Positions 1-64,000 of a DNA stretch of 64,000 nucleotides are shown piece after piece. The notes under the pieces are model-generated. The model was not told where the DNA came from. It did no database searches and worked only from the letters and a program-made list of their open reading frames with translations. Source of the stretch: an uncultured delta proteobacterium (GTDB lineage Bacteria > Myxococcota_A > Polyangia > Polyangiales > Polyangiaceae); the NCBI GenBank assembly GCA_963696385.1, contig CAVOKF010000006.1, forward strand, positions 453,387-517,386, given 5' to 3'. The translations under genes were made by a program, and so were the position numbers. Each line of letters starts with the position of its first letter. The stretch's first letter is position 1.

Positions 1-871
1 GCGGAATCGCAGACGGCTCTAAGTCGGCCGAGAACGTCGCCAGTTGCCCGACCAGCCTCGCGAGCGCCAGGTAGACCTCCTCGGGGTGGGCTCGATCGGT
101 GTCGACCAAGTGCGAGATGACGGGGATGGCGCCGTTCAGCGTATGCAACAGCCAAAAGCGACGTGCGTCGGTGTAATGAAACTCGACGCTCGATACGTTG
201 CGTTGTTTTCGCGCCGCGGTGAGTTCGCGCTGGCGCGCGACCATCGCACCGAGGACGCGACGCAACCCGCTCGTCACGAACGGCGCGACCGAGATGTGAG
301 TCACCGGAGGCACGAACGTGTCGCGCACGACCACTCGGCCGTCGGCTTGGCGAACCAGCTGCGCGACCGGCAAGGTGGTCATGCCCTCTCGCCGCTCGGT
401 CCCGAACACGATCCGCACGTTGGGGAGGGCGAACTCGACTTCCTGAGGATTGCCTCCCGTGTTGAAGTCGTCGACACCGACCGTCTGGCGGCCGAAGCGC
501 TGCTGGCCCGTCGGGGCTCCCGGCGGCGCCACGTTGGATAGGCCTTCGCTCGTGATGCCCACCAGCACGTCGAGCGCATTCTCTTCCGACCGGAGATGGG
601 GCTCGAAGGATCGCGGCTCGGGAAGCGGGTCGCCATGCTGTCCGCCGCATTGCACGACGAGGCCATCCGGCCAAACCGCCGCCAAGCGGCGCAATCCGAA
701 ATGGCCTGCCTGAAGGAGGCGATCGTCGATCTCGAGCACGGACAGGCCCCAGTCGTACCGGCGCAGGGCGGACACGCGCTCTCGAAGCCGATCTTCGTGA
801 AAGCGATCTTGAGCCTGAAAATGGTGCTGGCTGACGAACAGCCCTTCGGTCCAAATCGGCCTACGCCACAT
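1..871 (-). CDS. tssK: T6SS baseplate subunit TssK (3' end runs off the window)
   Basis: Not in the ORF track. Manual translation from ATG at 871 gives MWRRPIWTEGLFVSQHHFQAQDRF...YDWGLSVLEID...WPDG...FWLLHTLN...HPEEVYLALARLVGQLATF, matching the TssK motifs WxEGxFxxxxHFQxQD and HPxxLY. The frame is open to position 1. Confidence 0.88.
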   Translation of the reverse strand, partial: MWRRPIWTEGLFVSQHHFQAQDRFHEDRLRERVSALRRYDWGLSVLEIDDRLLQAGHFGLRRLAAVWPDGLVVQCGGQHGDPLPEPRSFEPHLRSEENALDVLVGITSEGLSNVAPPGAPTGQQRFGRQTVGVDDFNTGGNPQEVEFALPNVRIVFGTERREGMTTLPVAQLVRQADGRVVVRDTFVPPVTHISVAPFVTSGLRRVLGAMVARQRELTAARKQRNVSSVEFHYTDARRFWLLHTLNGAIPVISHLVDTDRAHPEEVYLALARLVGQLATFSADLEPSAIP

Positions 872-954
872 CGGCGGGAACCTTCGGGAGAAACAAAGTA
901 CACGCGGCACGACATGAATCATTCACGCCAGCCAACCGTTCGACGATCCACGAG

Positions 955-970
955 TGGCGCAGCGCTTGCA
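955..970 (+). promoter_or_regulatory. Putative sigma54 (-24/-12) promoter upstream of hcp
   Basis: TGGCGCA-GCGC-TTGCA matches the consensus TGGCACG-N4-TTGCW with exact spacing, in the tssK/hcp divergent intergenic region. Confidence 0.55.
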
Positions 971-1194
971 GCGCGCACGGTGCGTCTCCGCACGGCCCCC
1001 ATCCAGCTGCGAGGAGCACGGCGCCGACCTTACCACGAGCCCCGCGCGGCGCGGAAGGTTCACCCACGATCCGAAAAAGGATCACCCGTTAAGACGACAA
1101 GCATGGCAACGTTTCCCGGGTTACTGAATCGGGAGTCAACCAGACGCCCTGCCGCGGGGTTTCACGGGCAACGGGGCGATAGAGAGGTGGGAAC

Positions 1195-1698
1195 ATGGCG
1201 AGCAATATTTTCCTGTTGATTAACAGCCAGGACGGCGGTGCGGTCCAGGGCGAGTCGGTCGTGGCCGATTACAAGAACCAAATCGAGGTCACCGGTGTGC
1301 AATGGGGGGTCTCGCAGACCGGTTCGGCGCACAGCGGGTCTGGCGGCAGCACCGGGACGGCCACGGTCGATGACATCACGATTACGGCTGTCGTCGACAA
1401 GTCATTCCCCATTCTCGCTCAAATGGCCCATACGGGCGCGCACGTCGCCAACTCGACGTTGACGATATGCAAGACCACCGGGGGAAAGCTTCTGCCGTAT
1501 CTGGTCGTCAAAACGACCGGCGGGCTCGTCTCGAGGGTCTCGCTCAACGGAACCACGCCCGAAGGGGGAACGTCCATTCACACGATGCTCGTGAGCCTGA
1601 ACTGCGCGCAAGTGGAGTTCGATTACACGCCGCAAACCGCGGCAGGGCAGGGTGGAGCCGCCGTCACCGGCAAGCTCGACATCGCGGGCAACGCGTAG
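1195..1698 (+). CDS. hcp: T6SS tube protein Hcp (TssD)
   Basis: 167 aa with GES...YKNQIEV..VQWGVSQ..S.H.GSGG..G...V.D.....VDKS.P motifs. GAGG RBS upstream and T6SS context. Confidence 0.92.
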   Translation: MASNIFLLINSQDGGAVQGESVVADYKNQIEVTGVQWGVSQTGSAHSGSGGSTGTATVDDITITAVVDKSFPILAQMAHTGAHVANSTLTICKTTGGKLLPYLVVKTTGGLVSRVSLNGTTPEGGTSIHTMLVSLNCAQVEFDYTPQTAAGQGGAAVTGKLDIAGNA

Positions 1699-1828
1699 TC
1701 GCGGATCGCCGTTGTCCGAGACCGCCGGCCCTCGCGCGCCGCCCGTGAACTCTCGGGCGCTCCCTGCCCGGGGGGGGACCGGGGACCACCCCACGGCCAT
1801 GGCTGGGCGGGCGGGGCGTGGCCCCGAT

Positions 1829-4105
1829 TCAAGGCGTCGCCGGGGTCTCGGGGCAGTTCTTCGCAAACTTGCTCGTGTCGAATTGCCGTGCGCCCCAATC
1901 GAAGTCCTCTGGAACGCACGTGTCCCGGTTGTCGTCCGGCGACCACGATTCGACGAAGGCCTGCGCACGGTGCGACTCGGCGTCGGGAACGCGTAACGTC
2001 GTTTCGCCTTCGGGAACGACGTCGCGCAAGAACTCCGGGTTCAGCTCTCGAATGTGGATGGTCGTGGTCGAGGCGGCGCGGGCCATCAAACTCAAACGCA
2101 AACCAGGTTTGACCACGATCTCCGCCGTGCTTTCGAGGCGTTTGCCGTCGCGGCTGAACTGGAGTCGATGCAAGTTTTGGAGAGCCAACGCATAGGCTTC
2201 GATCGCGGGGACGTATCCCGCGGTCTCGTCGGGCAATAGACCCGCGTGAGAAAGTTCCCAGAATCCGGCGCTCTCGCCCGCCTGAGCCAACCTCGCGAGC
2301 ACCGCGAACGGCCCCATGTTGTACGCGGCAAGAACCAAGTCCCAGGCTCCTAGCGTGCGCTGCAGATCGGTCAAGAAATGGATGGCGGCATCGGTAGATT
2401 TCATCGGATTGAGCCGTTCGTCAATCTCGCCGTCGACGACGCGAAGGCCGTAGGCACGCGCCGACTCGGGCATGAACTGCCACAGGCCCCTCGCTCCGAC
2501 GTCGGAGGTCGCTCGCGGATCGCAGGCGCTCTCCTGATAGACCACGGCGGTGAGCCACGACGGGGCGCCGTACTTGACCAACGTGCTGTCGAAAATGTCG
2601 TCGTATGCCGCGCACTCGAAAAGCTTGGCTTGGAAGCGCTGCCGGCCCGCGATGTTTTTCGTGTTGAAGTCGAAAAGGGCCCGCAGCGTCGGGTCGTCGT
2701 GGATGGGAAAGTCCCGGGGCAACTTCAATCGCTGAAGCCAGGCCGAAAGCGGCGCCTCGGGCGCGGGTGCGAGCGTGAGGCTGGCGCGGTCGATCGGGTT
2801 GAACGCGTCGCGTGCGATGGGGGTCCACCCGCGGCCGCACGAAGCCGGGTCGTTCTTGCACGCGATCGCCATCCGGCCTTGTGCGTCGAGCAGGGCGCGC
2901 AGCTCCGGCGTCTCATGGCCGCGCTGATGGACCAACTGGGTCAAGGGGTTGGCGGGCTCGCTGCCGATCGAGGGGGTCGATGGGCGCGTCCCGGGGACCG
3001 GACCGGAGGCGGCGCTCGGACCGGGGTGTGGGGTCGGCTCGATGGCACCGCGCGATCGATGACCTCCAAGCAGGACGACCGACACCGTGACGATGGCGAG
3101 AAGGGCGATGGCTGCGGCCACGAACACGAACCATCGCGGAGCGGTCGGCTCCGTCGCGCGAGCCGCGCGATCCGATTTGCGAGGGCGTGGGGTCGAAGGC
3201 CAATCGGGGCTTCGCGACCCTTTCCGCCACGCATCGACGAGATAGGGCTTCTTGGGCGGCGCCCACGATGCGACCTGGGGCCGCTGGCCCGTTCGTGCGC
3301 GCAGCCCGAGAACGGCCGCCGGCAGGCCCCCGGCCGGCTTCGGCTGTTGGGGCTCCGCGCTCCGCCTTCCGAAGGCTCGGAGGCCCATGATGGTGCCGAG
3401 GAGCTTTGGAGGGCTCGGTACGCGAATCGAGTCCGGCAGTCGAACGGCAGGGGGATTGGCCGGGGGCGGGGTCGCCGGGGCCTTCGGGTTGGGCCCTCCG
3501 ACCCCTCGAGCGAGGTCGCCGGACGGCGCCTGGGCGGAGTGCATGGTGCCCGGCGTCGGAACCGGCCCCGGACGGCGCTGCGAAGCGTCGAGCATCGGCG
3601 GTTCCACCATCGACCCCGCCAGCACGCTTCGACCGAGAAGGGGAGGCCACGCAGCCGCCGGTCCCTCGGACGGAGCCCCAGCACTCGGTGCCGTTGCGGA
3701 TGGGCCAGGACGAACCGGTTCGATTCGCGAAGCCGCTCCGGGCATGTTCCCGAGGCTGCCCTCGTCGGCTCGGCCCTCCGGCACGCCGCGCGGCTCGTCG
3801 AGCCCGATATGCTCCGAAATACGCTGGACCGCATCGGCCACGGGGCTCGCCGGGCCGGCGGCGAGGATCTCGACGCGCTCGAGCAGCTGCGCGAGCGTCT
3901 CGGCGCCACGGGCGAGAGCCAGGGTTTTCAACTGGCCGGCTTCGCGACCGATCAGAGCGAGCTCTTGACGGATCGGATCGGGGCCGGTGCGCCCGTGGAG
4001 GTCGAGGCGGCGCTTCCAGCGCATGACCGAGTTCACGGTCGTCTCGCGCAAGCCGGGGTCGAGGTCCGGTGCCGGCTGCCGACCTGCCCAGCCTGGCCCA
4101 CTCAT
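1829..4105 (-). CDS. Membrane-anchored lytic transglycosylase (SLT/MltD-like) with long Pro-rich cytoplasmic N-terminus
   Basis: SLT motifs VYQESACDPRATSDVGARGLWQFMPESARAYG and AAYNMG, one TM segment (WFVFVAAAIALLAIVTVSVVLL), and a LysM-like C-terminal repeat (IRELNPEF). Confidence 0.85.
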   Translation of the reverse strand: MSGPGWAGRQPAPDLDPGLRETTVNSVMRWKRRLDLHGRTGPDPIRQELALIGREAGQLKTLALARGAETLAQLLERVEILAAGPASPVADAVQRISEHIGLDEPRGVPEGRADEGSLGNMPGAASRIEPVRPGPSATAPSAGAPSEGPAAAWPPLLGRSVLAGSMVEPPMLDASQRRPGPVPTPGTMHSAQAPSGDLARGVGGPNPKAPATPPPANPPAVRLPDSIRVPSPPKLLGTIMGLRAFGRRSAEPQQPKPAGGLPAAVLGLRARTGQRPQVASWAPPKKPYLVDAWRKGSRSPDWPSTPRPRKSDRAARATEPTAPRWFVFVAAAIALLAIVTVSVVLLGGHRSRGAIEPTPHPGPSAASGPVPGTRPSTPSIGSEPANPLTQLVHQRGHETPELRALLDAQGRMAIACKNDPASCGRGWTPIARDAFNPIDRASLTLAPAPEAPLSAWLQRLKLPRDFPIHDDPTLRALFDFNTKNIAGRQRFQAKLFECAAYDDIFDSTLVKYGAPSWLTAVVYQESACDPRATSDVGARGLWQFMPESARAYGLRVVDGEIDERLNPMKSTDAAIHFLTDLQRTLGAWDLVLAAYNMGPFAVLARLAQAGESAGFWELSHAGLLPDETAGYVPAIEAYALALQNLHRLQFSRDGKRLESTAEIVVKPGLRLSLMARAASTTTIHIRELNPEFLRDVVPEGETTLRVPDAESHRAQAFVESWSPDDNRDTCVPEDFDWGARQFDTSKFAKNCPETPATP

Positions 4106-4229
4106 CGTTTGATTTCATACCACGCCGAACCAGGCTCGGTGGGCGAGCCGGCGCTCCCGCCGCTCGATCGGACCCCGGGAGGCGATGCGGATCGGTCGAG
4201 CCGGGAGCTTGCGGGCGCCGACGGGCGCC

Positions 4230-4260
4230 TTGACAAGAATCGCACGCGCCCGGCTATCAT
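4230..4260 (+). promoter_or_regulatory. Possible sigma70-type promoter for the tssA operon
   Basis: TTGACA-N19-TATCAT ends 30 nt before the tssA ATG. The spacer is longer than optimal. Confidence 0.3.
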
Positions 4261-4290
4261 GGCCCGGTTGCAGGTCGTGGGTGGCGGCTG

Positions 4291-5352
4291 ATGCTGGATC
4301 TCGAAGCGCTACTGCACCCGGCGCCGTCCGCGCCGCCGAGCGGCCCGAACCTACAGTACACGACCGAATTCTCGAATCTCGAGCGAGTCGCAGCGGGTCG
4401 TCCGGAACGGCAGGTCGGTGGCCTCGTCGTCGCTGCGGAACCTCCGGAGTGGCGCGCCGTCGTCCAGGCGAGTTCCGCACTGCTGACCGCGAGCAAAGAC
4501 CTTCGGGTGGCCATCACGCTCGCGCGGGCCCTCATCGAAGTCGATGGATTCGGCGGTCTCGCCGACGGACTCACGCTCGTCCGGCGACTGGTCGCGCAGT
4601 ATTGGGACACGTTTCACCCCCAACTCGACGCCGAAGACGCAAACGACCCGACCTCGCGCGTCAACGCGATGGGTGCACTGACCCACCGGGACATGATCCT
4701 GGCGATTCGGGGCGCGTCGCTCATCACGTCCAAGACGTTCGGCAGCGTCACGCTGCGGGCCATCGACGCGGCGAGTGCGCGCCCGACCCCCGCGAAAGCG
4801 CCGGCGGCCGGGCCGGACGGAAAAGCCGCGCCCGAAAGCGCGAGCGCGCCGACCCTGACCACCATCGAAGCCGCCTTCCAGCAGGTGCCAGAAGGGGTGT
4901 TGGTCGAGGCGTCGGCGACCCTCCACCGGTGTTCGCAGGAGGTTCGCATGCTGGCCGAAGCCTGGGCCGAACGGCTGCCGAGTTCGGGACCCGACTTCAC
5001 CGAGCTTCGAAGAGTGATCTACCAGGCCGAGCAAGCCATCCAGACTCGGCTCGACCCACGTCAATCCGCGGAGGCGAACCGGCCGACCCAGGCGGCCGCC
5101 GAGGGACCGGCGGCGGCGGCCGATCGGGCGCCCACGATGCCGCGAGGAGAAGTCCGCACTCGCGATGACGTTCTCTGCGCGATCGACGCAATCTGTGCCT
5201 ACTATGCGAAAGCCGAGCCTTCCAGCCCGGTGCCGCTGCTGCTCCAGCGCAGTCGGCGGCTCGTGACGATGTCCTTCACCGATATCTTGAAGGAAATGTT
5301 GCCTGAGGCCATTCCGAACCTCCAGAAGATCTCAGGCAAGACCGACGGGTGA
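4291..5352 (+). CDS. tssA: T6SS protein TssA (ImpA N-terminal domain)
   Basis: LLHP...PSGPNLQY..EF..LE, SKDLRVA, YWDTFHPQLD, and C-terminal EPSSPVPLLLQR. Confidence 0.92.
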   Translation: MLDLEALLHPAPSAPPSGPNLQYTTEFSNLERVAAGRPERQVGGLVVAAEPPEWRAVVQASSALLTASKDLRVAITLARALIEVDGFGGLADGLTLVRRLVAQYWDTFHPQLDAEDANDPTSRVNAMGALTHRDMILAIRGASLITSKTFGSVTLRAIDAASARPTPAKAPAAGPDGKAAPESASAPTLTTIEAAFQQVPEGVLVEASATLHRCSQEVRMLAEAWAERLPSSGPDFTELRRVIYQAEQAIQTRLDPRQSAEANRPTQAAAEGPAAAADRAPTMPRGEVRTRDDVLCAIDAICAYYAKAEPSSPVPLLLQRSRRLVTMSFTDILKEMLPEAIPNLQKISGKTDG

Positions 5353-5377
5353 CGTCACCCCCCCCAAGGATGGGATC

Positions 5378-5911
5378 ATGAGCAGCCAAAAGTTCATCGG
5401 GCGAAATCGGGCTCCACGCGTTCAGATCGAGTACGACGTCGAGCTCTATGGGGCTCAGAAGAAGGTGCAGCTCCCATTCGTGATGGGCGTCCTCGCCAAC
5501 CTGTCCGGCAATCCGGCCGAGCCTCTTGCTCCGGTGGCGGACAGGAGCTTCGTCGACATATCGGTCGACAATTTCGACGATCGCCTGAAGGGCATGAAAC
5601 CCCGTGTGGCGATGCAAGTGCCGAACAAGCTCACCGGCGAAGGAAACCTCAACGTCGAGCTTCGCTTCGAAAAAATGGAGGATTTCAGCCCCGCGTCCGT
5701 CGCCCGCAGCGTTCCCGCGCTCGCGAAGCTGCTCGAGGCGAGAATCCAACTGGCCAATCTCATTACGTACATGGATGGCAAGACGGGTGCCGAAGAGCTC
5801 ATCGCTCGCCTCCTGAAAGACCCCGGTCTTCTGAGCTCTCTTGCCGCCGCCCCCAAACCAGCCGAGGCCGCCCCCGAACCAACGGGTGCCGGTTCTCAGA
5901 AAGGCCAGTGA
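5378..5911 (+). CDS. tssB: T6SS contractile sheath small subunit
   Basis: MSSQKFIGRNRAPRVQIEYDVELYGAQKKVQLPFVMGVLANLSG is a canonical TssB N-terminus. Confidence 0.96.
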   Translation: MSSQKFIGRNRAPRVQIEYDVELYGAQKKVQLPFVMGVLANLSGNPAEPLAPVADRSFVDISVDNFDDRLKGMKPRVAMQVPNKLTGEGNLNVELRFEKMEDFSPASVARSVPALAKLLEARIQLANLITYMDGKTGAEELIARLLKDPGLLSSLAAAPKPAEAAPEPTGAGSQKGQ

Positions 5912-5918
5912 CGGTCCC

Positions 5919-7421
5919 ATGGCCGAACAGCAAAAAGAGCGCGAAGCTCCGCAGCCGACGACCCCCGAAGCCGAGGGCAGCGATTTCGCAGCCCTGCTCA
6001 ACAAGGAGTTCAAGCCGCAGACGGATCGCGCGCGCACGGAGGTGCAGAGCGCCGTCCGCACGCTCGCCGAACAGGCGCTCGAGGGCACGAGCCTCACGTC
6101 GGGCGACGCCGTCACCAACATCAAGGCCATCATCGCGGAGCTCGACCGCAAGCTGAGCGATCAGGTCAACGAGGTCATTCACCAGCCGGATTTCCAGGAG
6201 CTCGAGAGCGCCTGGCGGGGGCTGCATTACCTCGTCAACAACAGTGAAACCGATTCCATGTTGAAGATCCGGGTCATCAACATCTCGAAGAAGGAGCTCG
6301 GCAAGACGCTGCAGCGTTTCAAGGGCGCAGCCTGGGATCAGAGTCCGATCTTCAAGAAAGTGTACGAGGCGGAGTTCGGACAGCTCGGCGGCGAGCCGTT
6401 CGGTTGCCTGGTCGGCGATTACTATTTCGATCACAGCCCGCCCGACGTCGAGCTTCTCGGGGAGATGGCGAAAATTTCCGCGTCGGCACACACGCCCTTT
6501 CTGGCCTCCACCGCGCCCTCTCTCTTCCAGATGGAGTCGTGGAAGGAGCTCAGCAACCCGCGCGATTTGACGAAGATCTTTTCGACGCCCGAGTACGCCG
6601 CGTGGCGCTCGCTCCGGGAGTCGGAAGACTCGCGCTACGTCGGTCTCACGATGCCGCGGTTTTTGGCGCGTCAGCCTTATGGCGCCAAATCGGCTCCGGT
6701 CGACGACTTCGACTTCGAGGAAGACACGGCAGGCGGCGACGCCGACAGGTTCACTTGGGCCAATTCCGCCTACGCGATGGCGGTCAACGTCAACCGTTCG
6801 TTCAAACTCTACGGTTGGTGTTCGCGCATCCGCGGCATCGAGTCCGGCGGGGCGGTGATGGGCCTTCCGACCTACACCTTCCCGACCGACGACGGCGGCG
6901 TGGACATGACGTGTCCGACCGAAATCGCCATCAGCGATCGGCGCGAAGCCGAACTGGCCAAAGCGGGCTTCATGCCTCTCATTCACAAGAAGAATTCGGA
7001 CTTCGCCGCATTCATCGGCGCGCAGTCGCTTCATCGTCCGGCGCAATACGATGACCCGGACGCATCGGCGAATGCCGCGCTCGCGGCCCGCCTTCCGTAC
7101 CTTTTTGCGACGTGCCGGTTCGCGCACTACTTGAAGTGCATCGTTCGCGACAAGGTCGGTTCGTTCAAAGAGCGCGACGAGATGCAGAAGTGGCTCCAGA
7201 AATGGATCCTTCAATACGTCGACGGCACGCCGTCGCACTCGAGCGAAGAAACCAAAGCGCGAAAGCCGTTGGCGGACGCCCAGGTGGTCGTCGAAGAAAT
7301 CGAAGGCGAGCCCGGCTACTATTCGTCCAAGTTCTTTCTCAGGCCCCACTACCAGCTCGAAGGTCTGACCGTATCGCTTCGCCTCGTTTCGAAGCTGCCG
7401 TCTGCGAAGGCCGCTGGGTGA
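5919..7421 (+). CDS. tssC: T6SS contractile sheath large subunit
   Basis: FQELESAWRGLHYLV, CPTEIAISDRREAEL, ARLPYLFATCRFAHYLK and RPHYQLEG motifs. Start placed at ATG 5919. Confidence 0.96.
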   Translation: MAEQQKEREAPQPTTPEAEGSDFAALLNKEFKPQTDRARTEVQSAVRTLAEQALEGTSLTSGDAVTNIKAIIAELDRKLSDQVNEVIHQPDFQELESAWRGLHYLVNNSETDSMLKIRVINISKKELGKTLQRFKGAAWDQSPIFKKVYEAEFGQLGGEPFGCLVGDYYFDHSPPDVELLGEMAKISASAHTPFLASTAPSLFQMESWKELSNPRDLTKIFSTPEYAAWRSLRESEDSRYVGLTMPRFLARQPYGAKSAPVDDFDFEEDTAGGDADRFTWANSAYAMAVNVNRSFKLYGWCSRIRGIESGGAVMGLPTYTFPTDDGGVDMTCPTEIAISDRREAELAKAGFMPLIHKKNSDFAAFIGAQSLHRPAQYDDPDASANAALAARLPYLFATCRFAHYLKCIVRDKVGSFKERDEMQKWLQKWILQYVDGTPSHSSEETKARKPLADAQVVVEEIEGEPGYYSSKFFLRPHYQLEGLTVSLRLVSKLPSAKAAG

Positions 7422-7470
7422 CATCCGCGATGGGTCGGTTCGTGCGCTCTGTCTCGGCGAGGCTCGGCCC

Positions 7471-7977
7471 GTGGGCGAACTGATCCCCAAGGATCGGTTG
7501 CAACCGTCCTTGCTCGACCGGCTCACCGACGAAGAGCCGACCGTGGGTGTCGAGGCTGCCGACAAGCGCGTGCTCTCGCTCGCTCGGCTGCGGGAGTCGG
7601 TTCGTCGCGATTTGGCCTTTCTTCTCAACGCGACGCAGCTCGCCGCTCTGCAGGACTTGAGCGACTTCCCGGAAGTCGAGCGGTCCACGTTGAACTACGG
7701 AATGCCGGACCTCACGGGCCGATCGGCGTCGACGATCGACAAAGGCGCTCTCGTTCGCATCGTGCGTCGCGCGGTGAACGACTTCGAGCCGCGCCTCTTG
7801 AAGCCGTCGCTCAAGGTCAACATTCAGGTCAATCCGGACAAGCACGACCCGAACGCGCTCCGCTTCGACATCGAGGCGGACCTATGGTCGCAGCCTTTGC
7901 CGCTCCGGTTGCAGTGGAGAGCGGACCTCACGTTGGAAGACGGACAGACGCGCGTCGTCGAAGCGGCCCCCGGTTAG
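7471..7977 (+). CDS. tssE: T6SS baseplate subunit TssE (gp25-like)
   Basis: RLQPSLLDRLTD, VRRDLAFLLN, STLNYGMPDL and FEPRL motifs. Confidence 0.93.
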   Translation: MGELIPKDRLQPSLLDRLTDEEPTVGVEAADKRVLSLARLRESVRRDLAFLLNATQLAALQDLSDFPEVERSTLNYGMPDLTGRSASTIDKGALVRIVRRAVNDFEPRLLKPSLKVNIQVNPDKHDPNALRFDIEADLWSQPLPLRLQWRADLTLEDGQTRVVEAAPG

Positions 7978-7980
7978 CCC

Positions 7981-9846
7981 GTGGATCACCGACTGCTCGA
8001 GTATTACAACCGCGAGCTACGGTATCTGCGCGAGCTCGGTGGCGAATTCGCGCGTGATTTCCCGAAGATCGCCGGCCGGTTGGGCCTCGATGCGTTCGAG
8101 TGCGCCGACCCCTACGTCGAGCGCCTGCTCGAGGGCTTCGCGTTTCTCGCGGCCCGGGTCCAACTCAAGATCGACGCAGAATTTCCGAACTTCTGCGAAC
8201 AATTGTTGGGTCTCGTCTACCCGCATTACCTGGGATCGACGCCGTCGATGGCGGTCGTCGAATTCTCGCCGGACGAACGGCAAGGCCACCTGGGCGACGG
8301 CTTCGTGGTTTCGCGCGGAAGCGCACTGCGGGCCAGCCCACTTCGGAACGAGACAGGGTGTGAGTACCGCACGGCCCATGACGTCACCCTCTGGCCGATC
8401 GAGGTCGAGACCCTGACGATGGCGGCCTCGGCCGGTGGCCCGGAAGCCAACCTGTCGACCTCGCGGCCGGTGAAGTCCACGCTGCGGCTGCGCTTGCGTA
8501 CGACGAACGGGTTGCCCTTCGCTCGGATGTCGCTCGACGACCTGACGCTGTTTTTTCGGGGAGGCGATTCGGTCGCCTGGCGTTTTTTTGAGCTCGTCGT
8601 CGGTGGCACGGTGGCCGTGGCGTCGCGCGAGCCCCTCGCCGAGTCGTGGACGAAAATCGACGAGGCGAAGGTGCTTCCGATCGGCACGGCCGACTCGGAG
8701 TCGTTGCTGCCCTGCGGGCCGCGCGCGTTTCAAGGATACCGGCTATTGCACGAGTACTTCGCGTTCCCGCAGCGGTTTCTCTTCGCGCGACTGACCGGGC
8801 TGTCGCGGGCCGTCCGCGCGTGCCCAGGCGACCAGCTCGATTTGCTCGTCGCGCTCGATCGCTACGATCCGAGCGTCGAGGCGGCGGCCAAGCCGTCCGG
8901 CGTATCTCTTTTTTGCACGCCGGCCGTGAACCTATTTCCCAAATCCGCCGATCGCATTCAGCTCGGCGATTCGGACCACGAATACCATGTCGTTGCCGAC
9001 CGCGCTCGTCCGCTCGACTTCGAGGTCCATTCGGTGACCCGCGTGACCGGCTACGGCGCCAAGGGCGAAGCCGTGCAGGAGTTTCTGCCCTTTTACCGAC
9101 GTCGGCACGGCGGGATCGCGTCCGCCGCGGCTGCGTTTTACACCGTTCAGCGCCGCGAGCGACTTCTGTCCGGCAGGGTGCGGACCGAGGGGCCGCGATC
9201 GAGCTATCTGGGCGGCGAGGCCTTCGTCGCGCTGGTCGACGGCCGCCATGGACCGTTCCGAGCGGAGCTCCGTCAGCTCTCCGTCGAGACACTCTGCACC
9301 AACCGCGATCTGCCGCTTCTCATGCCCATCGGACAGGGCGAAACCGACTTCACGATGGATGCGGGCGCGCCCCTCAAGACGATCCGGTGCGTGGCCGGCC
9401 CCTCGGAGCCCGTAGCGTCGCTCGCCGGCGGCGAGACGAGCTGGCGGCTCATCAGCCATCTTTCCCTCAACTATCTCGCGGTGACGGACGTGTCCGAAGA
9501 GGAGGGCGCGCTCGCGCTACGCGAGCTCCTTTCGCTCTACGCGAACATTGCGGACGCTTCCAGCCGCCGTCAGATCGCCGGTGTGCGCCATACGAGCACT
9601 CGCCCGATCGTCCGCCGGTTGCCCGTGGACGGTCCTCCGAGCTTCGTTCGCGGCATCGAAATGACCGTCGACTGCGACGAGGCTTCGTTCGAGGGCACCA
9701 GTGCATTCGTCCTCGGGATCGTCCTGGCTCAATTTTTCGCGCGATACGTTTCGATCAACTCGTTCGTCGAGACGGTCATTCGCACGCAACAACGCGGAGT
9801 GATCGCACGATGGCCGCTGACGGTGGGCAGGCGCCCCGTTCTGTGA
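7981..9846 (+). CDS. tssF: T6SS baseplate subunit TssF
   Basis: LLEYYNRELRYLRE, DPYVERLLEGFAFL, GYRLLHEYFAFPQRF, CTPAVNLF and RYVSINSF motifs. Confidence 0.95.
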   Translation: MDHRLLEYYNRELRYLRELGGEFARDFPKIAGRLGLDAFECADPYVERLLEGFAFLAARVQLKIDAEFPNFCEQLLGLVYPHYLGSTPSMAVVEFSPDERQGHLGDGFVVSRGSALRASPLRNETGCEYRTAHDVTLWPIEVETLTMAASAGGPEANLSTSRPVKSTLRLRLRTTNGLPFARMSLDDLTLFFRGGDSVAWRFFELVVGGTVAVASREPLAESWTKIDEAKVLPIGTADSESLLPCGPRAFQGYRLLHEYFAFPQRFLFARLTGLSRAVRACPGDQLDLLVALDRYDPSVEAAAKPSGVSLFCTPAVNLFPKSADRIQLGDSDHEYHVVADRARPLDFEVHSVTRVTGYGAKGEAVQEFLPFYRRRHGGIASAAAAFYTVQRRERLLSGRVRTEGPRSSYLGGEAFVALVDGRHGPFRAELRQLSVETLCTNRDLPLLMPIGQGETDFTMDAGAPLKTIRCVAGPSEPVASLAGGETSWRLISHLSLNYLAVTDVSEEEGALALRELLSLYANIADASSRRQIAGVRHTSTRPIVRRLPVDGPPSFVRGIEMTVDCDEASFEGTSAFVLGIVLAQFFARYVSINSFVETVIRTQQRGVIARWPLTVGRRPVL

Positions 9847-10868
9847 ACTGGCTCGAGAGGCTCAAAGCGCTGCCGGGCAGCTTCGACTTCCACGTCGCGC
9901 TCAGGCGCTTCGACACGGTGTCGCCCGAGATCCCCCGCCTGGGCGAGGCGGAGCGGCCGGCGGAGGAAGGCGTCCGGATCGGACAGAAGCCGTCGGCTCT
10001 TTTCGAGGGAGCGGAGATCACGGATTTCTCCGTTCCGGACGACGGGAGCGTTCCCCGTTTGATGGTCGGCTTTCTCGGTCTTTGGGGACCGAACGGACCG
10101 TTGCCGAGTCACCTGACGGAGTACGCATACGAACGCCTCCAGCACGCGGGGGATGCGACGCTCGCCCGATTCGTCGACGTCTTTCACCATCGGATGTTTC
10201 TGCTTTTTCACCGCGCTTGGACGCGGGCGCGCCCTACCGTCGCGATGGATCGACCCGACGCGGACGCGTTCGCCCTCTACGTGGGCGCGTTGATGGGTTT
10301 GGCGCTCGAGGCCACGCGACATCGAGGCGACGTTCACGATTTTGCGAAACTGCATTACGCGCCCCACTTCGCCTCTCTCTCTCGAGGTGCCGACGGGCTG
10401 CGCGATCTCGTAGCCGATTACTTCGGTGTTCCGGCGCACGTCGAGGAGTTCGTCGGCGAATGGCTCGACCTTCCCCAAGACGAGCGCTGGCGGCTCGGTG
10501 CGTCACGAGAGACGGGCAGTCTCGGGCGCGTTCCGCTCGGCCGTCGCATATGGTCTCGATCTCACAAGTTCCGAATCGTGCTCGGTCCCCTGAGCGCCTT
10601 CGACTTCGAGCAGATGCTGCCGGCGTCGCATGCCGTGACCGAGCTCACTTCGCTCGTGCGCCTTTACACGGGCGACGAATGGGACTGGGAGCTTCGGCTC
10701 GTTTTGGCACCTTCGGTGTGCGCTCCGATGCGGCTGGGCGGCGGAGGGCGTCTCGGCTGGACCACTCGCCTCGGCTCCGGCCCGGGTGTAGAGGTCGACT
10801 TGGTCGTCGATCCGCTGACCCGGCGCACCCAACGAATTCGCAACCCATTGGCCGCTCAAATCAGCTGA
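9843..10868 (+). CDS. tssG: T6SS baseplate subunit TssG
   Basis: C-terminal part of ORF 8646..10868. The GTG start overlaps the tssF stop. FLGLWGPNGPLPSHLTE and FVDVFHHRM motifs. Confidence 0.92.
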   Translation: MNWLERLKALPGSFDFHVALRRFDTVSPEIPRLGEAERPAEEGVRIGQKPSALFEGAEITDFSVPDDGSVPRLMVGFLGLWGPNGPLPSHLTEYAYERLQHAGDATLARFVDVFHHRMFLLFHRAWTRARPTVAMDRPDADAFALYVGALMGLALEATRHRGDVHDFAKLHYAPHFASLSRGADGLRDLVADYFGVPAHVEEFVGEWLDLPQDERWRLGASRETGSLGRVPLGRRIWSRSHKFRIVLGPLSAFDFEQMLPASHAVTELTSLVRLYTGDEWDWELRLVLAPSVCAPMRLGGGGRLGWTTRLGSGPGVEVDLVVDPLTRRTQRIRNPLAAQIS

Positions 10869-10884
10869 CAGGAGATCGCTTCTC

Positions 10885-13527
10885 ATGGCCGATATCAGCC
10901 GCGCTGCACTCTTTGGCAAGCTCGACGAACTGGGCTACCGCGCGCTCGAGAGCGCAACGGTGTTTTGCAAGATGCGCGGCAACCCGTACGTGGAACTCGT
11001 GCACTGGCTGCATCAGATTCTTCAGCAGCCCGACTCCGACGTGCATCGAATCACCCGGCACTACGAGCTCGATGCGGCCAAGGTGGCTCGCGATCTGCTC
11101 GAGGCGCTGGATCGTTTGCCGCGCGGTGCGACCTCGGTCAGCGACATCTCCGTCCACATCGAGGAAGCCGTCGAGCGAGGATGGCTTTATGCGAGCCTGA
11201 AATACAATCAGCCTCGCGTCCGCACCGGACACGCGATCGTGGGGTTACTCAAGACGTCGACTCTACGCCATGCGCTGACTGCGATCTCGCGGGAATTCTC
11301 GAAGGTCGGAGGCGACGACCTCACCGAGCGTTTGGCCGGGATCACCGCCGGGTCTCCGGAGGAGAGGGGCTCGGGCGCGGTGGCTGCGTCTGGGGGTACC
11401 GAGCCGATCGCGCCCGCCGCTCTGGGACGGCAAGATGCCCTCGCCAAGTTCTCGGTCGACCTCACCGAGCGCGCGCGAAGCAAGGGGCTCGACCCGATCG
11501 TAGGGCGCGACGAGGAGATTCGTCAGATCGTCCACGTCCTGATGCGGCGCAGGCAGAACAACCCCATCTTGACGGGGGACGCGGGTGTCGGAAAGACGGC
11601 CGTCGTCGAAGGACTGGCGCATCGGATCGCCTCCGGCGACGTCCCGCCCGCGCTCAAGGACGTTTCGCTTCGATCGCTCGATCTCGGGTTGTTGCAGGCC
11701 GGGGCGGGCGCGAAAGGTGAATTCGAGAACCGACTCCGGCAGGTCATCGAAGAAGTACAGGCTTCGCCCAAGCCCATTATCCTGTTCATCGACGAAGCCC
11801 ACACGCTCATCGGCGCGGGGGGAGCCGCCGGAACCGGTGACGCCGCGAACCTGCTGAAGCCGGCGCTGGCGCGCGGCACACTCCGCACGATCGCCGCGAC
11901 GACCTGGGCCGAGTACAAGAAGCACATCGAGAAGGACCCTGCGCTGACGCGGCGTTTTCAGGTGGTGCACATCCAGGAGCCCTCGGAAGAAAAGGCCGTT
12001 TTGATGATGCGCGGCGTCGCAGGCGCGATGCAAGCCCATCACAAGGTCGAACTGCTCGAAGAAGCCATTCGCGGGGCCGTCTCTCTCGCGAAGCGGTATA
12101 TCCCGGACCGCCAACTGCCGGACAAGGCGGTGAGCCTGCTCGACACGGCCTGTGCCCGAGTCGCCATCAGCCAGCACGCTGTTCCGCCGTCGGTCGAAGA
12201 CGCGCGCCGGGCCATCGAGTCGCTCGAACTCGAGCTGTCCCTCATCTCGAGCGAAGAGACCGTCGGAATGGACACCGGGAACCGGCGGGCCAAAGCCGAA
12301 CAGGCGCTCTCGGAGGTTCGCGACCGTTTGGCCGGGCTCGAGACTCGTTGGACGCGGGAACTGGGGTTGGTCGAGCGACTTCGCGGCTTGCGCGACGAGC
12401 TGCGCCGCCAGGCGGGGCGTGACGGTCCGGTCGAAGGCGATGGGCGCGGGCGCTTCGAAGCCCTCGCGTCGGTCGAACGGGAGCTCCATGCCCTTCAGGG
12501 AGAGCACCCGCTCGTCATGCCGCTGGTCGACGAGCAAGCCGTCGCCACGGTCGTGTCCGACTGGACCGGTATCCCCGTGGGTCGCATGGTTCGAAACGAG
12601 ATCGAAACCGTGCTCGGGCTGACGCCGATCCTCGCTCGCCGCGTGATCGGGCAAGACCACGCGCTCGAGCTCGTCTCCAAGCGGATCCAAACGGCGCGGG
12701 CCGGCCTGGAGAACCCGAACAAGCCCATCGGGGTGTTCTTGCTGGTGGGACCCTCGGGCGTCGGCAAGACGGAGACGGCGCTGGCGATCGCGGAGGCGCT
12801 TTACGGAGGCGAGCAGAACGTCATCACGATCAACATGAGCGAGTTCCAGGAGGCGCACACCGTGTCGACTCTCAAGGGCGCGCCTCCCGGCTACGTGGGT
12901 TACGGGGAAGGGGGTGTCTTGACGGAAGCCGTTCGGCGCCGCCCTTACAGCGTGGTCCTTCTCGACGAAGTGGAGAAGGCCCATCCGGACGTGCACGAGC
13001 TTTTCTTTCAAGTCTTCGACAAGGGCTGGATGGAAGACGGGCAGGGCACCCGGGTCGACTTCAAGAACACGATCATCCTGCTGACGTCCAACGCGGGAAG
13101 CGAGGTCTTGATGGGCCTGTGCGAGGGGGGGCGGACCGCCCCTCCGGAGGCCGAGCTTCAGGCGGCCATTCGGCCAGCGCTACTGCACGTCTTCCCGGCC
13201 GCGCTCATCGGACGCATGTCGGTCATTCCCTATTACCCCTTGAGCGACGCGATGTTGGGCCGGATCGTTCGTCTTCAGCTCGACCGCATCCAGGCCCGCG
13301 TTCGGCAGCAGTACGACGTGCCCTTCGTCTACGACCAGAGCGTCGTGGATCTGGTCACGAGCCGTTGCACGGAGGTGGAGAGCGGGGGGCGCATGATTGA
13401 CGCGGTGCTTACGAGTTCGCTTTTGCCCCAACTCAGCCGTGAACTGCTTGGTCGTCGCCTCGACGGCGTCGCCGTGACCAAGGTCGAGGTCACGGCGGCC
13501 GACGGACAGTTCTCATTTGCCCTTTAG
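10885..13527 (+). CDS. tssH: T6SS AAA+ ATPase ClpV (TssH)
   Basis: MADISRAALFGKL N-terminus, two Walker A motifs (GDAGVGKT, GPSGVGKT) and the RRRQNNPIL motif. Confidence 0.96.
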   Translation: MADISRAALFGKLDELGYRALESATVFCKMRGNPYVELVHWLHQILQQPDSDVHRITRHYELDAAKVARDLLEALDRLPRGATSVSDISVHIEEAVERGWLYASLKYNQPRVRTGHAIVGLLKTSTLRHALTAISREFSKVGGDDLTERLAGITAGSPEERGSGAVAASGGTEPIAPAALGRQDALAKFSVDLTERARSKGLDPIVGRDEEIRQIVHVLMRRRQNNPILTGDAGVGKTAVVEGLAHRIASGDVPPALKDVSLRSLDLGLLQAGAGAKGEFENRLRQVIEEVQASPKPIILFIDEAHTLIGAGGAAGTGDAANLLKPALARGTLRTIAATTWAEYKKHIEKDPALTRRFQVVHIQEPSEEKAVLMMRGVAGAMQAHHKVELLEEAIRGAVSLAKRYIPDRQLPDKAVSLLDTACARVAISQHAVPPSVEDARRAIESLELELSLISSEETVGMDTGNRRAKAEQALSEVRDRLAGLETRWTRELGLVERLRGLRDELRRQAGRDGPVEGDGRGRFEALASVERELHALQGEHPLVMPLVDEQAVATVVSDWTGIPVGRMVRNEIETVLGLTPILARRVIGQDHALELVSKRIQTARAGLENPNKPIGVFLLVGPSGVGKTETALAIAEALYGGEQNVITINMSEFQEAHTVSTLKGAPPGYVGYGEGGVLTEAVRRRPYSVVLLDEVEKAHPDVHELFFQVFDKGWMEDGQGTRVDFKNTIILLTSNAGSEVLMGLCEGGRTAPPEAELQAAIRPALLHVFPAALIGRMSVIPYYPLSDAMLGRIVRLQLDRIQARVRQQYDVPFVYDQSVVDLVTSRCTEVESGGRMIDAVLTSSLLPQLSRELLGRRLDGVAVTKVEVTAADGQFSFAL

Positions 13528-13701
13528 CCCACCGGGTAGCGGTACGCGTGCTCCTGTCCGGAACCGCCGGAGCGCGATCGCGAGTCGCTGCCTGCCGATC
13601 AGGGACCCGGTCCGAGAGGGTCTGACCGGGCCGAGTCGCGGTCGTGCTCGCCGCCGCGATCCGGCGAGGCCGCAAATCGGGTGATCGCGGCCGTAAACGG
13701 C

Positions 13702-14193
13702 TCAGCCCTGACTCCAGTAACCCTCCTGCCATTGCCACTGCTGCCCGTCCCAGACCCACTGGGGTGCGATCCAGACCCAGCCCGGATATTCCGGGGTGAC
13801 CCACCACGGTCCGTTGATCCAAATCCAACCGTTGCCGCCCCATCCCCAGCAGCCGCGGCCCCAATACGGGTGCGTCCACGCGCGTCCCGGCCCAAGGTAG
13901 ACGCGTCCAGGTCCGCGACCCGCGAACGCGCCGCCGAAGTGGCCTCCAACTCCGCCAAAGTGGCCTCCGGCGCCACCGAAGTGGCCTCCGGCACCGCCCC
14001 CGCCGAAGTGGCCTCCGCCGCCGCCGCCCCCGCCGAAGTGGCCACCGGCCGAATGCCCGCCGCCCCCGCCTCCGTGCCCACCGCCCCCGCCTCCGTGCCC
14101 ACCGCCGCCACCCCCTCCTCGCGCGAACGCCGTCGCTGGGGCCAACCCGATCGTCAGTGCAGCCACGAGAGGAATCACTTTCCCTCGAAACAT
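13702..14193 (-). CDS. Secreted Gly/His-rich protein with Trp-rich (WxxGxW-type) C-terminal repeats
   Basis: Signal peptide MFRGKVIPLVAALTIGLAPATAFA, then GGGHFGG repeats, then WVWIAPQWVWDGQQWQWQEGYW. Confidence 0.75.
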   Translation of the reverse strand: MFRGKVIPLVAALTIGLAPATAFARGGGGGGGHGGGGGGHGGGGGGHSAGGHFGGGGGGGGHFGGGGAGGHFGGAGGHFGGVGGHFGGAFAGRGPGRVYLGPGRAWTHPYWGRGCWGWGGNGWIWINGPWWVTPEYPGWVWIAPQWVWDGQQWQWQEGYWSQG

Positions 14194-14317
14194 GGGCCAA
14201 GCCTTTCGCAGAACGGAGAACAACGCCTCACTACACGTAACGCAAGGTTCGTTCCGCGCAAGGAGCAGACACCCAACCGCAGGATTCGCTTTGCAGCCGC
14301 ACCGGGATTTTGCCTGC

Positions 14318-14478
14318 AAACGGATTTCCTGCACAGGCACGGCGGGGACGAATTGCGCCGGCGACGGCGGAGGGTCGATCCGGGTTGCCCCAGCGACCGG
14401 TCGAAAAACGCATTTCCTGCACAGCCACGGCGGCGACGAGTTGCGCCGGCGCCGGCGGCGGGTCGATCCGGACTGCCC
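14318..14478. repeat. Two imperfect ~70-bp direct repeats, period 88 bp
   Basis: ATTTCCTGCACAG(G/C)CACGGCGG(G/C)GACGA(A/G)TTGCGCCGGCG(A/C)CGGCGG(A/C)GGGTCGATCCGG starts at 14324 and at 14412, between two divergent genes. Confidence 0.85.
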
Positions 14479-14555
14479 AGGGACCGGCCGCTCTCGGGGC
14501 GACGGAGTCATCAAATGTGGTCCCGGTACGGTCGAACTGTAGCATTCTCAGGGCC

Positions 14556-15485
14556 ATGGCGTGCTTGCGTCACACATCGACCGGTGCGCTCTCGATCCTC
14601 GAGGCCGAGCATCTCGTCGGGCGCTCGCCGCTCGCGATGCTTCGATGCGACGAGCCGTACGTGTCGATGACGCATGCGTCGATTCGGTGGACGGGGTCGG
14701 GTTGGGAGCTCAAGGATCTCGGCAGCCGAAATGGGACCAGCGTTGGCGGCGTCCTCATCAAGGCCGGTCAGGCGTGCCCGATCGTCCGAGGCGATCGGGT
14801 CTCGTTCGGCAGTCCGGATCAGACCTGGGAAGTCCTCGAGGACGCCCCGCCGCGCGTGATGGTCTTTCCGTTGGCGTGGCCGCATGAGCCGCTGTTCATC
14901 GACACGGACATCTTGCCTCTTCCGTCACCGGATGATCCGAGGCACACGGTGTTCCAGGGAGCCGACGGGGGCTGGTACCTCGAACGCGAAGACGGGATCG
15001 TCCCGCTGTCCTCGCAGCTCGTCTTCGAGTGCGGCGGTCAGCGCTACCGCTTTTCCTGTCCAGACGTCTCGCCGGATACGTCATCGGTCGCCTTGCCGCT
15101 TGGGGCCAGTCCGACTCTCGCGGAGATCCGGCTCGTGTTCCGGGTCTCGACCGACGAAGAGCACGTCGAGCTCGTGATGCACGGCACCGCGGGGCCGGTC
15201 GATCTCGGTGCTCGGGGCCACAACTATCTGCTGCTTCTCTTGGCGCGCCAGCGATTGGCCGACGCCGGGCAGAACCTGCCCAGCGGCACATGCGGATGGG
15301 TTTACCAAGACGACCTCGTTCGTGCGCTCAAAGTTTCGCCCGAGCGGCTCAACATCGACATATTTCGCATTCGAAAGCAGTTTGCGGCCATCGGGTTGTC
15401 CGAGCCCGCGAGCATCGTGGAGCGACGTCCGAGGACCAAGCAACTGCGGATTGGCGTGGCGTCGGTTGCCCTCGAGACGATTTGA
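14556..15485 (+). CDS. FHA domain protein with C-terminal winged-helix-like DNA-binding domain
   Basis: FHA motifs VGRS, VSMTHA and DLGSRNGT. C-terminal LNIDIFRIRKQF resembles an OmpR-type recognition helix. Confidence 0.8.
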   Translation: MACLRHTSTGALSILEAEHLVGRSPLAMLRCDEPYVSMTHASIRWTGSGWELKDLGSRNGTSVGGVLIKAGQACPIVRGDRVSFGSPDQTWEVLEDAPPRVMVFPLAWPHEPLFIDTDILPLPSPDDPRHTVFQGADGGWYLEREDGIVPLSSQLVFECGGQRYRFSCPDVSPDTSSVALPLGASPTLAEIRLVFRVSTDEEHVELVMHGTAGPVDLGARGHNYLLLLLARQRLADAGQNLPSGTCGWVYQDDLVRALKVSPERLNIDIFRIRKQFAAIGLSEPASIVERRPRTKQLRIGVASVALETI

Positions 15486-15559
15486 ATCGTCCGAACGATC
15501 CCCGCTCGGCGACGATTCGTTCGTCGTCTTCGGGCGATGACGTACGTTGCGGCGCCGCG

Positions 15560-17023
15560 ATGCCCTTTTTGCTGACCCCCGATCGAGTGGCCCGGTACGG
15601 TTTTCGGGCCGCGTGGCTCGTCTCCTGCTCGGCCCTCGCATGCGTACTGGCCTTCGTCGTCCTCACGTTTCGCTCGCGCATTCTCGACGGCGTCGAAGGC
15701 GCCCTGCTCTTCGACGCATCTCGCTTGCGTCAGCATCACCCTCTTTGGGTCGACCCGGCGCAAGGCGCTTGGGACTACGGCGCCGTACCCTGCCGCTACT
15801 ACGTCGCCTACACGGGGGTCTGGGCTTACGTTCTGTCGCTCTTTCCCGCGGCATGGGGCGAAGTGCCCGCCCGCGCGATCGCCACGCTCTCGTGGTTCGG
15901 GCTGCTGGCCTGGATCGTTGTGCGCTGTCGGAGCGACCGGCGCCGGACGGCGTGGGTTGCCGCCGTGTTCGTCGGTGGCGTGTACACCTCGGCGTTGTTC
16001 GGCTCGGCCGGCCGGCCCGACGCCCCCGCTTTGTTGCTGAGCGCGGTCGCGTTGGAGCGCTCCGTCCGTCGCGATCGGGTGGGATTCGTCGACGGCGCTC
16101 TGTTCGCGCTTGCGGCATTCATCAAACCGAACGTGCTGGGGCTTTCGAGTGGCGCCTTCTTGGGCGAGCTGTGGCTTCGCCGAGGACGCGCGGCGCCGGC
16201 CGTGTTGGGGGGGGCCGCGGCGACCGGCGGACTCGCTTGGGCGCTGGGTCGTGCGAGCGGCGGGCAGTGGTGGGTGCACGTGATGCGCGCCAACTACGGT
16301 GCGATGCGTTTCTCGTTCTGGATCGAGCAGTTGGCGTCGGGGTTGCAGTTTTTCGGGCTGCCTCTCGCGTTCACCGCGTACTGCGCGTGGCGCGCCCGTG
16401 GGCAGAGGGGCGTGCCGCGGACGATCTTCGCTCTCGGCAGCAGCGCCGCGTGGGCGATCGTCACGATCGCCAAGGCGGGAGGTACGCGAAATTACTGGAT
16501 GGAACCGTGCATCGCGGCCGTCTTGGTCTTCTCGTACGCGCCCGTGCCGCCATGGCCCAAGGGGGCGCGTGCTCCCGCGGCCGCGCTCGCGGTCGTGCAG
16601 GCACTCTGGACCGGCGTGGCCAGCATTCGCAGCTCGCTCGAATCGATTGCGCTCGCGCCCGCCCGCCGATCGGTCGTGATGAGTGCGCGCGCGACCGTAC
16701 GCGCGCAGCCGGGCGAGATCGTGCTTGGCGAAGACCCCGGCTTGGAGTGGATGCTCGACGGCCGATCGGTTCAGACCCCCATCTACATGACCGCCCTCGG
16801 ATGGGAGCACCGCTATCCCGTCGATCTCTGGATCCAGGACGTCGAACGATCCGAGGTCGTCGGGCTCGTGACCTTCGATGACATCCTCGAGCGTCCCCTG
16901 TCGGAGGTCAACGTCTCGGAGGACCTATTTTTGCCCGCGCTTCGAATCGCACTCACCCGGCGCTTCGTTCGGGTGGAGCGCGCCGCGGGCCTGTACGTCT
17001 ACGCGTTGCGTGAAAGACGATGA
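15560..17023 (+). CDS. Polytopic membrane protein, probable GT-C fold glycosyltransferase
   Basis: Many TM helices, an acidic loop after TM1 (LDGVEG), and RPD, FIKPN and GGTRNYW motifs. Start placed at ATG 15560. Confidence 0.6.
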   Translation: MPFLLTPDRVARYGFRAAWLVSCSALACVLAFVVLTFRSRILDGVEGALLFDASRLRQHHPLWVDPAQGAWDYGAVPCRYYVAYTGVWAYVLSLFPAAWGEVPARAIATLSWFGLLAWIVVRCRSDRRRTAWVAAVFVGGVYTSALFGSAGRPDAPALLLSAVALERSVRRDRVGFVDGALFALAAFIKPNVLGLSSGAFLGELWLRRGRAAPAVLGGAAATGGLAWALGRASGGQWWVHVMRANYGAMRFSFWIEQLASGLQFFGLPLAFTAYCAWRARGQRGVPRTIFALGSSAAWAIVTIAKAGGTRNYWMEPCIAAVLVFSYAPVPPWPKGARAPAAALAVVQALWTGVASIRSSLESIALAPARRSVVMSARATVRAQPGEIVLGEDPGLEWMLDGRSVQTPIYMTALGWEHRYPVDLWIQDVERSEVVGLVTFDDILERPLSEVNVSEDLFLPALRIALTRRFVRVERAAGLYVYALRERR

Positions 17024-19044
17024 CGTCGAAACGCCGTCCGATGAAGCGACCGTCCGCGGCGCCCTCGGCCGTCTCCGGGGGGACGCATCCGGTGGGGCTC
17101 GTCCTGGCGGCCGTCGGGCGAGTCCGGTCCCATGGGCGTTCGCCTCTGGCGTGGGTCATCCTCGTCGCGTTGGGGCTCCGCGTCGTCGGCCTCACCTGGG
17201 GGTTGCCCGCCTCCGATGGGTGGGACAACGACGGCGTCGCCCCGCGCGATTTTTTCCCCGGACTGATCGAGTCGTTCACCCCCGGCCACTATTTCACGTA
17301 TCCCCCAGCGCACCTGGCGATCCTGTCCTTCTTGGTCCTTCCGGTCGCGCTCGTCCTCATCGGACGCGCCCCGTCGCTCGCGCCCCACGACGTCATCGGC
17401 GAGGCGATTCACGTGCCGTACATGACGCTGTTCGCCATGACGGGTCGCGTCGTCGGCGCGATCCTGTCGCTCGGCATCATTTACGCGGTCGCCAAGATCG
17501 CTGAAGCCATCGCGGGCCGTCGGGCGGGGCTGTGCGCGGGGGCGGTTTGCGCTGTGAATGTCGGTTTGACGTATTACGGACACACCACCAACCTCGACGT
17601 CCCGTCCCTGTTTTGGGCGACGCTCGCGCTCCTCGCGCTCTGTCTGGCCCTGACGCGTCGCGAGCCCGCTCGTCTGCGCGCTTTCGCTCTGTTCGCGGCT
17701 GTTTCGGTGGCGACCAAAGACCAGGCGTACGCCGTCTTCGTCCTCGCGGTGCCATGTGCCATCGGGCTGTGGATCGCCCTCGACGATTGGGCGAGGCACA
17801 ACGTCGGGCCCCTCGCTCGGCAGTCGGGTTGGGCCATCGGCATCGGCCTGGCGACGATCCTCGTTTGCGATGGGATCCTCGTGAATCCGACCGGCTTCGC
17901 CGCCCGAATCCGTTATTTGACCGGTCCCGCGAGTCAGCCCTACGCCTATTACTCCGCCGACGCCTGGGGCTTGTGCCTGGTCGTATTCGACAGCGTGAAA
18001 AACTTTGGCGAGGCCTACCCGTGGCTTTTGGCACCCCTGGCCGGCGCGGGTCTCGTCTGCGCCGGTCGTGTGCGTGACCCGGCCCGGCGCGCCGCTGCGT
18101 TCGTGCCTCTCGCGGCCATCGCCTCGTTTACGTTGTTCTTCAATTGCGTCGCGCGGCGGACCGAGCACCGCTTCCTCATGCCGCAGATGGTGCTTTGGGC
18201 CGTGTACGCGGGCCTCGGACTGGACGGGTGGCTCACCGTGGCGCGGCCGCGCCTCGTCGCGCGGTTGGCGATCGTCGCGACGTTTGCATGGGCCTTGTTC
18301 CGATGCGCGGACGTCGACGCCAACCTTCTTTTGGACCCGCGCTACGACGCCGAAAAGTGGCTTAGGGCCCACGTCGCGCCCGGCGACAGCCTCGAGGTGC
18401 ACGGATACAACGTCTATCTGCCGAGATTGCCGCCGCAGGCGGTGGTCTTCCGGGTGGGCCCGGAGCCGCTCTCCGGACGGAACCCGCTGCCCGGGGTGGT
18501 CGAGGTAGAGGATTCGTTGAGCGACGTGGCGGCGCGGGATCCACGTTGGATCGTGGTGTCCGAGGGATGGGCGGGCCACGTCCTGTCCCACGCGCGCCCC
18601 CTTCCGGGGGCGCACGGCCGAATATTCGCTCGCACCGAGATCGCCAGTGCCGGCGACGTCGATGCGACATCCTTCTTGCAAGGTCTGTTCGACGGGCGTC
18701 TCGGGTACTCGACGGCGCACGTGTCGGCCTGGAAGAGCCGCGTGTGGCCGCGCCTCGATATTCACGGTTCTCTGGCGCCGACCGTGTGGATCTTCGAGCG
18801 TGCGGGCGGTCGAACGACCCGTGCCGACCCTGCAACGGGAGGTAACCCCCGCGCCGCGGGCGACCCAGTTCAACGGGGCGCTCTACTCAGGGGCTTTTGC
18901 CGAAGCGCGCGAGCACGTAGTAGCGGCCCGGACCGAACCGCACCGACTCCGCCCCCCGAAGCGTGGCGTCGTCGAGCGGTTCGACGTGGAACGCGCGAAG
19001 ATAGCGGCGGAAGCCTCGAGCGAGCGGCCCAGCTAGTCCGGTGA
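17020..19044 (+). CDS. GT-C glycosyltransferase (ArnT/PMT/GT39-like)
   Basis: WGLP..DGWDNDG loop, YPP, HTTNLDVP and TKDQAY motifs, many TM helices. ATGA overlap with the upstream gene. Confidence 0.7.
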   Translation: MTSKRRPMKRPSAAPSAVSGGTHPVGLVLAAVGRVRSHGRSPLAWVILVALGLRVVGLTWGLPASDGWDNDGVAPRDFFPGLIESFTPGHYFTYPPAHLAILSFLVLPVALVLIGRAPSLAPHDVIGEAIHVPYMTLFAMTGRVVGAILSLGIIYAVAKIAEAIAGRRAGLCAGAVCAVNVGLTYYGHTTNLDVPSLFWATLALLALCLALTRREPARLRAFALFAAVSVATKDQAYAVFVLAVPCAIGLWIALDDWARHNVGPLARQSGWAIGIGLATILVCDGILVNPTGFAARIRYLTGPASQPYAYYSADAWGLCLVVFDSVKNFGEAYPWLLAPLAGAGLVCAGRVRDPARRAAAFVPLAAIASFTLFFNCVARRTEHRFLMPQMVLWAVYAGLGLDGWLTVARPRLVARLAIVATFAWALFRCADVDANLLLDPRYDAEKWLRAHVAPGDSLEVHGYNVYLPRLPPQAVVFRVGPEPLSGRNPLPGVVEVEDSLSDVAARDPRWIVVSEGWAGHVLSHARPLPGAHGRIFARTEIASAGDVDATSFLQGLFDGRLGYSTAHVSAWKSRVWPRLDIHGSLAPTVWIFERAGGRTTRADPATGGNPRAAGDPVQRGALLRGFCRSARARSSGPDRTAPTPPPEAWRRRAVRRGTREDSGGSLERAAQLVR

Positions 19045-19501
19045 GATCGCCGAAGTCCACGACGACCACTTCACCCGCATCGGATAGCGCGCGGCGGGCG
19101 TTTGCGAGCGCCCGGGACCGATCCTTGACCATCGAAAGGCAATACGAAAAAAGAACGCGATCGGGGGCCGCCCCCAGGACGTCGTGCAACGGCGCATCCT
19201 CCGCGAACCCGTGCTCGAGCCGGGCCCATGGGCAGCGCCGACGTGCGTGGTCGAGCATCGCGTCGGATGCCTCGATGCCCGCCAGATGGGCGTCGGGCCG
19301 CGCCCGATGAATTCGGGCGAGGTTGCGACCGGTGCCGGGTCCGATCTCGATCAGGCGCTCCCAGCGGCGGTCATCGGCGAGCTCTTGGAGCGCGACGTCG
19401 CGGCCAAACAGATAGTACTTGCGTGTTGCATCGTAAAAAAATCGCGACGGTCCGTAGTATCGATTGAGAAACGCCCGGTGTTCGGCGCGGACGTCGCTCA
19501 A
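18887..19501 (-). CDS. btaB: SAM-dependent methyltransferase BtaB (betaine lipid synthesis)
   Basis: YDATRKYYLFGRD, EIGPGTGRNL, FSYCLSM and VVDFGD motifs. The TTG start overlaps the btaA stop. Confidence 0.82.
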   Translation of the reverse strand: MSDVRAEHRAFLNRYYGPSRFFYDATRKYYLFGRDVALQELADDRRWERLIEIGPGTGRNLARIHRARPDAHLAGIEASDAMLDHARRRCPWARLEHGFAEDAPLHDVLGAAPDRVLFSYCLSMVKDRSRALANARRALSDAGEVVVVDFGDLTGLAGPLARGFRRYLRAFHVEPLDDATLRGAESVRFGPGRYYVLARFGKSP

Positions 19502-20664
19502 TGCGCGACTCGACAGAAGCTGACGCGACGGAATTGGCGCGTGCGGTCGAGCTCCGTCGCAAGCTCGGTGGCCTCGACCATCGGCTGGAAGTGTCGCCCA
19601 AGCCCGTGCCGCTCGGGCAGCGATGTCTCCTCGACCGACCGGTGCAATACGACGGATCGATCCGCGCTCGTCCGAAGTATTTCTTCGAGCAGCCGTCGTT
19701 GAACGTCGTACGGCATCCAGTCCGGCGCATCGAGCAACGTGTAGTGCGTCCACGTTGCCGGCCCCGCCGCGCCGAGAACATCGAAAATGTTCTTGTGATG
19801 GAAGCGAACGGCGGTCTCCGCTCCCCGCGAGGTCGCGTGATGGTCGCGGCGCAAGAAGGGCGGCACGGCGTCGGGCCGCGAATGATTGAAATGGCCCGCG
19901 ATGGCGGACCAGGCAAACCAGTTTCGCTCCAGATCGGTTTCCGCCACTCGCCCGAGATGCATGAGCAAGAACTCGACGATGTCGTTCAGGCCTTCGGCCC
20001 GCAACATGCGCTCGCACTGCGCATGGTTCACCCCGATCGCGACGAGGTTGAGCGGCGACCGCAACAGCGCGGAGACCCACGGCGTCCGAAAAATCGGACC
20101 GAATTGCTCCGCGACGCGGACCTGGCGTTGCGCGACGGGTGTTGCGATGAGCGACCGCAGCCAGGCGGCATCGACCTTCGCCAGCCTCCGCAGCCCGGCG
20201 AACAACCGCGCCGTCAGTCCACGCGCGTGGAAGGAGTGCTCGAAGACCTGGTGATTGCTGCGCCAGTAGCGCTGAATCCAGCTCGGCAGCTGCCGGGTGA
20301 GGCGACCGACGATCCGTGCCGGGTCGTGATGGGTCCCGTGTCCCCACAGCCCGTAGAACTCCTCATAGCTCTCGAGCTTGCTCGCGGCCGTCGTCTTGAG
20401 GGCCGTGATCGCCAGATGGGTTCCGTTGATGTCGACCGCGTCGATGCTGCGCGGCCGGCGGCTCAGATGATTGGCGATGCCGCAGCCGGCACCCGAGATG
20501 CCCAGCACGCGCGAATCGGGACCGACACCGAGAAAGCGCTCGTCGACCTCGGTGTCCTCGAACAGCATGTTGTAGACGAACAGGCGTTTGAACAACTGCT
20601 GGAAGGCACGGTCGGACACTCGCATCGGCGGAGACGCAGTCGAGGCGAATTGTGTGTCAATCAT
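19498..20664 (-). CDS. btaA: SAM:diacylglycerol 3-amino-3-carboxypropyl transferase BtaA (DUF3419)
   Basis: FVYNMLFEDTEVD, ISGAGC, AVDINGTHLA, NWFAW, LLDAPDWM and DRT motifs. Coupled to a btaB-like gene. Confidence 0.8.
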   Translation of the reverse strand: MIDTQFASTASPPMRVSDRAFQQLFKRLFVYNMLFEDTEVDERFLGVGPDSRVLGISGAGCGIANHLSRRPRSIDAVDINGTHLAITALKTTAASKLESYEEFYGLWGHGTHHDPARIVGRLTRQLPSWIQRYWRSNHQVFEHSFHARGLTARLFAGLRRLAKVDAAWLRSLIATPVAQRQVRVAEQFGPIFRTPWVSALLRSPLNLVAIGVNHAQCERMLRAEGLNDIVEFLLMHLGRVAETDLERNWFAWSAIAGHFNHSRPDAVPPFLRRDHHATSRGAETAVRFHHKNIFDVLGAAGPATWTHYTLLDAPDWMPYDVQRRLLEEILRTSADRSVVLHRSVEETSLPERHGLGRHFQPMVEATELATELDRTRQFRRVSFCRVAH

Positions 20665-20734
20665 GTGACACTGCGGGGCCTCGCAGGTGAAACACACGAC
20701 GCGACGATCGAATGGACGTCCTGGTAGATCCGGA

Positions 20735-20785
20735 TCGCGTTCGAGGTCGCGTCGCGTTCGAGGTCGCGTCGCGTTCGAGGTCGCG
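20735..20785. repeat. Perfect 17-bp tandem repeat x3 (TCGCGTTCGAGGTCGCG)
   Basis: Three exact consecutive copies in the kinase-btaA intergenic region. Confidence 0.92.
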
Positions 20786-20830
20786 GTTAGCCCGCGAGGG
20801 CTATCGCCCGCCGCCGCGCGGAGATCCGCC

Positions 20831-22609
20831 TCAGGGCCACGGATTGTCGCGTTCGAGACTGACCTTCGGCTTGGTGGTCGGAGAGCGGAAGACGTTCGGG
20901 GCCTCGGTCGCGCTCGGGGCGGCTGCGGCCCCCGATGCATCGACGGAAGCCGTGGGCGGCTCGGTGGCGACGGGCGGGTGCGCGCCCGGTGCCGCGCGCG
21001 TGGCTTCGTGGCGACCCGCGCCCGGCAAGGACGCGGACCCGGCATGAAGGCTCTCGGACCTGCGGGCCACTCCGCTGGCGTTCGGCGGCTCCGCCGATGG
21101 GGTCGCCGCGACGGGCGGAGACACCAGCGTGGCGGCGGCCGTGGCCCCGGGGGCCGAAACGGCAGCGGTCATCGCGCCCGGGGCCGCGGGGCGGGCCGCT
21201 CCGGCCGCGGCCTGGGTTGGGGCGTGAGGTTCCGGCGCGCCCGAATTGGCAGGGTGCGAGGACATGGCGCGCGTGCCCAGGACCGCGATACCCGCGATGG
21301 CCGTCGCGCCCAGCAGCCCCACGGTCGCCATCCGGGCTCGTGATCGAAGCTCGATCCTCCGAGCGTCGGTCGTGCGGGGCACGTCGTCCGTTACGCCGGT
21401 CAGCCCCGTCTTGCTCGACCTTTCGGACCGAGGGGGCTCCACGGCTGCGGCGGCGGCGCCGTCCGAGGCGCCCGGGGGGTCGAGTGTCGACCAATCCTCC
21501 TGGAATGCGGAGTCCGTCCCTCGAGGCGGGTGAACGGTGGGCAGACTCAGCGACGGTGGCGTCGGACGCCCGCTCTCCATGGCTCGGAACTGCGCTTCGA
21601 TCACGTTCCGGACGCGCTTTCGATCCTCGGAAAACACCGACGAGAGCATCGTGCCCAGGTCGCGAAGCGATGCCGACTCGATCTTGGCCAACACGCCGTC
21701 GAGAGCGCCACGCATCTCGGCGGCGGTCTGAAATCGGTCTTCCGGTTTGGGGGCGAGGGCTTTCAGGACGATGTCGTCGATCTCCGCGGGAAACCCCAAC
21801 GCGGCCGCGTCGGTGCGCTCGGGCATTTCTCCGGACGCGACGCGCGTAAATACCGCGGCGTCCGAGAGTCCGGCGGGCCAGCGCCTCCGGCCAGTCAAGG
21901 CCTCCCAGAGCATGACCCCGACCGCGTAGAGGTCCGCCCGAGCGTCAATCTTGTCGCACATGGCTTGCTCGGGTGCCATGTACGTGAGCTTGCCCTTGAT
22001 CACTCCGGTCGCTGTCTGGACCGAGGACGTCGCCGCCTTGGCGATCCCGAAGTCGAGCAACTTCACCTGACCGTCGTACGTGACGAAGATGTTGTGCGGC
22101 GTCACGTCGCGGTGGACGATGTCCAATCTCTTGCCGTCGTAATCTTGTAACTCGTGGGCGTAGCGAAGGCCCTCGAGCACTTCGCTCAGGATCCGCGCGC
22201 GGATCGGGAACGGGAAGGGGACGCCGGTCTTGGTCAGTCGCTGCACAGCCGTGTAGAGCGACACGCCGTCCAGGTACTCCATCGCCATCAAATACTGGCC
22301 GTCGTCGACCCCGACGTCGTACGTCTGCACGATGTTCGGGTGATTGAGGCGCGCACAGAGCCGCGCCTCGTCGAGAAACATCTGAATCAGGTCGGGGTCG
22401 CTCGCGTATTGGGGTCGTATGAGCTTTACGACAGCCAGCTTTCGGAAGCCGGATGACCCCAGGGCGACAGCCAGGTACACAGTGGCCATTCCGCCCTGTC
22501 CCAGCTCCGCGATGAGGCGATATTTGCCCGCGAGATCCACCGATCCTCCGAGGGTTTTTCCGCTCGGCTCCAACAAAGACTCATAGCACTCCGAGGGGGG
22601 CCTAGCCAT
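20831..22609 (-). CDS. Hanks-type Ser/Thr protein kinase with TM helix and Pro/Ala-rich extracytoplasmic tail
   Basis: LGQGGMATVY, HRDVTPHN, DFGIAK and YMAPE motifs, TM MATVGLLGATAIAGIAVL, ends ...LERDNPWP. Confidence 0.95.
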   Translation of the reverse strand: MARPPSECYESLLEPSGKTLGGSVDLAGKYRLIAELGQGGMATVYLAVALGSSGFRKLAVVKLIRPQYASDPDLIQMFLDEARLCARLNHPNIVQTYDVGVDDGQYLMAMEYLDGVSLYTAVQRLTKTGVPFPFPIRARILSEVLEGLRYAHELQDYDGKRLDIVHRDVTPHNIFVTYDGQVKLLDFGIAKAATSSVQTATGVIKGKLTYMAPEQAMCDKIDARADLYAVGVMLWEALTGRRRWPAGLSDAAVFTRVASGEMPERTDAAALGFPAEIDDIVLKALAPKPEDRFQTAAEMRGALDGVLAKIESASLRDLGTMLSSVFSEDRKRVRNVIEAQFRAMESGRPTPPSLSLPTVHPPRGTDSAFQEDWSTLDPPGASDGAAAAAVEPPRSERSSKTGLTGVTDDVPRTTDARRIELRSRARMATVGLLGATAIAGIAVLGTRAMSSHPANSGAPEPHAPTQAAAGAARPAAPGAMTAAVSAPGATAAATLVSPPVAATPSAEPPNASGVARRSESLHAGSASLPGAGRHEATRAAPGAHPPVATEPPTASVDASGAAAAPSATEAPNVFRSPTTKPKVSLERDNPWP

Positions 22610-23036
22610 CGCGTTTTCGAATGCGCCTCGCCCTCGAGCGGCGCCCGAATTTGTGTCGGCTTCTGTCGGCTCTGTCGGCGCGCCCGTCGTTCGGAGTTGT
22701 CTCGGATCGCTCGCGGATCGCTCGCGGGTCTCCGTCGTTTCCTACTCGTGAACCCGTCGCGGGGACTTACCCCCTTATTTCCCTACGCGTTGCCTTCGCG
22801 GCGCATCGGCGCGCACGTGGCAGGCCGCTGCCGAAAGCCGGAGAACGGCGGTGGCTCTGGGCGGAAGTAGGCAATGTTCGTACGGAATGATGCTTAGCCA
22901 AAAACCTTAACTCGGCTTCGAACGAGACCGTTTGACGTTGGAAGTGATTCTGGCGTTTCCGCTCGGTCGAATCGTTTTTGCGTGACAAGGCGATGAGCGC
23001 CACATAGTTTGAAAAACTTCTACGCATAAGGGACGA

Positions 23037-24065
23037 ATGAAAAAGAATCGACTCGCTGTTCGTGGCGCGGTTTTGACCGCGTGTGCAGGACTCCTCGGTG
23101 GCCTCCTCGCGTGCTCGGGTGACGACACCACGACGCCCGCGCCGACCCCGGACGCAGGAGCCGACGGCTCCCACACCGTCGCCGACGCCGGCGATGCGTC
23201 GACCGCCAACGAGGCCTCGACCTCGGACGGTTCATTGGCCGACGGGTCGGTCACGGACGCCGACTCCTCGACCGATGGTTCGACGGCGGAAGCCTCGGCG
23301 ACGGACGGTTCGACCGACGGTTCGTCGCACGATGGTTCGCATGATGGCTCATCGACGGACGGATCGTCGACCGATGGCTCCGTGACGGACGCCTCGTCGA
23401 CGGATGGCTCGTCGACCGATGGCTCTGCGACGGACGGGGAGTCCGATGCGTCGATGGGCAGCGACTCCGGAACGAACGACAGCGGCGATGGCGCGCTGGC
23501 CGATGCCGCCGCGGACGTCATGACCCCGCCACCGGCGCCGGTAGACCTGTGTCCGACGCTGCAGGCCATCTGGGGCAATCTCCCACTCAACCAAAATAGC
23601 AACTGGCCGGCCGAGATTTTGGTCGGCCCCCCGAGCACGCCAGGCGTAACGGGATTTGCGTATCAACAGGAATGTGCTCTCTACTATTTTCCCCCCGCAA
23701 CGATCGATTTTGGAAATTGGGTCAATCAAATGACCGCCTTCGAATATCAAATATTCGGATGCCCCGAGGACGATGCGGGAATCACCTTCGGCCTCATTCC
23801 GGCCGAGCTCCAAGGAACACTGCTCACGACGGCGCAGCTTGCGCTCATCGGAGACACGTTTGTCCAGTCGGTCTCTCAGGCGGTCGCCAATGAGAATGGA
23901 TTGCTCACGCCGGCCCAAAGCGCTGAAATTGCAGCCCAAGTCGCGTACGCAGAGACGACCTGGTCACCCCAAGTCAACTCGTCGGAGAACGATTTTTCGA
24001 ATTGCTCCGAGGCGGGGACCGAGGCCGGGGCCGAGGCCGGAACCGACGCGGGCGGCAGCGACTGA
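23037..24065 (+). CDS. Lipoprotein with (S/T)DG(S/T) low-complexity linker and helical C-terminal domain
   Basis: Lipobox LLAC, DGSST/DGSVT repeats, and a C-terminal domain with a truncated-globin-like pattern. Confidence 0.75.
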   Translation: MKKNRLAVRGAVLTACAGLLGGLLACSGDDTTTPAPTPDAGADGSHTVADAGDASTANEASTSDGSLADGSVTDADSSTDGSTAEASATDGSTDGSSHDGSHDGSSTDGSSTDGSVTDASSTDGSSTDGSATDGESDASMGSDSGTNDSGDGALADAAADVMTPPPAPVDLCPTLQAIWGNLPLNQNSNWPAEILVGPPSTPGVTGFAYQQECALYYFPPATIDFGNWVNQMTAFEYQIFGCPEDDAGITFGLIPAELQGTLLTTAQLALIGDTFVQSVSQAVANENGLLTPAQSAEIAAQVAYAETTWSPQVNSSENDFSNCSEAGTEAGAEAGTDAGGSD

Positions 24066-24071
24066 GCCCCG

Positions 24072-26051
24072 ATGGTCAAGGACGATAGCCGGTCCCGGGC
24101 GAAATACATCATTTCCTTTGCAGCCGCGGCCCTGTGCGGCGGCTGCTCGCTCTTGTTCCATGTCGATGCCGATCAGTGTTCGACGGCGGCCGATTGCGCC
24201 GCGCGCGGGCAGGCCTTCGCCGGCCTCGTTTGCGTGGCGGGGGAGTGCGTGTCTCCGGTGGGCGATGCCGGGTCCTCGGCGACGTCGTCGGCCTTGGAAT
24301 CGGGCGTCGACGCAAGCGCCGAAGCGAGCAGGGCTTCCGACGCCGGTGTCGAGGCGGGCATCGACGGAGCCGCCACCACCCCCGAGGCCGGGTCGGATGC
24401 GGGCGAGGCCCAACCGTGCACGACGTGGACCGATTGCACGCCCGCGAGCACGACGCACGTCGAAGTGGCCTGCAATCCCGACTCCCATACGTGCATTCAG
24501 CTCACGACCGACGAGTGCCCCTATGTGCTCCCCGCCGACATCTACATGGCACCGCAGGGCCAGGCCCCGATTTTCATGGGCGCTTTCGCCACATTTCCGG
24601 CCAACGCGCCGTTCAGTGATGCGACCTATCTCAATTATCAATTGGCGCTGAACGAGTTCCAGACCGCCGGGGGTATCAATGCAGGGTCGGGAGGGGCGCG
24701 CTGGCCCGCCGCGGTCGTCTGCGACGATTCGGCGGATCCGAACGTGATCATGACCCACCTCGTCAACGACGTTCACGTTCCGGCCGTCATCGCGGCGCTG
24801 CCCTCCGCCACGCTCAAGACGACCTTCTCGAACGTCGACCTCACGAACGTGCCCAACGCCCCGACGGTCTTCTTCATCAATCCCTTCGGTGCCGACGGAA
24901 CGCTCACGTCGTTGGACACTCAAGGCATGCTCTGGCACATGCTCGGCCAATCCAGCGACACGGCCCCGGCATACGCCGCATTCTTTCCGCTCGTGGAAGC
25001 GTACGTGCGCAACAACCCGAACAACATTCCAGCGTGGAACCAGTGGAATCTTTCGCCCGCGGCCTCGCTCAAGGACGCCGGCACGGATGCGGGCCCCGTG
25101 CCGATCCGCGTTGCGGGCGTCATTGCGCACGCCACGGTCACCGATCAGCTCGAAGAGGCCGTCGAAAGCGTTTTGACGTTCAATGGCGAGTCGGTCGCGG
25201 CCAACACGGCGGACGGCAACTACCAGGTGTGCGTCCTTCCGGCGTCCTCGCTCAACGGGGCCGACCCGACCAAGGTCGACGTCTCCGCATGCGTCAGCGC
25301 ATTGATGGCGTTTCAACCCAACGTCGTCATCTCGTACGCGAGCGAAGAATTCAGCACGATGTTTCAAACGTACGAAGTCGAAACGCAAGCGCAGTGGCAT
25401 CCGTTCTATTTGCTTGGCCCCTACAATTCCGAGTCGACGACCGTGCTTCAGTGGCTCAACGAAAACCAAGGGGTCGGTTCGGACCGGTTCGCTGGGATCA
25501 CCTTCGCCTCGACCAACGATCCCGCGTCCCTTGGTGTGTTCAACACGTACCAGACCGACTTCTTGGCTGCGGGCAACCCTCAGGCGGCACTCGGTGGCGA
25601 GAATTACTACGACTCGATGTATTTTGCCGTGTACTCGCTCGCCGGCGCCGGACGAGAGGCGCACCCGACGGGCCTCGACCTCGTGCCTGGAATGAGGAAT
25701 CTCGTCGACTTGTCGGGGACGCATCTCGACATGGGGCCGGCGGATATCGGCACAGTCGAAGCCCAAATCGCCCTCACGAATCAGCCCGTGAGTCTGATCG
25801 GCACGCTCGGCCCGCCCGACTTCAACCTGACCACGGGCGCGCGCATCAGTCAGGGCGATGTCTACTGCGCGCAGTTTGCCCCCACGCCCAGCCCCGGTTA
25901 CGCCTGGGTGCGCGACGTGTTGCGGCTGGCCGCTGACGGCGGATCCCCGGACGACGGCGGTGTCGCCGCCGACGCGAGCGTCGCGCCCGACGGCGCCACC
26001 GGCACGGTCGGTACCCTCCAAGGGAGCTTCCCGTGTTTTGGCGGCATGTAG
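24072..26051 (+). CDS. Lipoprotein with Cys-rich N-terminus and periplasmic-binding-protein (LivJ-like) domain
   Basis: Lipobox CGGC, LALNEFQTAGGI, VVCDD, HLVNDVHVPAVI and YYDSMYFAVYSL, a type I PBP pattern. Confidence 0.65.
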   Translation: MVKDDSRSRAKYIISFAAAALCGGCSLLFHVDADQCSTAADCAARGQAFAGLVCVAGECVSPVGDAGSSATSSALESGVDASAEASRASDAGVEAGIDGAATTPEAGSDAGEAQPCTTWTDCTPASTTHVEVACNPDSHTCIQLTTDECPYVLPADIYMAPQGQAPIFMGAFATFPANAPFSDATYLNYQLALNEFQTAGGINAGSGGARWPAAVVCDDSADPNVIMTHLVNDVHVPAVIAALPSATLKTTFSNVDLTNVPNAPTVFFINPFGADGTLTSLDTQGMLWHMLGQSSDTAPAYAAFFPLVEAYVRNNPNNIPAWNQWNLSPAASLKDAGTDAGPVPIRVAGVIAHATVTDQLEEAVESVLTFNGESVAANTADGNYQVCVLPASSLNGADPTKVDVSACVSALMAFQPNVVISYASEEFSTMFQTYEVETQAQWHPFYLLGPYNSESTTVLQWLNENQGVGSDRFAGITFASTNDPASLGVFNTYQTDFLAAGNPQAALGGENYYDSMYFAVYSLAGAGREAHPTGLDLVPGMRNLVDLSGTHLDMGPADIGTVEAQIALTNQPVSLIGTLGPPDFNLTTGARISQGDVYCAQFAPTPSPGYAWVRDVLRLAADGGSPDDGGVAADASVAPDGATGTVGTLQGSFPCFGGM

Positions 26052-27286
26052 GCGCGAGTCCCGGCGCGCGGGCCGGTGTCGTCGCGCTGTGCGGAATGGC
26101 GCTCCCGCAGTGCGGTGGCAGCCCCGAAACCCGTCCCGTCGGCCGTTCGTCTCAGGCCATTCTCGGCGGCACCGTCGTCGATGCGGCGCAGTCGCCGTTT
26201 CTCTACATCGAAGGGCCCGAGGGCGCTTGTACGGGCACGTTGATTGGGCCGGCGCTCGTCGCCACGGCGCGGCACTGCGTCGCGGAATTGAGCGAGGGCA
26301 CGTTTTCTTGCGACGCGTCGGGAAACCTGATCGGCGGGGGGATCGGCGGCCAGATCGGGATTGACAACTCGCCGGGGGCGATTTCGTTCTACCTGTCGTC
26401 CGAGGTCGTTGCGGGACAGCCGCTCGGCCCGCCGCAAGCGGTCGGCCTCCAGATCCTTTCGACCCAGACGCCTACGGTGTGCGCCGACGATCTGGCGTTC
26501 GTCGTGCTGAACCAAGGCATCCCGGGCATCGCGCCGGCGCCGATCCGGCTCGGCGGCACGCAGGTCGGCGAGACCGTCTCGGTCTGGGGCTACGGGCTGA
26601 CCGATCAGCCGGAGGCCCCGACCGAGCTGCGCGTGCGTGACGACGCGCAAATCGTGGGAGTGGGGCCTCCCGTCGCGACCACCACGACCCAGGCTGCGCC
26701 CCTGCGTGCGGTCCGGGTCGGTCCCGGGGCCGTCACGTGCAATGGCGACAGTGGGGGCCCTATGACGTCGGCTGCCACCGGCGCCGTCGTTGCCGTGGTA
26801 TCGCTCGGGGAGCAGGCCTCCACGGGGCCTTTCTGCAGCGACTCGACCGAGTCGGACACCACCGGCCCCCTGCTGGCCGACTACTCCGATCTCGTTCTGG
26901 CCGCCTTCCAAGCTGCCGGACAGACGCCGATTCTCGAAGCCGTGTCGGACGCCGCCTCGTCCGCGCCGGACGGCACGGCGGAGGCCGCACCCTCATCGGA
27001 TTCGGACGCGGATTCGGACGCCGCTCTGGAGTCCGAAGGCGATGCCGCTGACGACGCCGGGCCGTCCCTGCTCGAAGCCGGATCGCTGGTCTCTTCAGAA
27101 GCCGGTTCCTCCGTGGGGCCGTCCCCGGTCGGGCCGTCGGCGACCGACTCGACCGGTCCCTTCGCGTACGCGGTAAGCGGGGGTTCTTGTTCGATGGGAT
27201 CCAATGTTGGCGCGCGTTCGATTCCGCGCGGCCTGATGGCGTTGGCGGTTGGGGTGGCGGCCGTCGCCCGGAGGCGTAGACGATGA
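26033..27286 (+). CDS. Trypsin-like (S1) serine protease with MYXO-CTERM-like sorting tail
   Basis: QAILGG mature start, catalytic motifs ATARHC, DDLAFV and GDSGGP, and C-terminal GGSCSM...hydrophobic...RRRRR. Start uncertain. Confidence 0.88.
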   Translation: MFWRHVGASPGARAGVVALCGMALPQCGGSPETRPVGRSSQAILGGTVVDAAQSPFLYIEGPEGACTGTLIGPALVATARHCVAELSEGTFSCDASGNLIGGGIGGQIGIDNSPGAISFYLSSEVVAGQPLGPPQAVGLQILSTQTPTVCADDLAFVVLNQGIPGIAPAPIRLGGTQVGETVSVWGYGLTDQPEAPTELRVRDDAQIVGVGPPVATTTTQAAPLRAVRVGPGAVTCNGDSGGPMTSAATGAVVAVVSLGEQASTGPFCSDSTESDTTGPLLADYSDLVLAAFQAAGQTPILEAVSDAASSAPDGTAEAAPSSDSDADSDAALESEGDAADDAGPSLLEAGSLVSSEAGSSVGPSPVGPSATDSTGPFAYAVSGGSCSMGSNVGARSIPRGLMALAVGVAAVARRRRR

Positions 27287-28284
27287 TTCGATCGGCGTTT
27301 GGACATCCTATCCGGGTCTTCTCGGCGCTTTGCGTCGCGACGATGTTCGTCGGACCGAGGAGCGCGGGTGCCGCTCCACCCGCCGGCGGCGCCCCGCCCT
27401 CGCCGCCCCCGTCGTCATCGGCCCACGTGGCGACGCCCCCACCGGGCACCGAGAGCGGAGAAGAGGCGTCGGTGCGTTTCAAGCGCGGCTTGCAGCTCTT
27501 TGACGAAGGCGACTACACGTTGGCGCTGGTCGAGTTCGAGCGGGCCTACCAACTCGCCCCCAACTACCGTGCGCTCTACAACATCGCTCTGGTCAACATG
27601 CAACTCGGCCGGTACGCCGACGCCGTCCGCACGCTCGATCAATACTTGCACGACGGTGCCGCGGCGATCCCGGCCGATCGCCAAAAGGAAGTCGCCAAGT
27701 CGCTCGCGGAGCTCAAGCTCCGAACCGCGACGGTCGACGTCTCGACGAACGTGCCCGGTGCCGAGGTCACGTTGGACGGCAAACCCATCGAGGCCGGTTC
27801 CCTTCAGAAGCCGTTGCTCATCGACGCGGGGGAACACACGCTGCGCGCCACGGCAGCCGGATACCAGCCCGGGTATCGGACCGTCACGCTCGCCGGCGCG
27901 GACCGGGTCCGTGTCCGCCTGGATCTCGTCTCGCTGGCGCCGGTGGCCGTCGAACCGGTCGAGGAGCGCGGGCGCACCGTGTTCTGGCCCGGTTTTGCCG
28001 TCGCCGGAGGGTTTGCGGCGGGCGCCGTCGCGAGCGGCATCGTGATGCTGGTGGCGAAATCGCACTACGACTCGGTCGAAAACCAGGTCGGATCGAGCTT
28101 GGCCGCGCGGACGAGCGCCGCGAACGCGGTGAATTCGGCGGGGCTGGTGGCCGACGTCCTGACGGGACTGACGGTCGTGACCGGAGGCGTCTCTTTGGTC
28201 TTGTCGCTCCGCGTCGATCATTCTGCCAAGACGCCCCCGGCCGGCACCGGGTCGCAACAGGTCGTGCTTTCCGGTACATTTTGA
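27283..28284 (+). CDS. TPR + PEGA domain protein with C-terminal hydrophobic hairpin
   Basis: TPR (FKRGLQLFDEGDYTLALVEFERAY...LYNIA), PEGA (TNVPGAEVTLDG...GEHTLRA), two hydrophobic segments, ends VVLSGTF. Confidence 0.85.
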   Translation: MIRSAFGHPIRVFSALCVATMFVGPRSAGAAPPAGGAPPSPPPSSSAHVATPPPGTESGEEASVRFKRGLQLFDEGDYTLALVEFERAYQLAPNYRALYNIALVNMQLGRYADAVRTLDQYLHDGAAAIPADRQKEVAKSLAELKLRTATVDVSTNVPGAEVTLDGKPIEAGSLQKPLLIDAGEHTLRATAAGYQPGYRTVTLAGADRVRVRLDLVSLAPVAVEPVEERGRTVFWPGFAVAGGFAAGAVASGIVMLVAKSHYDSVENQVGSSLAARTSAANAVNSAGLVADVLTGLTVVTGGVSLVLSLRVDHSAKTPPAGTGSQQVVLSGTF

Positions 28285-29702
28285 CCGAGGACACGATGCC
28301 TGGAGGCGAACGCACCACCGCGCTCCCCCGAGCACCGGCGCCTTTTCCATCGCCCGCCACGCGCACCCTTCCCGGGCTGCAGTGGACCGAGGGCGGCCAG
28401 CCTCGAATGGCGACCGTGGAGCGTCGGTGCGTACTGGGATCGGCGCCGCACTGCGACGTCATCATCGTCGACCCGACGGTCTCGCGCGTTCACGCCGAGA
28501 TCGAGCCGCGCGACGAAGGGATTCGGATGCGAGATCTGAACAGCCGCAACGGCACGTTCGTCGAAGGCGTGCGGGTCGAGTCGGCATGCGTGCTGCACGG
28601 GTTCACGATTCGGGTCGGCTCGACCGACGTCGTCGTCAATTATCAAAATGCCCAGCAACAGGCCGTCGAAAGCTGGCCTTCGGAGCGCTTCGGCCCGCTC
28701 GTCGGGCGAAGCCCTTCGATGCGCGAGCTCTTTGCCACGCTTGCGCGTTTGGCCCCGCTCGAGTGCTCGATCATGATCCAGGGGGAGACGGGCACCGGCA
28801 AGGAGCTCGTCGCTCGCGCGATCCACCTCGCGTCGGTGCGATCGTCCGGTCCGTTCGTCGTCGTCGACTGTGCGGCGCTGTCCGAGACCTTGATCGAGGC
28901 GGAGCTCTTCGGACACGTGAAGGGGTCCTTCACCGGCGCGCACCAGACCCGTGTCGGCGCCATCGAGGCGGCCGACGGCGGCACGGTATTCTTGGACGAG
29001 ATCGGCGAGCTGCCCATCGGCATGCAGCCGAAGCTTCTGCGCACCCTCGAGTCGTCGACCGTGCGGCGCATCGGGGAGTCGAAACATCGGCCGGTCAACG
29101 TCCGTTTCGTGACGGCGACCCATCGCGATCTGCTGTCGATGGTCAACCGGGGTGAGTTCCGGGAAGACCTGTACTTTCGTCTTGCGGTCATTCCCGTGCG
29201 CGTTCCGGCGCTGCGCGAGCGGACCGAAGACATCGATCTGCTGCTCCATCATTTTGGCGGGGGCGATCTCGCGTGGCTCACCCCCAAAGTGCTTCGCGGG
29301 CTCGAAAATCGTCCCTGGCGGGGTAACGTCCGAGAATTGCGTAACTTCGTCGAACGGGCCCGCGCGATCGGTCCGGCCGATGCGATGAACCTCCTGCAGG
29401 ACGCCGTGGAAGAGCGCGAGCCCGTCACGGCCGTCCTGCCGCGTCCTCCGGACTCGGCGCAGATGCGCGCCGCTGCCGTGGTCGTCGCACCTCCGGCGAG
29501 CGTCCCCCCGTACAAGGGACCGGACGCCCCGTCCTTCACCCAGCCCTTCCGGGCGTTCCGAGAGCAATGGATCGGCTACGGCGAGCGAGCGTTCCTGCGG
29601 GCGCTGCTCGAACAGCATCACAACAACGTCGCCGCCGCCGCCAAAGAGGCGGGGATCGATCGGACGCACATGTACCGACTGATCCGAAAGCACGGGCTGT
29701 GA
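28281..29702 (+). CDS. FHA-domain sigma54-dependent transcriptional activator (bEBP) with Fis HTH
   Basis: FHA (VSRVHAEI, DLNSRNGT), GETGTGKE, GSFTGA, FLDEIGE, WRGNVREL, and C-terminal NVAAAAKEAGIDRTHMYRL. Confidence 0.93.
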   Translation: MTEDTMPGGERTTALPRAPAPFPSPATRTLPGLQWTEGGQPRMATVERRCVLGSAPHCDVIIVDPTVSRVHAEIEPRDEGIRMRDLNSRNGTFVEGVRVESACVLHGFTIRVGSTDVVVNYQNAQQQAVESWPSERFGPLVGRSPSMRELFATLARLAPLECSIMIQGETGTGKELVARAIHLASVRSSGPFVVVDCAALSETLIEAELFGHVKGSFTGAHQTRVGAIEAADGGTVFLDEIGELPIGMQPKLLRTLESSTVRRIGESKHRPVNVRFVTATHRDLLSMVNRGEFREDLYFRLAVIPVRVPALRERTEDIDLLLHHFGGGDLAWLTPKVLRGLENRPWRGNVRELRNFVERARAIGPADAMNLLQDAVEEREPVTAVLPRPPDSAQMRAAAVVVAPPASVPPYKGPDAPSFTQPFRAFREQWIGYGERAFLRALLEQHHNNVAAAAKEAGIDRTHMYRLIRKHGL

Positions 29703-29919
29703 CCGCGCAACGTGCGCCGGTTCGATCGACGCCGCGCCGATCGAGTGGCCTCGGGCGCCACATGGAGTGCGCTCCGCGCCACAAACTATCCGTGGCGACC
29801 CCGCGACGTGCCCTCGGAAGCCGCCCCTCGACATGTCGGTATCGTCACGACGCCGGCGATATGCCGCGATTTGGGCGGATCCGAGAATGCGAGGGAGCGA
29901 TTTCACTCTCCGCGCATCG

Positions 29920-29935
29920 TGGCCTGTCCCTTGCT
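29920..29935 (+). promoter_or_regulatory. Putative sigma54 (-24/-12) promoter
   Basis: TGGCCTG-TCCC-TTGCT with exact spacing, ~44 nt before the GTG start at 29979 (GGAGG RBS), just downstream of a bEBP gene. Confidence 0.7.
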
Positions 29936-29978
29936 CACTACCCTGTCGCGTCAGGAAACAAACGCGGAGGGAATCAAC

Positions 29979-31424
29979 GTGAGAACAAGATATGCGTCGT
30001 TCGTGGTCCTAGCATCGGTGGCGTCGCTCGCAGGATGCGTAGCGCCCACATCCTCGTCGGAAGAAGACGTAGGTCAGACTTCGGAGGCCGTCAGCACGGG
30101 TGGCTTGACGGCTTCGATCACCATCACCAGTAGCTCCAGCCAAAACTACTCGGCCAGCATGACCATCGCCAACGGCGGTGACGAGCCGGCGAGCAACTGG
30201 CAAGTCGCCTTGAACTTGGGCAGTGCCACGATGCAGGGCAATCCGTCCAACTCCGAGATGCTCAATGTCGGCGGCCAAACGGTCATCGGTCCCGGTGCGT
30301 CGAGCACGACGCTGCAGCCCGGCAAGTCCGTGACGGTCACCTGGAACGCGCAGTTCCCGTCCGGCTCCACGACCTGGAAGCCCACGGTCAAGTCGGTCGA
30401 CGGCGTCGCCTCCGGCACGCCTTACAACCAATCGGCAGGCTGGCCGTCCGGCAGCGTCGACATGATCGCGCGGGCCGTGGCGACGGGTGCCCTGAACCTG
30501 GCGATCGCATACGAAAATAACAAGTTGCCCAATACCGGCGACGCGAACTACCCCTACTACGACAACCTGATTTGGGCCTCGACCTCGTTCGTCGTGTCGG
30601 GCGGCCAGATGGCCTTCGACCCGAACGTCCCGGGCTACGCCTTCATCCCGCCGCAAGCGGTCGCCGCCCTCGAGGCCATGCAGCAAAGCCCCGAAGTCGC
30701 GAGCTACTTGACCGCGGGCCTCACGAGTTGCTTCTTGCAGGGCGCCGACAACGTGTACAGCTTCAAAGCCGGCGTTCTCAAGGGCTTCGTCTATCCCGGT
30801 TCGTCGAAGTCGGTTTCGATCATCGGTGGCCGGCCGACCGGCGTCATCCAGAACTACAATCCCCTGGAAGTCACCGACAGCTTTACGACGAGCGGTGTCT
30901 CGTCGAACGGGGCCGAGGCGATCACCGTGACGTTGACGGGGACGACGGTGTATCCGGACTTGTGGTTCGGCATTCTGACCGCCAGCGGGTTGCAACTCTT
31001 CCCGAATACCCAGGCGGTTTACAACAAGTACACGGGCGGCAACAGCGTGGCGTGCTCGCCGTTCAACGGTCCCGGCGGCACGGCCAATCCGTACTTCGCC
31101 ATGACGCTCAACGGCTCATCGGTCCCCGCGCGCTTCCAGGGCGTGGGCCAAGAGTGCCAGGGCGGCGGTTGCTCGTCGACGATGACGCTCGATCCTGACC
31201 CGTATTCGGGCTCCGGGGCGTACTACAACACGGCCGGTCTGGTGGGACCGCAGCCAAACCCGTTCGCTCTCAACCCCTGCGACCTCTTGGCGAACCCGGC
31301 GCACCAGGGTCAGTGGTCGACTTCGACCAACGCGAGCGGCGCAACGGTATGGGGAACCTTCTCGACCCCCGTGGTCTTCAAGGGCCAGGTGGTCGATTAC
31401 TCCTGGTCGGAAGTGGCCGATTGA
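29979..31424 (+). CDS. Lipoprotein with CBM2-like cellulose-binding domain and unrecognised C-terminal domain
   Basis: Lipobox LAGC and a CBM2-like segment (YSASMTIANGGDEPASNWQVAL...TLQPGKSVT). The C-terminal ~300 aa were not recognised. Confidence 0.7.
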   Translation: MRTRYASFVVLASVASLAGCVAPTSSSEEDVGQTSEAVSTGGLTASITITSSSSQNYSASMTIANGGDEPASNWQVALNLGSATMQGNPSNSEMLNVGGQTVIGPGASSTTLQPGKSVTVTWNAQFPSGSTTWKPTVKSVDGVASGTPYNQSAGWPSGSVDMIARAVATGALNLAIAYENNKLPNTGDANYPYYDNLIWASTSFVVSGGQMAFDPNVPGYAFIPPQAVAALEAMQQSPEVASYLTAGLTSCFLQGADNVYSFKAGVLKGFVYPGSSKSVSIIGGRPTGVIQNYNPLEVTDSFTTSGVSSNGAEAITVTLTGTTVYPDLWFGILTASGLQLFPNTQAVYNKYTGGNSVACSPFNGPGGTANPYFAMTLNGSSVPARFQGVGQECQGGGCSSTMTLDPDPYSGSGAYYNTAGLVGPQPNPFALNPCDLLANPAHQGQWSTSTNASGATVWGTFSTPVVFKGQVVDYSWSEVAD

Positions 31425-31506
31425 GTCCCTGCGGCGTCCTACAGACCTGGTAGGACAAAGTTCCCGCGACCGCGGTCGCTCTCCGCAAAGCCAATGACCT
31501 GAACGC

Positions 31507-31555
31507 AAAAGTCAATCGACCGTGCCACACTCTTCGGCACGGTCGATTGGCTTTT
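31507..31555. terminator. Bidirectional intrinsic terminator
   Basis: 20-bp inverted repeat (AAAAGTCAATCGACCGTGCC / GGCACGGTCGATTGGCTTTT, 19/20 complementary) with A and T tracts, between convergent genes. Confidence 0.85.
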
Positions 31556-31634
31556 TGTAGATGCGATTTCGGATGGGATCGCACTCGCCGGCGCAGAATC
31601 GGTTCGCGAAAATCAAAACCGCCGTGCGCGCAAG

Positions 31635-32531
31635 TCAGAGCTGCTTGGCCGAGAACGTGTCGCACGCCGAAATCGAACCCTGGTCGAATCCGCGACGAAA
31701 CCAGCGCACGCGCTCTTGCGACGAGCCGTGCGTCCACGACTCCGGGCTCACGGTGCCGGTCGCCATCTTCTGAAGCCGATCGTCGCCGACCGCCGCGGCG
31801 GCCCCGAGTGCCGAGTCGATGTCGCCGCTTTCGAGCAGGTGCCGCTGATCGGTCGACTTGGCCCAGATCCCCGCGAAGCAGTCGGCTTGCAACTCGAGAC
31901 GGACGGAAGCGCCCGTCGCTCCGGCGGTGTGCCTTAGCGATTCGACCCGTTCGCTGATGCCGAGAAGCTTCTGGACGTGATGTCCAATCTCGTGCGCGAT
32001 GACGTACGCTTGCGCGAACTGCCCGCGCGCTCCGAGCTTGCTGGACAGTTCGCGGAAAAACCCGAGATCGATGTACACGTGCTCGTCGCTCGGGCAGTAA
32101 AACGGTCCGGTGGCCGCCTCGCCTTCGCCGCAGCCGGTCCGGGTTTCATCCGTGTAAAGCACGAGCTTCGCGTGCCGGTACGGCCGCTGCAAACGACGGG
32201 TGAACGTGTCGGACCAGCTCGACTGCACGTCGTCGAGCACGAACGACACGAAGTGAACCTCCGGCGTTTCCGCACGGGGGTCCGCCGATTGCGGAAGCGT
32301 GCTGCCGTGGGCGTGCATCCCCGCTGAAACGCCGCCGAGAAATCCCCGGCCGAGGTAGAAGAGCAGGGCGCCGCCGAGGACGACCCAGCCGAACCGGCTG
32401 CGAAGAAGCCACGGCAGCAAGAAGAGAAGGCCCCCGATGGATCCGCCGCCCTGCATGGGCTCTTCCCCGCGGCGATCGATGAGGTCCGGGCTTTCGTGCT
32501 CGTCGTCCCAGCGCATGGCGATAGGAGACAT
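31635..32531 (-). CDS. Neutral zinc metallopeptidase (YpfJ family)
   Basis: GPFYCP, AQAYVIAHEIGHHVQ, ELQADCFAG and WTHGSS motifs. Confidence 0.92.
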   Translation of the reverse strand: MSPIAMRWDDEHESPDLIDRRGEEPMQGGGSIGGLLFLLPWLLRSRFGWVVLGGALLFYLGRGFLGGVSAGMHAHGSTLPQSADPRAETPEVHFVSFVLDDVQSSWSDTFTRRLQRPYRHAKLVLYTDETRTGCGEGEAATGPFYCPSDEHVYIDLGFFRELSSKLGARGQFAQAYVIAHEIGHHVQKLLGISERVESLRHTAGATGASVRLELQADCFAGIWAKSTDQRHLLESGDIDSALGAAAAVGDDRLQKMATGTVSPESWTHGSSQERVRWFRRGFDQGSISACDTFSAKQL

Positions 32532-32567
32532 CTACGCGCGCGTGCGCCGGTTGGCCACCGCGGACCC

Positions 32568-33218
32568 CTATTTGGGCGTCAAACTGTCGATGAGCGCGTC
32601 GAAGGACGGTCGCGCGCTCTGCACGTCGGCCGACGGTCCGATGAGCCGGAAGAAGTACGCGGTGCCCCCCGCCGGAACAATCGCGGCGAGCAGCGTCCAG
32701 TCCGGACGCGGAGTCACGGGTGCTCCGGGCAACATTCCGCTCGAGCGGTACGTTCCACTGACTTCGACCACCGTGACGTCGAGACCGCGGACGTGCTTGA
32801 CCGTCTGGCTCTCATGGGGCCCGTCGAACTGGCCCATCCAGCGTTGGATGTTCGCGTCCGGCGTTCCGCCGGCGCGCGAGACGCTCACGTCGAGCGGTTC
32901 GCTGCCGGAAGGCCCCGGGATACGATAGCTCGCAAGGCGCATGCGGTTTGGATTGCGCACGGCTTGCCACCCGGTTGGCGCCGTCCACGTGACGGCCGGG
33001 GCCTCTGCGTTTTCCGCACCCATCATGGCGCGCGACGACAGCGGTGCCGTCGGACCGGGCCCCGGGGCGACGGCCGAGTTCGTGGCCTCGGGCGTGGCGG
33101 AAGACGGGCGCTCGAGGTCCGGCGGTTTCTTGCCGCTTCGCAACATCGCGAACGCGCCGGCGGCGACCACGACAACGACTACGGCCACGGCGAACGGAGC
33201 AAGTCGCTTCGTCTGCAT
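32568..33218 (-). CDS. Membrane-anchored conserved hypothetical protein
   Basis: N-terminal TM followed by WTAPTGW...MRLASY...GGTPDANIQRWMGQF. Start placed at ATG 33218. Confidence 0.65.
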   Translation of the reverse strand: MQTKRLAPFAVAVVVVVVAAGAFAMLRSGKKPPDLERPSSATPEATNSAVAPGPGPTAPLSSRAMMGAENAEAPAVTWTAPTGWQAVRNPNRMRLASYRIPGPSGSEPLDVSVSRAGGTPDANIQRWMGQFDGPHESQTVKHVRGLDVTVVEVSGTYRSSGMLPGAPVTPRPDWTLLAAIVPAGGTAYFFRLIGPSADVQSARPSFDALIDSLTPK

Positions 33219-33455
33219 CAGACCTCCGACCACTCGGTCCTCGTACCGCCATGCGGGCGTCGCTGTCCAGTGACCTCTCGTGCCTCGCTCGTCGTGTGCG
33301 CCGTCGTCGAGCGGACCCAGGCAAAGGAGCGTCAATCGCGGACTGGTGCTTTAGGGGTGCCTTCCGCCTGCACCGTTGCCGGCGGGCGAAACGGTTGCGC
33401 CCTTATCGTTCCATGGACAAAAGTGAGGGGTGGGGTACTAGTCTCACGAACCGTG

Positions 33456-34901
33456 ATGACGGATGAGACGCGCGTCGAAGACTCGAAGTACGATCTCGGT
33501 GCCCCTTCGCCCGCCATCTACGCGGGCGAACTGCCTTGGGGGTACGGCGTAGACCGCATCACGGCCATCGTACGCGATCCGGAATCGGCCTACCTCTATT
33601 GGGAGGTGACCGACGCCGGCCTCGCGTCCGCGCGGCAGCGTCTCGGGCCCTCCGGCAACGACGGCTGGTGCAACTTGCGCGTGTACGACACGACCGGCAA
33701 GGTCTTCGACGGCACCAACGCGAACGACTACTTCGACATCCGCGTCGATCGCGCGGATCGCGAGTACTTCGTGATGATTCGGCGACCGACCTCGACCATG
33801 CATGTCGAGATCGGAGTCAAGACACAAGAAGGGTATTTTCAGCCCATCGCGCGGTCGGGCGGAGCCGATTTCCCGCGCAATGCGCCCTCACCCAACACGA
33901 ATCTCGAGTGGCTCACGGTGACCTCCGACTACGCGCCGCCCGCGGTCGCACCCTTTCAGTCGCGCTACGCCGGGCCCGAACCCGCGTTGCCGGGTCGCGA
34001 GGGAGCCGGCTACGTCGACGTCTGGCGTGCGGCGTATGCGCCCTCCATTCCGGGGGCGGCGACTCCGCTCGAGAACGCCGCGTCGAGCGGCGCGGGCGTC
34101 CATCGGACCTACGATCGGAGCGCGCACATCGAGCGCTGGTGGCATCTGGAGGAATGGCGATCGGAGTGGCGTGGCGGCTTGCGTTTCGTGCGCCGCGTCG
34201 GCGCGGTCGACGACACGACCGTGTCGTCGTGGCACGAGGGGCCGTTCGCCGTGGATCTGCTCGACCGGGAGCGCATCGCCATCGAGCTGCTCGGCGAGGT
34301 GCCAATCCGACTGCTTTCGCAAGGCATGGAATTTACCGTGTACGGTCCCTGGAAGATGACGGTGCGAAGCTTCGACGCGGAGCCCCACCGGCGCGTGATT
34401 TCGACGTGGGCGATGCGCTGGGTGCGCGCGACGACACCCCTCATCGAACGCTGGGGACTCGGAATCGAGCGGCAGATCCTCAGCGGCTACGAGCGCGAGA
34501 TCGTCGTGCACGGCGCCTCCGAGCGGCACGCTCTGCTCGAGCGCGGCGCGAGCGAACTGTGGCGCATCGGAGCCTCGGAGCGCATGTGGCTCGGTGCGAG
34601 CGAGTGGGCTGCCGCCGGCGCCTCGGAGACGCTCTTTCTCGGCGGATCGCAGTGGGCGTTTGCCGGGGCGAGCGCATTCGCTCAATTGGGCGCGAGCGAG
34701 CGAACCGGCGCGAGCGAGGTGATCGGTGCGAGCGAGCGGTGGCGCGCGGCAGGCGGCGCGAGCCAATTCGGAGGCGCGAGCGAGACGCAAGGCGCGAGCG
34801 AGTGGTGGTACGCGGCGGGCGGCGCGAGTCGGTTGGGGGGCGCGAGCGAGCGGTCGTTCGGTACGGCGGAGCGTTGGGGCGGGCGGCTGAAGGAGGATTG
34901 A
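33456..34901 (+). CDS. DUF4912 domain protein with C-terminal GASE repeats
   Basis: ELPWGYGVDRITAIVRDPESAYLYWEV and LRVYD motifs of DUF4912. It lies directly upstream of a GH57 gene. Confidence 0.82.
   Translation: MTDETRVEDSKYDLGAPSPAIYAGELPWGYGVDRITAIVRDPESAYLYWEVTDAGLASARQRLGPSGNDGWCNLRVYDTTGKVFDGTNANDYFDIRVDRADREYFVMIRRPTSTMHVEIGVKTQEGYFQPIARSGGADFPRNAPSPNTNLEWLTVTSDYAPPAVAPFQSRYAGPEPALPGREGAGYVDVWRAAYAPSIPGAATPLENAASSGAGVHRTYDRSAHIERWWHLEEWRSEWRGGLRFVRRVGAVDDTTVSSWHEGPFAVDLLDRERIAIELLGEVPIRLLSQGMEFTVYGPWKMTVRSFDAEPHRRVISTWAMRWVRATTPLIERWGLGIERQILSGYEREIVVHGASERHALLERGASELWRIGASERMWLGASEWAAAGASETLFLGGSQWAFAGASAFAQLGASERTGASEVIGASERWRAAGGASQFGGASETQGASEWWYAAGGASRLGGASERSFGTAERWGGRLKED
34512..34850 (+). 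repeat. Coding repeat: 15 G-[AG]-S units (11 exact GASE) spaced 6-9 aa apart
   Basis: Counted directly in the translation HGASE...GGASERSFG. Confidence 0.9.
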
Positions 34902-34903
34902 AC

Positions 34904-36491
34904 GTGGCGCACGGATATCTGGCGATCGTCCTTCACGCGCATTTGCCGTTCGTTCGGCATCCGGAAGCGCCGTCGTACATGGAAGAGGAGTGGTTCTTCG
35001 AGGCCATCACCGAGACGTACATCCCGCTCTTGCTCGCGTTCGAGAACCTGTCGCGCGACGACATCGACTTTCGGATCACGCTCTCGTTCAGCTCGTCTTT
35101 GCTTTCGATGATGACCGACGACCTGCTCAAGGAGCGGTATGCGGGCAAGCTCGACCACCTGATCGAGCTCGCCGACAAGGAGGTCGACCGCACGTGGCGC
35201 GAAGACCGCACCTTCCACGAGCTTGCGAAGATGTACCGGCATCGCTTCCACGAGACGCGCAACTGTTGGCGGCGCTACGACGGCGATCTCGATTCGGGCC
35301 TACCGTGCGCTGCAGGACGCCGGTCGTGTCGAGATCATCACGTGCACGGCCACGCACCCGTTCTTTCCGCTTCTCGACCGCAACTGGGCCGCGTTTCGCG
35401 CGCAGATTTATACGGCCGCGAGCCTGTACGAGCGTCTCTTCGGGCGCCGTTCGCAGGGCATGTGGCTCGGCGAATGCGGTTACGTCCCCGGTGTGGACGA
35501 GCTCTTGCGCGAGGAAGGCATCCGCTTCTTCTTCGTCGACACCCACGGCGTCCTGTTCGCCGATCCGCGGCCGCTCTACGGCGTGCACGCGCCGATCTAT
35601 TGCCGATCGGGAGTGGCCGCGTTCGGTCGCGACATCGAGAGCTCCAAGCAAGTGTGGAGTGCTCAAGAGGGCTACCCGGGCGACCCGGCCTACCGCGACT
35701 TCTACCGGGACGTCGGCTTCGATCTTCCGCACGACTACATCGGGCCGTACATCCACCCCGAAGGGATCCGGACGTTCACCGGGATCAAGTATTACGCGGT
35801 GACCCATCGCTCGGCGGATCAAAAGCGTCCGTACGACCCCCATCAGGCGTATTTGCGCGCCGCGGAGCACGCGGGCAATTTCATGCACAATCGCGAGCGC
35901 CAGGTCGAGCATCTGCGCGCCAACATGGATCGGCGTCCGATCGTGGTCGCGCCGTACGACGCGGAGCTCTTCGGGCACTGGTGGTACGAGGGCCCCATGT
36001 TTTTGGAGCTGTTGTTCCGCAAGCTCCAATACGATCAGGGCGCCGTTGCGCCGATCACGCCGAGCGGATACCTGCACGAGTATCCCACCAACCAAGTGGC
36101 GACGCCGTGCTGGTCGTCATGGGGCGAGAAGGGCTACGGCGACTACTGGTGCAACGGCACGAACGCTTGGGTTTACCGGCATCTGCACAAGATCGCCGAG
36201 CGCATGGTGGAGCTCGCGCACAGGTTTCCGAGCGCCGAGGGCGTGCAGCGGGTTGCCCTCGATCAGGCGGCGCGAGAGGTCATGCTCGCCCAAGCGAGCG
36301 ACTGGGCCTTCATCATGAAGACCGGCACGACCGTGCCGTACGCGACCAAGCGCACGGTCGACCACGTGACGCGCTTCACGCGCATCTACGACCAGCTTCT
36401 GAGCGGATCGGTCGACGAGCGATGGCTCGCCGAAGTGGCGAGCCGAGACAACCTGTTTCCCGACGTCGACTATCGCGTCTATGGGACCTGA
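34904..36491 (+). pseudogene. GH57 1,4-alpha-glucan branching enzyme (DUF1957) with one frameshift at ~35291 (real or sequencing error)
   Basis: HAHLPFVRHP and EEWFFEAITETYIPLL lie in one frame. After one extra base (CTC-G-ATT-CGG-GCC-TAC), ATHPFFPLL, WLGECGY, PYDAELFGHWWYEG and AQASDWAF continue in the next frame. Confidence 0.85.
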
Positions 36492-37963
36492 GTCGGTTCG
36501 CCGCGCCGGGCCGCCACGGCCCACCGGTAGACCTGCTCGTAGCGCGCCGCCGCGACCTCCCAGCCGAAGCGCTTGCCCATGGCCCTTCTCTGCATCGCGA
36601 TGAAATCGGCGGGTCGATTGCGATAGGTCTCGACCGCCCACCCCACCGTGGCGACGAGGGCATCGACATTCAGATCCCAAAACTTGAATCCCGACCCCGC
36701 GCCGGTCGCGCTGTCGTAGTTGTCCACCGTGTCGTCGAGGCCGCCTGTTGCGCGCACGATGGGCAGCGCGCCGTAGCGCTGGCTGTACATTTGGTTCAAG
36801 CCGCAGGGCTCGAAGCGCGAGGGCATCACGAAGAGGTCCGCGCCCGCCTCGATCCGGTGCGCGAGCCCTTCGCTGAAACCCACCCACCCGCGAAAGCGAT
36901 CGCCGCCGTGGTGCGATCGGGTGAGCAGGTACTCCTCGGCCGCCCGGTCGCCTGCCCCCAGGACCACGACCTGCGTATCCAGATCGAGGATGCGTGTCAG
37001 CCCGGCGAGCAGCACGTCGGTCCCCTTCTGGCCGCTCAGGCGCGAGACGACGCCGAGCAGCGGCACGTCGGGGCGTTCGGCCAATCCGAGCTCGCGTTGT
37101 AGGGCAAGCTTGCACACGGCCTTGCCCGTCAAATCCGCGCGGTCGAACGGACGAGCGATCGCGGGGTCGGTCCGGGGGTTCCACGCGTGCTCGTCGATTC
37201 CGTTGAGAATCCCGACGGTGTCGGCCCCGCGAAAGCGCATCACGTGATCCAGCCCGGCTCCGCCTTCGCGCGTTCGGATTTCGAGTGCGTACCGCGGGGA
37301 CACGGCGGTCAACTTGGTCGCGTGAAAGAGCCCGCCCTTCAGGGGGTTCACGGCCCCGAAGTCTTCGAGGCCGTCGGCGCGGAATTCGCTCCAGGGGATG
37401 TGCGTGGCGGGCAGCTCGCTGGCCGGAAACTTCGCTTGATGCGCGAGATTGTGAATCGTCAGAACCGATGCCGATCGGCCGAGAGCGCCCTGGCGTTCCA
37501 CCGTATTGAGGTAGATGGGCAGCAAGGCCGTAGGCCAGTCGTGCACGTGGAAGACGTCCGGAGCAAAGCGGATGTGCTTGCAGAGTTGAAGGGCGCCGCG
37601 ACAGAGAAAGGCGAAGCGTACGAGGTTGTCGACGGCGTAGCCGCCCGGCGGATCGTACAGGTACCCCCGCGCAAAGAGCGCCTCGTGGTCGAGCAGATAC
37701 ACGGGGACGTCGCTGCCCGGCAACCGCGTCTCGAATACGCCCGCCCAGGCTTCGCCCCGGCCGAGCGGAACGCCGAGCGGCGCCCCATGGCGCGTGAGCC
37801 CGGCCGTCTCGATGACGTCGTAGCGCGGGATGACGACGCGCGCGTCGTGCCCGAGCGCGCAGAGCGCCGCGGGCAGCGCGCCGATCACGTCGCCCAGGCC
37901 GCCCGCTTTGACGTACTGGGCGCACTCGGAGGCGACGAACAAGACACGCAGCGGGGCAGGCAT
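36479..37963 (-). CDS. glgA: Glycogen synthase
   Basis: [32 protein letters not shown] and TGGLDDTV motifs. Confidence 0.95.
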
Positions 37964-37973
37964 GGGCGGATTC

Positions 37974-39992
37974 TCAGGTCAGAACGAACGTGTCGAGCGC
38001 CGCCACGAGGACGCCCACGATGCTCTCGCCGGCGATGAGCCCGGACGCGATGGGGATGACGAAGCGGCCCCCCTGTCGAGGATTGAAGCGCTGGAACGCG
38101 GTGGCGGCGACGGCCCCGATCACGAACGAAAGCGACGTGTAAAACGGCAGGAAGAGGCCGAGGCCGATCCCCGTCGCGGACGGCAGCCACGCCTTGTCTT
38201 TCGGAAAGAGCCACTCGGCGATCGCGAGCCCCGTTCCCGCCAGAAGGCCGATCGCGATGCCCTCGCGCGCCATCGGGTGCAGATTGCCGATGCCCATGCG
38301 AAAAATCTCGGCGACCGCCTTCCATTGTTGAGCCGCCGGGGCGGCGAACTGCGGGGGTCTGCCTCCGACTCCGGTGAGGGCGGTGGCGTCGGGGACGAGC
38401 AGGAAGTAGCCGAGGACCGACGCGACCGTTCCCGTGAAGATGCCGAAAAACTGAGCCATGAATTGCCGGCGCGGGTGCGCGCCCAGCAAGTAGCCGGATT
38501 TGAGGTCGTTGAGCAAGTCCGCGGCTTCGGCCGAAGCGCTCGCCGTGATCGATGCGGTCATCAGATTGGCCGCGTAACTCTGCGGCATGAGGGCGCCGTA
38601 GGTGAGTTGCATGATCTTTCCCATGGCGCCGATGGGGGTGATGTCCGTTTCGCCGGTCGCGCGGCACGCGACGAGAGCCAAAAAAAAGGTCAGGAACACC
38701 GCGAGCGCTCCGTAATGAAGCGGAATATCGAACGCGAGCCAGGCGAGCGCGACGACCGCGGCACCCGAGGCCGCAGTTCCGACGACGAACCAGGCCATGG
38801 GCACTTCGACCCGGTCGGACGGCCGGTCGTCGCCCGCCCGGGGCCTCTGGCCGACATCGGCCAGCGCGCGAGCGATGGTCTTGAACTGGAGCGCGAAGGT
38901 GACCAGCCCGTACGCCACCATGAGCGGGGCGCCGAACCAGATGCCGATTTCCTTCCAGGCGGCGCCCGGCCGCGTCAGAGCCGCCACGAGGATGCCGCCG
39001 TGCGGGGACCACTCCCATCGCATCGCCAGAGGTCCGATGGCCGCGATGAGCAGCACGCCGCCTGCCAGCATCGAAAGCGTGACACGCAGCCCCACGATCG
39101 CTCCGGCGGCCAAGAGGACCACGCTGTGATCGAGCACGACGTTCCATGCCGACAAAGGATAGGCGTGGAGGGACAGGACGCCGGTCTTCGGGTCGCGGTG
39201 CATCGCGGAAATGCCCGGAAGCCAGTCGAAGACCGCCGACTGCGAGGGAGCGATCGCATGCCTGTCGGTACGACCGTCGGATCCGGTCGTCTTCACGACG
39301 TTCAAGTTGGTGAGCAGCGGGACGAGCGCGCCGAGCGCGGCGGACACGAAGAGGGCGCGACCTTTCGCGAGCGCCTCGGTTCCTTCGCTGTACAGGCTCT
39401 GGAGCAACACCGCCGCGGCGGTGCCGGACGGGAACTTGAGCTTCTCGCGATTGATCATGCTCCGCTTCATGGGGATGCCCATGACCACGCCGAGCGCTGC
39501 CACGCAGAACACCCATGTCACGACGACGTACCAACGCATCTGCGTCCCGCCCGGTCGGGCGTCGGTGATCGACAAGAGGAGCATGGCCGGCACCGCCGAC
39601 ACGAGAAGCGCCGTGGTGGACGACCCCGCCGACGTCGCGGTCGACTGCATGCAGTTGCTCTCGAGAATCGTCATCGGACTCTTGGCGATGCCGATCTTGA
39701 GCGCAAACGTCCAGATCGTGAACGACGCGATGCAGGCCGTCAGTGCGACTCCGAGCCCCCAGCCTGCCTTGAGACCGACGTAGACGTTCGAGAAGGCCAG
39801 AAAGAAGCCGAGAATCGCGCCCATCGCGACGGCGCGGACGGTCAGCTGCGCGGCATCTCCGCGAAACGCGCGGGCGTACCAGGTGGCCTCGTCCATGGCT
39901 GCGACGTCTTCGGGGGCGATGGCGAGCGGACGGCTTCGTTCGATCTCCTCGGCCGTCGACGGGGGCTTTTGAAGCAGCGGCATGGCATGCAC
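37974..39992 (-). CDS. OPT family oligopeptide transporter
   Basis: [40 protein letters not shown] and SGLIAGESI motifs, many TM helices. Confidence 0.92.
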
Positions 39993-40049
39993 CCTAGATC
40001 AAACACCGGTGCGCCGTCGTTGCCTGACCCGACGAGGTCGCGGTAGTAG

Positions 40050-41591
40050 GTGACGATGATTTTCAAGAAGGCGGATGTCGGCATCGATTCGATCGGGGTC
40101 TACGTGCCTCGCCTGTACGTCGACCTGACGGGCGAATGGGCGCGCGTGCGGGCACCCGTGCTGGCCGATGGGGATATCCGCAAGCTCGTCGGCAAAGTCA
40201 CCGAAGGCGTCGGCGTCCGGCGAATGGCGGTCATCGACGCGCACGAGGACTGCGCGACGCTCGCGGCCATGGCGGCGAAGCGAGCGATCGACGCCGCCGG
40301 AATCGATCCGACCGACATCGACTACCTCGCGGTCGGTACCGAGACGACCGTGGATCAATCGAAGTCGACCGCGGCCTACGTGCTCGGAATGCTCGAGCGC
40401 CACTACGGCGTGTCGCTTTCCGAGGTCGGCGCTCCGCAATTCCAATTCGCATGCATCGGGGCGACCTACGCCCTGGAAGCCGCGATCAGTCGAATCCGCG
40501 CGGGCGACAACACCAAGCCCTACAGCCTGGTCGTCGCCAGTGACGTCTCGAAGTACCCGCTGGCGACCGCCGGCGAATATACGCAGGGGGCCGGCGCGGT
40601 GGCGTTGCTCATTTCGAGAAACCCGCGCGTCCTGGCGTTCGAGCCCGGGCTGTCGGCGACGATTACGCGAGACGAGCGAGATTTTTTTCGGCCCAACTGG
40701 AGCTCGGAGGCGGTCGTCGACGGCAAGTATTCGATCGACGTGTACCTCGATTGCATCGAGGCGGCGTTTCAGGCGTACGCGAGGCGCGCCGAGCACGTCT
40801 TCGGGTCGAGCTCGGATCGGCTGTACGACGCGGTCGATCACTTCTTGTTTCATGTGCCGTTTCCGCGGATGGCGGAATACGCAGCCGCCCGCGTCTTCAC
40901 GGGGCTGTGGTTGGGCAATCCGCATACGCGCGAAGTTCTCACGGCGGAGGTCCCGCTGGTCGCTTCCGACCCTGGCAACGATCCGCGCGCCTGGCGCAAA
41001 GAACTGGAGCGCGCCGTCGCGAAAAGTCCGCTCTTCCGCGCCGCATTCGCGCGAAAGGTCGAACCGGCCGTCGCGCTGTCGCGGGACATCGGAAATATCT
41101 ATTCGGGATCGCTCTACCTCGCCTTGGCGAGTCTCTTCGACCAAGAAAGCGCCCGTGCGCTCGCCGGACGGCGGATCGTCTTCGGCTCGTACGGCAGCGG
41201 GGCGAGTGCAAAGGTGTTCAGTGGCATCGTCGCGGACGGCTACGACGCGATCGCACGGAAGCTGCACATTCGAGACGACCTGCGTCCCGAATCGGATGGG
41301 GGCACCCGCGTTGCGCTGACGGTCGCCGAATACGAGCGATTGCACGCGTTGTCGGATTGCGAGATCGACTTCCCGGAGGCACTTTCACGCCATTGGATCG
41401 AGGGCGCTGTCCTGGGCGTCGGCGATCTCGCCTCCCTGCGTGCGGCCTGGGCGAAACCCACGTGGCGGGTCCGGCCCCGCGGCGACTCCGTTCGGCCTCC
41501 CCGCGGCGAATTCGCACTCGATCACCTTGGCACGAGCGTTTCGGCCCAGCGCACCGACGTGGGGTATCGGTACTACGTGTGGGCGCCCTGA
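40050..41591 (+). CDS. mvaS: Hydroxymethylglutaryl-CoA synthase
   Basis: VGTET..DQSK, catalytic FAC, GEYTQGAGAVA, DFFRP, FHVPF, GNIYSGSLY and SYGSG motifs. Confidence 0.88.
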   Translation: MTMIFKKADVGIDSIGVYVPRLYVDLTGEWARVRAPVLADGDIRKLVGKVTEGVGVRRMAVIDAHEDCATLAAMAAKRAIDAAGIDPTDIDYLAVGTETTVDQSKSTAAYVLGMLERHYGVSLSEVGAPQFQFACIGATYALEAAISRIRAGDNTKPYSLVVASDVSKYPLATAGEYTQGAGAVALLISRNPRVLAFEPGLSATITRDERDFFRPNWSSEAVVDGKYSIDVYLDCIEAAFQAYARRAEHVFGSSSDRLYDAVDHFLFHVPFPRMAEYAAARVFTGLWLGNPHTREVLTAEVPLVASDPGNDPRAWRKELERAVAKSPLFRAAFARKVEPAVALSRDIGNIYSGSLYLALASLFDQESARALAGRRIVFGSYGSGASAKVFSGIVADGYDAIARKLHIRDDLRPESDGGTRVALTVAEYERLHALSDCEIDFPEALSRHWIEGAVLGVGDLASLRAAWAKPTWRVRPRGDSVRPPRGEFALDHLGTSVSAQRTDVGYRYYVWAP

Positions 41592-41674
41592 TTGCCCACA
41601 CACCCGTTCGTCAGACGTTTTTGGTGGGCCGGGCCCCTTTTGCGCTTTGAAAACCCCGTCCCATCTGTGTCATT

Positions 41675-43261
41675 GTGATAAGAGTGACGACGAGACGCGA
41701 CTCGTTTTCGTTCGAGGTGGACGTCGTCGAGTCGCTCGACGAGCCGGAGCCCTCGTCCGTCCGCACGTCCGGCGACGCCCCTGCGCGTGCACCACGGCCC
41801 GCGTCCTGGGCCCCTGCGTTGCCCCTCGACCGCGTGCCGATCCGGCCCCCGGAGGCGCCGCCCAGTGCGCCCGTCTCGCGGGTCCGAACGATCCCCCCGC
41901 TGTCCCCTTCTGCCATCGCGGAACCATGGATGCATTCGCCGTCCACGGCGCCGGTAGGCCCACCGCGTGCGGTTCAGCCCGCGGCCGCAACGGCCTCCGC
42001 GGGGCCCACAGCCCCCGCCGCGCTGCCGATGGGACCACCCGGATCGCCCCCTCCGTCGGCTGCGCCCCGATCGGCGGGACCACCTGGATCGCCGCCTCCG
42101 TCGGCTGCGCCACGATCGGCGGGTCCGCCTGGAGCTCCCCCTCCGTCGGCTGCGCCCCGAGCGGCGGGACCACCTGGAGCACCCCCTCCGTCGGCGGCGC
42201 CCCGAGCGGCGGGACCGCCTGGAGCTCCCCCTCCGTCGGCTGCGCCCCGAGCGGCGGGACCGCCTGGAGCTCCCCCTCCGTCGGCTGCGCCACGATCGGC
42301 GGGTCCGCCTGGAGCACCCCCTCCGTCGGCTGCGCCACGATCGGCCGGACCGCCTCCACCGCCATGGTCCGTGTCGCGATCGGTGGCGCCACCCGGATCC
42401 GCCGCGCCTCGAGCGGCGGGGTCGCCTCCACCTCCACCGCCATGGACCGCGTCGCGATCGGTGGCGCCACCCTCGCCCTCGCGTTCTTTTGACCTGAGCG
42501 ACGCGCTCGAGCCGCCGTCCTGGCGATCTCCTTTGGAGATGCCGCAAACACCGTCGCCTTTGCCATTTCCCATGGATGGGGGCCACGCGTCCGCGCCTGC
42601 CTGGCCGTTCGCGTCGCCGCCGATGGGGGAGCGACCGCTCGCGCCGGGGGGAGCCGCCCCAGTGCCCATGCGCGGGCCTTTGGAGATGCCCACCCCCGTT
42701 CCACGTGGTCGTCGTGCCGCGCAGGCCGCGCTTCGGGTGGACGACGACGTCGATCTTCGTCCGTCGCGAAGCTTGCGGGGCCTCGGCCAGATCCTGCTCG
42801 TCGCGCTGCTTTTGGCGATTGGGGGTGCGACCGCTGCCGCGTGGATCGCACGACGAACGCCGATCGGATACGCGATCGCGACGCCCGAGCCCCGGGCCGA
42901 ATCGCCAGCCCCCGTCACCCCGTCGGTTTCGCCGGCGGCGGCAACCGTACCGTCCGCGGCCGCCTCGGACGTGCCCGTCGTGCTCGTGTCGTCGCTTCCG
43001 GTGGCCGCCCCGACCGCGTCGGGGACCGGGGATCGCGCGTCGGCCGGACATCACACGGCGCCGGTTCGATGGCGGCCCGCAGCCCACCGGCCGGTCCCGC
43101 GGCCCTCCAAGGTCGCATCCCCGTCGCACGACGCTCCGATCCCCGCGCCGGCGAAGGCTCCTAGGTCAAAACCAGCCCCCGCGAAGGCCGCCCCGGCCCC
43201 CGGCTCACTCGACGATTTGATCCGCAAGTCGGTCGAGGCCGACGCGAAGAAAAAACAGTAG
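41675..43261 (+). CDS. Pro-rich single-TM protein with tandem repeats
   Basis: Long Pro-rich N-region, TM ILLVALLLAIGGATAAAWI, and a Pro/Ala-rich tail ending SLDDLIRKSV. Confidence 0.65.
   Translation: MIRVTTRRDSFSFEVDVVESLDEPEPSSVRTSGDAPARAPRPASWAPALPLDRVPIRPPEAPPSAPVSRVRTIPPLSPSAIAEPWMHSPSTAPVGPPRAVQPAAATASAGPTAPAALPMGPPGSPPPSAAPRSAGPPGSPPPSAAPRSAGPPGAPPPSAAPRAAGPPGAPPPSAAPRAAGPPGAPPPSAAPRAAGPPGAPPPSAAPRSAGPPGAPPPSAAPRSAGPPPPPWSVSRSVAPPGSAAPRAAGSPPPPPPWTASRSVAPPSPSRSFDLSDALEPPSWRSPLEMPQTPSPLPFPMDGGHASAPAWPFASPPMGERPLAPGGAAPVPMRGPLEMPTPVPRGRRAAQAALRVDDDVDLRPSRSLRGLGQILLVALLLAIGGATAAAWIARRTPIGYAIATPEPRAESPAPVTPSVSPAAATVPSAAASDVPVVLVSSLPVAAPTASGTGDRASAGHHTAPVRWRPAAHRPVPRPSKVASPSHDAPIPAPAKAPRSKPAPAKAAPAPGSLDDLIRKSVEADAKKKQ
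42032..42346 (+). repeat. 45-bp coding tandem repeat x7 (GPPG[SA]PPPSAAPR[SA]A)
   Basis: Seen in both the DNA and the translation. Confidence 0.9.
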
Positions 43262-43272
43262 CGCTCGACTGA

Positions 43273-43585
43273 GACCGGCGACCGGCGACCGCGACCGGCG
43301 ACCGGCGACCGCGAGCGGCGACCGCGACTGCGACCGCGACCGCGACAACCGCTCCGGCGACCGGCGACCGGCGACCGGCGACCGCGACCGCGACCGCGAC
43401 CGCGACCGCGACCGGCGACCGCGACTGGCGCGCCGGCGACCGGCGACCGGCGACCGCGACCGCGACCGCGACCGCGACCGGCGACCGCGACTGGCGCGCC
43501 GGCGACCGGCGACCGGCGACCGCGACCGGCGACCGGCGACCGCGACCGCGACCGGCGACCGCGACCGCGACCACGGCGACCGCGA
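43273..43585. repeat. Compound microsatellite of GACCGC / GACCGGC units
   Basis: About 310 bp of mixed 6- and 7-nt units between convergent genes, with a duplicated GACTGGCGCGCCGGC interruption. Confidence 0.92.
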
Positions 43586-43598
43586 GCCGCGATGTGCT

Positions 43599-44714
43599 CT
43601 AACGCCCGACGAACTCCACGCCGAACTGGGTCGCGTCGTCCTCGACGAAGCGGATCAGTCCGTCCCCCTCCGCCTCGAGCGCTTCGCGCGTCTTTTTGGA
43701 CAGCGTGGCGAACGATTTCACGATGAGGCTGGCTGTCTTCTTCTTGCGTCGGATGCTCCAGGTCCCGGCCACGAAGCCGTCGACCAGAAACGTCGCGCTC
43801 ACCCGCAGCGCGGGAAGAAACACCGCCGACCGGTGCTCCTCGGCCAAGATCCGCGTTCGGTTCGCGTGCGAGAGAAGGACATTGTCGAATTCGGGCAAAA
43901 AGCGGGGTGGCGCCGGGGTTTCGGAATCCGGGCGGGGCGCATCCGGAAGGTCCAGGAGCTCGCGCCGCCGGTCGTCCCGCACGACTACGAGCTCGGGCCG
44001 CATCGCCCCGATGACGTCTTTCAATCCCTTGCGTCCGGACCACGTCTGAACATCGCTGGCTGTTGCGGGTCCGAAAGCGGCCAGGTAACGGGTCACGTAG
44101 GCCCGCGCCCGATCCTCGTCGTCGATCGGCCGGCCAAGCCACGTGTCGGCCGCCGTGAAATCGGCCACCGCGGGATAGCCCCACAGCGCGTCGGGCGTGG
44201 GCACCTGGACGAGCGGCAGGTGCGTGCGGACCGCGAACGCTTTCGCGCGAACGTCTCCCGACTCGCCGGCGGAGAGAAAAATACGCAGCTCGTCGAACGT
44301 CCGCGGCCGCTCGCTGAAGAAGGGGTGCGCGACGGCAACGAGGTGAGCGATGTCGAGGTCATCGGCGCGCTGCCGGAGTACCGCGCGCATCCCCTCGGTC
44401 AGCCCGGGCTGCATCGCTCCGCGGAGCGCGACGTAGTCGCGTGCCGTCGCGAGGTGAAGGGTGCCTCGCATCATCGTCGCGCGCACGACGTGGCGCTCCC
44501 GAATCAAGTCCACGAGCTCGGCTCGGCGAAAGCCCGCGACGCGCGACCACAGCCCGATGAACGGCGGCTTGGCGACTTGCGCTTGCAGCCCAACCAGCCG
44601 CTCGATGGCGGCGGTGACGGTCCCATCCTCGCGCGCGAGCAACATTTGCCGTGCCAGCGTCGCCCGATTGAGGGCACGGAGCGACAAGACGGGCTCGTAG
44701 CGATGACCGGTCAT
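43599..44714 (-). CDS. AlkZ/HTH_42 family winged-helix DNA glycosylase
   Basis: RATLARQMLL, GLQAQ (Q-hydrophobic-Q), MRGTLHL, RYLAAFGPAT..D...WSG and FLPEFDN motifs. Confidence 0.88.
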   Translation of the reverse strand: MTGHRYEPVLSLRALNRATLARQMLLAREDGTVTAAIERLVGLQAQVAKPPFIGLWSRVAGFRRAELVDLIRERHVVRATMMRGTLHLATARDYVALRGAMQPGLTEGMRAVLRQRADDLDIAHLVAVAHPFFSERPRTFDELRIFLSAGESGDVRAKAFAVRTHLPLVQVPTPDALWGYPAVADFTAADTWLGRPIDDEDRARAYVTRYLAAFGPATASDVQTWSGRKGLKDVIGAMRPELVVVRDDRRRELLDLPDAPRPDSETPAPPRFLPEFDNVLLSHANRTRILAEEHRSAVFLPALRVSATFLVDGFVAGTWSIRRKKKTASLIVKSFATLSKKTREALEAEGDGLIRFVEDDATQFGVEFVGR

Positions 44715-44833
44715 TCCGATTTGGGGCGCTTGGCTTCGAACGCACCGTCCGACGAAACCGGACCGTGCTAGGAAACGGATCGGAAACGCGGTTCAGGCGA
44801 GGCTCCTGAATCATCGCGCCACGCGAGCCCACC

Positions 44834-47530
44834 GTGCAAGAGCTCCTCGACGACGTCCGCCTTCTCACCCGTTTACTCGACGACGCCATCGAAGAGCGCT
44901 CCGGCTCCGATGCGCTCGCCACCGTCGACGCGCTCCGGCGCTCGGCTCCGGAGCTTCGGTCGCATGGGGGCGGCCCCGCTCGCGAGGCCTTTGCCGTTCG
45001 CATGGGCGGACTGAGCGCCCCGCAGCTCGCGGACGTCGCGCACGTCCTGACCCAGCAACTGCAGCTGATGAACGTCGCCGAGGAACAGCACCGGGTGCGG
45101 GTCCTTCGCGGTCGCGATCGGGGCACGACTCCGGTCACCGAATCGATTGCCGCGGCCATCGAAGAGGCCAAGCACACCGGCATCACTGCGGACGACATGC
45201 GGACGCTTCTGCGGCGTCTCTTCGTCATGCCGGTGCTCACCGCGCACCCCACGGAGGCGCGCCGCCGCACCGTTCTCGATCACCTCGCCGACGTGTCGTT
45301 GGGGCTCGACCGGCTCGACGACGGGCGACTGCCGGCGCGCGACCGGGCCCACACGTTGGGGCAGCTTCGCGAATCGATCAGCGCGCTCGATTGCACGGAG
45401 GAAGCCCGCGCCGTGCGGCCTACGCCGCTCGACGAGGTGCGGGCGGGGCTCGATGTCTTCGAGCGGACGCTGCTCGACGTGACCCCCGCGGTCATTCGCG
45501 AACTGGAAGACGCCCTTGCCCGCTTTTATCCGGGCGAGCCCTTCGACGTAGGTCCGTTTCTGCGATGGGGGACGTGGATCGGCGGCGATCGCGACGGACA
45601 TCCGGGCGTAACGGCGGACGTCACGCGCGGGGCGCTCGAACGCTACCGGACGACGGCGATCCGGCGCGCTCTGCGCGACGTCGCCGAGCTCGGGCGTGTT
45701 CTGTCGATTTCGTCGGAGCGCGTGAACGTTGCGGGTCTCGCGGAGCTCGAGGCCGCGCTCGAAGAAGATCGGGCGAGATCCCCGGAGATCGCCGCGCGCG
45801 CTCGCCGTACGGGCCTACGAGAGCCCTGGCGCGAGAAGCTGCGGCACATGCGCCTGCGACTCGAGGCGACGCTGACACGCGGCGATGGGGCCTATCCCGA
45901 CGTTTCGGGCTACCGGGCGGACCTCGCGCTCATCCGTCGAACGCTCACGGGCGCCGGCCTCAGTCGACTCGCCAACGGCGGTCTTCGCGACATCGAGCGC
46001 CGCGCCGAGGTCTTTGGGTTTCACCTCGCCACGTTGGATTTGCGCCAGCACTCGACCGTGCACGAGGCGGCGGTCGACGAGCTGTTGCTCCGGGGGGGCG
46101 TTTCCGGCTATGCGGCGCTCGGAGAAGCCGAGCGGGTGTCGCTCTTGTGCGGTCTGCTCGAGCGTGCGGACATCGCCGCCCCGCGCCACCGGCAAGGATT
46201 GTCGCCCGTCACACGCGATCTGCTCGCGACGCTCGACGTCGTGGGGCGCGCCCGACGCGATCAGGGCCACGAGGCTTGCGAGCGGTACATCGTGAGCTTC
46301 ACGAGCACGGCAAGCGACGTTCTCGAAGTGCTCTTCTTGGCGCGCGCCGCGCGATTGGCACCCGACGAGCTCCGGCCGGTGCCGCTGCTCGAGCAGCTGC
46401 AGGATCTCGACCAGGCCGAGCCCATTGCCAAGAGCATGCTGTCGCTGCCACCGCTGCGCGCGGCGCTCCGCGGGGAGCTCGAAGTCATGATCGGCTACTC
46501 CGACAGCGGCAAGCAGGTCGGCTATGCGTCGAGCACGATTGCGCTGCGTCGCGCGCAGCAAGCGCTTGCCCGAGTGGCCGACGACGCCGGGGTGACGCTC
46601 ACCGTCTTCCACGGGCGCGGCGGCGCCGTGGGCCGCGGCGGTGGCCCCGCCAACTTCGCGATTCGCGCCCAGCCGCGTAAAGCGCTTCGGGGGCGGTTGC
46701 GGGTTACCGAACAGGGTGAGACGATTACGGCTCGCTACGGGCAGCGCGAGATCGCGCGGCGCGAGCTCGAGCAGATGGTCAATGCCGTGCTCGTGGCGTC
46801 GCTCGGGCCGGCCCGGTCGCCGACGGGCGAAGAGAGCCGTGCGCGCGAGGTGACCCTCGACATCGCGGCCAAAGCGGCTGGGGCCGCGTACGCGGACCTC
46901 GTCGGGGACCGGGATCGGCTCGCCCGGTACACTGTGGCCGTCACACCGATCCGTGAGATTTCCGAGCTCCCCATCGCGTCGCGACCCGCGACGCGCAAGC
47001 CCAAGTTGACGCTCGACGAGCTGCGGGCCATTCCGTGGGTCTTCTCCTGGAACCAGTGCCGGCACGGCGTGCCCGGCTGGTTCGGGCTGGGCTCCGCACT
47101 CGAGGCCATCATCGCGGCCCGAGGAATCGATCACGTCCGCACGCTCTATTCGGGTTGGCCGTTTTTCCACGTGCTCATCGACAATGCCCAGCTGGCGCTC
47201 GTGCGCGCGGACATGGACGTCGCGGAGCATTACGCGCGCCTCGGCGACGCCGAGGGGCGAGAAGTCTTCGCGCTCATCCGTGAGGAGTACGACCGGACGG
47301 TGGCGCGCGTGCTCGAAGTCGTCCAGGCGGACGCGTTGCTCGCTGCGTCCCCGACGCTCGCCAAAAACGTGGCGCGGCGCAACCCGTACGTCGACGTCCT
47401 CAATCATGCGCAGATCGAGCTCATGCGCAGAATGCGCGCGGCCGAATCGCCCGAGGAGCGAGAACGCCTTCGTCGCGCCCTCTTCGTGACGATCAACGGC
47501 ATCGCCGCCGGACTGATGACCGCCGGGTGA
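44834..47530 (+). CDS. ppc: Phosphoenolpyruvate carboxylase
   Basis: VLTAHPTE, WIGGDRDG, MIGYSDSGK, FHGRGG..GRGG, RVTEQGE and RAIPWVFSW motifs. Confidence 0.95.
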   Translation: MQELLDDVRLLTRLLDDAIEERSGSDALATVDALRRSAPELRSHGGGPAREAFAVRMGGLSAPQLADVAHVLTQQLQLMNVAEEQHRVRVLRGRDRGTTPVTESIAAAIEEAKHTGITADDMRTLLRRLFVMPVLTAHPTEARRRTVLDHLADVSLGLDRLDDGRLPARDRAHTLGQLRESISALDCTEEARAVRPTPLDEVRAGLDVFERTLLDVTPAVIRELEDALARFYPGEPFDVGPFLRWGTWIGGDRDGHPGVTADVTRGALERYRTTAIRRALRDVAELGRVLSISSERVNVAGLAELEAALEEDRARSPEIAARARRTGLREPWREKLRHMRLRLEATLTRGDGAYPDVSGYRADLALIRRTLTGAGLSRLANGGLRDIERRAEVFGFHLATLDLRQHSTVHEAAVDELLLRGGVSGYAALGEAERVSLLCGLLERADIAAPRHRQGLSPVTRDLLATLDVVGRARRDQGHEACERYIVSFTSTASDVLEVLFLARAARLAPDELRPVPLLEQLQDLDQAEPIAKSMLSLPPLRAALRGELEVMIGYSDSGKQVGYASSTIALRRAQQALARVADDAGVTLTVFHGRGGAVGRGGGPANFAIRAQPRKALRGRLRVTEQGETITARYGQREIARRELEQMVNAVLVASLGPARSPTGEESRAREVTLDIAAKAAGAAYADLVGDRDRLARYTVAVTPIREISELPIASRPATRKPKLTLDELRAIPWVFSWNQCRHGVPGWFGLGSALEAIIAARGIDHVRTLYSGWPFFHVLIDNAQLALVRADMDVAEHYARLGDAEGREVFALIREEYDRTVARVLEVVQADALLAASPTLAKNVARRNPYVDVLNHAQIELMRRMRAAESPEERERLRRALFVTINGIAAGLMTAG

Positions 47531-47627
47531 TTCTCCGATCTAAGTGAGCGTTTGGCTGCCGAGGTGCGAGGGCAGGGCAAAAGCGCGCATCCTCCACGGG
47601 TGGCCGCGGCGTTGTATGCTGTGGACC

Positions 47628-49028
47628 ATGGGTCTTCGGTCTGCCGCGCGTTGGGTTCCTCTCGTCGCCGCCGGGCTCATGGCCGTCGCGTGCGCCACCG
47701 GCGGGGGCGGGGGCCCATCGCCCTCGGCCGGCAGCACCGGCGCCACCGGCGGCGCAAGCCTTTCCGGCGGGAACACGAGCCAGACGAGTCTCGGCGGAAG
47801 CGGGTCCCAGGCGTCCGGTCCGGATCTTTTGGGCGGGGCCGGGGCGAGCGACGCCATGGTCGGCGGCGACGCGTGCCAGCATCTGGCCGTACAATTTTTG
47901 CCGCGAATTCCGCTGGTCTTCGTGTTGGTCGACAGCTCCGGGAGCATGTACGACAAGACTCAAGGGACCGATGGCGGCATGACCGATGAGTGGACGCCTC
48001 TGCGCACCGCCACGCTCTCGGTGATCGCGAGCCTCGAATCTCAGGTGGACTTCGGTTTCGGCGCCTACGGGAGCAACGGCTCTACGACGCTTTACACTGC
48101 GGCCGATTACGCGGCGCACCTGTGCGGGATTTTGCCGGATACCTACGTTCCCATCAAGCCGGACAATTCTGCCATTGCCACCACGTACGCAGGGCTCCCC
48201 GACACGCAGCCGTATTCGAAGACCAATACGCCGGCGGAAATCGCGCTCGGACAAGCGGCGAACTACCTCGTCCAAGCCGCGACGGCCCAAGCCGACGCAG
48301 GCGGCGGAACCCGTCCGGGGGGCAAGTACATCCTTCTCGTGACCGACGGCGAGACCGACTTCTGCGACGACGGCAACGCTCTTTGTCCTGCGGACGCGGT
48401 CACGGCCGAGATTCAGTCGCTTTACACGCAGGGCATTCAGACGTTGGTCCTGGGGCTGCCGTCGGACCTTTCGACCATCTCGCCCGAGGCGCTTCAGGCG
48501 TTCGCGAATGCCGGCGCCGGGGTGGCCCCGGTGGCGCCCTCCGCCAGCGGCGCGGGCGGGCCCCCGGCATTGCCGCTCACCGTTTACCAGCAGTGCGACG
48601 GCGTTTTGGGTTGGGCGAACCTCTACGCGCAAGGGCCCAATGCCGCCGACACGGGCAACAACGGCACATCGCTCGCGACCTACGCTTCCGCGGATGCGTC
48701 CGTCATGAACGCGACGCTCTTCAGCCCGAATTCACTGAATATTACCGATCTCACCAACGAGATCACGACCGCCCTGGCCACGGTGAAGAGCTGTTCGTTC
48801 GACCTGCAGGGCTCGATCCAAGTCGACGTCTCCGAGGCCGGCGAGGGCCGCGTGACCCTCGACGGGACGAATATCCCCTATGTGGGCGATAGCGGAACCG
48901 ACGGCTGGATGATGTCCAGCGCGACGGAGCTCGATCTCGTGGGCTCCGCGTGCGAAACGTGGCGTTCGACCGGAAAGAACATCAGCTTCGACTTCCCGTG
49001 CGACGTCTTGTCGCCCCTGCTGCGGTAA
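47628..49028 (+). CDS. vWA-domain lipoprotein
   Basis: Lipobox AVAC, MIDAS VLVDSSGSM, TP and LLVTDG motifs, Cys-containing C-terminal domain. Confidence 0.82.
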   Translation: MGLRSAARWVPLVAAGLMAVACATGGGGGPSPSAGSTGATGGASLSGGNTSQTSLGGSGSQASGPDLLGGAGASDAMVGGDACQHLAVQFLPRIPLVFVLVDSSGSMYDKTQGTDGGMTDEWTPLRTATLSVIASLESQVDFGFGAYGSNGSTTLYTAADYAAHLCGILPDTYVPIKPDNSAIATTYAGLPDTQPYSKTNTPAEIALGQAANYLVQAATAQADAGGGTRPGGKYILLVTDGETDFCDDGNALCPADAVTAEIQSLYTQGIQTLVLGLPSDLSTISPEALQAFANAGAGVAPVAPSASGAGGPPALPLTVYQQCDGVLGWANLYAQGPNAADTGNNGTSLATYASADASVMNATLFSPNSLNITDLTNEITTALATVKSCSFDLQGSIQVDVSEAGEGRVTLDGTNIPYVGDSGTDGWMMSSATELDLVGSACETWRSTGKNISFDFPCDVLSPLLR

Positions 49029-49032
49029 GCGA

Positions 49033-49644
49033 TCAGCCCTTCGGTTCCGTCAGGCGCATCGACGGCCGAGTGCGAAACGCGTCGTACCATGCGCTGATCT
49101 TCGGGCGCCCCGCCCGGATGTCGCCGAGAACCTGGCGGAGCTCGAGCCATCCGAGCGTGACCGCCGCACAGATCTGCGCGAGATCCACGTTCGAACCGAA
49201 CGAAGGCGCCTCGCGCTCGAGTTCGTCGAGCCCTTGCTTCGCCTTTTGCGATTGTCCGTCGATCCACGGGGCCCAATGCAGAGCTTGGGGACGAGTCGTC
49301 CGCTCGTAGAACACCAAAATGGCCGCCTCCAGAATGCCGTCGCACAAGGCCTGCAAACGGAGCACGCGAAATCGTGCAGGGCCGCTGTCCGGCACGAGCT
49401 TCGGGCCGGCATGCAGCGTCTCGAGATACTCGCAGATGACGGGCGAATCGTAGAGTGCCGTGCCGTCGTCGAGCACGAGTGCCGGAATCTTGGACAGAGG
49501 ATTCACCCGTGACAACGTGGCGTCGGCCGCGACCGGCACAGGCCGCAAGAACTGGGTCTCGATCCGATCCTGCAGTCCGAGCTCGAACGCCACCACGCGG
49601 ACCTTGCGAACGTAGGGAGAGGTCTCCGTGAAGAAGAGCTTCAT
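49033..49644 (-). CDS. Glutathione S-transferase family protein
   Basis: TSPYVRKVRV, NPLSKIPAL and LYDSPVICEYL motifs. Confidence 0.92.
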   Translation of the reverse strand: MKLFFTETSPYVRKVRVVAFELGLQDRIETQFLRPVPVAADATLSRVNPLSKIPALVLDDGTALYDSPVICEYLETLHAGPKLVPDSGPARFRVLRLQALCDGILEAAILVFYERTTRPQALHWAPWIDGQSQKAKQGLDELEREAPSFGSNVDLAQICAAVTLGWLELRQVLGDIRAGRPKISAWYDAFRTRPSMRLTEPKG

Positions 49645-49753
49645 GAGACCCGAGCGTAGCTGAAGCGAGGGGCGGGGACGGCTCGAAGATCAGGCCCGAC
49701 AGGTCAGGTGTCCGCACGTCTTTGGACGCCCAGACGACCGGTGGACTCCGTCG

Positions 49754-50743
49754 CTAAAGCGAGACCGTTGCGACGCAGAAACCCCACGCTCCAGAGGCTG
49801 CGGTGCTAATCGCCTGAAACTGGACCTTCTCGATCTGGTCGGGTCCAGCGAACACCCCGCCATCCGGCGTCGGGTTGTAACAAAGCGTGTTGAAACTGCT
49901 CCACGGGGTCATTCCCGAGGTGACGCCCATGGCCGGTCGATAACAGTATTGCGCTCCATCGCCGCCGATAATGCTGATCTGCAGTCCGCCGGGCAAAGTG
50001 GGCGCCGGAGTGGCGGTGAGAGACCAGGTGAGCCCCGTCCCCGTAGGCGTGACGGCCGCAATGGCCGCCGCCCCCGCGGCTTGACCGACATTGAAACCGA
50101 TTGCGGCCCCCCAATTGGCATACGTCGGGCCCTCCGCCGCCAGCGTTCCGGCGCCGCATAGAGACGTCGAATCGACGCATCCTGTGCTGACGCCGTCGGT
50201 CGCGACAAACGCGTAACCGCCCGTGCCGACGGTCGACTGGTAACACTCGGAGTATGCAAACGCGCCGGTCCCGGTGGGCGCGGAACACATCGGATTCGGT
50301 GTCGATCCACAGCCGGTCGAGGCGCCCCCAGCCACCGCCGTTCCGGTGCCAGTCCCGGTTCCGGTGCCCGTCGCTCCCGTGGAACCGCTAGTCCCGGAGT
50401 TCGGGGTCCCGGTCGAGGAAGATCCGCTGTTGGGGTTTCCGGTGTTGCCACTCCCGCTATTGCCGTTTCCGTTGTTGCCGTTGCCGTTGCCGTTATTGCC
50501 GTTGTTGTTGTTGTTCGTGTAGACCGCGCCCTCGGAGCTCGAGCTGCTCGACGCACCGCCGCCGCCGTTGCCGTTCGTGCTCGAGCTGCTGTTGTCGCTC
50601 CCGCCGTTGTCGTTGCCGTTGTTGCCGTTGTTGTTGCTGAAGCCCGGCGGCGACGCCTGCGAACACGCGCTGGCCACGCAAAACGAGGTGCCGAGCGCTC
50701 CGAAACCTGCCCATGAGGTCCACGAGACGAGACGTCGATTCAT
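49754..50743 (-). CDS. Lipoprotein with N/G/S/T-rich linker and C-terminal carbohydrate-binding-like (CBM11/CIA30-like) domain
   Basis: Lipobox ASAC, poly-N/G linker, and NWGAAIGFNV...PWSSFN...VQFQ...FCVATVSL beta-sandwich pattern. Confidence 0.6.
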   Translation of the reverse strand: MNRRLVSWTSWAGFGALGTSFCVASACSQASPPGFSNNNGNNGNDNGGSDNSSSSTNGNGGGGASSSSSSEGAVYTNNNNNGNNGNGNGNNGNGNSGSGNTGNPNSGSSSTGTPNSGTSGSTGATGTGTGTGTGTAVAGGASTGCGSTPNPMCSAPTGTGAFAYSECYQSTVGTGGYAFVATDGVSTGCVDSTSLCGAGTLAAEGPTYANWGAAIGFNVGQAAGAAAIAAVTPTGTGLTWSLTATPAPTLPGGLQISIIGGDGAQYCYRPAMGVTSGMTPWSSFNTLCYNPTPDGGVFAGPDQIEKVQFQAISTAASGAWGFCVATVSL

Positions 50744-50933
50744 TGCAAATCCTCCAAAGGGCCCTCCCGGTGGAGGTGGCCGACGCCCGCGGTTTGGGGC
50801 GACGCATTCTGGCTTTAGATGGCGGCACATTCAATGCGGTTTGCATCGTCGGCGACCCAACGGGGACAAAACCCCCGGTTGACGCGCCGCGGCTGATTGA
50901 GATGCGGGGGCCGCCGCAGAGCCTTCCAGTCCG

Positions 50934-52004
50934 TCAAAACCCGGTCCAAACGGCGAGGCCGGCGCTCCCTCGACCGACGAGCGGCACCAGCCGAAGAGGG
51001 CCTGCAGCGGCCGAATCCCCTGCGGCCGGGACCGTCTGAGCACCTGAACGGGCCGAAAAGAGCAGATAGGCCCCGACGCCCACGGCCACGAGGCCGGCCC
51101 CGAGAGTGACATCGGCGATGAGGGCGTCCGTCTTGGCTGCATTGTTCTCCTGAATGGCACCGCTGGCGGTGGCCGGGCACATCGAGTTCGGGCACTGTTG
51201 CTTTGCGTCGTTGCTCTTCGACATCGCTTCGAGGCCGAAGACCGAGCCGACGCCGAGCGAGGCAAGACCCGCGACCCCGACCACGATTCCAGCGGCGCGT
51301 TGCCCGCCGGCCGATCGCACCGGCGGCGGCGGTTCCTCCGCGGTTTCCTTCGGCTCCGCGGTGCCGCCGATCATGGGCGGCGTGGGCTCGCTGCTCGTCT
51401 CGGGCGCGTCCTCGAGCTTGGGGACGGCGACCGACTCGTTGTCGCCGCTCACGCCGACGTTGACGTGCGACGACCAGGACTGCTTTCCCGGCGCGGTGGC
51501 CTCGATGACGTGGTCGCCCGGATCGACCGGCGAGGCGACGCCCCACGCCGCGGATCCGACGACGACCTTGTCGCGACTCACCTCCACGTTGGCCAGTGCG
51601 GCCGTCTCCGGCGCGACCGTGATCGTGAGCCGCGACAGCCTCGGCTCGAGCGAGGCCGCGTGTTGGCGCGCGAATTTCTCGCGATCGGCGCGGTCGGTCC
51701 GCTGAGCCTCGGAGACGAGCTCGATGAACTCGGCCCACGCCGTCGCGTTCTTGCCGAGCTGCTCGTGGCACATCGCGAGGGCCGTCAGCGTGCCGGTGCC
51801 GGGATCGAGTCGGTAGCTTTCGGCGAGTTTCGGACAGGCGCCCGCGTAGTCGCCGCTCGTCATGAGCCCCTTGGCCTCTTGGAAGAGCGTCTCGGCGAGG
51901 GCCGGGTCTTTTTGAGGCGACTGCGCATGAGCGGCCCCCGAAACGAGAGCGGCGCCGAGCAGCGCTCGAACGAACCGACGCTTACTGGCGCGAGTCCATG
52001 ACAT
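50934..52004 (-). CDS. TPR + PEGA-like protein with C-terminal hydrophobic hairpin
   Basis: AETLFQEAK..M..GDYAGACPKLAES...LAMCHE..GKNATAW TPR, VDPGDHVIEATAPG, two hydrophobic segments, ends GLAVWTGF. Overlaps the kinase stop. Confidence 0.82.
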   Translation of the reverse strand: MSWTRASKRRFVRALLGAALVSGAAHAQSPQKDPALAETLFQEAKGLMTSGDYAGACPKLAESYRLDPGTGTLTALAMCHEQLGKNATAWAEFIELVSEAQRTDRADREKFARQHAASLEPRLSRLTITVAPETAALANVEVSRDKVVVGSAAWGVASPVDPGDHVIEATAPGKQSWSSHVNVGVSGDNESVAVPKLEDAPETSSEPTPPMIGGTAEPKETAEEPPPPVRSAGGQRAAGIVVGVAGLASLGVGSVFGLEAMSKSNDAKQQCPNSMCPATASGAIQENNAAKTDALIADVTLGAGLVAVGVGAYLLFSARSGAQTVPAAGDSAAAGPLRLVPLVGRGSAGLAVWTGF

Positions 52005-53625
52005 GGTCGAACTCCCCTGCGCTCGGCTTTGCCGGCTCGGCGGCCGGCACGGCTGCCGTCTGGTTGGCTGGCGCGCCGGCGGGGCGCGCGGATCGCACCG
52101 CCGTAGGATCGGGCGCGGCGCGCGGGGGGGAAGGGGGGGGTGCCCAAGCGCTGGCCCGTACCGCGGGCGCTCCGCGAGGCGCAGACGGAGGGGGTTCTCG
52201 CGAGGACGCCGAGGCCCCTGCCGGCGACTCGGCGGTCGCGGAGGCCGGCGGTGCGACGGCCGGCGACGAAACGGGTGGCGACGAAACGGCCGGCGACGGA
52301 ACATCCACGGCGACGCGTGTGGGCGCCGGCCTTACTTCGCGAACGGGAACGGCACCCGTCAGCGGTACGCCATGCGGTCCGGCCCTGACTCGCGCGACGC
52401 TGACGCCGACCAGCGCGCCGACCGCGACAATCAGCGCCACCGCGGCCACCGCACTCGATGTGTGCCGCTTGGGCCGACCCAGGACCACCGGCCCGGCGCT
52501 GTGGACGGCGGCTTCCGACGTCGGCTGAGCCGCGAGGTCCGGACGAGACGAACTCGGCTCGGCGACGATCCCCGGCGTCGACCGCAGGGCGACCGCGGAG
52601 ATGGGAGGAGGAATCGACGAGCGCGTCATCGGCAAATACGAATCCGAATCGGGCGGCAGCATTCTCTCGACCGACGCCACGCGAGAGGCTCGGGTGGCAA
52701 GGGTCGAGCCCGCCGTCGCTTCGACCCACTCGCCCACTGCGAAAGCCGGCGCGGGAGACACGGCCGACTGCAGCGCGCGGGCCATCTCGCGGGCCGTGCC
52801 ATAGCGGCGCGACGGATCCGGATGGAGCCCTCGAAGCACGACTTCGTCGAGCTCTGGAGGGATGCCCTGCACCAGGTGGCTCGGCGCCTCGACCTTCGGG
52901 TACAGGACGTTCGCGAGCGTGCGGGCTTCGTTCTCGGCGAAAAATAAGCGTTTTCCCACAAGCGATTCCCACAGCGCGACGGACGCTGCGTAGACGTCGG
53001 TGGTGCGATCGACAATCCCCTGAACCTGCTCGGGCGCCATGTAGCTGATCTTGCCCTTGAGCTGCCCCTCGCGCGTCGTCTGCAGGCGCCCGAACGCTTT
53101 CGCGACGCCGAAGTCGAGCACGCGGGCGATGCCGTCGGTACCCACCAAGATGTTGTGCGGCGAGATGTCGCGATGCACGACGCCGAGAGGCTCGCCCCGA
53201 TCGTTGGTCGCTTCGTGGGCGGCGTGCAACCCCTCGAGAACTCCGACGAAGATGGCGGCGACAATCGGTACCGGAATCGAGCGCCCCGAGTCGCGCATCG
53301 TCCGCCAGAGTCGCGCGAGCGACTCGCCCGGCACGTACTCCATGACCAAAAATAGCTCGCCCGCCAGCGACACGATGTCGAGCGTTCCGATCACGTTCGG
53401 ATGGCGTACGCGCGCGGCGAGGCGCGCCTCGTCGAGGAACATCGACACGAAGTCGGGATCCTTGGCGAACTGGGCATGCAGCCGCTTGATCGCCACCGTG
53501 CGCGAAAAACCTACCGGACCGAGCAACCGCCCGATGTGCACGGTCGCCATGCCCCCCGCGGCGATCTCGTCGTAGAGGGCGTAGCGCCCGAGGACTCGGA
53601 CCCCGGTGTCGGGCAGGGGCATCAC
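51982..53625 (-). CDS. Hanks-type Ser/Thr protein kinase with TM helix and Pro/Ala-rich tail
   Basis: IAAGGMATV, VAIK, HRDISPHN, DFGVAK and YMAPE motifs, TM AVAAVALIVAVGALVGVSV, ends EFDHVMDSRQ. Confidence 0.95.
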   Translation of the reverse strand: MMPLPDTGVRVLGRYALYDEIAAGGMATVHIGRLLGPVGFSRTVAIKRLHAQFAKDPDFVSMFLDEARLAARVRHPNVIGTLDIVSLAGELFLVMEYVPGESLARLWRTMRDSGRSIPVPIVAAIFVGVLEGLHAAHEATNDRGEPLGVVHRDISPHNILVGTDGIARVLDFGVAKAFGRLQTTREGQLKGKISYMAPEQVQGIVDRTTDVYAASVALWESLVGKRLFFAENEARTLANVLYPKVEAPSHLVQGIPPELDEVVLRGLHPDPSRRYGTAREMARALQSAVSPAPAFAVGEWVEATAGSTLATRASRVASVERMLPPDSDSYLPMTRSSIPPPISAVALRSTPGIVAEPSSSRPDLAAQPTSEAAVHSAGPVVLGRPKRHTSSAVAAVALIVAVGALVGVSVARVRAGPHGVPLTGAVPVREVRPAPTRVAVDVPSPAVSSPPVSSPAVAPPASATAESPAGASASSREPPPSAPRGAPAVRASAWAPPPSPPRAAPDPTAVRSARPAGAPANQTAAVPAAEPAKPSAGEFDHVMDSRQ

Positions 53626-54178
53626 CCGCTTAACTTAACAAGCCGTGACGTCCGCGCGAAGACTTGCGCGCACTATTTCTTCGCGTTTTTCGCGCGTCGT
53701 CGCCGCGGAACGCCCCGCGCATCTCGTCCGTTTGGAAATTGATACTGGAGACGTCCGTCCATCCGATCCAACGGTCGTGGCGCCCGTCTTTCGGGAGCAG
53801 CCCCTCCGGCGTCTCGCCTCGGCGGTCGTGCGCAATGGACCCCTCACGCCGTCGGTCCCATCGGTCCGCGAGCCGGTCGGGAGGCGCGTCCGAGCCGAAG
53901 CACGACCCGCGGCCTCGCCTCCGGATGCGGATGGGTGACGTCGTCCAAAATGCCGTCCGTCCAAACGGCGCCGCATCGATCGTCGCCCCATTCGGCGCGG
54001 CTTCCCCCGGCACTTTTTGCTTGAGCCGTGGGCCGACTTCGGTGCAACTATGCGCCGCCCACGCCAGCGCCGATTGCACGATTCGTGACGCGGGCACTCG
54101 AATTGAAGTAGTGGACCCCCCAGAATCAATTACGACCCGACTTCCCGGGAGGGGGACGGCTCGTCGAGGTGAAACTCC

Positions 54179-56107
54179 ATGCGCGCAATCCAACTTGGCA
54201 TCTTCCTGACGGGCTCTCTTGTGGCCGCCTCCACCCCGGCGCTCGCGCAGAACGTGCTTCCGCCGCCTGCGGCCAATACCGGCGACACGTCCGGCGCCCC
54301 GGGCGCCACGCCTGCCCCGGCCGCGGCGCAACCGGGCGCCCAGCCGACTCCGCCCGTCGTCGAGGCCCTGCCGCCGCCGGTCGCCGGCGGACCTTCGAAT
54401 GGAGGCGACTCGGGTGCGGTCACAGGGACGCCCGCGCCGAGCGCCGTGCCCGCCGCACCGAATCCCGACGAATGGCGGTTTAGCTGGCACGGCTACTTTC
54501 GTGCGCCGATGCGAATCGGCGTCGGGAGTCGGCAAGCATGCCCGAAGGGTGCGACGGCTCCCCAGCCGGTCACCTCCGCCGAATTTCCGAGCACCGGGAT
54601 GTCGTACAACGGCCCGTACTGCGCGATGCCGGGTCAGGCCCATACGACGTTTCATTCGCCGTACGTCCCCGACGATCAGTATCTGGCGTGGAGCTACGAT
54701 CGGCAATGGGAGCAGGCGTGGACCGAGATCTTTCTCAGTTACGGAAATGACCATGTCGTGGGGACCGTCGGGCTTCAGGGATACGACTTTACGGACGTGT
54801 CGATGCTCGGCGACCAAGCCAATCCCGCGCAGTTCGGCGTCGGGCAGGGGTGGCTGACACTCACCCCGGATTTGCCGGTCGATGGCTTGGGGCTGACCTG
54901 GAAAGTGGGCGCCTTTTGGGAGAAATTCGGCCAAGCCGGCAAGTACGACGCGGGCCACTACGACACCTACATGTTCGGGCGCACCCACCTCATGGGCGAG
55001 GCGCTCAAGCTGCAATACGCCCTCGACGACGTCACGTTGAAAGTGGAGCACGGGTTCGGCGTGCACCTCGAAATGTCGCCGGCCGGAATCCCCGTCAACG
55101 GTTCGCCGAGTGCCCTGCCGACGTTCAATCCCGGTGCGGACAACAACATCGGCGGCGGCCCCGGCTACACGCTGGCGGACCACGTTCACGCGGGCATTTC
55201 GTTCGGAAAATGGCTCGATATCAACGCTCATTACCTGGTCGCGTGGGAGCAGGACGACCGCGAAGAAGGCACGGGTGAAGGCCCCACGACGGCGGGCGTC
55301 GTGATGAACGCCGGCCCGGCGTATCCGGTCGAACCGAGTGGATCGATCTCGGTGTACGGCGCCGAAGCGCGATTTACCGGCGGGGTCTTCGGCGAGGCTT
55401 ATCTCGCCTATTCGCATATTCAAGCGAAAAACGTGACGACGGTCGGACCGGCGATCGAAGTCGTCCACTCGTTGGGCGGCGGTGGGCACAACGCCGCGAA
55501 CGGCATTTACGAAAATTTCTTCAATGGTGTCGGCGACGGCAACGGAAATATCGACACGGTCCAAATCGAATACGATTTCAGCTTCGGTTATTTGTGGCGA
55601 AGGCTCCACAACGCGCACGCGACCTTTTGGGGCGACGGCCCCGACGTGAGGGTCGCGCTCTACGGCCTGTATTCCGTCGTGTCGGGAACCGACTCGACGA
55701 GCGTCAACCTGATTACGGGGATGCCGACCGACGGCACGCAAAAGCTCAAGTACGGCGCAGACGTCGTCGCCAGCCTGCTGCCGTGGCTGAGCGTGGGTGT
55801 TCGGGGCGACTACGTCCAGCCGGACTCGCACGACGTCCACGAGTCGTTTGGAGTCCTTTCTCCCAAAATCATGATTCACTCGAAATTCATCACCCACGAA
55901 GAGATTACACTCCAATACTCGCATTACTGGGACGGCGCCGACGTCCTTCCGCAGCAGTGGCTCTCGCTCGTGGGGCCCAAGAACATCAGCAGCGCCGCCG
56001 TTCAAGCCGCGAACGGAGGACCCATGGGGACCTACCCGAACTACGCGGGAACGCCTTACCCCAACGACGCCAACGTCTTCGGAATCAAGGGCACGATGTG
56101 GTGGTGA
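54179..56107 (+). CDS. Outer-membrane beta-barrel, LamB/maltoporin-like carbohydrate porin candidate
   Basis: Signal peptide (PALA-Q), first strand FSWHGYFRA (cf. LamB VDFHGYARS), and last strand VFGIKGTMWW (cf. LamB FGAQMEIWW). Confidence 0.62.
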   Translation: MRAIQLGIFLTGSLVAASTPALAQNVLPPPAANTGDTSGAPGATPAPAAAQPGAQPTPPVVEALPPPVAGGPSNGGDSGAVTGTPAPSAVPAAPNPDEWRFSWHGYFRAPMRIGVGSRQACPKGATAPQPVTSAEFPSTGMSYNGPYCAMPGQAHTTFHSPYVPDDQYLAWSYDRQWEQAWTEIFLSYGNDHVVGTVGLQGYDFTDVSMLGDQANPAQFGVGQGWLTLTPDLPVDGLGLTWKVGAFWEKFGQAGKYDAGHYDTYMFGRTHLMGEALKLQYALDDVTLKVEHGFGVHLEMSPAGIPVNGSPSALPTFNPGADNNIGGGPGYTLADHVHAGISFGKWLDINAHYLVAWEQDDREEGTGEGPTTAGVVMNAGPAYPVEPSGSISVYGAEARFTGGVFGEAYLAYSHIQAKNVTTVGPAIEVVHSLGGGGHNAANGIYENFFNGVGDGNGNIDTVQIEYDFSFGYLWRRLHNAHATFWGDGPDVRVALYGLYSVVSGTDSTSVNLITGMPTDGTQKLKYGADVVASLLPWLSVGVRGDYVQPDSHDVHESFGVLSPKIMIHSKFITHEEITLQYSHYWDGADVLPQQWLSLVGPKNISSAAVQAANGGPMGTYPNYAGTPYPNDANVFGIKGTMWW

Positions 56108-56301
56108 GGGCTCCCGAAACGCGCCCGTAGACCGTTTCGCTTGAGGGCCATCGGGGGGGGGCGCGATGGCGCGTGGGGTGCGCACGTCGGGCCTCAGCCG
56201 CATCGCGGCGCAGCCCGGTTTCCTCGGGAACCGCGTTCGCCGCGCCGCGGGCGCCGCCCTTTCTTGCTGTGCGGCTCGTGTGCGATAATCGTTGAATTCG
56301 G

Positions 56302-56859
56302 ATGGTCGCCCGCGATCTTTTTCATGCGACGCCGCGACGGATCACGCGAGCCGAGTACGACCGCATGGGTGAGCTGCAGTTCTTCGAGGGGGAGCGGGTC
56401 GAGCTCATTCACGGTACCGTCGTGCGGATGTCGCCCGTCGGGCCTTCGCACTCGAGCGTGGTCGGGCGATTGAACGAAATCCTTCTTCCTGCACTGCTGG
56501 GACGCGCGACGGTCCGAATCCAGCAACCCTGGATCGCGTACGACGACTCGGAGCCGGAGCCCGACATCGCCGTCGTTCCGCTGGGTCGCTACAACGAGCG
56601 CCACCCGGATACCGCGCTCCTCGTCGTCGAGGTGGGCGAGACTTCGCTCGCCTACGACCGCGAGACCAAAGGACCCCTGTACGCGGCGTCCGGCGTTGCC
56701 GAGTATTGGATCGTGGATCTGCCCGGACGCGCCGTGGAGGTGTACCGCAATCCCGAAGGCGGGCGCTACGCGCACGTGCGACGCGTCGTCGCCGGGGAAA
56801 GCGTAGGCCCCTGCGCATTTTCGGACCTTGCGTTCGCGGTGAACGACCTCGGGATGTAA
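56302..56859 (+). CDS. Uma2 family putative endonuclease
   Basis: RVELIHG, EPEPDIAV, LVVEVGETSLAYDR..K..LYA..GVAEYWIVD motifs. Confidence 0.9.
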   Translation: MVARDLFHATPRRITRAEYDRMGELQFFEGERVELIHGTVVRMSPVGPSHSSVVGRLNEILLPALLGRATVRIQQPWIAYDDSEPEPDIAVVPLGRYNERHPDTALLVVEVGETSLAYDRETKGPLYAASGVAEYWIVDLPGRAVEVYRNPEGGRYAHVRRVVAGESVGPCAFSDLAFAVNDLGM

Positions 56860-57067
56860 CCCGAACGCGACACGGCACGCCCCAGCCTTCGTCGGTGGCC
56901 ACATGAAAGGCGATGTCAATCGCCATCGGACCGGAGCCGGCGTTTGAGTGAAGACGGTCGCGAGTGCGCTCACGCCCCCGATCCCGCTCTTCCACCGTCC
57001 AGAAAACAGAACTGCGATTTTCCGCGCGTGCGGCCGCGGGGACGAACGCACGGCGCCGGCCGACCCG

Positions 57068-58393
57068 TCAGAGGGGAGGGTTCGCGTTCTTGGCGAGATC
57101 GATGAAGTACGAACCGAACCACTCGCCCGCCCGCGGCGCGTCCTTGGCGGCATCGGGGGCATCGGGCCCGCACTTGTCGTCGAAGCCGGGCTTCTTCGGG
57201 TCGCCGCCACCGTCGGATTCGCCCGGTGGCTTGATCCACAGATAGGCGTCGACGAGCGGTGCGGGGCTCACTTGCGGGCGCTCTCCGAGGCCGGCGCCCT
57301 TGATGTTGCACCAGCTGCCCGACTTCGTCTTGATGCCGGAACGACCATTGCGCCCGGTATCGATGACGAACGCCTTGCCGACGATGCCCGCCGCGGTGAG
57401 CGACTGATCGAGCAGCTCGATGTAGTCGAGTTCGCCCTTCGCGGGGTCCGACGGTTCGAGCTTGGCGAGGTCGCCGTCTTTGAGCGAATCGTAATTGGAC
57501 ACGTTCGTCGCAAAGCCGCGGATCTTGTCCGGGCCGCCCGCGTCCTTCAGCACCTCCGCATAAAGGGCCGCGATCTTCTCGCGGTTGGCGCTCCAGCCGA
57601 GCCAGCCGGCGTGCGCGCCGTCCAGGTAAATCGTCACGTTCGGCAGCGCGAGGGTCTTGATGGCGTACGAGATGGAGTGCTTGTACACGTCCTGGGCCGC
57701 CGCGCACTTGGGCACGCTCAGGTTGGTGGCCAAGTTCGCCAGGGAATCCGGCTCGAGCACGACGACGACACGTTGCTGCGCGTGCGTCTTGAACGCTGCG
57801 GCGATCTTGTCGATGAATTCCTTCTGGTACCGCTTCTCGCCCCCTTTCGCGATCGTCAGCTCTCCATTCGACGCGACGGCGGCGCAATCGCGCTCGGGAA
57901 GGTCGTAGACGACGAAGGTCGTGACGACCGGCTGCCCGTTCTTCTTCTGTTGGGCGGCCGCATCCTCCAGAGTCTTGGCGACGCCGGCCGTGTCTTTGAT
58001 GGAGCTCAGCCAGATTGCGGTCGGAAACGCTTCGACTTTCTTGAGCGTCGCTGCATCGGCCGGGTCCGTCTTGGCGGTGGCCTCGACCTTCGTGACGTAT
58101 CCGTGATCGATGTAGAAGTGGCCGCCCGCGAAGGGGTTGCCCTCGGCGTTGGGGGGGGTGATCTTCACCTCGGGCTTCGCATCGGCGGCGGCCGTCGGAG
58201 GTGGGAGCGCCGACGCGGTCGACTCCGGTGCCGCCGCGGGCGAGGTCGAGCTCGCGGCGGCAGGCGCGTTGGCGGCGGCGGGTGCCTGCGTCGTCGCGGC
58301 CGCGCCTCCGCAAGCGGATCCGACGACGGCCAACACCGACACCGGAAGGCAAGGCAACGTGGCGACAAGGGCAAGAGCTCTTCGGCCGATCAT
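57068..58393 (-). CDS. Glycoside hydrolase family 6 (cellulase/cellobiohydrolase-like), probable lipoprotein, no CBM
   Basis: VYDLPERDCAAVASNGE, LEPDSLANL, YLDGAHAGWLGW, NVSNY, DTGRNG, WCN and WIKPPGESDG motifs. Lipobox-like GSAC. Confidence 0.93.
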   Translation of the reverse strand: MIGRRALALVATLPCLPVSVLAVVGSACGGAAATTQAPAAANAPAAASSTSPAAAPESTASALPPPTAAADAKPEVKITPPNAEGNPFAGGHFYIDHGYVTKVEATAKTDPADAATLKKVEAFPTAIWLSSIKDTAGVAKTLEDAAAQQKKNGQPVVTTFVVYDLPERDCAAVASNGELTIAKGGEKRYQKEFIDKIAAAFKTHAQQRVVVVLEPDSLANLATNLSVPKCAAAQDVYKHSISYAIKTLALPNVTIYLDGAHAGWLGWSANREKIAALYAEVLKDAGGPDKIRGFATNVSNYDSLKDGDLAKLEPSDPAKGELDYIELLDQSLTAAGIVGKAFVIDTGRNGRSGIKTKSGSWCNIKGAGLGERPQVSPAPLVDAYLWIKPPGESDGGGDPKKPGFDDKCGPDAPDAAKDAPRAGEWFGSYFIDLAKNANPPL

Positions 58394-58742
58394 GGTGGTT
58401 TCCCTGGCACGGTGGATGACTGCGGTAGCCGGCACGATGGATGACGGCAGCAGCGAGCGTCGCGGTACTGTGGGAGCAGCGTGCTCGCACACGAAGGCAC
58501 GGGCGTCAATCGTCGATCGGTATTTCAAATTGAACGTAACGTTGCAGTCTATCTCTCGACCCTGGAGCCACCGCGAAGTCGATTGCCCGACTCAAAGGGG
58601 CTCCGCGACGCCCCGATCGAGAGCCAAAACGCCCAGGTCCCATGGCCGGTCGGTACCGATTATGCTACTTGCATCTACAGCGCGCGAGAGCCTCGCGGGG
58701 CGGGCGACGCGCGCCGTCCTGCGCCGTTCTCCCGAGGTCGTC

Positions 58743-59744
58743 ATGCGCCCGCTTCGTTCCACGGTGGCTGCGATTTTGCTGTCCGGCTTGTTCGTCCCGT
58801 GCATGGCCCACGGCGCGAAGAAATCGGCTCCTTCGGCGGCCGCCGCTCTCGTCGTCGAGGGTCGCAAGCTGATGGCCGCGGGCCAGTACGCTGAAGCGTG
58901 TCCCAAGCTCGCGGACGCCCAGTCGCGAGAGCCGGCACCGACGACCGCGATCGCACTGGCGACGTGCTACGAGAAGTGGGGCAAGCTCGCGACCGCGTGG
59001 GCCACGTTCCGCGCGGCGAGTTCAGCGGCCGATTCGGCGGGAATGAAGAAAATCGCTGCGGCGGCGAACCGTATGGCGGCCGCGTTGGAGCCGAAGGTCT
59101 CGCACCTGACGATCAAAGCCCCTCCGGACGCCTCCGGGATCGAAGTCCGATTGGACCACGAGTCCGTTCCAAGATCCGATTGGGGGAGCGCGCTTGCGCG
59201 CGACGGCGGGGGGCACGACATCGAAGTGAGTGCACCGGGCAAGAAGGCGTGGACCGAGCACGTGGATCTCGGCGCGAGTGGGCAAAATCTCGCGGTCGAC
59301 ATTCCACGCCTGGCCGACGACCGAAGCGCGACCGCAGGCACGACGGACGCGTCCGGCGCCGCACCGAGCGAGGCGACGTCTCCGGTCTCCGACGCGACGG
59401 ACGGGCAGGGACAACGAACGGCCGGGATCGCGGTCGGGGCCGTCGGGGTCCTGGCGGTCGGCCTCGGTGCCTTTGCTGGACTTCACGCCCACTCCACGTA
59501 CAAGGACGCGCTGGCCGCGTGCGGGGGCAGCTCTTCGTGTGCGCCGGGCACCAACGGTCTGACCCTTCGCCAATCCGCCTCGACATGGGCCACGGTTTCG
59601 ACGGCCTCCTTCATTGGTGCGGGCGTTGCGTTGGCGGGCGGGGCCGTTCTCTTTTTTACGGCGCCGCGCGGTCGTTCCGGGCCCACCGTCGGGGTCGGGC
59701 CAGCGGCCCAAGGCACGGGGCTTTCGGTGGTCGGGAGGTTTTGA
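58743..59744 (+). CDS. TPR + PEGA-like protein with C-terminal hydrophobic hairpin
   Basis: EGRKLMAAGQYAEACPKLA...LATCYEKWGKLATAW, HDIEVSAPGKKAW, two hydrophobic segments, ends GLSVVGRF. Paralog of 50934..52004. Confidence 0.82.
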   Translation: MRPLRSTVAAILLSGLFVPCMAHGAKKSAPSAAAALVVEGRKLMAAGQYAEACPKLADAQSREPAPTTAIALATCYEKWGKLATAWATFRAASSAADSAGMKKIAAAANRMAAALEPKVSHLTIKAPPDASGIEVRLDHESVPRSDWGSALARDGGGHDIEVSAPGKKAWTEHVDLGASGQNLAVDIPRLADDRSATAGTTDASGAAPSEATSPVSDATDGQGQRTAGIAVGAVGVLAVGLGAFAGLHAHSTYKDALAACGGSSSCAPGTNGLTLRQSASTWATVSTASFIGAGVALAGGAVLFFTAPRGRSGPTVGVGPAAQGTGLSVVGRF

Positions 59745-60937
59745 TGGATCGTCCGTCGAGAGTGGCTTTGTGGACCCTGGCTTCGGTGGCGGTCACCGCT
59801 GCCGGTTGCGCCGACATTCTTGGCTTCCAGGACTTTTCTTCCGCCGACGGCGGGGCGAGCTCGGGCAGCCCCGTGTACACGGGCGGGGGAGGGACCAGCC
59901 AGGGAGCCACGAACTCCAATTCGACGGCGACGGACCATGCATCCGACGAAGCCGGGTCGTTGAATGATCCCGGCTCCAACTCGGGGGACTCGGGCCCCGC
60001 ATCGGGGGCCACAGGCCCCGGTTCAAACGGCAGCAGCGGTTCCGTTTCGGTCTCCGGCGGCAGCAGTCCCGGATCCGTTGGCGGCAGTTCGATCACGGGA
60101 GGATCGAGCAGCGGCCCAGGCTCCGCCGCGAGCAGTTCGACTTCGGGGACGGGATCGAGTGGCACAGGCTCCAAGACGGGCGGGTCGAGCAGCAGCTCGA
60201 TGACGGGCGGGTCGAGCAGCAGCTCGACGACAGGCGGGTCGAGCAGCTCCAGCCAAGGGCCGGCCGGACCGTGTACGTTCGGCGACTCGTACAACGGCAG
60301 CGGCTCCTTCACGTATTACTACTTCGGGCAGGGGACTTGCCAGAACGGCACCTGCAAAACGGCCTGCGGCTACACGGGAACCGAAACGGGAAGCGGCAAA
60401 GATGCGGTCGATACCGTTCCGAACGCCGCCAGTGGTTCGCCCGCCAAGAATTCCTACTTTGCGGCGATCCCCGGATCGAACGGCTTCAATACGGTGACCG
60501 ACTGCGGAGCCTGCATCGAGATTACCAACGGCGGCACGAAGATCGTGGCCACGATCATCGACGAGTGCCCGACCGACAACGGCGAAAATCCGGCGTGCAA
60601 GCAGGCCGGGCACCTCGACCTCAGCACCCAAGCGTTCGACGCCATGGGCTACTCGGTCGGCGACCCGTCGGGGACGACCTGGAAGTTCGTCGCCTGTCCC
60701 GTGAGCGGAAATATCAAAGCCGTCGAAAACAGCGCGGGCCAATACTATTTGCAAAACGCCGTTTACCCCATCACTACGGCGAATGGGCAAATGCCGACGC
60801 AATACGGCTACTTCACCGTCGACCCCGGCAGTGTCACGGTCACGAGCTCCACCGTCAATCAGACGATCACCATCACCATTCCGAACGGCGGCGGCGACAC
60901 GGGCGGCAACTTTACCGAACCGACTGGTTGCTATTAG
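59744..60937 (+). CDS. Expansin-like (EXLX1/DPBB) lipoprotein with Ser/Gly linker
   Basis: Lipobox AAGC and FTYY...ACG...YFAA...CGACIEI...IIDECP...HLDLS..AF...WKFVACP. The ATG overlaps the upstream TGA. Confidence 0.82.
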   Translation: MDRPSRVALWTLASVAVTAAGCADILGFQDFSSADGGASSGSPVYTGGGGTSQGATNSNSTATDHASDEAGSLNDPGSNSGDSGPASGATGPGSNGSSGSVSVSGGSSPGSVGGSSITGGSSSGPGSAASSSTSGTGSSGTGSKTGGSSSSSMTGGSSSSSTTGGSSSSSQGPAGPCTFGDSYNGSGSFTYYYFGQGTCQNGTCKTACGYTGTETGSGKDAVDTVPNAASGSPAKNSYFAAIPGSNGFNTVTDCGACIEITNGGTKIVATIIDECPTDNGENPACKQAGHLDLSTQAFDAMGYSVGDPSGTTWKFVACPVSGNIKAVENSAGQYYLQNAVYPITTANGQMPTQYGYFTVDPGSVTVTSSTVNQTITITIPNGGGDTGGNFTEPTGCY

Positions 60938-61005
60938 ACCCTTGTAGCCCCGGGACCCGTTCGACGGCTATCGCGGGCGTGCCGAACGACGCGACACGCG
61001 GGCGG

Positions 61006-61380
61006 CTACGCGCGCAGGATGCGCACGGTCGGAAAGAAGCCGTGGAGTCGACCGAGGTCGTCGATCGCCGAAGTGTAGACGATGCCCCCTCCGCGCAGTG
61101 CCGCGGAGGCCATCACCACGGCATTCGCGAGCGACGATCCCTTGACCGTGGCCAATGCCTCTCCGGCCGCGCGACACAAGGCGGGCGGCATGACTTCGAC
61201 GACGACGGCCGCGAGGATCGCCTCGCGCAAGTCGCTCCGGCCGCGCCACCATTGCGCGTAAACCACCGCAGGCACGACGGGCAGAAATCCGCGGCGAACG
61301 ATGTTGCGAAACGCGTCGAGGGCCCGCCGCTTGCGCCGTTCGAGCGCCACGAGCATTCCCGTATCGAACGTGAACGTCAC
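61006..61380 (-). CDS. PIN-domain (VapC-like) toxin, possibly catalytically degenerate
   Basis: TFDTGMLVALER, VPAVVYAQWWRG and VYTS..DDL. The GTG start overlaps the antitoxin stop. Confidence 0.78.
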   Translation of the reverse strand: MTFTFDTGMLVALERRKRRALDAFRNIVRRGFLPVVPAVVYAQWWRGRSDLREAILAAVVVEVMPPALCRAAGEALATVKGSSLANAVVMASAALRGGGIVYTSAIDDLGRLHGFFPTVRILRA

Positions 61381-61643
61381 GCCGCGCGCCGTCGCTTCTT
61401 CTTCGCCGGTGCCTCGCCGCGCCATTCGGCTTCGATCCGCCCGATCGCCTTGTCGGTCAACGGCGGCGCACCGCATTGTTCGAAGAACGATTCCGCGGCA
61501 GCGAAATTCGTCTCGCGGGCGGCGATTTCCGCAAGCAGCGCCGACACATTGCCCTTGTGGCGTCGCGCGGCGAGCGCCTTCAGGTTCTTGAGCGTCGCCT
61601 CATCGAGAGAGAAGCTGGTCGTCTTGGTTCGGCCGGCGCGCAT
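61377..61643 (-). CDS. Putative antitoxin (ribbon-helix-helix-like)
   Basis: Small basic protein KTTSFSLDEATLKNLKALA...GNVSALL, immediately upstream of and coupled to the PIN gene. Confidence 0.7.
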   Translation of the reverse strand: MRAGRTKTTSFSLDEATLKNLKALAARRHKGNVSALLAEIAARETNFAAAESFFEQCGAPPLTDKAIGRIEAEWRGEAPAKKKRRRAA

Positions 61644-61884
61644 GATCGCACGTAGCATACCCCGGCCGCCGTCGCCGGTTCGTCATGCGAGGCGAACGTT
61701 CGGGCGCGCAACCGCCCTCACACCGGTTCACGAAATCCTAAGCGTCGACGCGCTGCCCAAGTCCAGCGGACGGGTCGCAGTCGGTCCTGCGACGGACGGA
61801 GACGAGGGCGGGGGAGGCCGACTGCGGCGTCTCCCCGTGGGGATCACCCAACCTTGGACCTGGCGGTCTGTGCGCCCTGCACCG

Positions 61885-62979
61885 TCACTGAGCAGCCCAT
61901 TGCAGATACGCCACGGCGACGTCGAACGCCGGAGTGGTACCCGCACTAATCGTATCCTGAAAGTGAATGTTGTAGATATGCGCAGGATCGAAGGTCAAGA
62001 CGCCTTCGCCCGACCAGTCTTGGACGGCGAGATCGGAAAACTTGACGTAGATCTGCTTCCAGCAGGTGTCGAACTCGACTTCGTACCGGAAGCTGTCCGA
62101 GCAGGGGCAGTCCTTGGTCCCCGCTTCCGTCGTCGATGCCGAGCAGGTGCCCGAGCTCTTGCAAACGTCACAACGTAGCGGCGACGTGGGCGTGGCGCTA
62201 ACCGGAACCGAATTGCCCCACGGGGCCGTGGATGCGTCGTCGACTTGGACATAAAGCTTGATGCTTTTGCCCGTGAGCGAGATCGCCCAGAAGGAGAACC
62301 CGGCGTATGCGCTCGCATCGAAAGGCTGGGGAATTCCCGTGTTCGTCAGAGTCGGGGTGGTGTTGAAGAGCATCGCGCCGTCCGGTAGCCCGGCGACGGG
62401 CGGGCACGAGTTGAAGGCCACCGCACTGCCGTCGGGCGGGTAGCTCGTGAGATCCATCCCGAAACCGGCCCCCCATTCGGGGATGCCGTTGCCGCTGAAC
62501 TCGCGGTAGCCCGGCGCGACCTCGTCGCCCATGCCCACGCTGGCCGGAAGCGCCGGGACCGCTGGGTTCGTGATTCCAAACGAGGCAAAGGGAAAGTTTT
62601 GTCCCTCCGGCGGAGTCAGCGTTCCGGCATCGTTCGTCAGAATCGGCGGCTCGGAGTTCGGCACGCTTCGCGACGAGTAGGTATACCAAGAGCCGCCCGT
62701 TTCGGACTCGTTGTTGGTCATGTCGTCGAGGATGGGGCCCGCCGTGAAACCGGTCGCGGTCGAGCTCACACACGCGACCGCACCCGCGTCCGAGCTCCCA
62801 CTCGAGCTTCCGCCCGTGCTCGTGCTCGTGCCGCCCGTTCCCCCCGTATTTTGCCCCGTACCCGTTCCAGTCCCTGTGCCGGTTGGGGTACTGTTGCCGC
62901 TGCCAAAACAGGCCCAGGCGGATGCGAGGCTCGTGACGGTGACGAGCGACATACCGAAGCGAAACGTCTTATTCTTCAC
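61885..62979 (-). CDS. Lipoprotein with TG linker and CBM11-like carbohydrate-binding domain
   Basis: Lipobox AWAC and GGSWYTY...WGAGFGMDL...FDASAYAGFSFWA...WKQIYVKFSDL...FDPAHIYNIHF, a CBM11-like pattern. Confidence 0.68.
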   Translation of the reverse strand: MKNKTFRFGMSLVTVTSLASAWACFGSGNSTPTGTGTGTGTGQNTGGTGGTSTSTGGSSSGSSDAGAVACVSSTATGFTAGPILDDMTNNESETGGSWYTYSSRSVPNSEPPILTNDAGTLTPPEGQNFPFASFGITNPAVPALPASVGMGDEVAPGYREFSGNGIPEWGAGFGMDLTSYPPDGSAVAFNSCPPVAGLPDGAMLFNTTPTLTNTGIPQPFDASAYAGFSFWAISLTGKSIKLYVQVDDASTAPWGNSVPVSATPTSPLRCDVCKSSGTCSASTTEAGTKDCPCSDSFRYEVEFDTCWKQIYVKFSDLAVQDWSGEGVLTFDPAHIYNIHFQDTISAGTTPAFDVAVAYLQWAAQ

Positions 62980-63218
62980 GAGCGCACCTCAATCCGTTCT
63001 CGAGTCAGTCGTAGGTTAGGTGTCGGCGGCTATCCGACGAAGATTGTGCTCGTCGTCGCCGAGCGGCCGCGCATACTATACCGCAAGCGATGTCGTGTCC
63101 TTCACGAACTTCGAGCGTTCTCAAGGCTCCATGCGGCGTCGCCCCCGTAGGGAGCCCCATCGCTCGTGCATCGCGTTGCCGGTCAAGGCCCGGCAGAGCC
63201 GCCGACGAGCGCTTGAAG

Positions 63219-64000
63219 AACTTCATTATCGGGCCGACGCATAATCGCGCACCGGAGTTTACGGTCCAGGATGGCGTGCCGAAGGGAACGCTGTATTGAG
63301 TTCACGATGAGCTCGGCGGACAGCAAGATTTATCCCGGGATTGCGCGGGATACGGAGACGTCTGCGACGGCCGATCCGAAGGATCCGACGCGGATGGTGG
63401 TGAGACCAGCCACCCGGCGCCATACACGCGGCATGTGGCGGTGTACGTGCCGAAGCAGTATGTTGCGGGGACGGCCGCGCCGTTTATTGTGGGCGCGGAC
63501 GGAGTGGACCGCGCCTGGCCGACGATGCTGGACAACATGATTGCGGCGCACCGGCTGCCGGTGATGATCGGCGTGTTTATCGGCAACGGCGGCGGCGACG
63601 CGCAGGGCAGCGAGCGCGGGCTGGAGTACGACACGATGTCGGGCCTGTATGCGGAGTTTGTGGAGAAGGAAGTGCTGCCGCTGGTGGAGAAGAATTGCAA
63701 CGTGAAGCTGACAAAGGATCCGGATGGGCGAGCGACGATGGGAGCGAGTTCGGGCGGGTCGGCGGCGATGATTATGGCGTGGTATCACCCGGAGTGGTAT
63801 CACCGGGTGCTGACGGTTTCGGGCACATTTGTGAATCAGCAGTGGCCGCATAACGACGCGATTCCGCATGGCGCGTGGGAGCTGCATGAGCATCTGATTC
63901 CGGAGAGTCCGGCGAAGCCGCTGCGCATCTGGATGGAGGTTGGCGACCACGATAACTACAATCCCAATAGCAAGGACCAACTGAACGGAGGAAAACCATC
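63219..64000 (+). pseudogene. Enterochelin-esterase-like alpha/beta hydrolase fragment (5'-truncated, two frameshifts, runs off the window)
   Basis: Joining frames at ~63297 (+1) and ~63404 (-1) gives NFIIGPTH...GVPKGTLYEFTMSS...VAVYVP...GSERGLEYD...EVLPLVE...GASSGG (nucleophile elbow). Confidence 0.75.

Follow-up and report, generated by a model that had tools for sequence, protein, structure and literature searches.

A cassette conserved across an uncultured Polyangiaceae genus occupies part of the 64,000-nucleotide stretch of soil-myxobacterial DNA that we analysed (the window), and it consists of two modules (Table 1): a regulatory trio, comprising a Hanks kinase, a TPR-PEGA protein with two transmembrane segments and an FHA-sigma54 activator (FHA-bEBP), and a surface module, comprising lipoprotein 1, a LivJ-fold lipoprotein (lipoprotein 2), an S1 protease and CBM2-lipoprotein genes. 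We lean towards reading the cassette as a split receptor-kinase circuit that feeds a sigma54 switch. The original prediction had interpreted these genes as a self-contained cell-surface signalling pathway; the core of that interpretation is supported, and the interpretation as a whole is partly supported. Our literature searches found no published description of such wiring for bacterial kinases.

Table 1. Positions of cassette features within the window.
Feature	Position	Strand	Details
Hanks-type Ser/Thr kinase, membrane, 592 aa	20831..22609	-	Pkinase E 6.2e-39
Kinase C-terminal short linear motif KVSLERDNPWP, residues 582-592; predicted docking peptide	20834..20866	-	conservation and complex prediction
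Divergent intergenic region, kinase gene/lipoprotein operon	22610..23036	.	between the two divergent transcription units
Lipoprotein 1	23037..24065	+	lipobox LLAC; Asp/Gly/Ser-rich linker; C-terminal domain of ~170 aa
Lipoprotein 2	24072..26051	+	lipobox-like GGC|S; two small Cys-rich modules, then type-1 periplasmic-binding-protein (LivJ/LivK, Venus-flytrap) fold
S1 (trypsin-family) serine protease	26033..27286	+	Trypsin PF00089 E 3.4e-13; ARHC, DDLA, GDSGG motifs
MYXO-CTERM-like sorting tail of S1 protease	27179-27283	+	TIGR03901
TPR-PEGA membrane protein	27283..28284	+	TPR_2 34.8 bits, PEGA 29.1 bits
Parts of TPR-PEGA protein		+	signal peptide; TPR 27466-27657; PEGA 27727-27927; hydrophobic helices 27988-28059, 28141-28215
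FHA-sigma54 enhancer-binding protein (FHA-bEBP)	28281..29702	+	FHA 57.7 bits, Sigma54_activat E 2.8e-66
Domains of FHA-bEBP		+	FHA 28431-28619; AAA+ 28698-29198; Fis-type HTH 29583-29690
Candidate enhancer (UAS)	29745..29797	+	GCCACA repeats 21 nt apart (29757, 29778), flanking GTGGC half-sites; 123-175 nt upstream of -24/-12 box
Sigma54 -24/-12 promoter box TGGCCTGTCCCTTGCT	29920..29935	+	conserved in relatives
CBM2 lipoprotein, predicted sigma54-driven target	29979..31424	+	N-terminal CBM2 30078-30410; C-terminal ~320 aa domain 30456-31421
Hairpin, target gene/convergent Zn-peptidase gene	31513..31549	.	15-bp stem; likely terminator

We confirmed all genes of the tightly packed operon, together with the chained overlaps of its last four genes (26033/26051, 27283/27286 and 28281/28284). 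A gene-neighbourhood survey, proposed as a check in the original prediction, revealed that co-occurrence of the kinase, TPR-PEGA, bEBP and lipoprotein genes is conserved in the genus. Orthologous TPR-PEGA genes (54–91% identity) are present in 11 genomes, 10 of which have an orthologous kinase within the cluster, and the FHA-bEBP gene lies directly 3' of the TPR-PEGA gene in all 9 genomes whose contig permits the check. Of the 10 related loci that we examined, 8 carry a lipoprotein 1 homologue (26–57% identity) at the equivalent position. Gene order varies: G009 has the kinase gene, then the TPR-PEGA and bEBP genes, followed by the lipoprotein genes, and in G004 and G006 the trio forms a compact three-gene unit on a different contig from the surface module.

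The kinase gene was confirmed as described in the original prediction, encoding a membrane kinase with a long Pro/Ala tail. The kinase domain (residues 30–294) has VVK, HRD, DFG and APE motifs that are invariant in 7/7 orthologues, and a single hydrophobic segment (residues 425–447) forms the transmembrane helix ahead of an extracytoplasmic tail (residues 448–581; 134 residues, 30% Ala and 16% Pro). The C-terminus, P-[KR]-V-x-L-E-R-D-N-P-W, is invariant in all seven orthologues, and the tail preceding this motif is unalignable. The motif occurs once in genome G000, and the candidate TPR-docking peptide from the tail is PKVSLERDNPWP. The partner protein belongs to a family of 1,240 clusters (E <= 1e-30), and its TPR is nearly invariant across 7 orthologues.

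We predicted the structure of the complex of the kinase tail with the TPR-PEGA protein, as had been suggested for the kinase C-terminus and the TPR, and obtained an ipSAE of 0.67 (runs 0.66, 0.67 and 0.72), as compared to 0.02 for the best of three controls; 116 of 157 solved complexes attain this mark, as do 2 of 215 mismatched pairs. The runs agreed on at least 47% of contacts. The input consisted of shallow alignments of 7 rows that we built ourselves, the pLDDT of the partner in the complex was only 51–52, and the score may partly reflect likeness to solved TPR/C-terminal-peptide complexes. The predicted interface is formed by kinase residues 582–592 and TPR residues 59–107, with the closest predicted contacts made by N100, which is invariant in 30/30 family members; the neighbouring Y99 is conserved in 26/30. 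The kinase C-terminal motif is hence predicted to dock in an invariant TPR groove. Co-chaperone TPR domains similarly bind C-terminal peptides, for instance the EEVD ends of Hsp70/Hsp90, with the terminal peptide of a flexible tail in a concave groove and a conserved Asn contact, for which N100 is the predicted counterpart here. By contrast, the pairing described here is bacterial and periplasmic, uses the motif [LI]-[DE]-x-x-[DN]-P-[WYF], involves only about two TPR repeats and has a kinase as the partner. Given its signal peptide and its pair of C-terminal hydrophobic helices, the TPR-PEGA protein most likely has its anchor in the inner membrane, and the kinase tail would not have to cross the periplasm to reach it. 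The predicted complex and the conserved pairing thus support the earlier proposal as regards contact between tail and TPR, but not as regards a tail that spans the periplasm.

The pairing extends beyond the genus. We observed a TPR-PEGA match in 184 of 201 genomes of the order, and a Hanks kinase in 22 of the 30 best TPR-PEGA loci (1.5 kb flanks). Surveying the kinases that neighbour close TPR-PEGA homologues, we found that the tail motif takes the form [LI]-D-x-x-[DN]-P-[WYF] across the order, with [DN]-P-[WYF] within the last 10 residues of 20/21 kinase ORFs with a stop codon inside the TPR-PEGA locus, against a background of 10/106 kinase ORFs with the tail motif in G000 (counted in the last 9 residues). 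One natural fusion was found, P0166, with the architecture Pkinase-TM-TPR-PEGA. G000 also encodes three further trios of kinase, TPR-PEGA protein and FHA-bEBP, more distant TPR-PEGA paralogues that adjoin kinases with different C-termini, and six motif-bearing kinases with no TPR-PEGA gene inside 600 nt. Tail type apparently co-varies with TPR residues 66, 94, 97 and 103, but this follows the division into subfamilies, and the pair in the window is an exception at residue 66; the co-variation is therefore not independent evidence. In the circuit that we favour, a Hanks kinase without a folded ectodomain would present a disordered Ala/Pro tail terminating in PKVxLERDNPW, and this peptide would fit into the groove on the concave face of the periplasmic TPR, such that the TPR-PEGA protein would serve as a detachable ectodomain or co-receptor; motif conservation, co-occurrence and the complex prediction all point to this arrangement.

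The activator is 75–79% identical to 5 orthologues and carries a Walker A motif (GETGTGKE), a GAFTGA-type loop (GSFTGA) and FLDEIG; RpoN is encoded in G000. The FHA domain retains the SRxH and NG motifs, but where the GR motif would normally supply the phosphate-binding Arg it has Ser54 here, and Ser or (in one orthologue) Ala in 6/6 orthologues. Because this canonical Arg is missing, reading of phospho-Thr is less certain, and may be weak or absent. The assumption in the original prediction that the FHA-bEBP reads phospho-Thr written by the kinase is therefore upheld for the presence of an FHA domain but weakened by the loss of the phosphate-binding residue. The conserved three-gene linkage nevertheless suggests that the kinase would act on the activator, which would be translationally coupled to the TPR-PEGA protein.

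The missing Arg in all six orthologues is also consistent with the kinase/TPR-PEGA pair and the bEBP being co-regulated neighbours in separate pathways, in which the degenerate FHA domain would have a role in regulation or oligomerisation that is independent of phosphorylation, the activator would sense another cue and the kinase would target other substrates. Genome G024 (97% complete) fits this scenario, since it retains the TPR-PEGA, bEBP and target genes and its best kinase match is at the level of a paralogue (40% identity), as does the number of kinase ORFs in G000 (106), which makes kinases common as neighbours. We consider separate pathways decidedly improbable, however: the trio stays linked despite relocation (G004, G006) or rearrangement (G009, G014), G000 has its paralogous trios, and TPR-PEGA genes neighbour 4/10 FHA-bEBPs in G000 but only 4/36 other bEBPs.

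The genes of the TPR-PEGA protein and the bEBP overlap by 4 nt and are adjacent in each of the nine genomes, which suggests matched protein amounts. The TPR-PEGA protein might consequently resemble an anti-activator rather than a co-receptor, with the cytoplasmic loop between its helices, or the juxtamembrane segment of the kinase, tethering the FHA-bEBP to the membrane; the kinase tail, seated in the TPR groove, would then merely report envelope state, and phosphorylation would free or capture the activator, as in anti-sigma/sigma pairs. The two hydrophobic helices do flank a Ser/Thr-rich loop of ~27 residues, but the loop lacks any invariant Thr. Moreover, AAA54 adjoins only 4/30 TPR-PEGA loci of the order, and most kinase pairs have no bEBP alongside, indicating that the pair functions without the activator. 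We regard tethering as unlikely.

In 2005, Jelsbak, Givskov and Kaiser reportedly described sigma54 enhancer-binding proteins that carry an FHA domain in Myxococcus xanthus, with a proposed link to the many myxobacterial Hanks kinases. As in those proteins, FHA replaces the receiver domain ahead of the AAA+ sigma54 activator; unlike them, the activator here lacks the GR arginine, its hosts are uncultured Polyangiaceae, and comparative evidence allows a specific kinase, membrane partner, target promoter and candidate enhancer to be named. The H1-T6SS of Pseudomonas aeruginosa has a threonine-phosphorylation pathway (TagQ/TagR/TagST, PpkA and Fha1) that likewise places a membrane Hanks kinase under periplasmic control by envelope accessory proteins, including a lipoprotein, with an FHA protein downstream (PMC10482370). 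That pathway, however, leads to the post-translational assembly of a secretion apparatus rather than to sigma54 transcription, the periplasmic domain of PpkA is folded and the accessory proteins have different folds; the cassette here has no T6SS genes.

The functions of the surface genes bear on where the signal would enter. Lipoprotein 2, one of a family of 48 members, has G24, C25 and S26 invariant in 11/11, and its AF2 model (pLDDT 77.4) matched 4gnr (E 1.6e-13, TMt 0.72) and 4q6b (TMt 0.77) in a Foldseek search of the PDB; sequence searches of Pfam and the PDB gave no match. The C-terminal domain of lipoprotein 1 had no family match, nor any match in an atlas look-up. The C-terminal 54 residues of the S1 protease scored 19.7 bits against TIGR03901 (cut-off 20), covering profile positions 2–34 of 34. 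The original prediction cast the lipoproteins as receptors, for which we found no support: in G004 and G006 it is the target genes that they accompany, with the regulators elsewhere, and lipoproteins 1 and 2 may be effectors rather than sensors. It is possible, though we doubt it, that the cluster serves mainly for degradation or nutrient uptake at the surface; these lipoproteins and the protease would then work alongside the CBM2 lipoprotein as co-effectors, and the signal would come in at another point. This would agree with the grouping of all four genes in G004 and G006, away from the regulators, and with the presence of the CBM2 lipoprotein in the cluster at 8/8 loci with the downstream region available. 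Conversely, ABC transporter genes that could serve the binding protein are absent from the cluster, the surface genes are co-transcribed with those of the TPR-PEGA protein and bEBP in 7 genomes, and a Hanks kinase fused to a lipoprotein 2-related domain (P0048; 26% identity over 342 aligned columns) argues for sensory use of the fold. Sensing by a kinase through a periplasmic binding protein has precedents in LuxP-LuxQ, TorT-TorS and ChvE-VirA, whose kinases are histidine kinases with folded periplasmic domains. The cassette shares with them a transporter-less Venus-flytrap protein encoded near a membrane kinase, but the protein here is a lipoprotein of a narrow family. For the split receptor-kinase circuit, we would guess that an envelope cue alters kinase activity, the cue perhaps being a small ligand on the LivJ-fold lipoprotein or peptides freed by the surface S1 protease.

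We found no sigma54 box upstream of lipoprotein 1 or lipoprotein 2, and the kinase-lipoprotein intergenic region contained neither a correctly spaced sigma54-like box scoring >=6/8 nor a sigma70-like match. The box ahead of the CBM2 lipoprotein gene has two mismatches relative to TGGCACGNNNNTTGCW and, taken alone, is not above chance (14 window matches against 8.06 expected, with 14 reached in 5/100 shuffles). It is nonetheless conserved in relatives: [TC]GGC-N7-[TCG]TGC[AT], a pattern with 1,436 occurrences in the 13.9 million strand-bases of G000, lies 40–75 nt upstream of the start codon in 12/12 CBM2-lipoprotein-family genes, all with an RBS and lipobox and including four genes of G004 and G006, whose regulators sit elsewhere. 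These sequence comparisons support a conserved sigma54 promoter ahead of CBM2-lipoprotein genes. A tandem GCCAC[AG]-N13-18-NCCAC is present upstream of 8/12 of these genes and absent from 4/12, and a genome-wide count in G000 gave 5 combinations of a UAS with a box, against 4.7 expected. Phylogenetic footprints thus suggest that the activator would assemble at the tandem GCCACR sites and open the sigma54 promoter from which the CBM2-lipoprotein gene, a monocistronic unit, would be transcribed. TonB-dependent transducer/anti-sigma/ECF sigma systems also relay an envelope cue to a dedicated alternative-sigma promoter beside the regulators, as proposed here. However, the sigma factor here would be RpoN with an ATPase activator, and none of the 13 proteins scanned against Pfam was an ECF sigma, anti-sigma or TonB-dependent transducer, so the resemblance to such signalling drawn in the original prediction is not supported.

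The CBM2 gene most likely starts at GTG 29979, with the RBS GGAGGG at 29966–29971; we set aside a start at 29712 as less likely. The product has the lipobox LAGC and an AF2 pLDDT of 77.6. The CBM_2 profile scored 17.4 bits on this copy, under the Pfam cut-off of 24, but the fold was confirmed by structure comparison (VIA Z 11.6, rmsd 2.4 Å, 101 residues aligned, 3ndy_E), the domain has a profile match to 1exg (E 1.1e-6), and 38/60 family members match PF00553 (E <= 0.05). The C-terminal domain gave no match in fold or profile comparisons. The output of the circuit would be a surface lipoprotein that binds insoluble polysaccharide and carries this second domain. Contigs from the RNA libraries of one study, which are of a type that can contain DNA, match the target gene without differences (e.g. 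29959–30371 in run X2).

Gene calls and Pfam searches placed all seven genes of the cassette where the original prediction had put them. The kinase gene is divergent, across a 427-nt spacer, from an operon that encodes, in order, lipoprotein 1, lipoprotein 2, an S1 protease, a TPR-PEGA protein and an FHA-containing sigma54 activator (bacterial enhancer-binding protein, bEBP); the last four of these genes overlap by 19, 4 and 4 nt, and a 276-nt spacer separates the operon from the gene for a CBM2 lipoprotein, the candidate target. The genome that carries the window, G000, is assembled as 6.9 Mb in 8 contigs. The whole analysis is computational, the organisms are uncultured, and topology is taken from hydropathy. 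In the best-supported reading, the cassette works as a split receptor kinase whose signal feeds into a sigma54 switch. A likeness to TonB/anti-sigma/ECF signalling had also been proposed; we detected no TonB-dependent transducer, anti-sigma factor or ECF sigma factor among 13 Pfam-scanned proteins. A Hanks kinase under envelope control that passes its signal to an FHA protein is described in PMC10482370 for the T6SS threonine-phosphorylation pathway (TagQRST-PpkA-Fha). Pfam detected no T6SS domain among the proteins of the cluster. That FHA-type sigma54 activators receive their input from Hanks kinases is an old idea, said to originate with Jelsbak et al. 2005, and not new here.

Features of the cassette and related loci (positions are in the window unless preceded by a contig of the same genome, C4 to C7, or by a fetched locus of a relative, L015 or L019)
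Feature	Position	Strand	Remark
Kinase gene	20831-22609	minus	complete Hanks catalytic core
GCCAC[AG] repeats, candidate enhancer	begin at 29757 and 29778
Candidate -24/-12 sigma54 box	29920-29935
Ribosome-binding site of target gene, probable	29966-29971
GTG start codon of target gene, likely	29979
Hairpin, 15 bp	31513-31549		3' of target gene
Putative neutral Zn metallopeptidase	31635-32531	minus	PF04228, E 2.7e-92; downstream neighbour of cassette
DUF4912 protein	32496-34901	plus	downstream neighbour of cassette
Long ORF	33536-37102	plus	weak GH57 match; downstream neighbour of cassette
Further kinase/TPR-PEGA/bEBP trio	C5:316335-320658
Further kinase/TPR-PEGA/bEBP trio	C7:1440844-1445211		three genes in succession, 1-nt gaps
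Further kinase/TPR-PEGA/bEBP trio	C4:61504-66554
Kinase by distant TPR-PEGA paralogue	C7:810678-812192		ends DPFSTLKPM
Kinase by distant TPR-PEGA paralogue	C7:1364457-1366064		ends DPLSALRPK
Kinase by distant TPR-PEGA paralogue	C7:79820-81436		ends NPLLIELQ
Strong sigma54-like box CGGCACGCNCGTTGCA	L015:2768		7/8 scored positions; outside mapped genes
Strong sigma54-like box CGGCACGCNCGTTGCA	L019:4247	reverse	7/8 scored positions; outside mapped genes

The kinase is of the Hanks type (PF00069, 134.4 bits against a cut-off of 31.7), and its catalytic Lys, HRD, DFG and APE, at residues 60, 166, 186 and 212, are invariant in 7/7 orthologues. An Arg run precedes its single hydrophobic segment (residues 425-447), suggesting that the kinase domain is cytoplasmic and that the 134-residue tail (30% Ala, 16% Pro) is extracytoplasmic. 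Seven orthologous kinases align well as far as the membrane; their tails cannot be aligned, and all of them end in P-[KR]-V-x-L-E-R-D-N-P-W. In the window's kinase the candidate docking peptide is PKVSLERDNPWP. The TPR-PEGA protein (TPR_2, 34.8 bits against a cut-off of 27; PEGA, 29.1 against 20.8) has a signal peptide and two C-terminal hydrophobic helices, and its TPR is nearly invariant among orthologues.

We followed up the proposal that the kinase tail contacts the TPR-PEGA protein by predicting a complex of TPR-PEGA residues 55-228 with kinase residues 553-592, using alignments of 7 rows; the resulting model supports binding without demonstrating it. The ipSAE was 0.67 (0.66, 0.67 and 0.72 in individual runs) versus 0.02 for the best of 3 controls, a mark attained by 116/157 solved complexes and 2/215 mismatched pairs, and the score may partly reflect likeness because TPR domains bound to C-terminal peptides are already among the solved structures. 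The runs had at least 47% of contacts in common, and the pLDDT of the partners was at least 51. The predicted interface joins kinase residues 582-592 to TPR residues 59-107, with the tightest contacts made by N100, Y99, L103, V104, L70 and F73 with L585 and E586, and further tight contacts by F66, K67 and R96 with N589, P590 and W591. Binding of the tail peptide in the TPR groove is somewhat more probable than its absence.

We also measured how often TPR-PEGA genes and kinases with this kind of ending occur together. At E <= 1e-10 the TPR-PEGA profile found 184/201 genomes of the order (the tally takes in the unpublished genome G147), frequently with many copies per genome, and it matched 1,240 clusters of a 1.84-billion-protein library at E <= 1e-30, most of the proteins being 310-380 residues long. 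In the sample from outside the order the family is rare, with only 3 genomes matching at E <= 1e-20 (15/121 in all), and the rest of the phylum sample mostly lacked matches to the close subfamily. A Hanks kinase was present in 22 of the 30 best TPR-PEGA loci (1.5-kb flanks), mostly directly upstream on the same strand. Of the 21 kinase ORFs whose end falls within such a locus, 20 have [DN]-P-[WYF] in the last 10 residues, typical endings being L-D-x-x-D-P-W, I-D-x-x-D-P-Y and L-D-x-x-N-P-F; the background in G000, with the last 9 residues counted, is 10/106 kinase ORFs. Among the TPR-PEGA paralogues of G000, the three closest either adjoin kinases with the motif (HNPYGPQ, VNPYAQ) or lie 10 kb from two such kinases, and more distant paralogues adjoin kinases with other endings. 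The endings of the three kinases listed in the table beside distant paralogues may represent a second class of tail peptide. The type of kinase tail varies with TPR residues 66, 94, 97 and 103, the window's own pair being an exception at residue 66; this covariation is consistent with docking and is not independent evidence for it, because it tracks subfamily lines and excepts the window pair. Long open frames over TPR-PEGA matches were considered as kinase fusions and rejected as overlapping frames of adjacent genes. The sole real fusion among 11 long proteins scanned is the metagenome protein P0166 (656 aa), which comprises a kinase domain, a transmembrane segment, TPR, PEGA and two further transmembrane segments; its membrane span is the signal anchor of the TPR-PEGA part.

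A more general reading, which we hold only tentatively, is that a large class of myxobacterial Hanks kinases has TPR-PEGA proteins as detachable ectodomains, each kinase itself having no more than a disordered tail with a C-terminal address peptide, which its matching groove reads. If this were true, the dozens of kinase pathways that run in parallel in a cell would be kept separate by a peptide-groove code, much as specificity residues do for pairs of histidine kinase and response regulator, and in this cassette the LivJ-fold lipoprotein would bring a ligand signal to the kinase/TPR-PEGA complex. Our search of a limited literature collection found no published description of the TPR-PEGA partner family, of a kinase/TPR-PEGA partnership or of tail-peptide docking, and the name 'MkapB' was absent from the literature searched on the partnership. 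A myxobacterial genome encodes about a hundred Hanks kinases (G000 has 106 kinase ORFs), most of them without a known input, partner or output, and cognate sets of kinase and activator have been hard to name. For this cassette, comparison names all of the parts: a kinase, a membrane partner with docking peptide and groove, an activator, a candidate enhancer, a promoter and one target gene. Peptides, point mutants and a reporter make each link testable, and the result for one pair would inform many pathways because the partner family, which is unstudied, is large.

The activator has an AAA+ domain (PF00158, E 2.8e-66) with GETGTGKE, FLDEIG and GSFTGA, the last being GAFTGA or GSFTGA in orthologues, and a candidate Fis-type HTH at the C terminus (HTH_8, 20.4 bits with a cut-off of 22) that is nearly invariant in 6/6. 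By its AAA+ domain and these motifs, the activator is classed as a sigma54 enhancer-binding protein. Its FHA domain scores 57.7 bits (PF00498, cut-off 20.7) and can be aligned to the FHA domains of Rv1747 and GarA. The Arg of the FHA GR motif, Ser-x-x-His and Asn-Gly are phosphate-binding residues. The proposed role of the domain as a reader of phospho-Thr has become less certain: the profile indicates an FHA fold and both SRVH and NG are kept, but the GR Arg is missing, Ser54 (Ala in one orthologue) standing opposite the Arg that Rv1747 has in IGR and GarA in AGR. G000 encodes 46 bEBPs, 10 of the FHA type; 4/10 FHA-bEBPs lie beside a TPR-PEGA gene, together with a kinase, versus 4/36 of the others, indicating that the trio of kinase, TPR-PEGA and FHA-bEBP is, in gene order, a repeated design. 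Control of the activator by the kinase through phosphorylation is about as likely as not.

The proposed sigma54 box stands on its spacing and conservation, which held for 12/12 genes; as a single site it does not rise above chance alone, and comparison between genomes supports it much more strongly. Its GG and GC elements, with a spacing of ten bases, precede a gene and recur in relatives. At the loci examined, a [TC]GGC-N7-[TCG]TGC[AT] box was present 40-75 nt before the start codon in 12/12 genes of the CBM2-lipoprotein family, whose proteins have a mutual identity of only 29-47%; all 12 start codons are preceded by a ribosome-binding site and begin a signal peptide with a lipobox. The 12 take in four target genes of G004 and G006, two relatives in which the regulators are located elsewhere. 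Eight of the 12 promoters also have two or three GCCAC[AG] repeats, ~21 nt apart, 120-200 nt upstream of the box. G000 has a single rpoN gene. A genome-wide scan of G000 with a crude pattern for repeats plus box returned 5 combinations versus 4.7 expected, and the window instance alone precedes a lipoprotein gene; the regulon in G000 may be this single target gene. No correctly spaced sigma54 box scoring at least 6/8 was found in the 300 nt upstream of the lipoprotein 1/lipoprotein 2 operon at any locus, and the other three trios of G000 have no convincing combination of sigma54 box and lipoprotein gene alongside. The activator is likely to drive the CBM2-lipoprotein promoter.

Metatranscriptome contigs from three runs of one study match the locus at 99-100% likeness, covering the target gene whole and the kinase, lipoprotein 1, lipoprotein 2 and activator genes in parts. 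RNA libraries may hold DNA, contigs indicate neither expression level nor transcript ends, and contig bins lacking cover carry no proof. RNA word depth peaks over 29850-31345, a measure of contig depth that is unable to rank genes. Two contigs start at 29959 and 29985 (runs X2 and X3), and an adapter-like loose end lies at 30001 (run X1), all 13-55 nt past the expected start of the target transcript near 29946; because the three runs share one study, these ends are a weak hint at most.

Synteny was assessed by tblastn of all seven proteins against ten fetched loci, and the cassette recurs in relatives, as the original prediction required, with rearrangements. Strong matches to lipoprotein 2 (E <= 5e-93) were present in 13/25 genomes of the genus, G000 counted, and 16 further genomes of the order gave weak matches only; at E <= 0.001 the overall count is 19/41 genomes, a tally that takes in the unpublished G010. 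In G009 the order is kinase / TPR-PEGA, bEBP, lipoprotein 1, lipoprotein 2 and protease, with the CBM2 lipoprotein 3 kb beyond, and in G014 the CBM2-lipoprotein gene has the kinase behind it. G004 and G006 have the genes for lipoprotein 2, the protease and two CBM2 lipoproteins by themselves (with lipoprotein 1 retained in G004), and the trio is a compact divergent three-gene unit on a separate contig. By this arrangement of genes, the cassette divides into a regulatory trio and a surface module. The bEBP gene immediately follows the TPR-PEGA gene in 9/9 genomes whose contig permits checking, and an orthologous kinase lies within the cluster in 10/11 genomes. The exception is G024 (97% complete), in which the top kinase match has 40% identity, versus 51-89% among orthologues.

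Within the surface module, lipoprotein 2 matched nothing by Pfam profiles, and its own profile gave 0 matches against the PDB at E <= 1. Its structural model (pLDDT 77.4) is a two-lobe Venus flytrap by Foldseek (E 1.6e-13, TMt 0.72-0.77 to 4gnr, 3ip5 and 4q6b; for 4gnr, E 1.6e-13 and TMt 0.72), identifying it, as modelled, as a LivJ/LivK-like type-1 periplasmic binding protein. Pfam found no transporter genes in the cluster. We regard a role for lipoprotein 2 as the sensor as possible but rather doubtful. A metagenome protein, P0048 (926 aa), is a Hanks kinase whose extracytoplasmic part is a relative of lipoprotein 2, the Cys-rich module included, with 26% identity in 342 aligned columns. For the C-terminal domain of lipoprotein 1, an atlas look-up returned no usable match.

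The target lipoprotein scores 17.4-17.8 bits with CBM2 PF00553, under the cut-off of 24, in this copy; PF00553 matches 38/60 members of the family, the family profile matches 1exg at E 1.1e-6, and a CBM2 fold was recovered over residues 34-144 (Z 11.6, rmsd 2.4 A, 101 aligned residues). Profile and model together thus assign it a predicted CBM2 module. Its conserved C-terminal domain of ~320 residues had no match by Foldseek, VIA or PDB profiles, no Pfam match in 60 members and no usable match in an atlas look-up. Another member of the family, P0120 (614 aa), has ricin-type lectin domains instead of CBM2; this swap suggests that the C-terminal domain acts on glycans with exchangeable binding modules. 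The S1 protease (PF00089, 50.4 bits against a cut-off of 20.6) has intact His/Asp/Ser triad motifs at 79, 152 and 238, and its last 54 residues cover the whole MYXO-CTERM profile TIGR03901 at 19.7 bits, against a cut-off of 20. Within 26033-26130, a conserved Cys follows its N-terminal hydrophobic stretch (ALPQC here, AAC, SSC, PGC or AGC in relatives), and the protease may also be lipid-anchored at its N terminus, besides its MYXO-CTERM-like tail.
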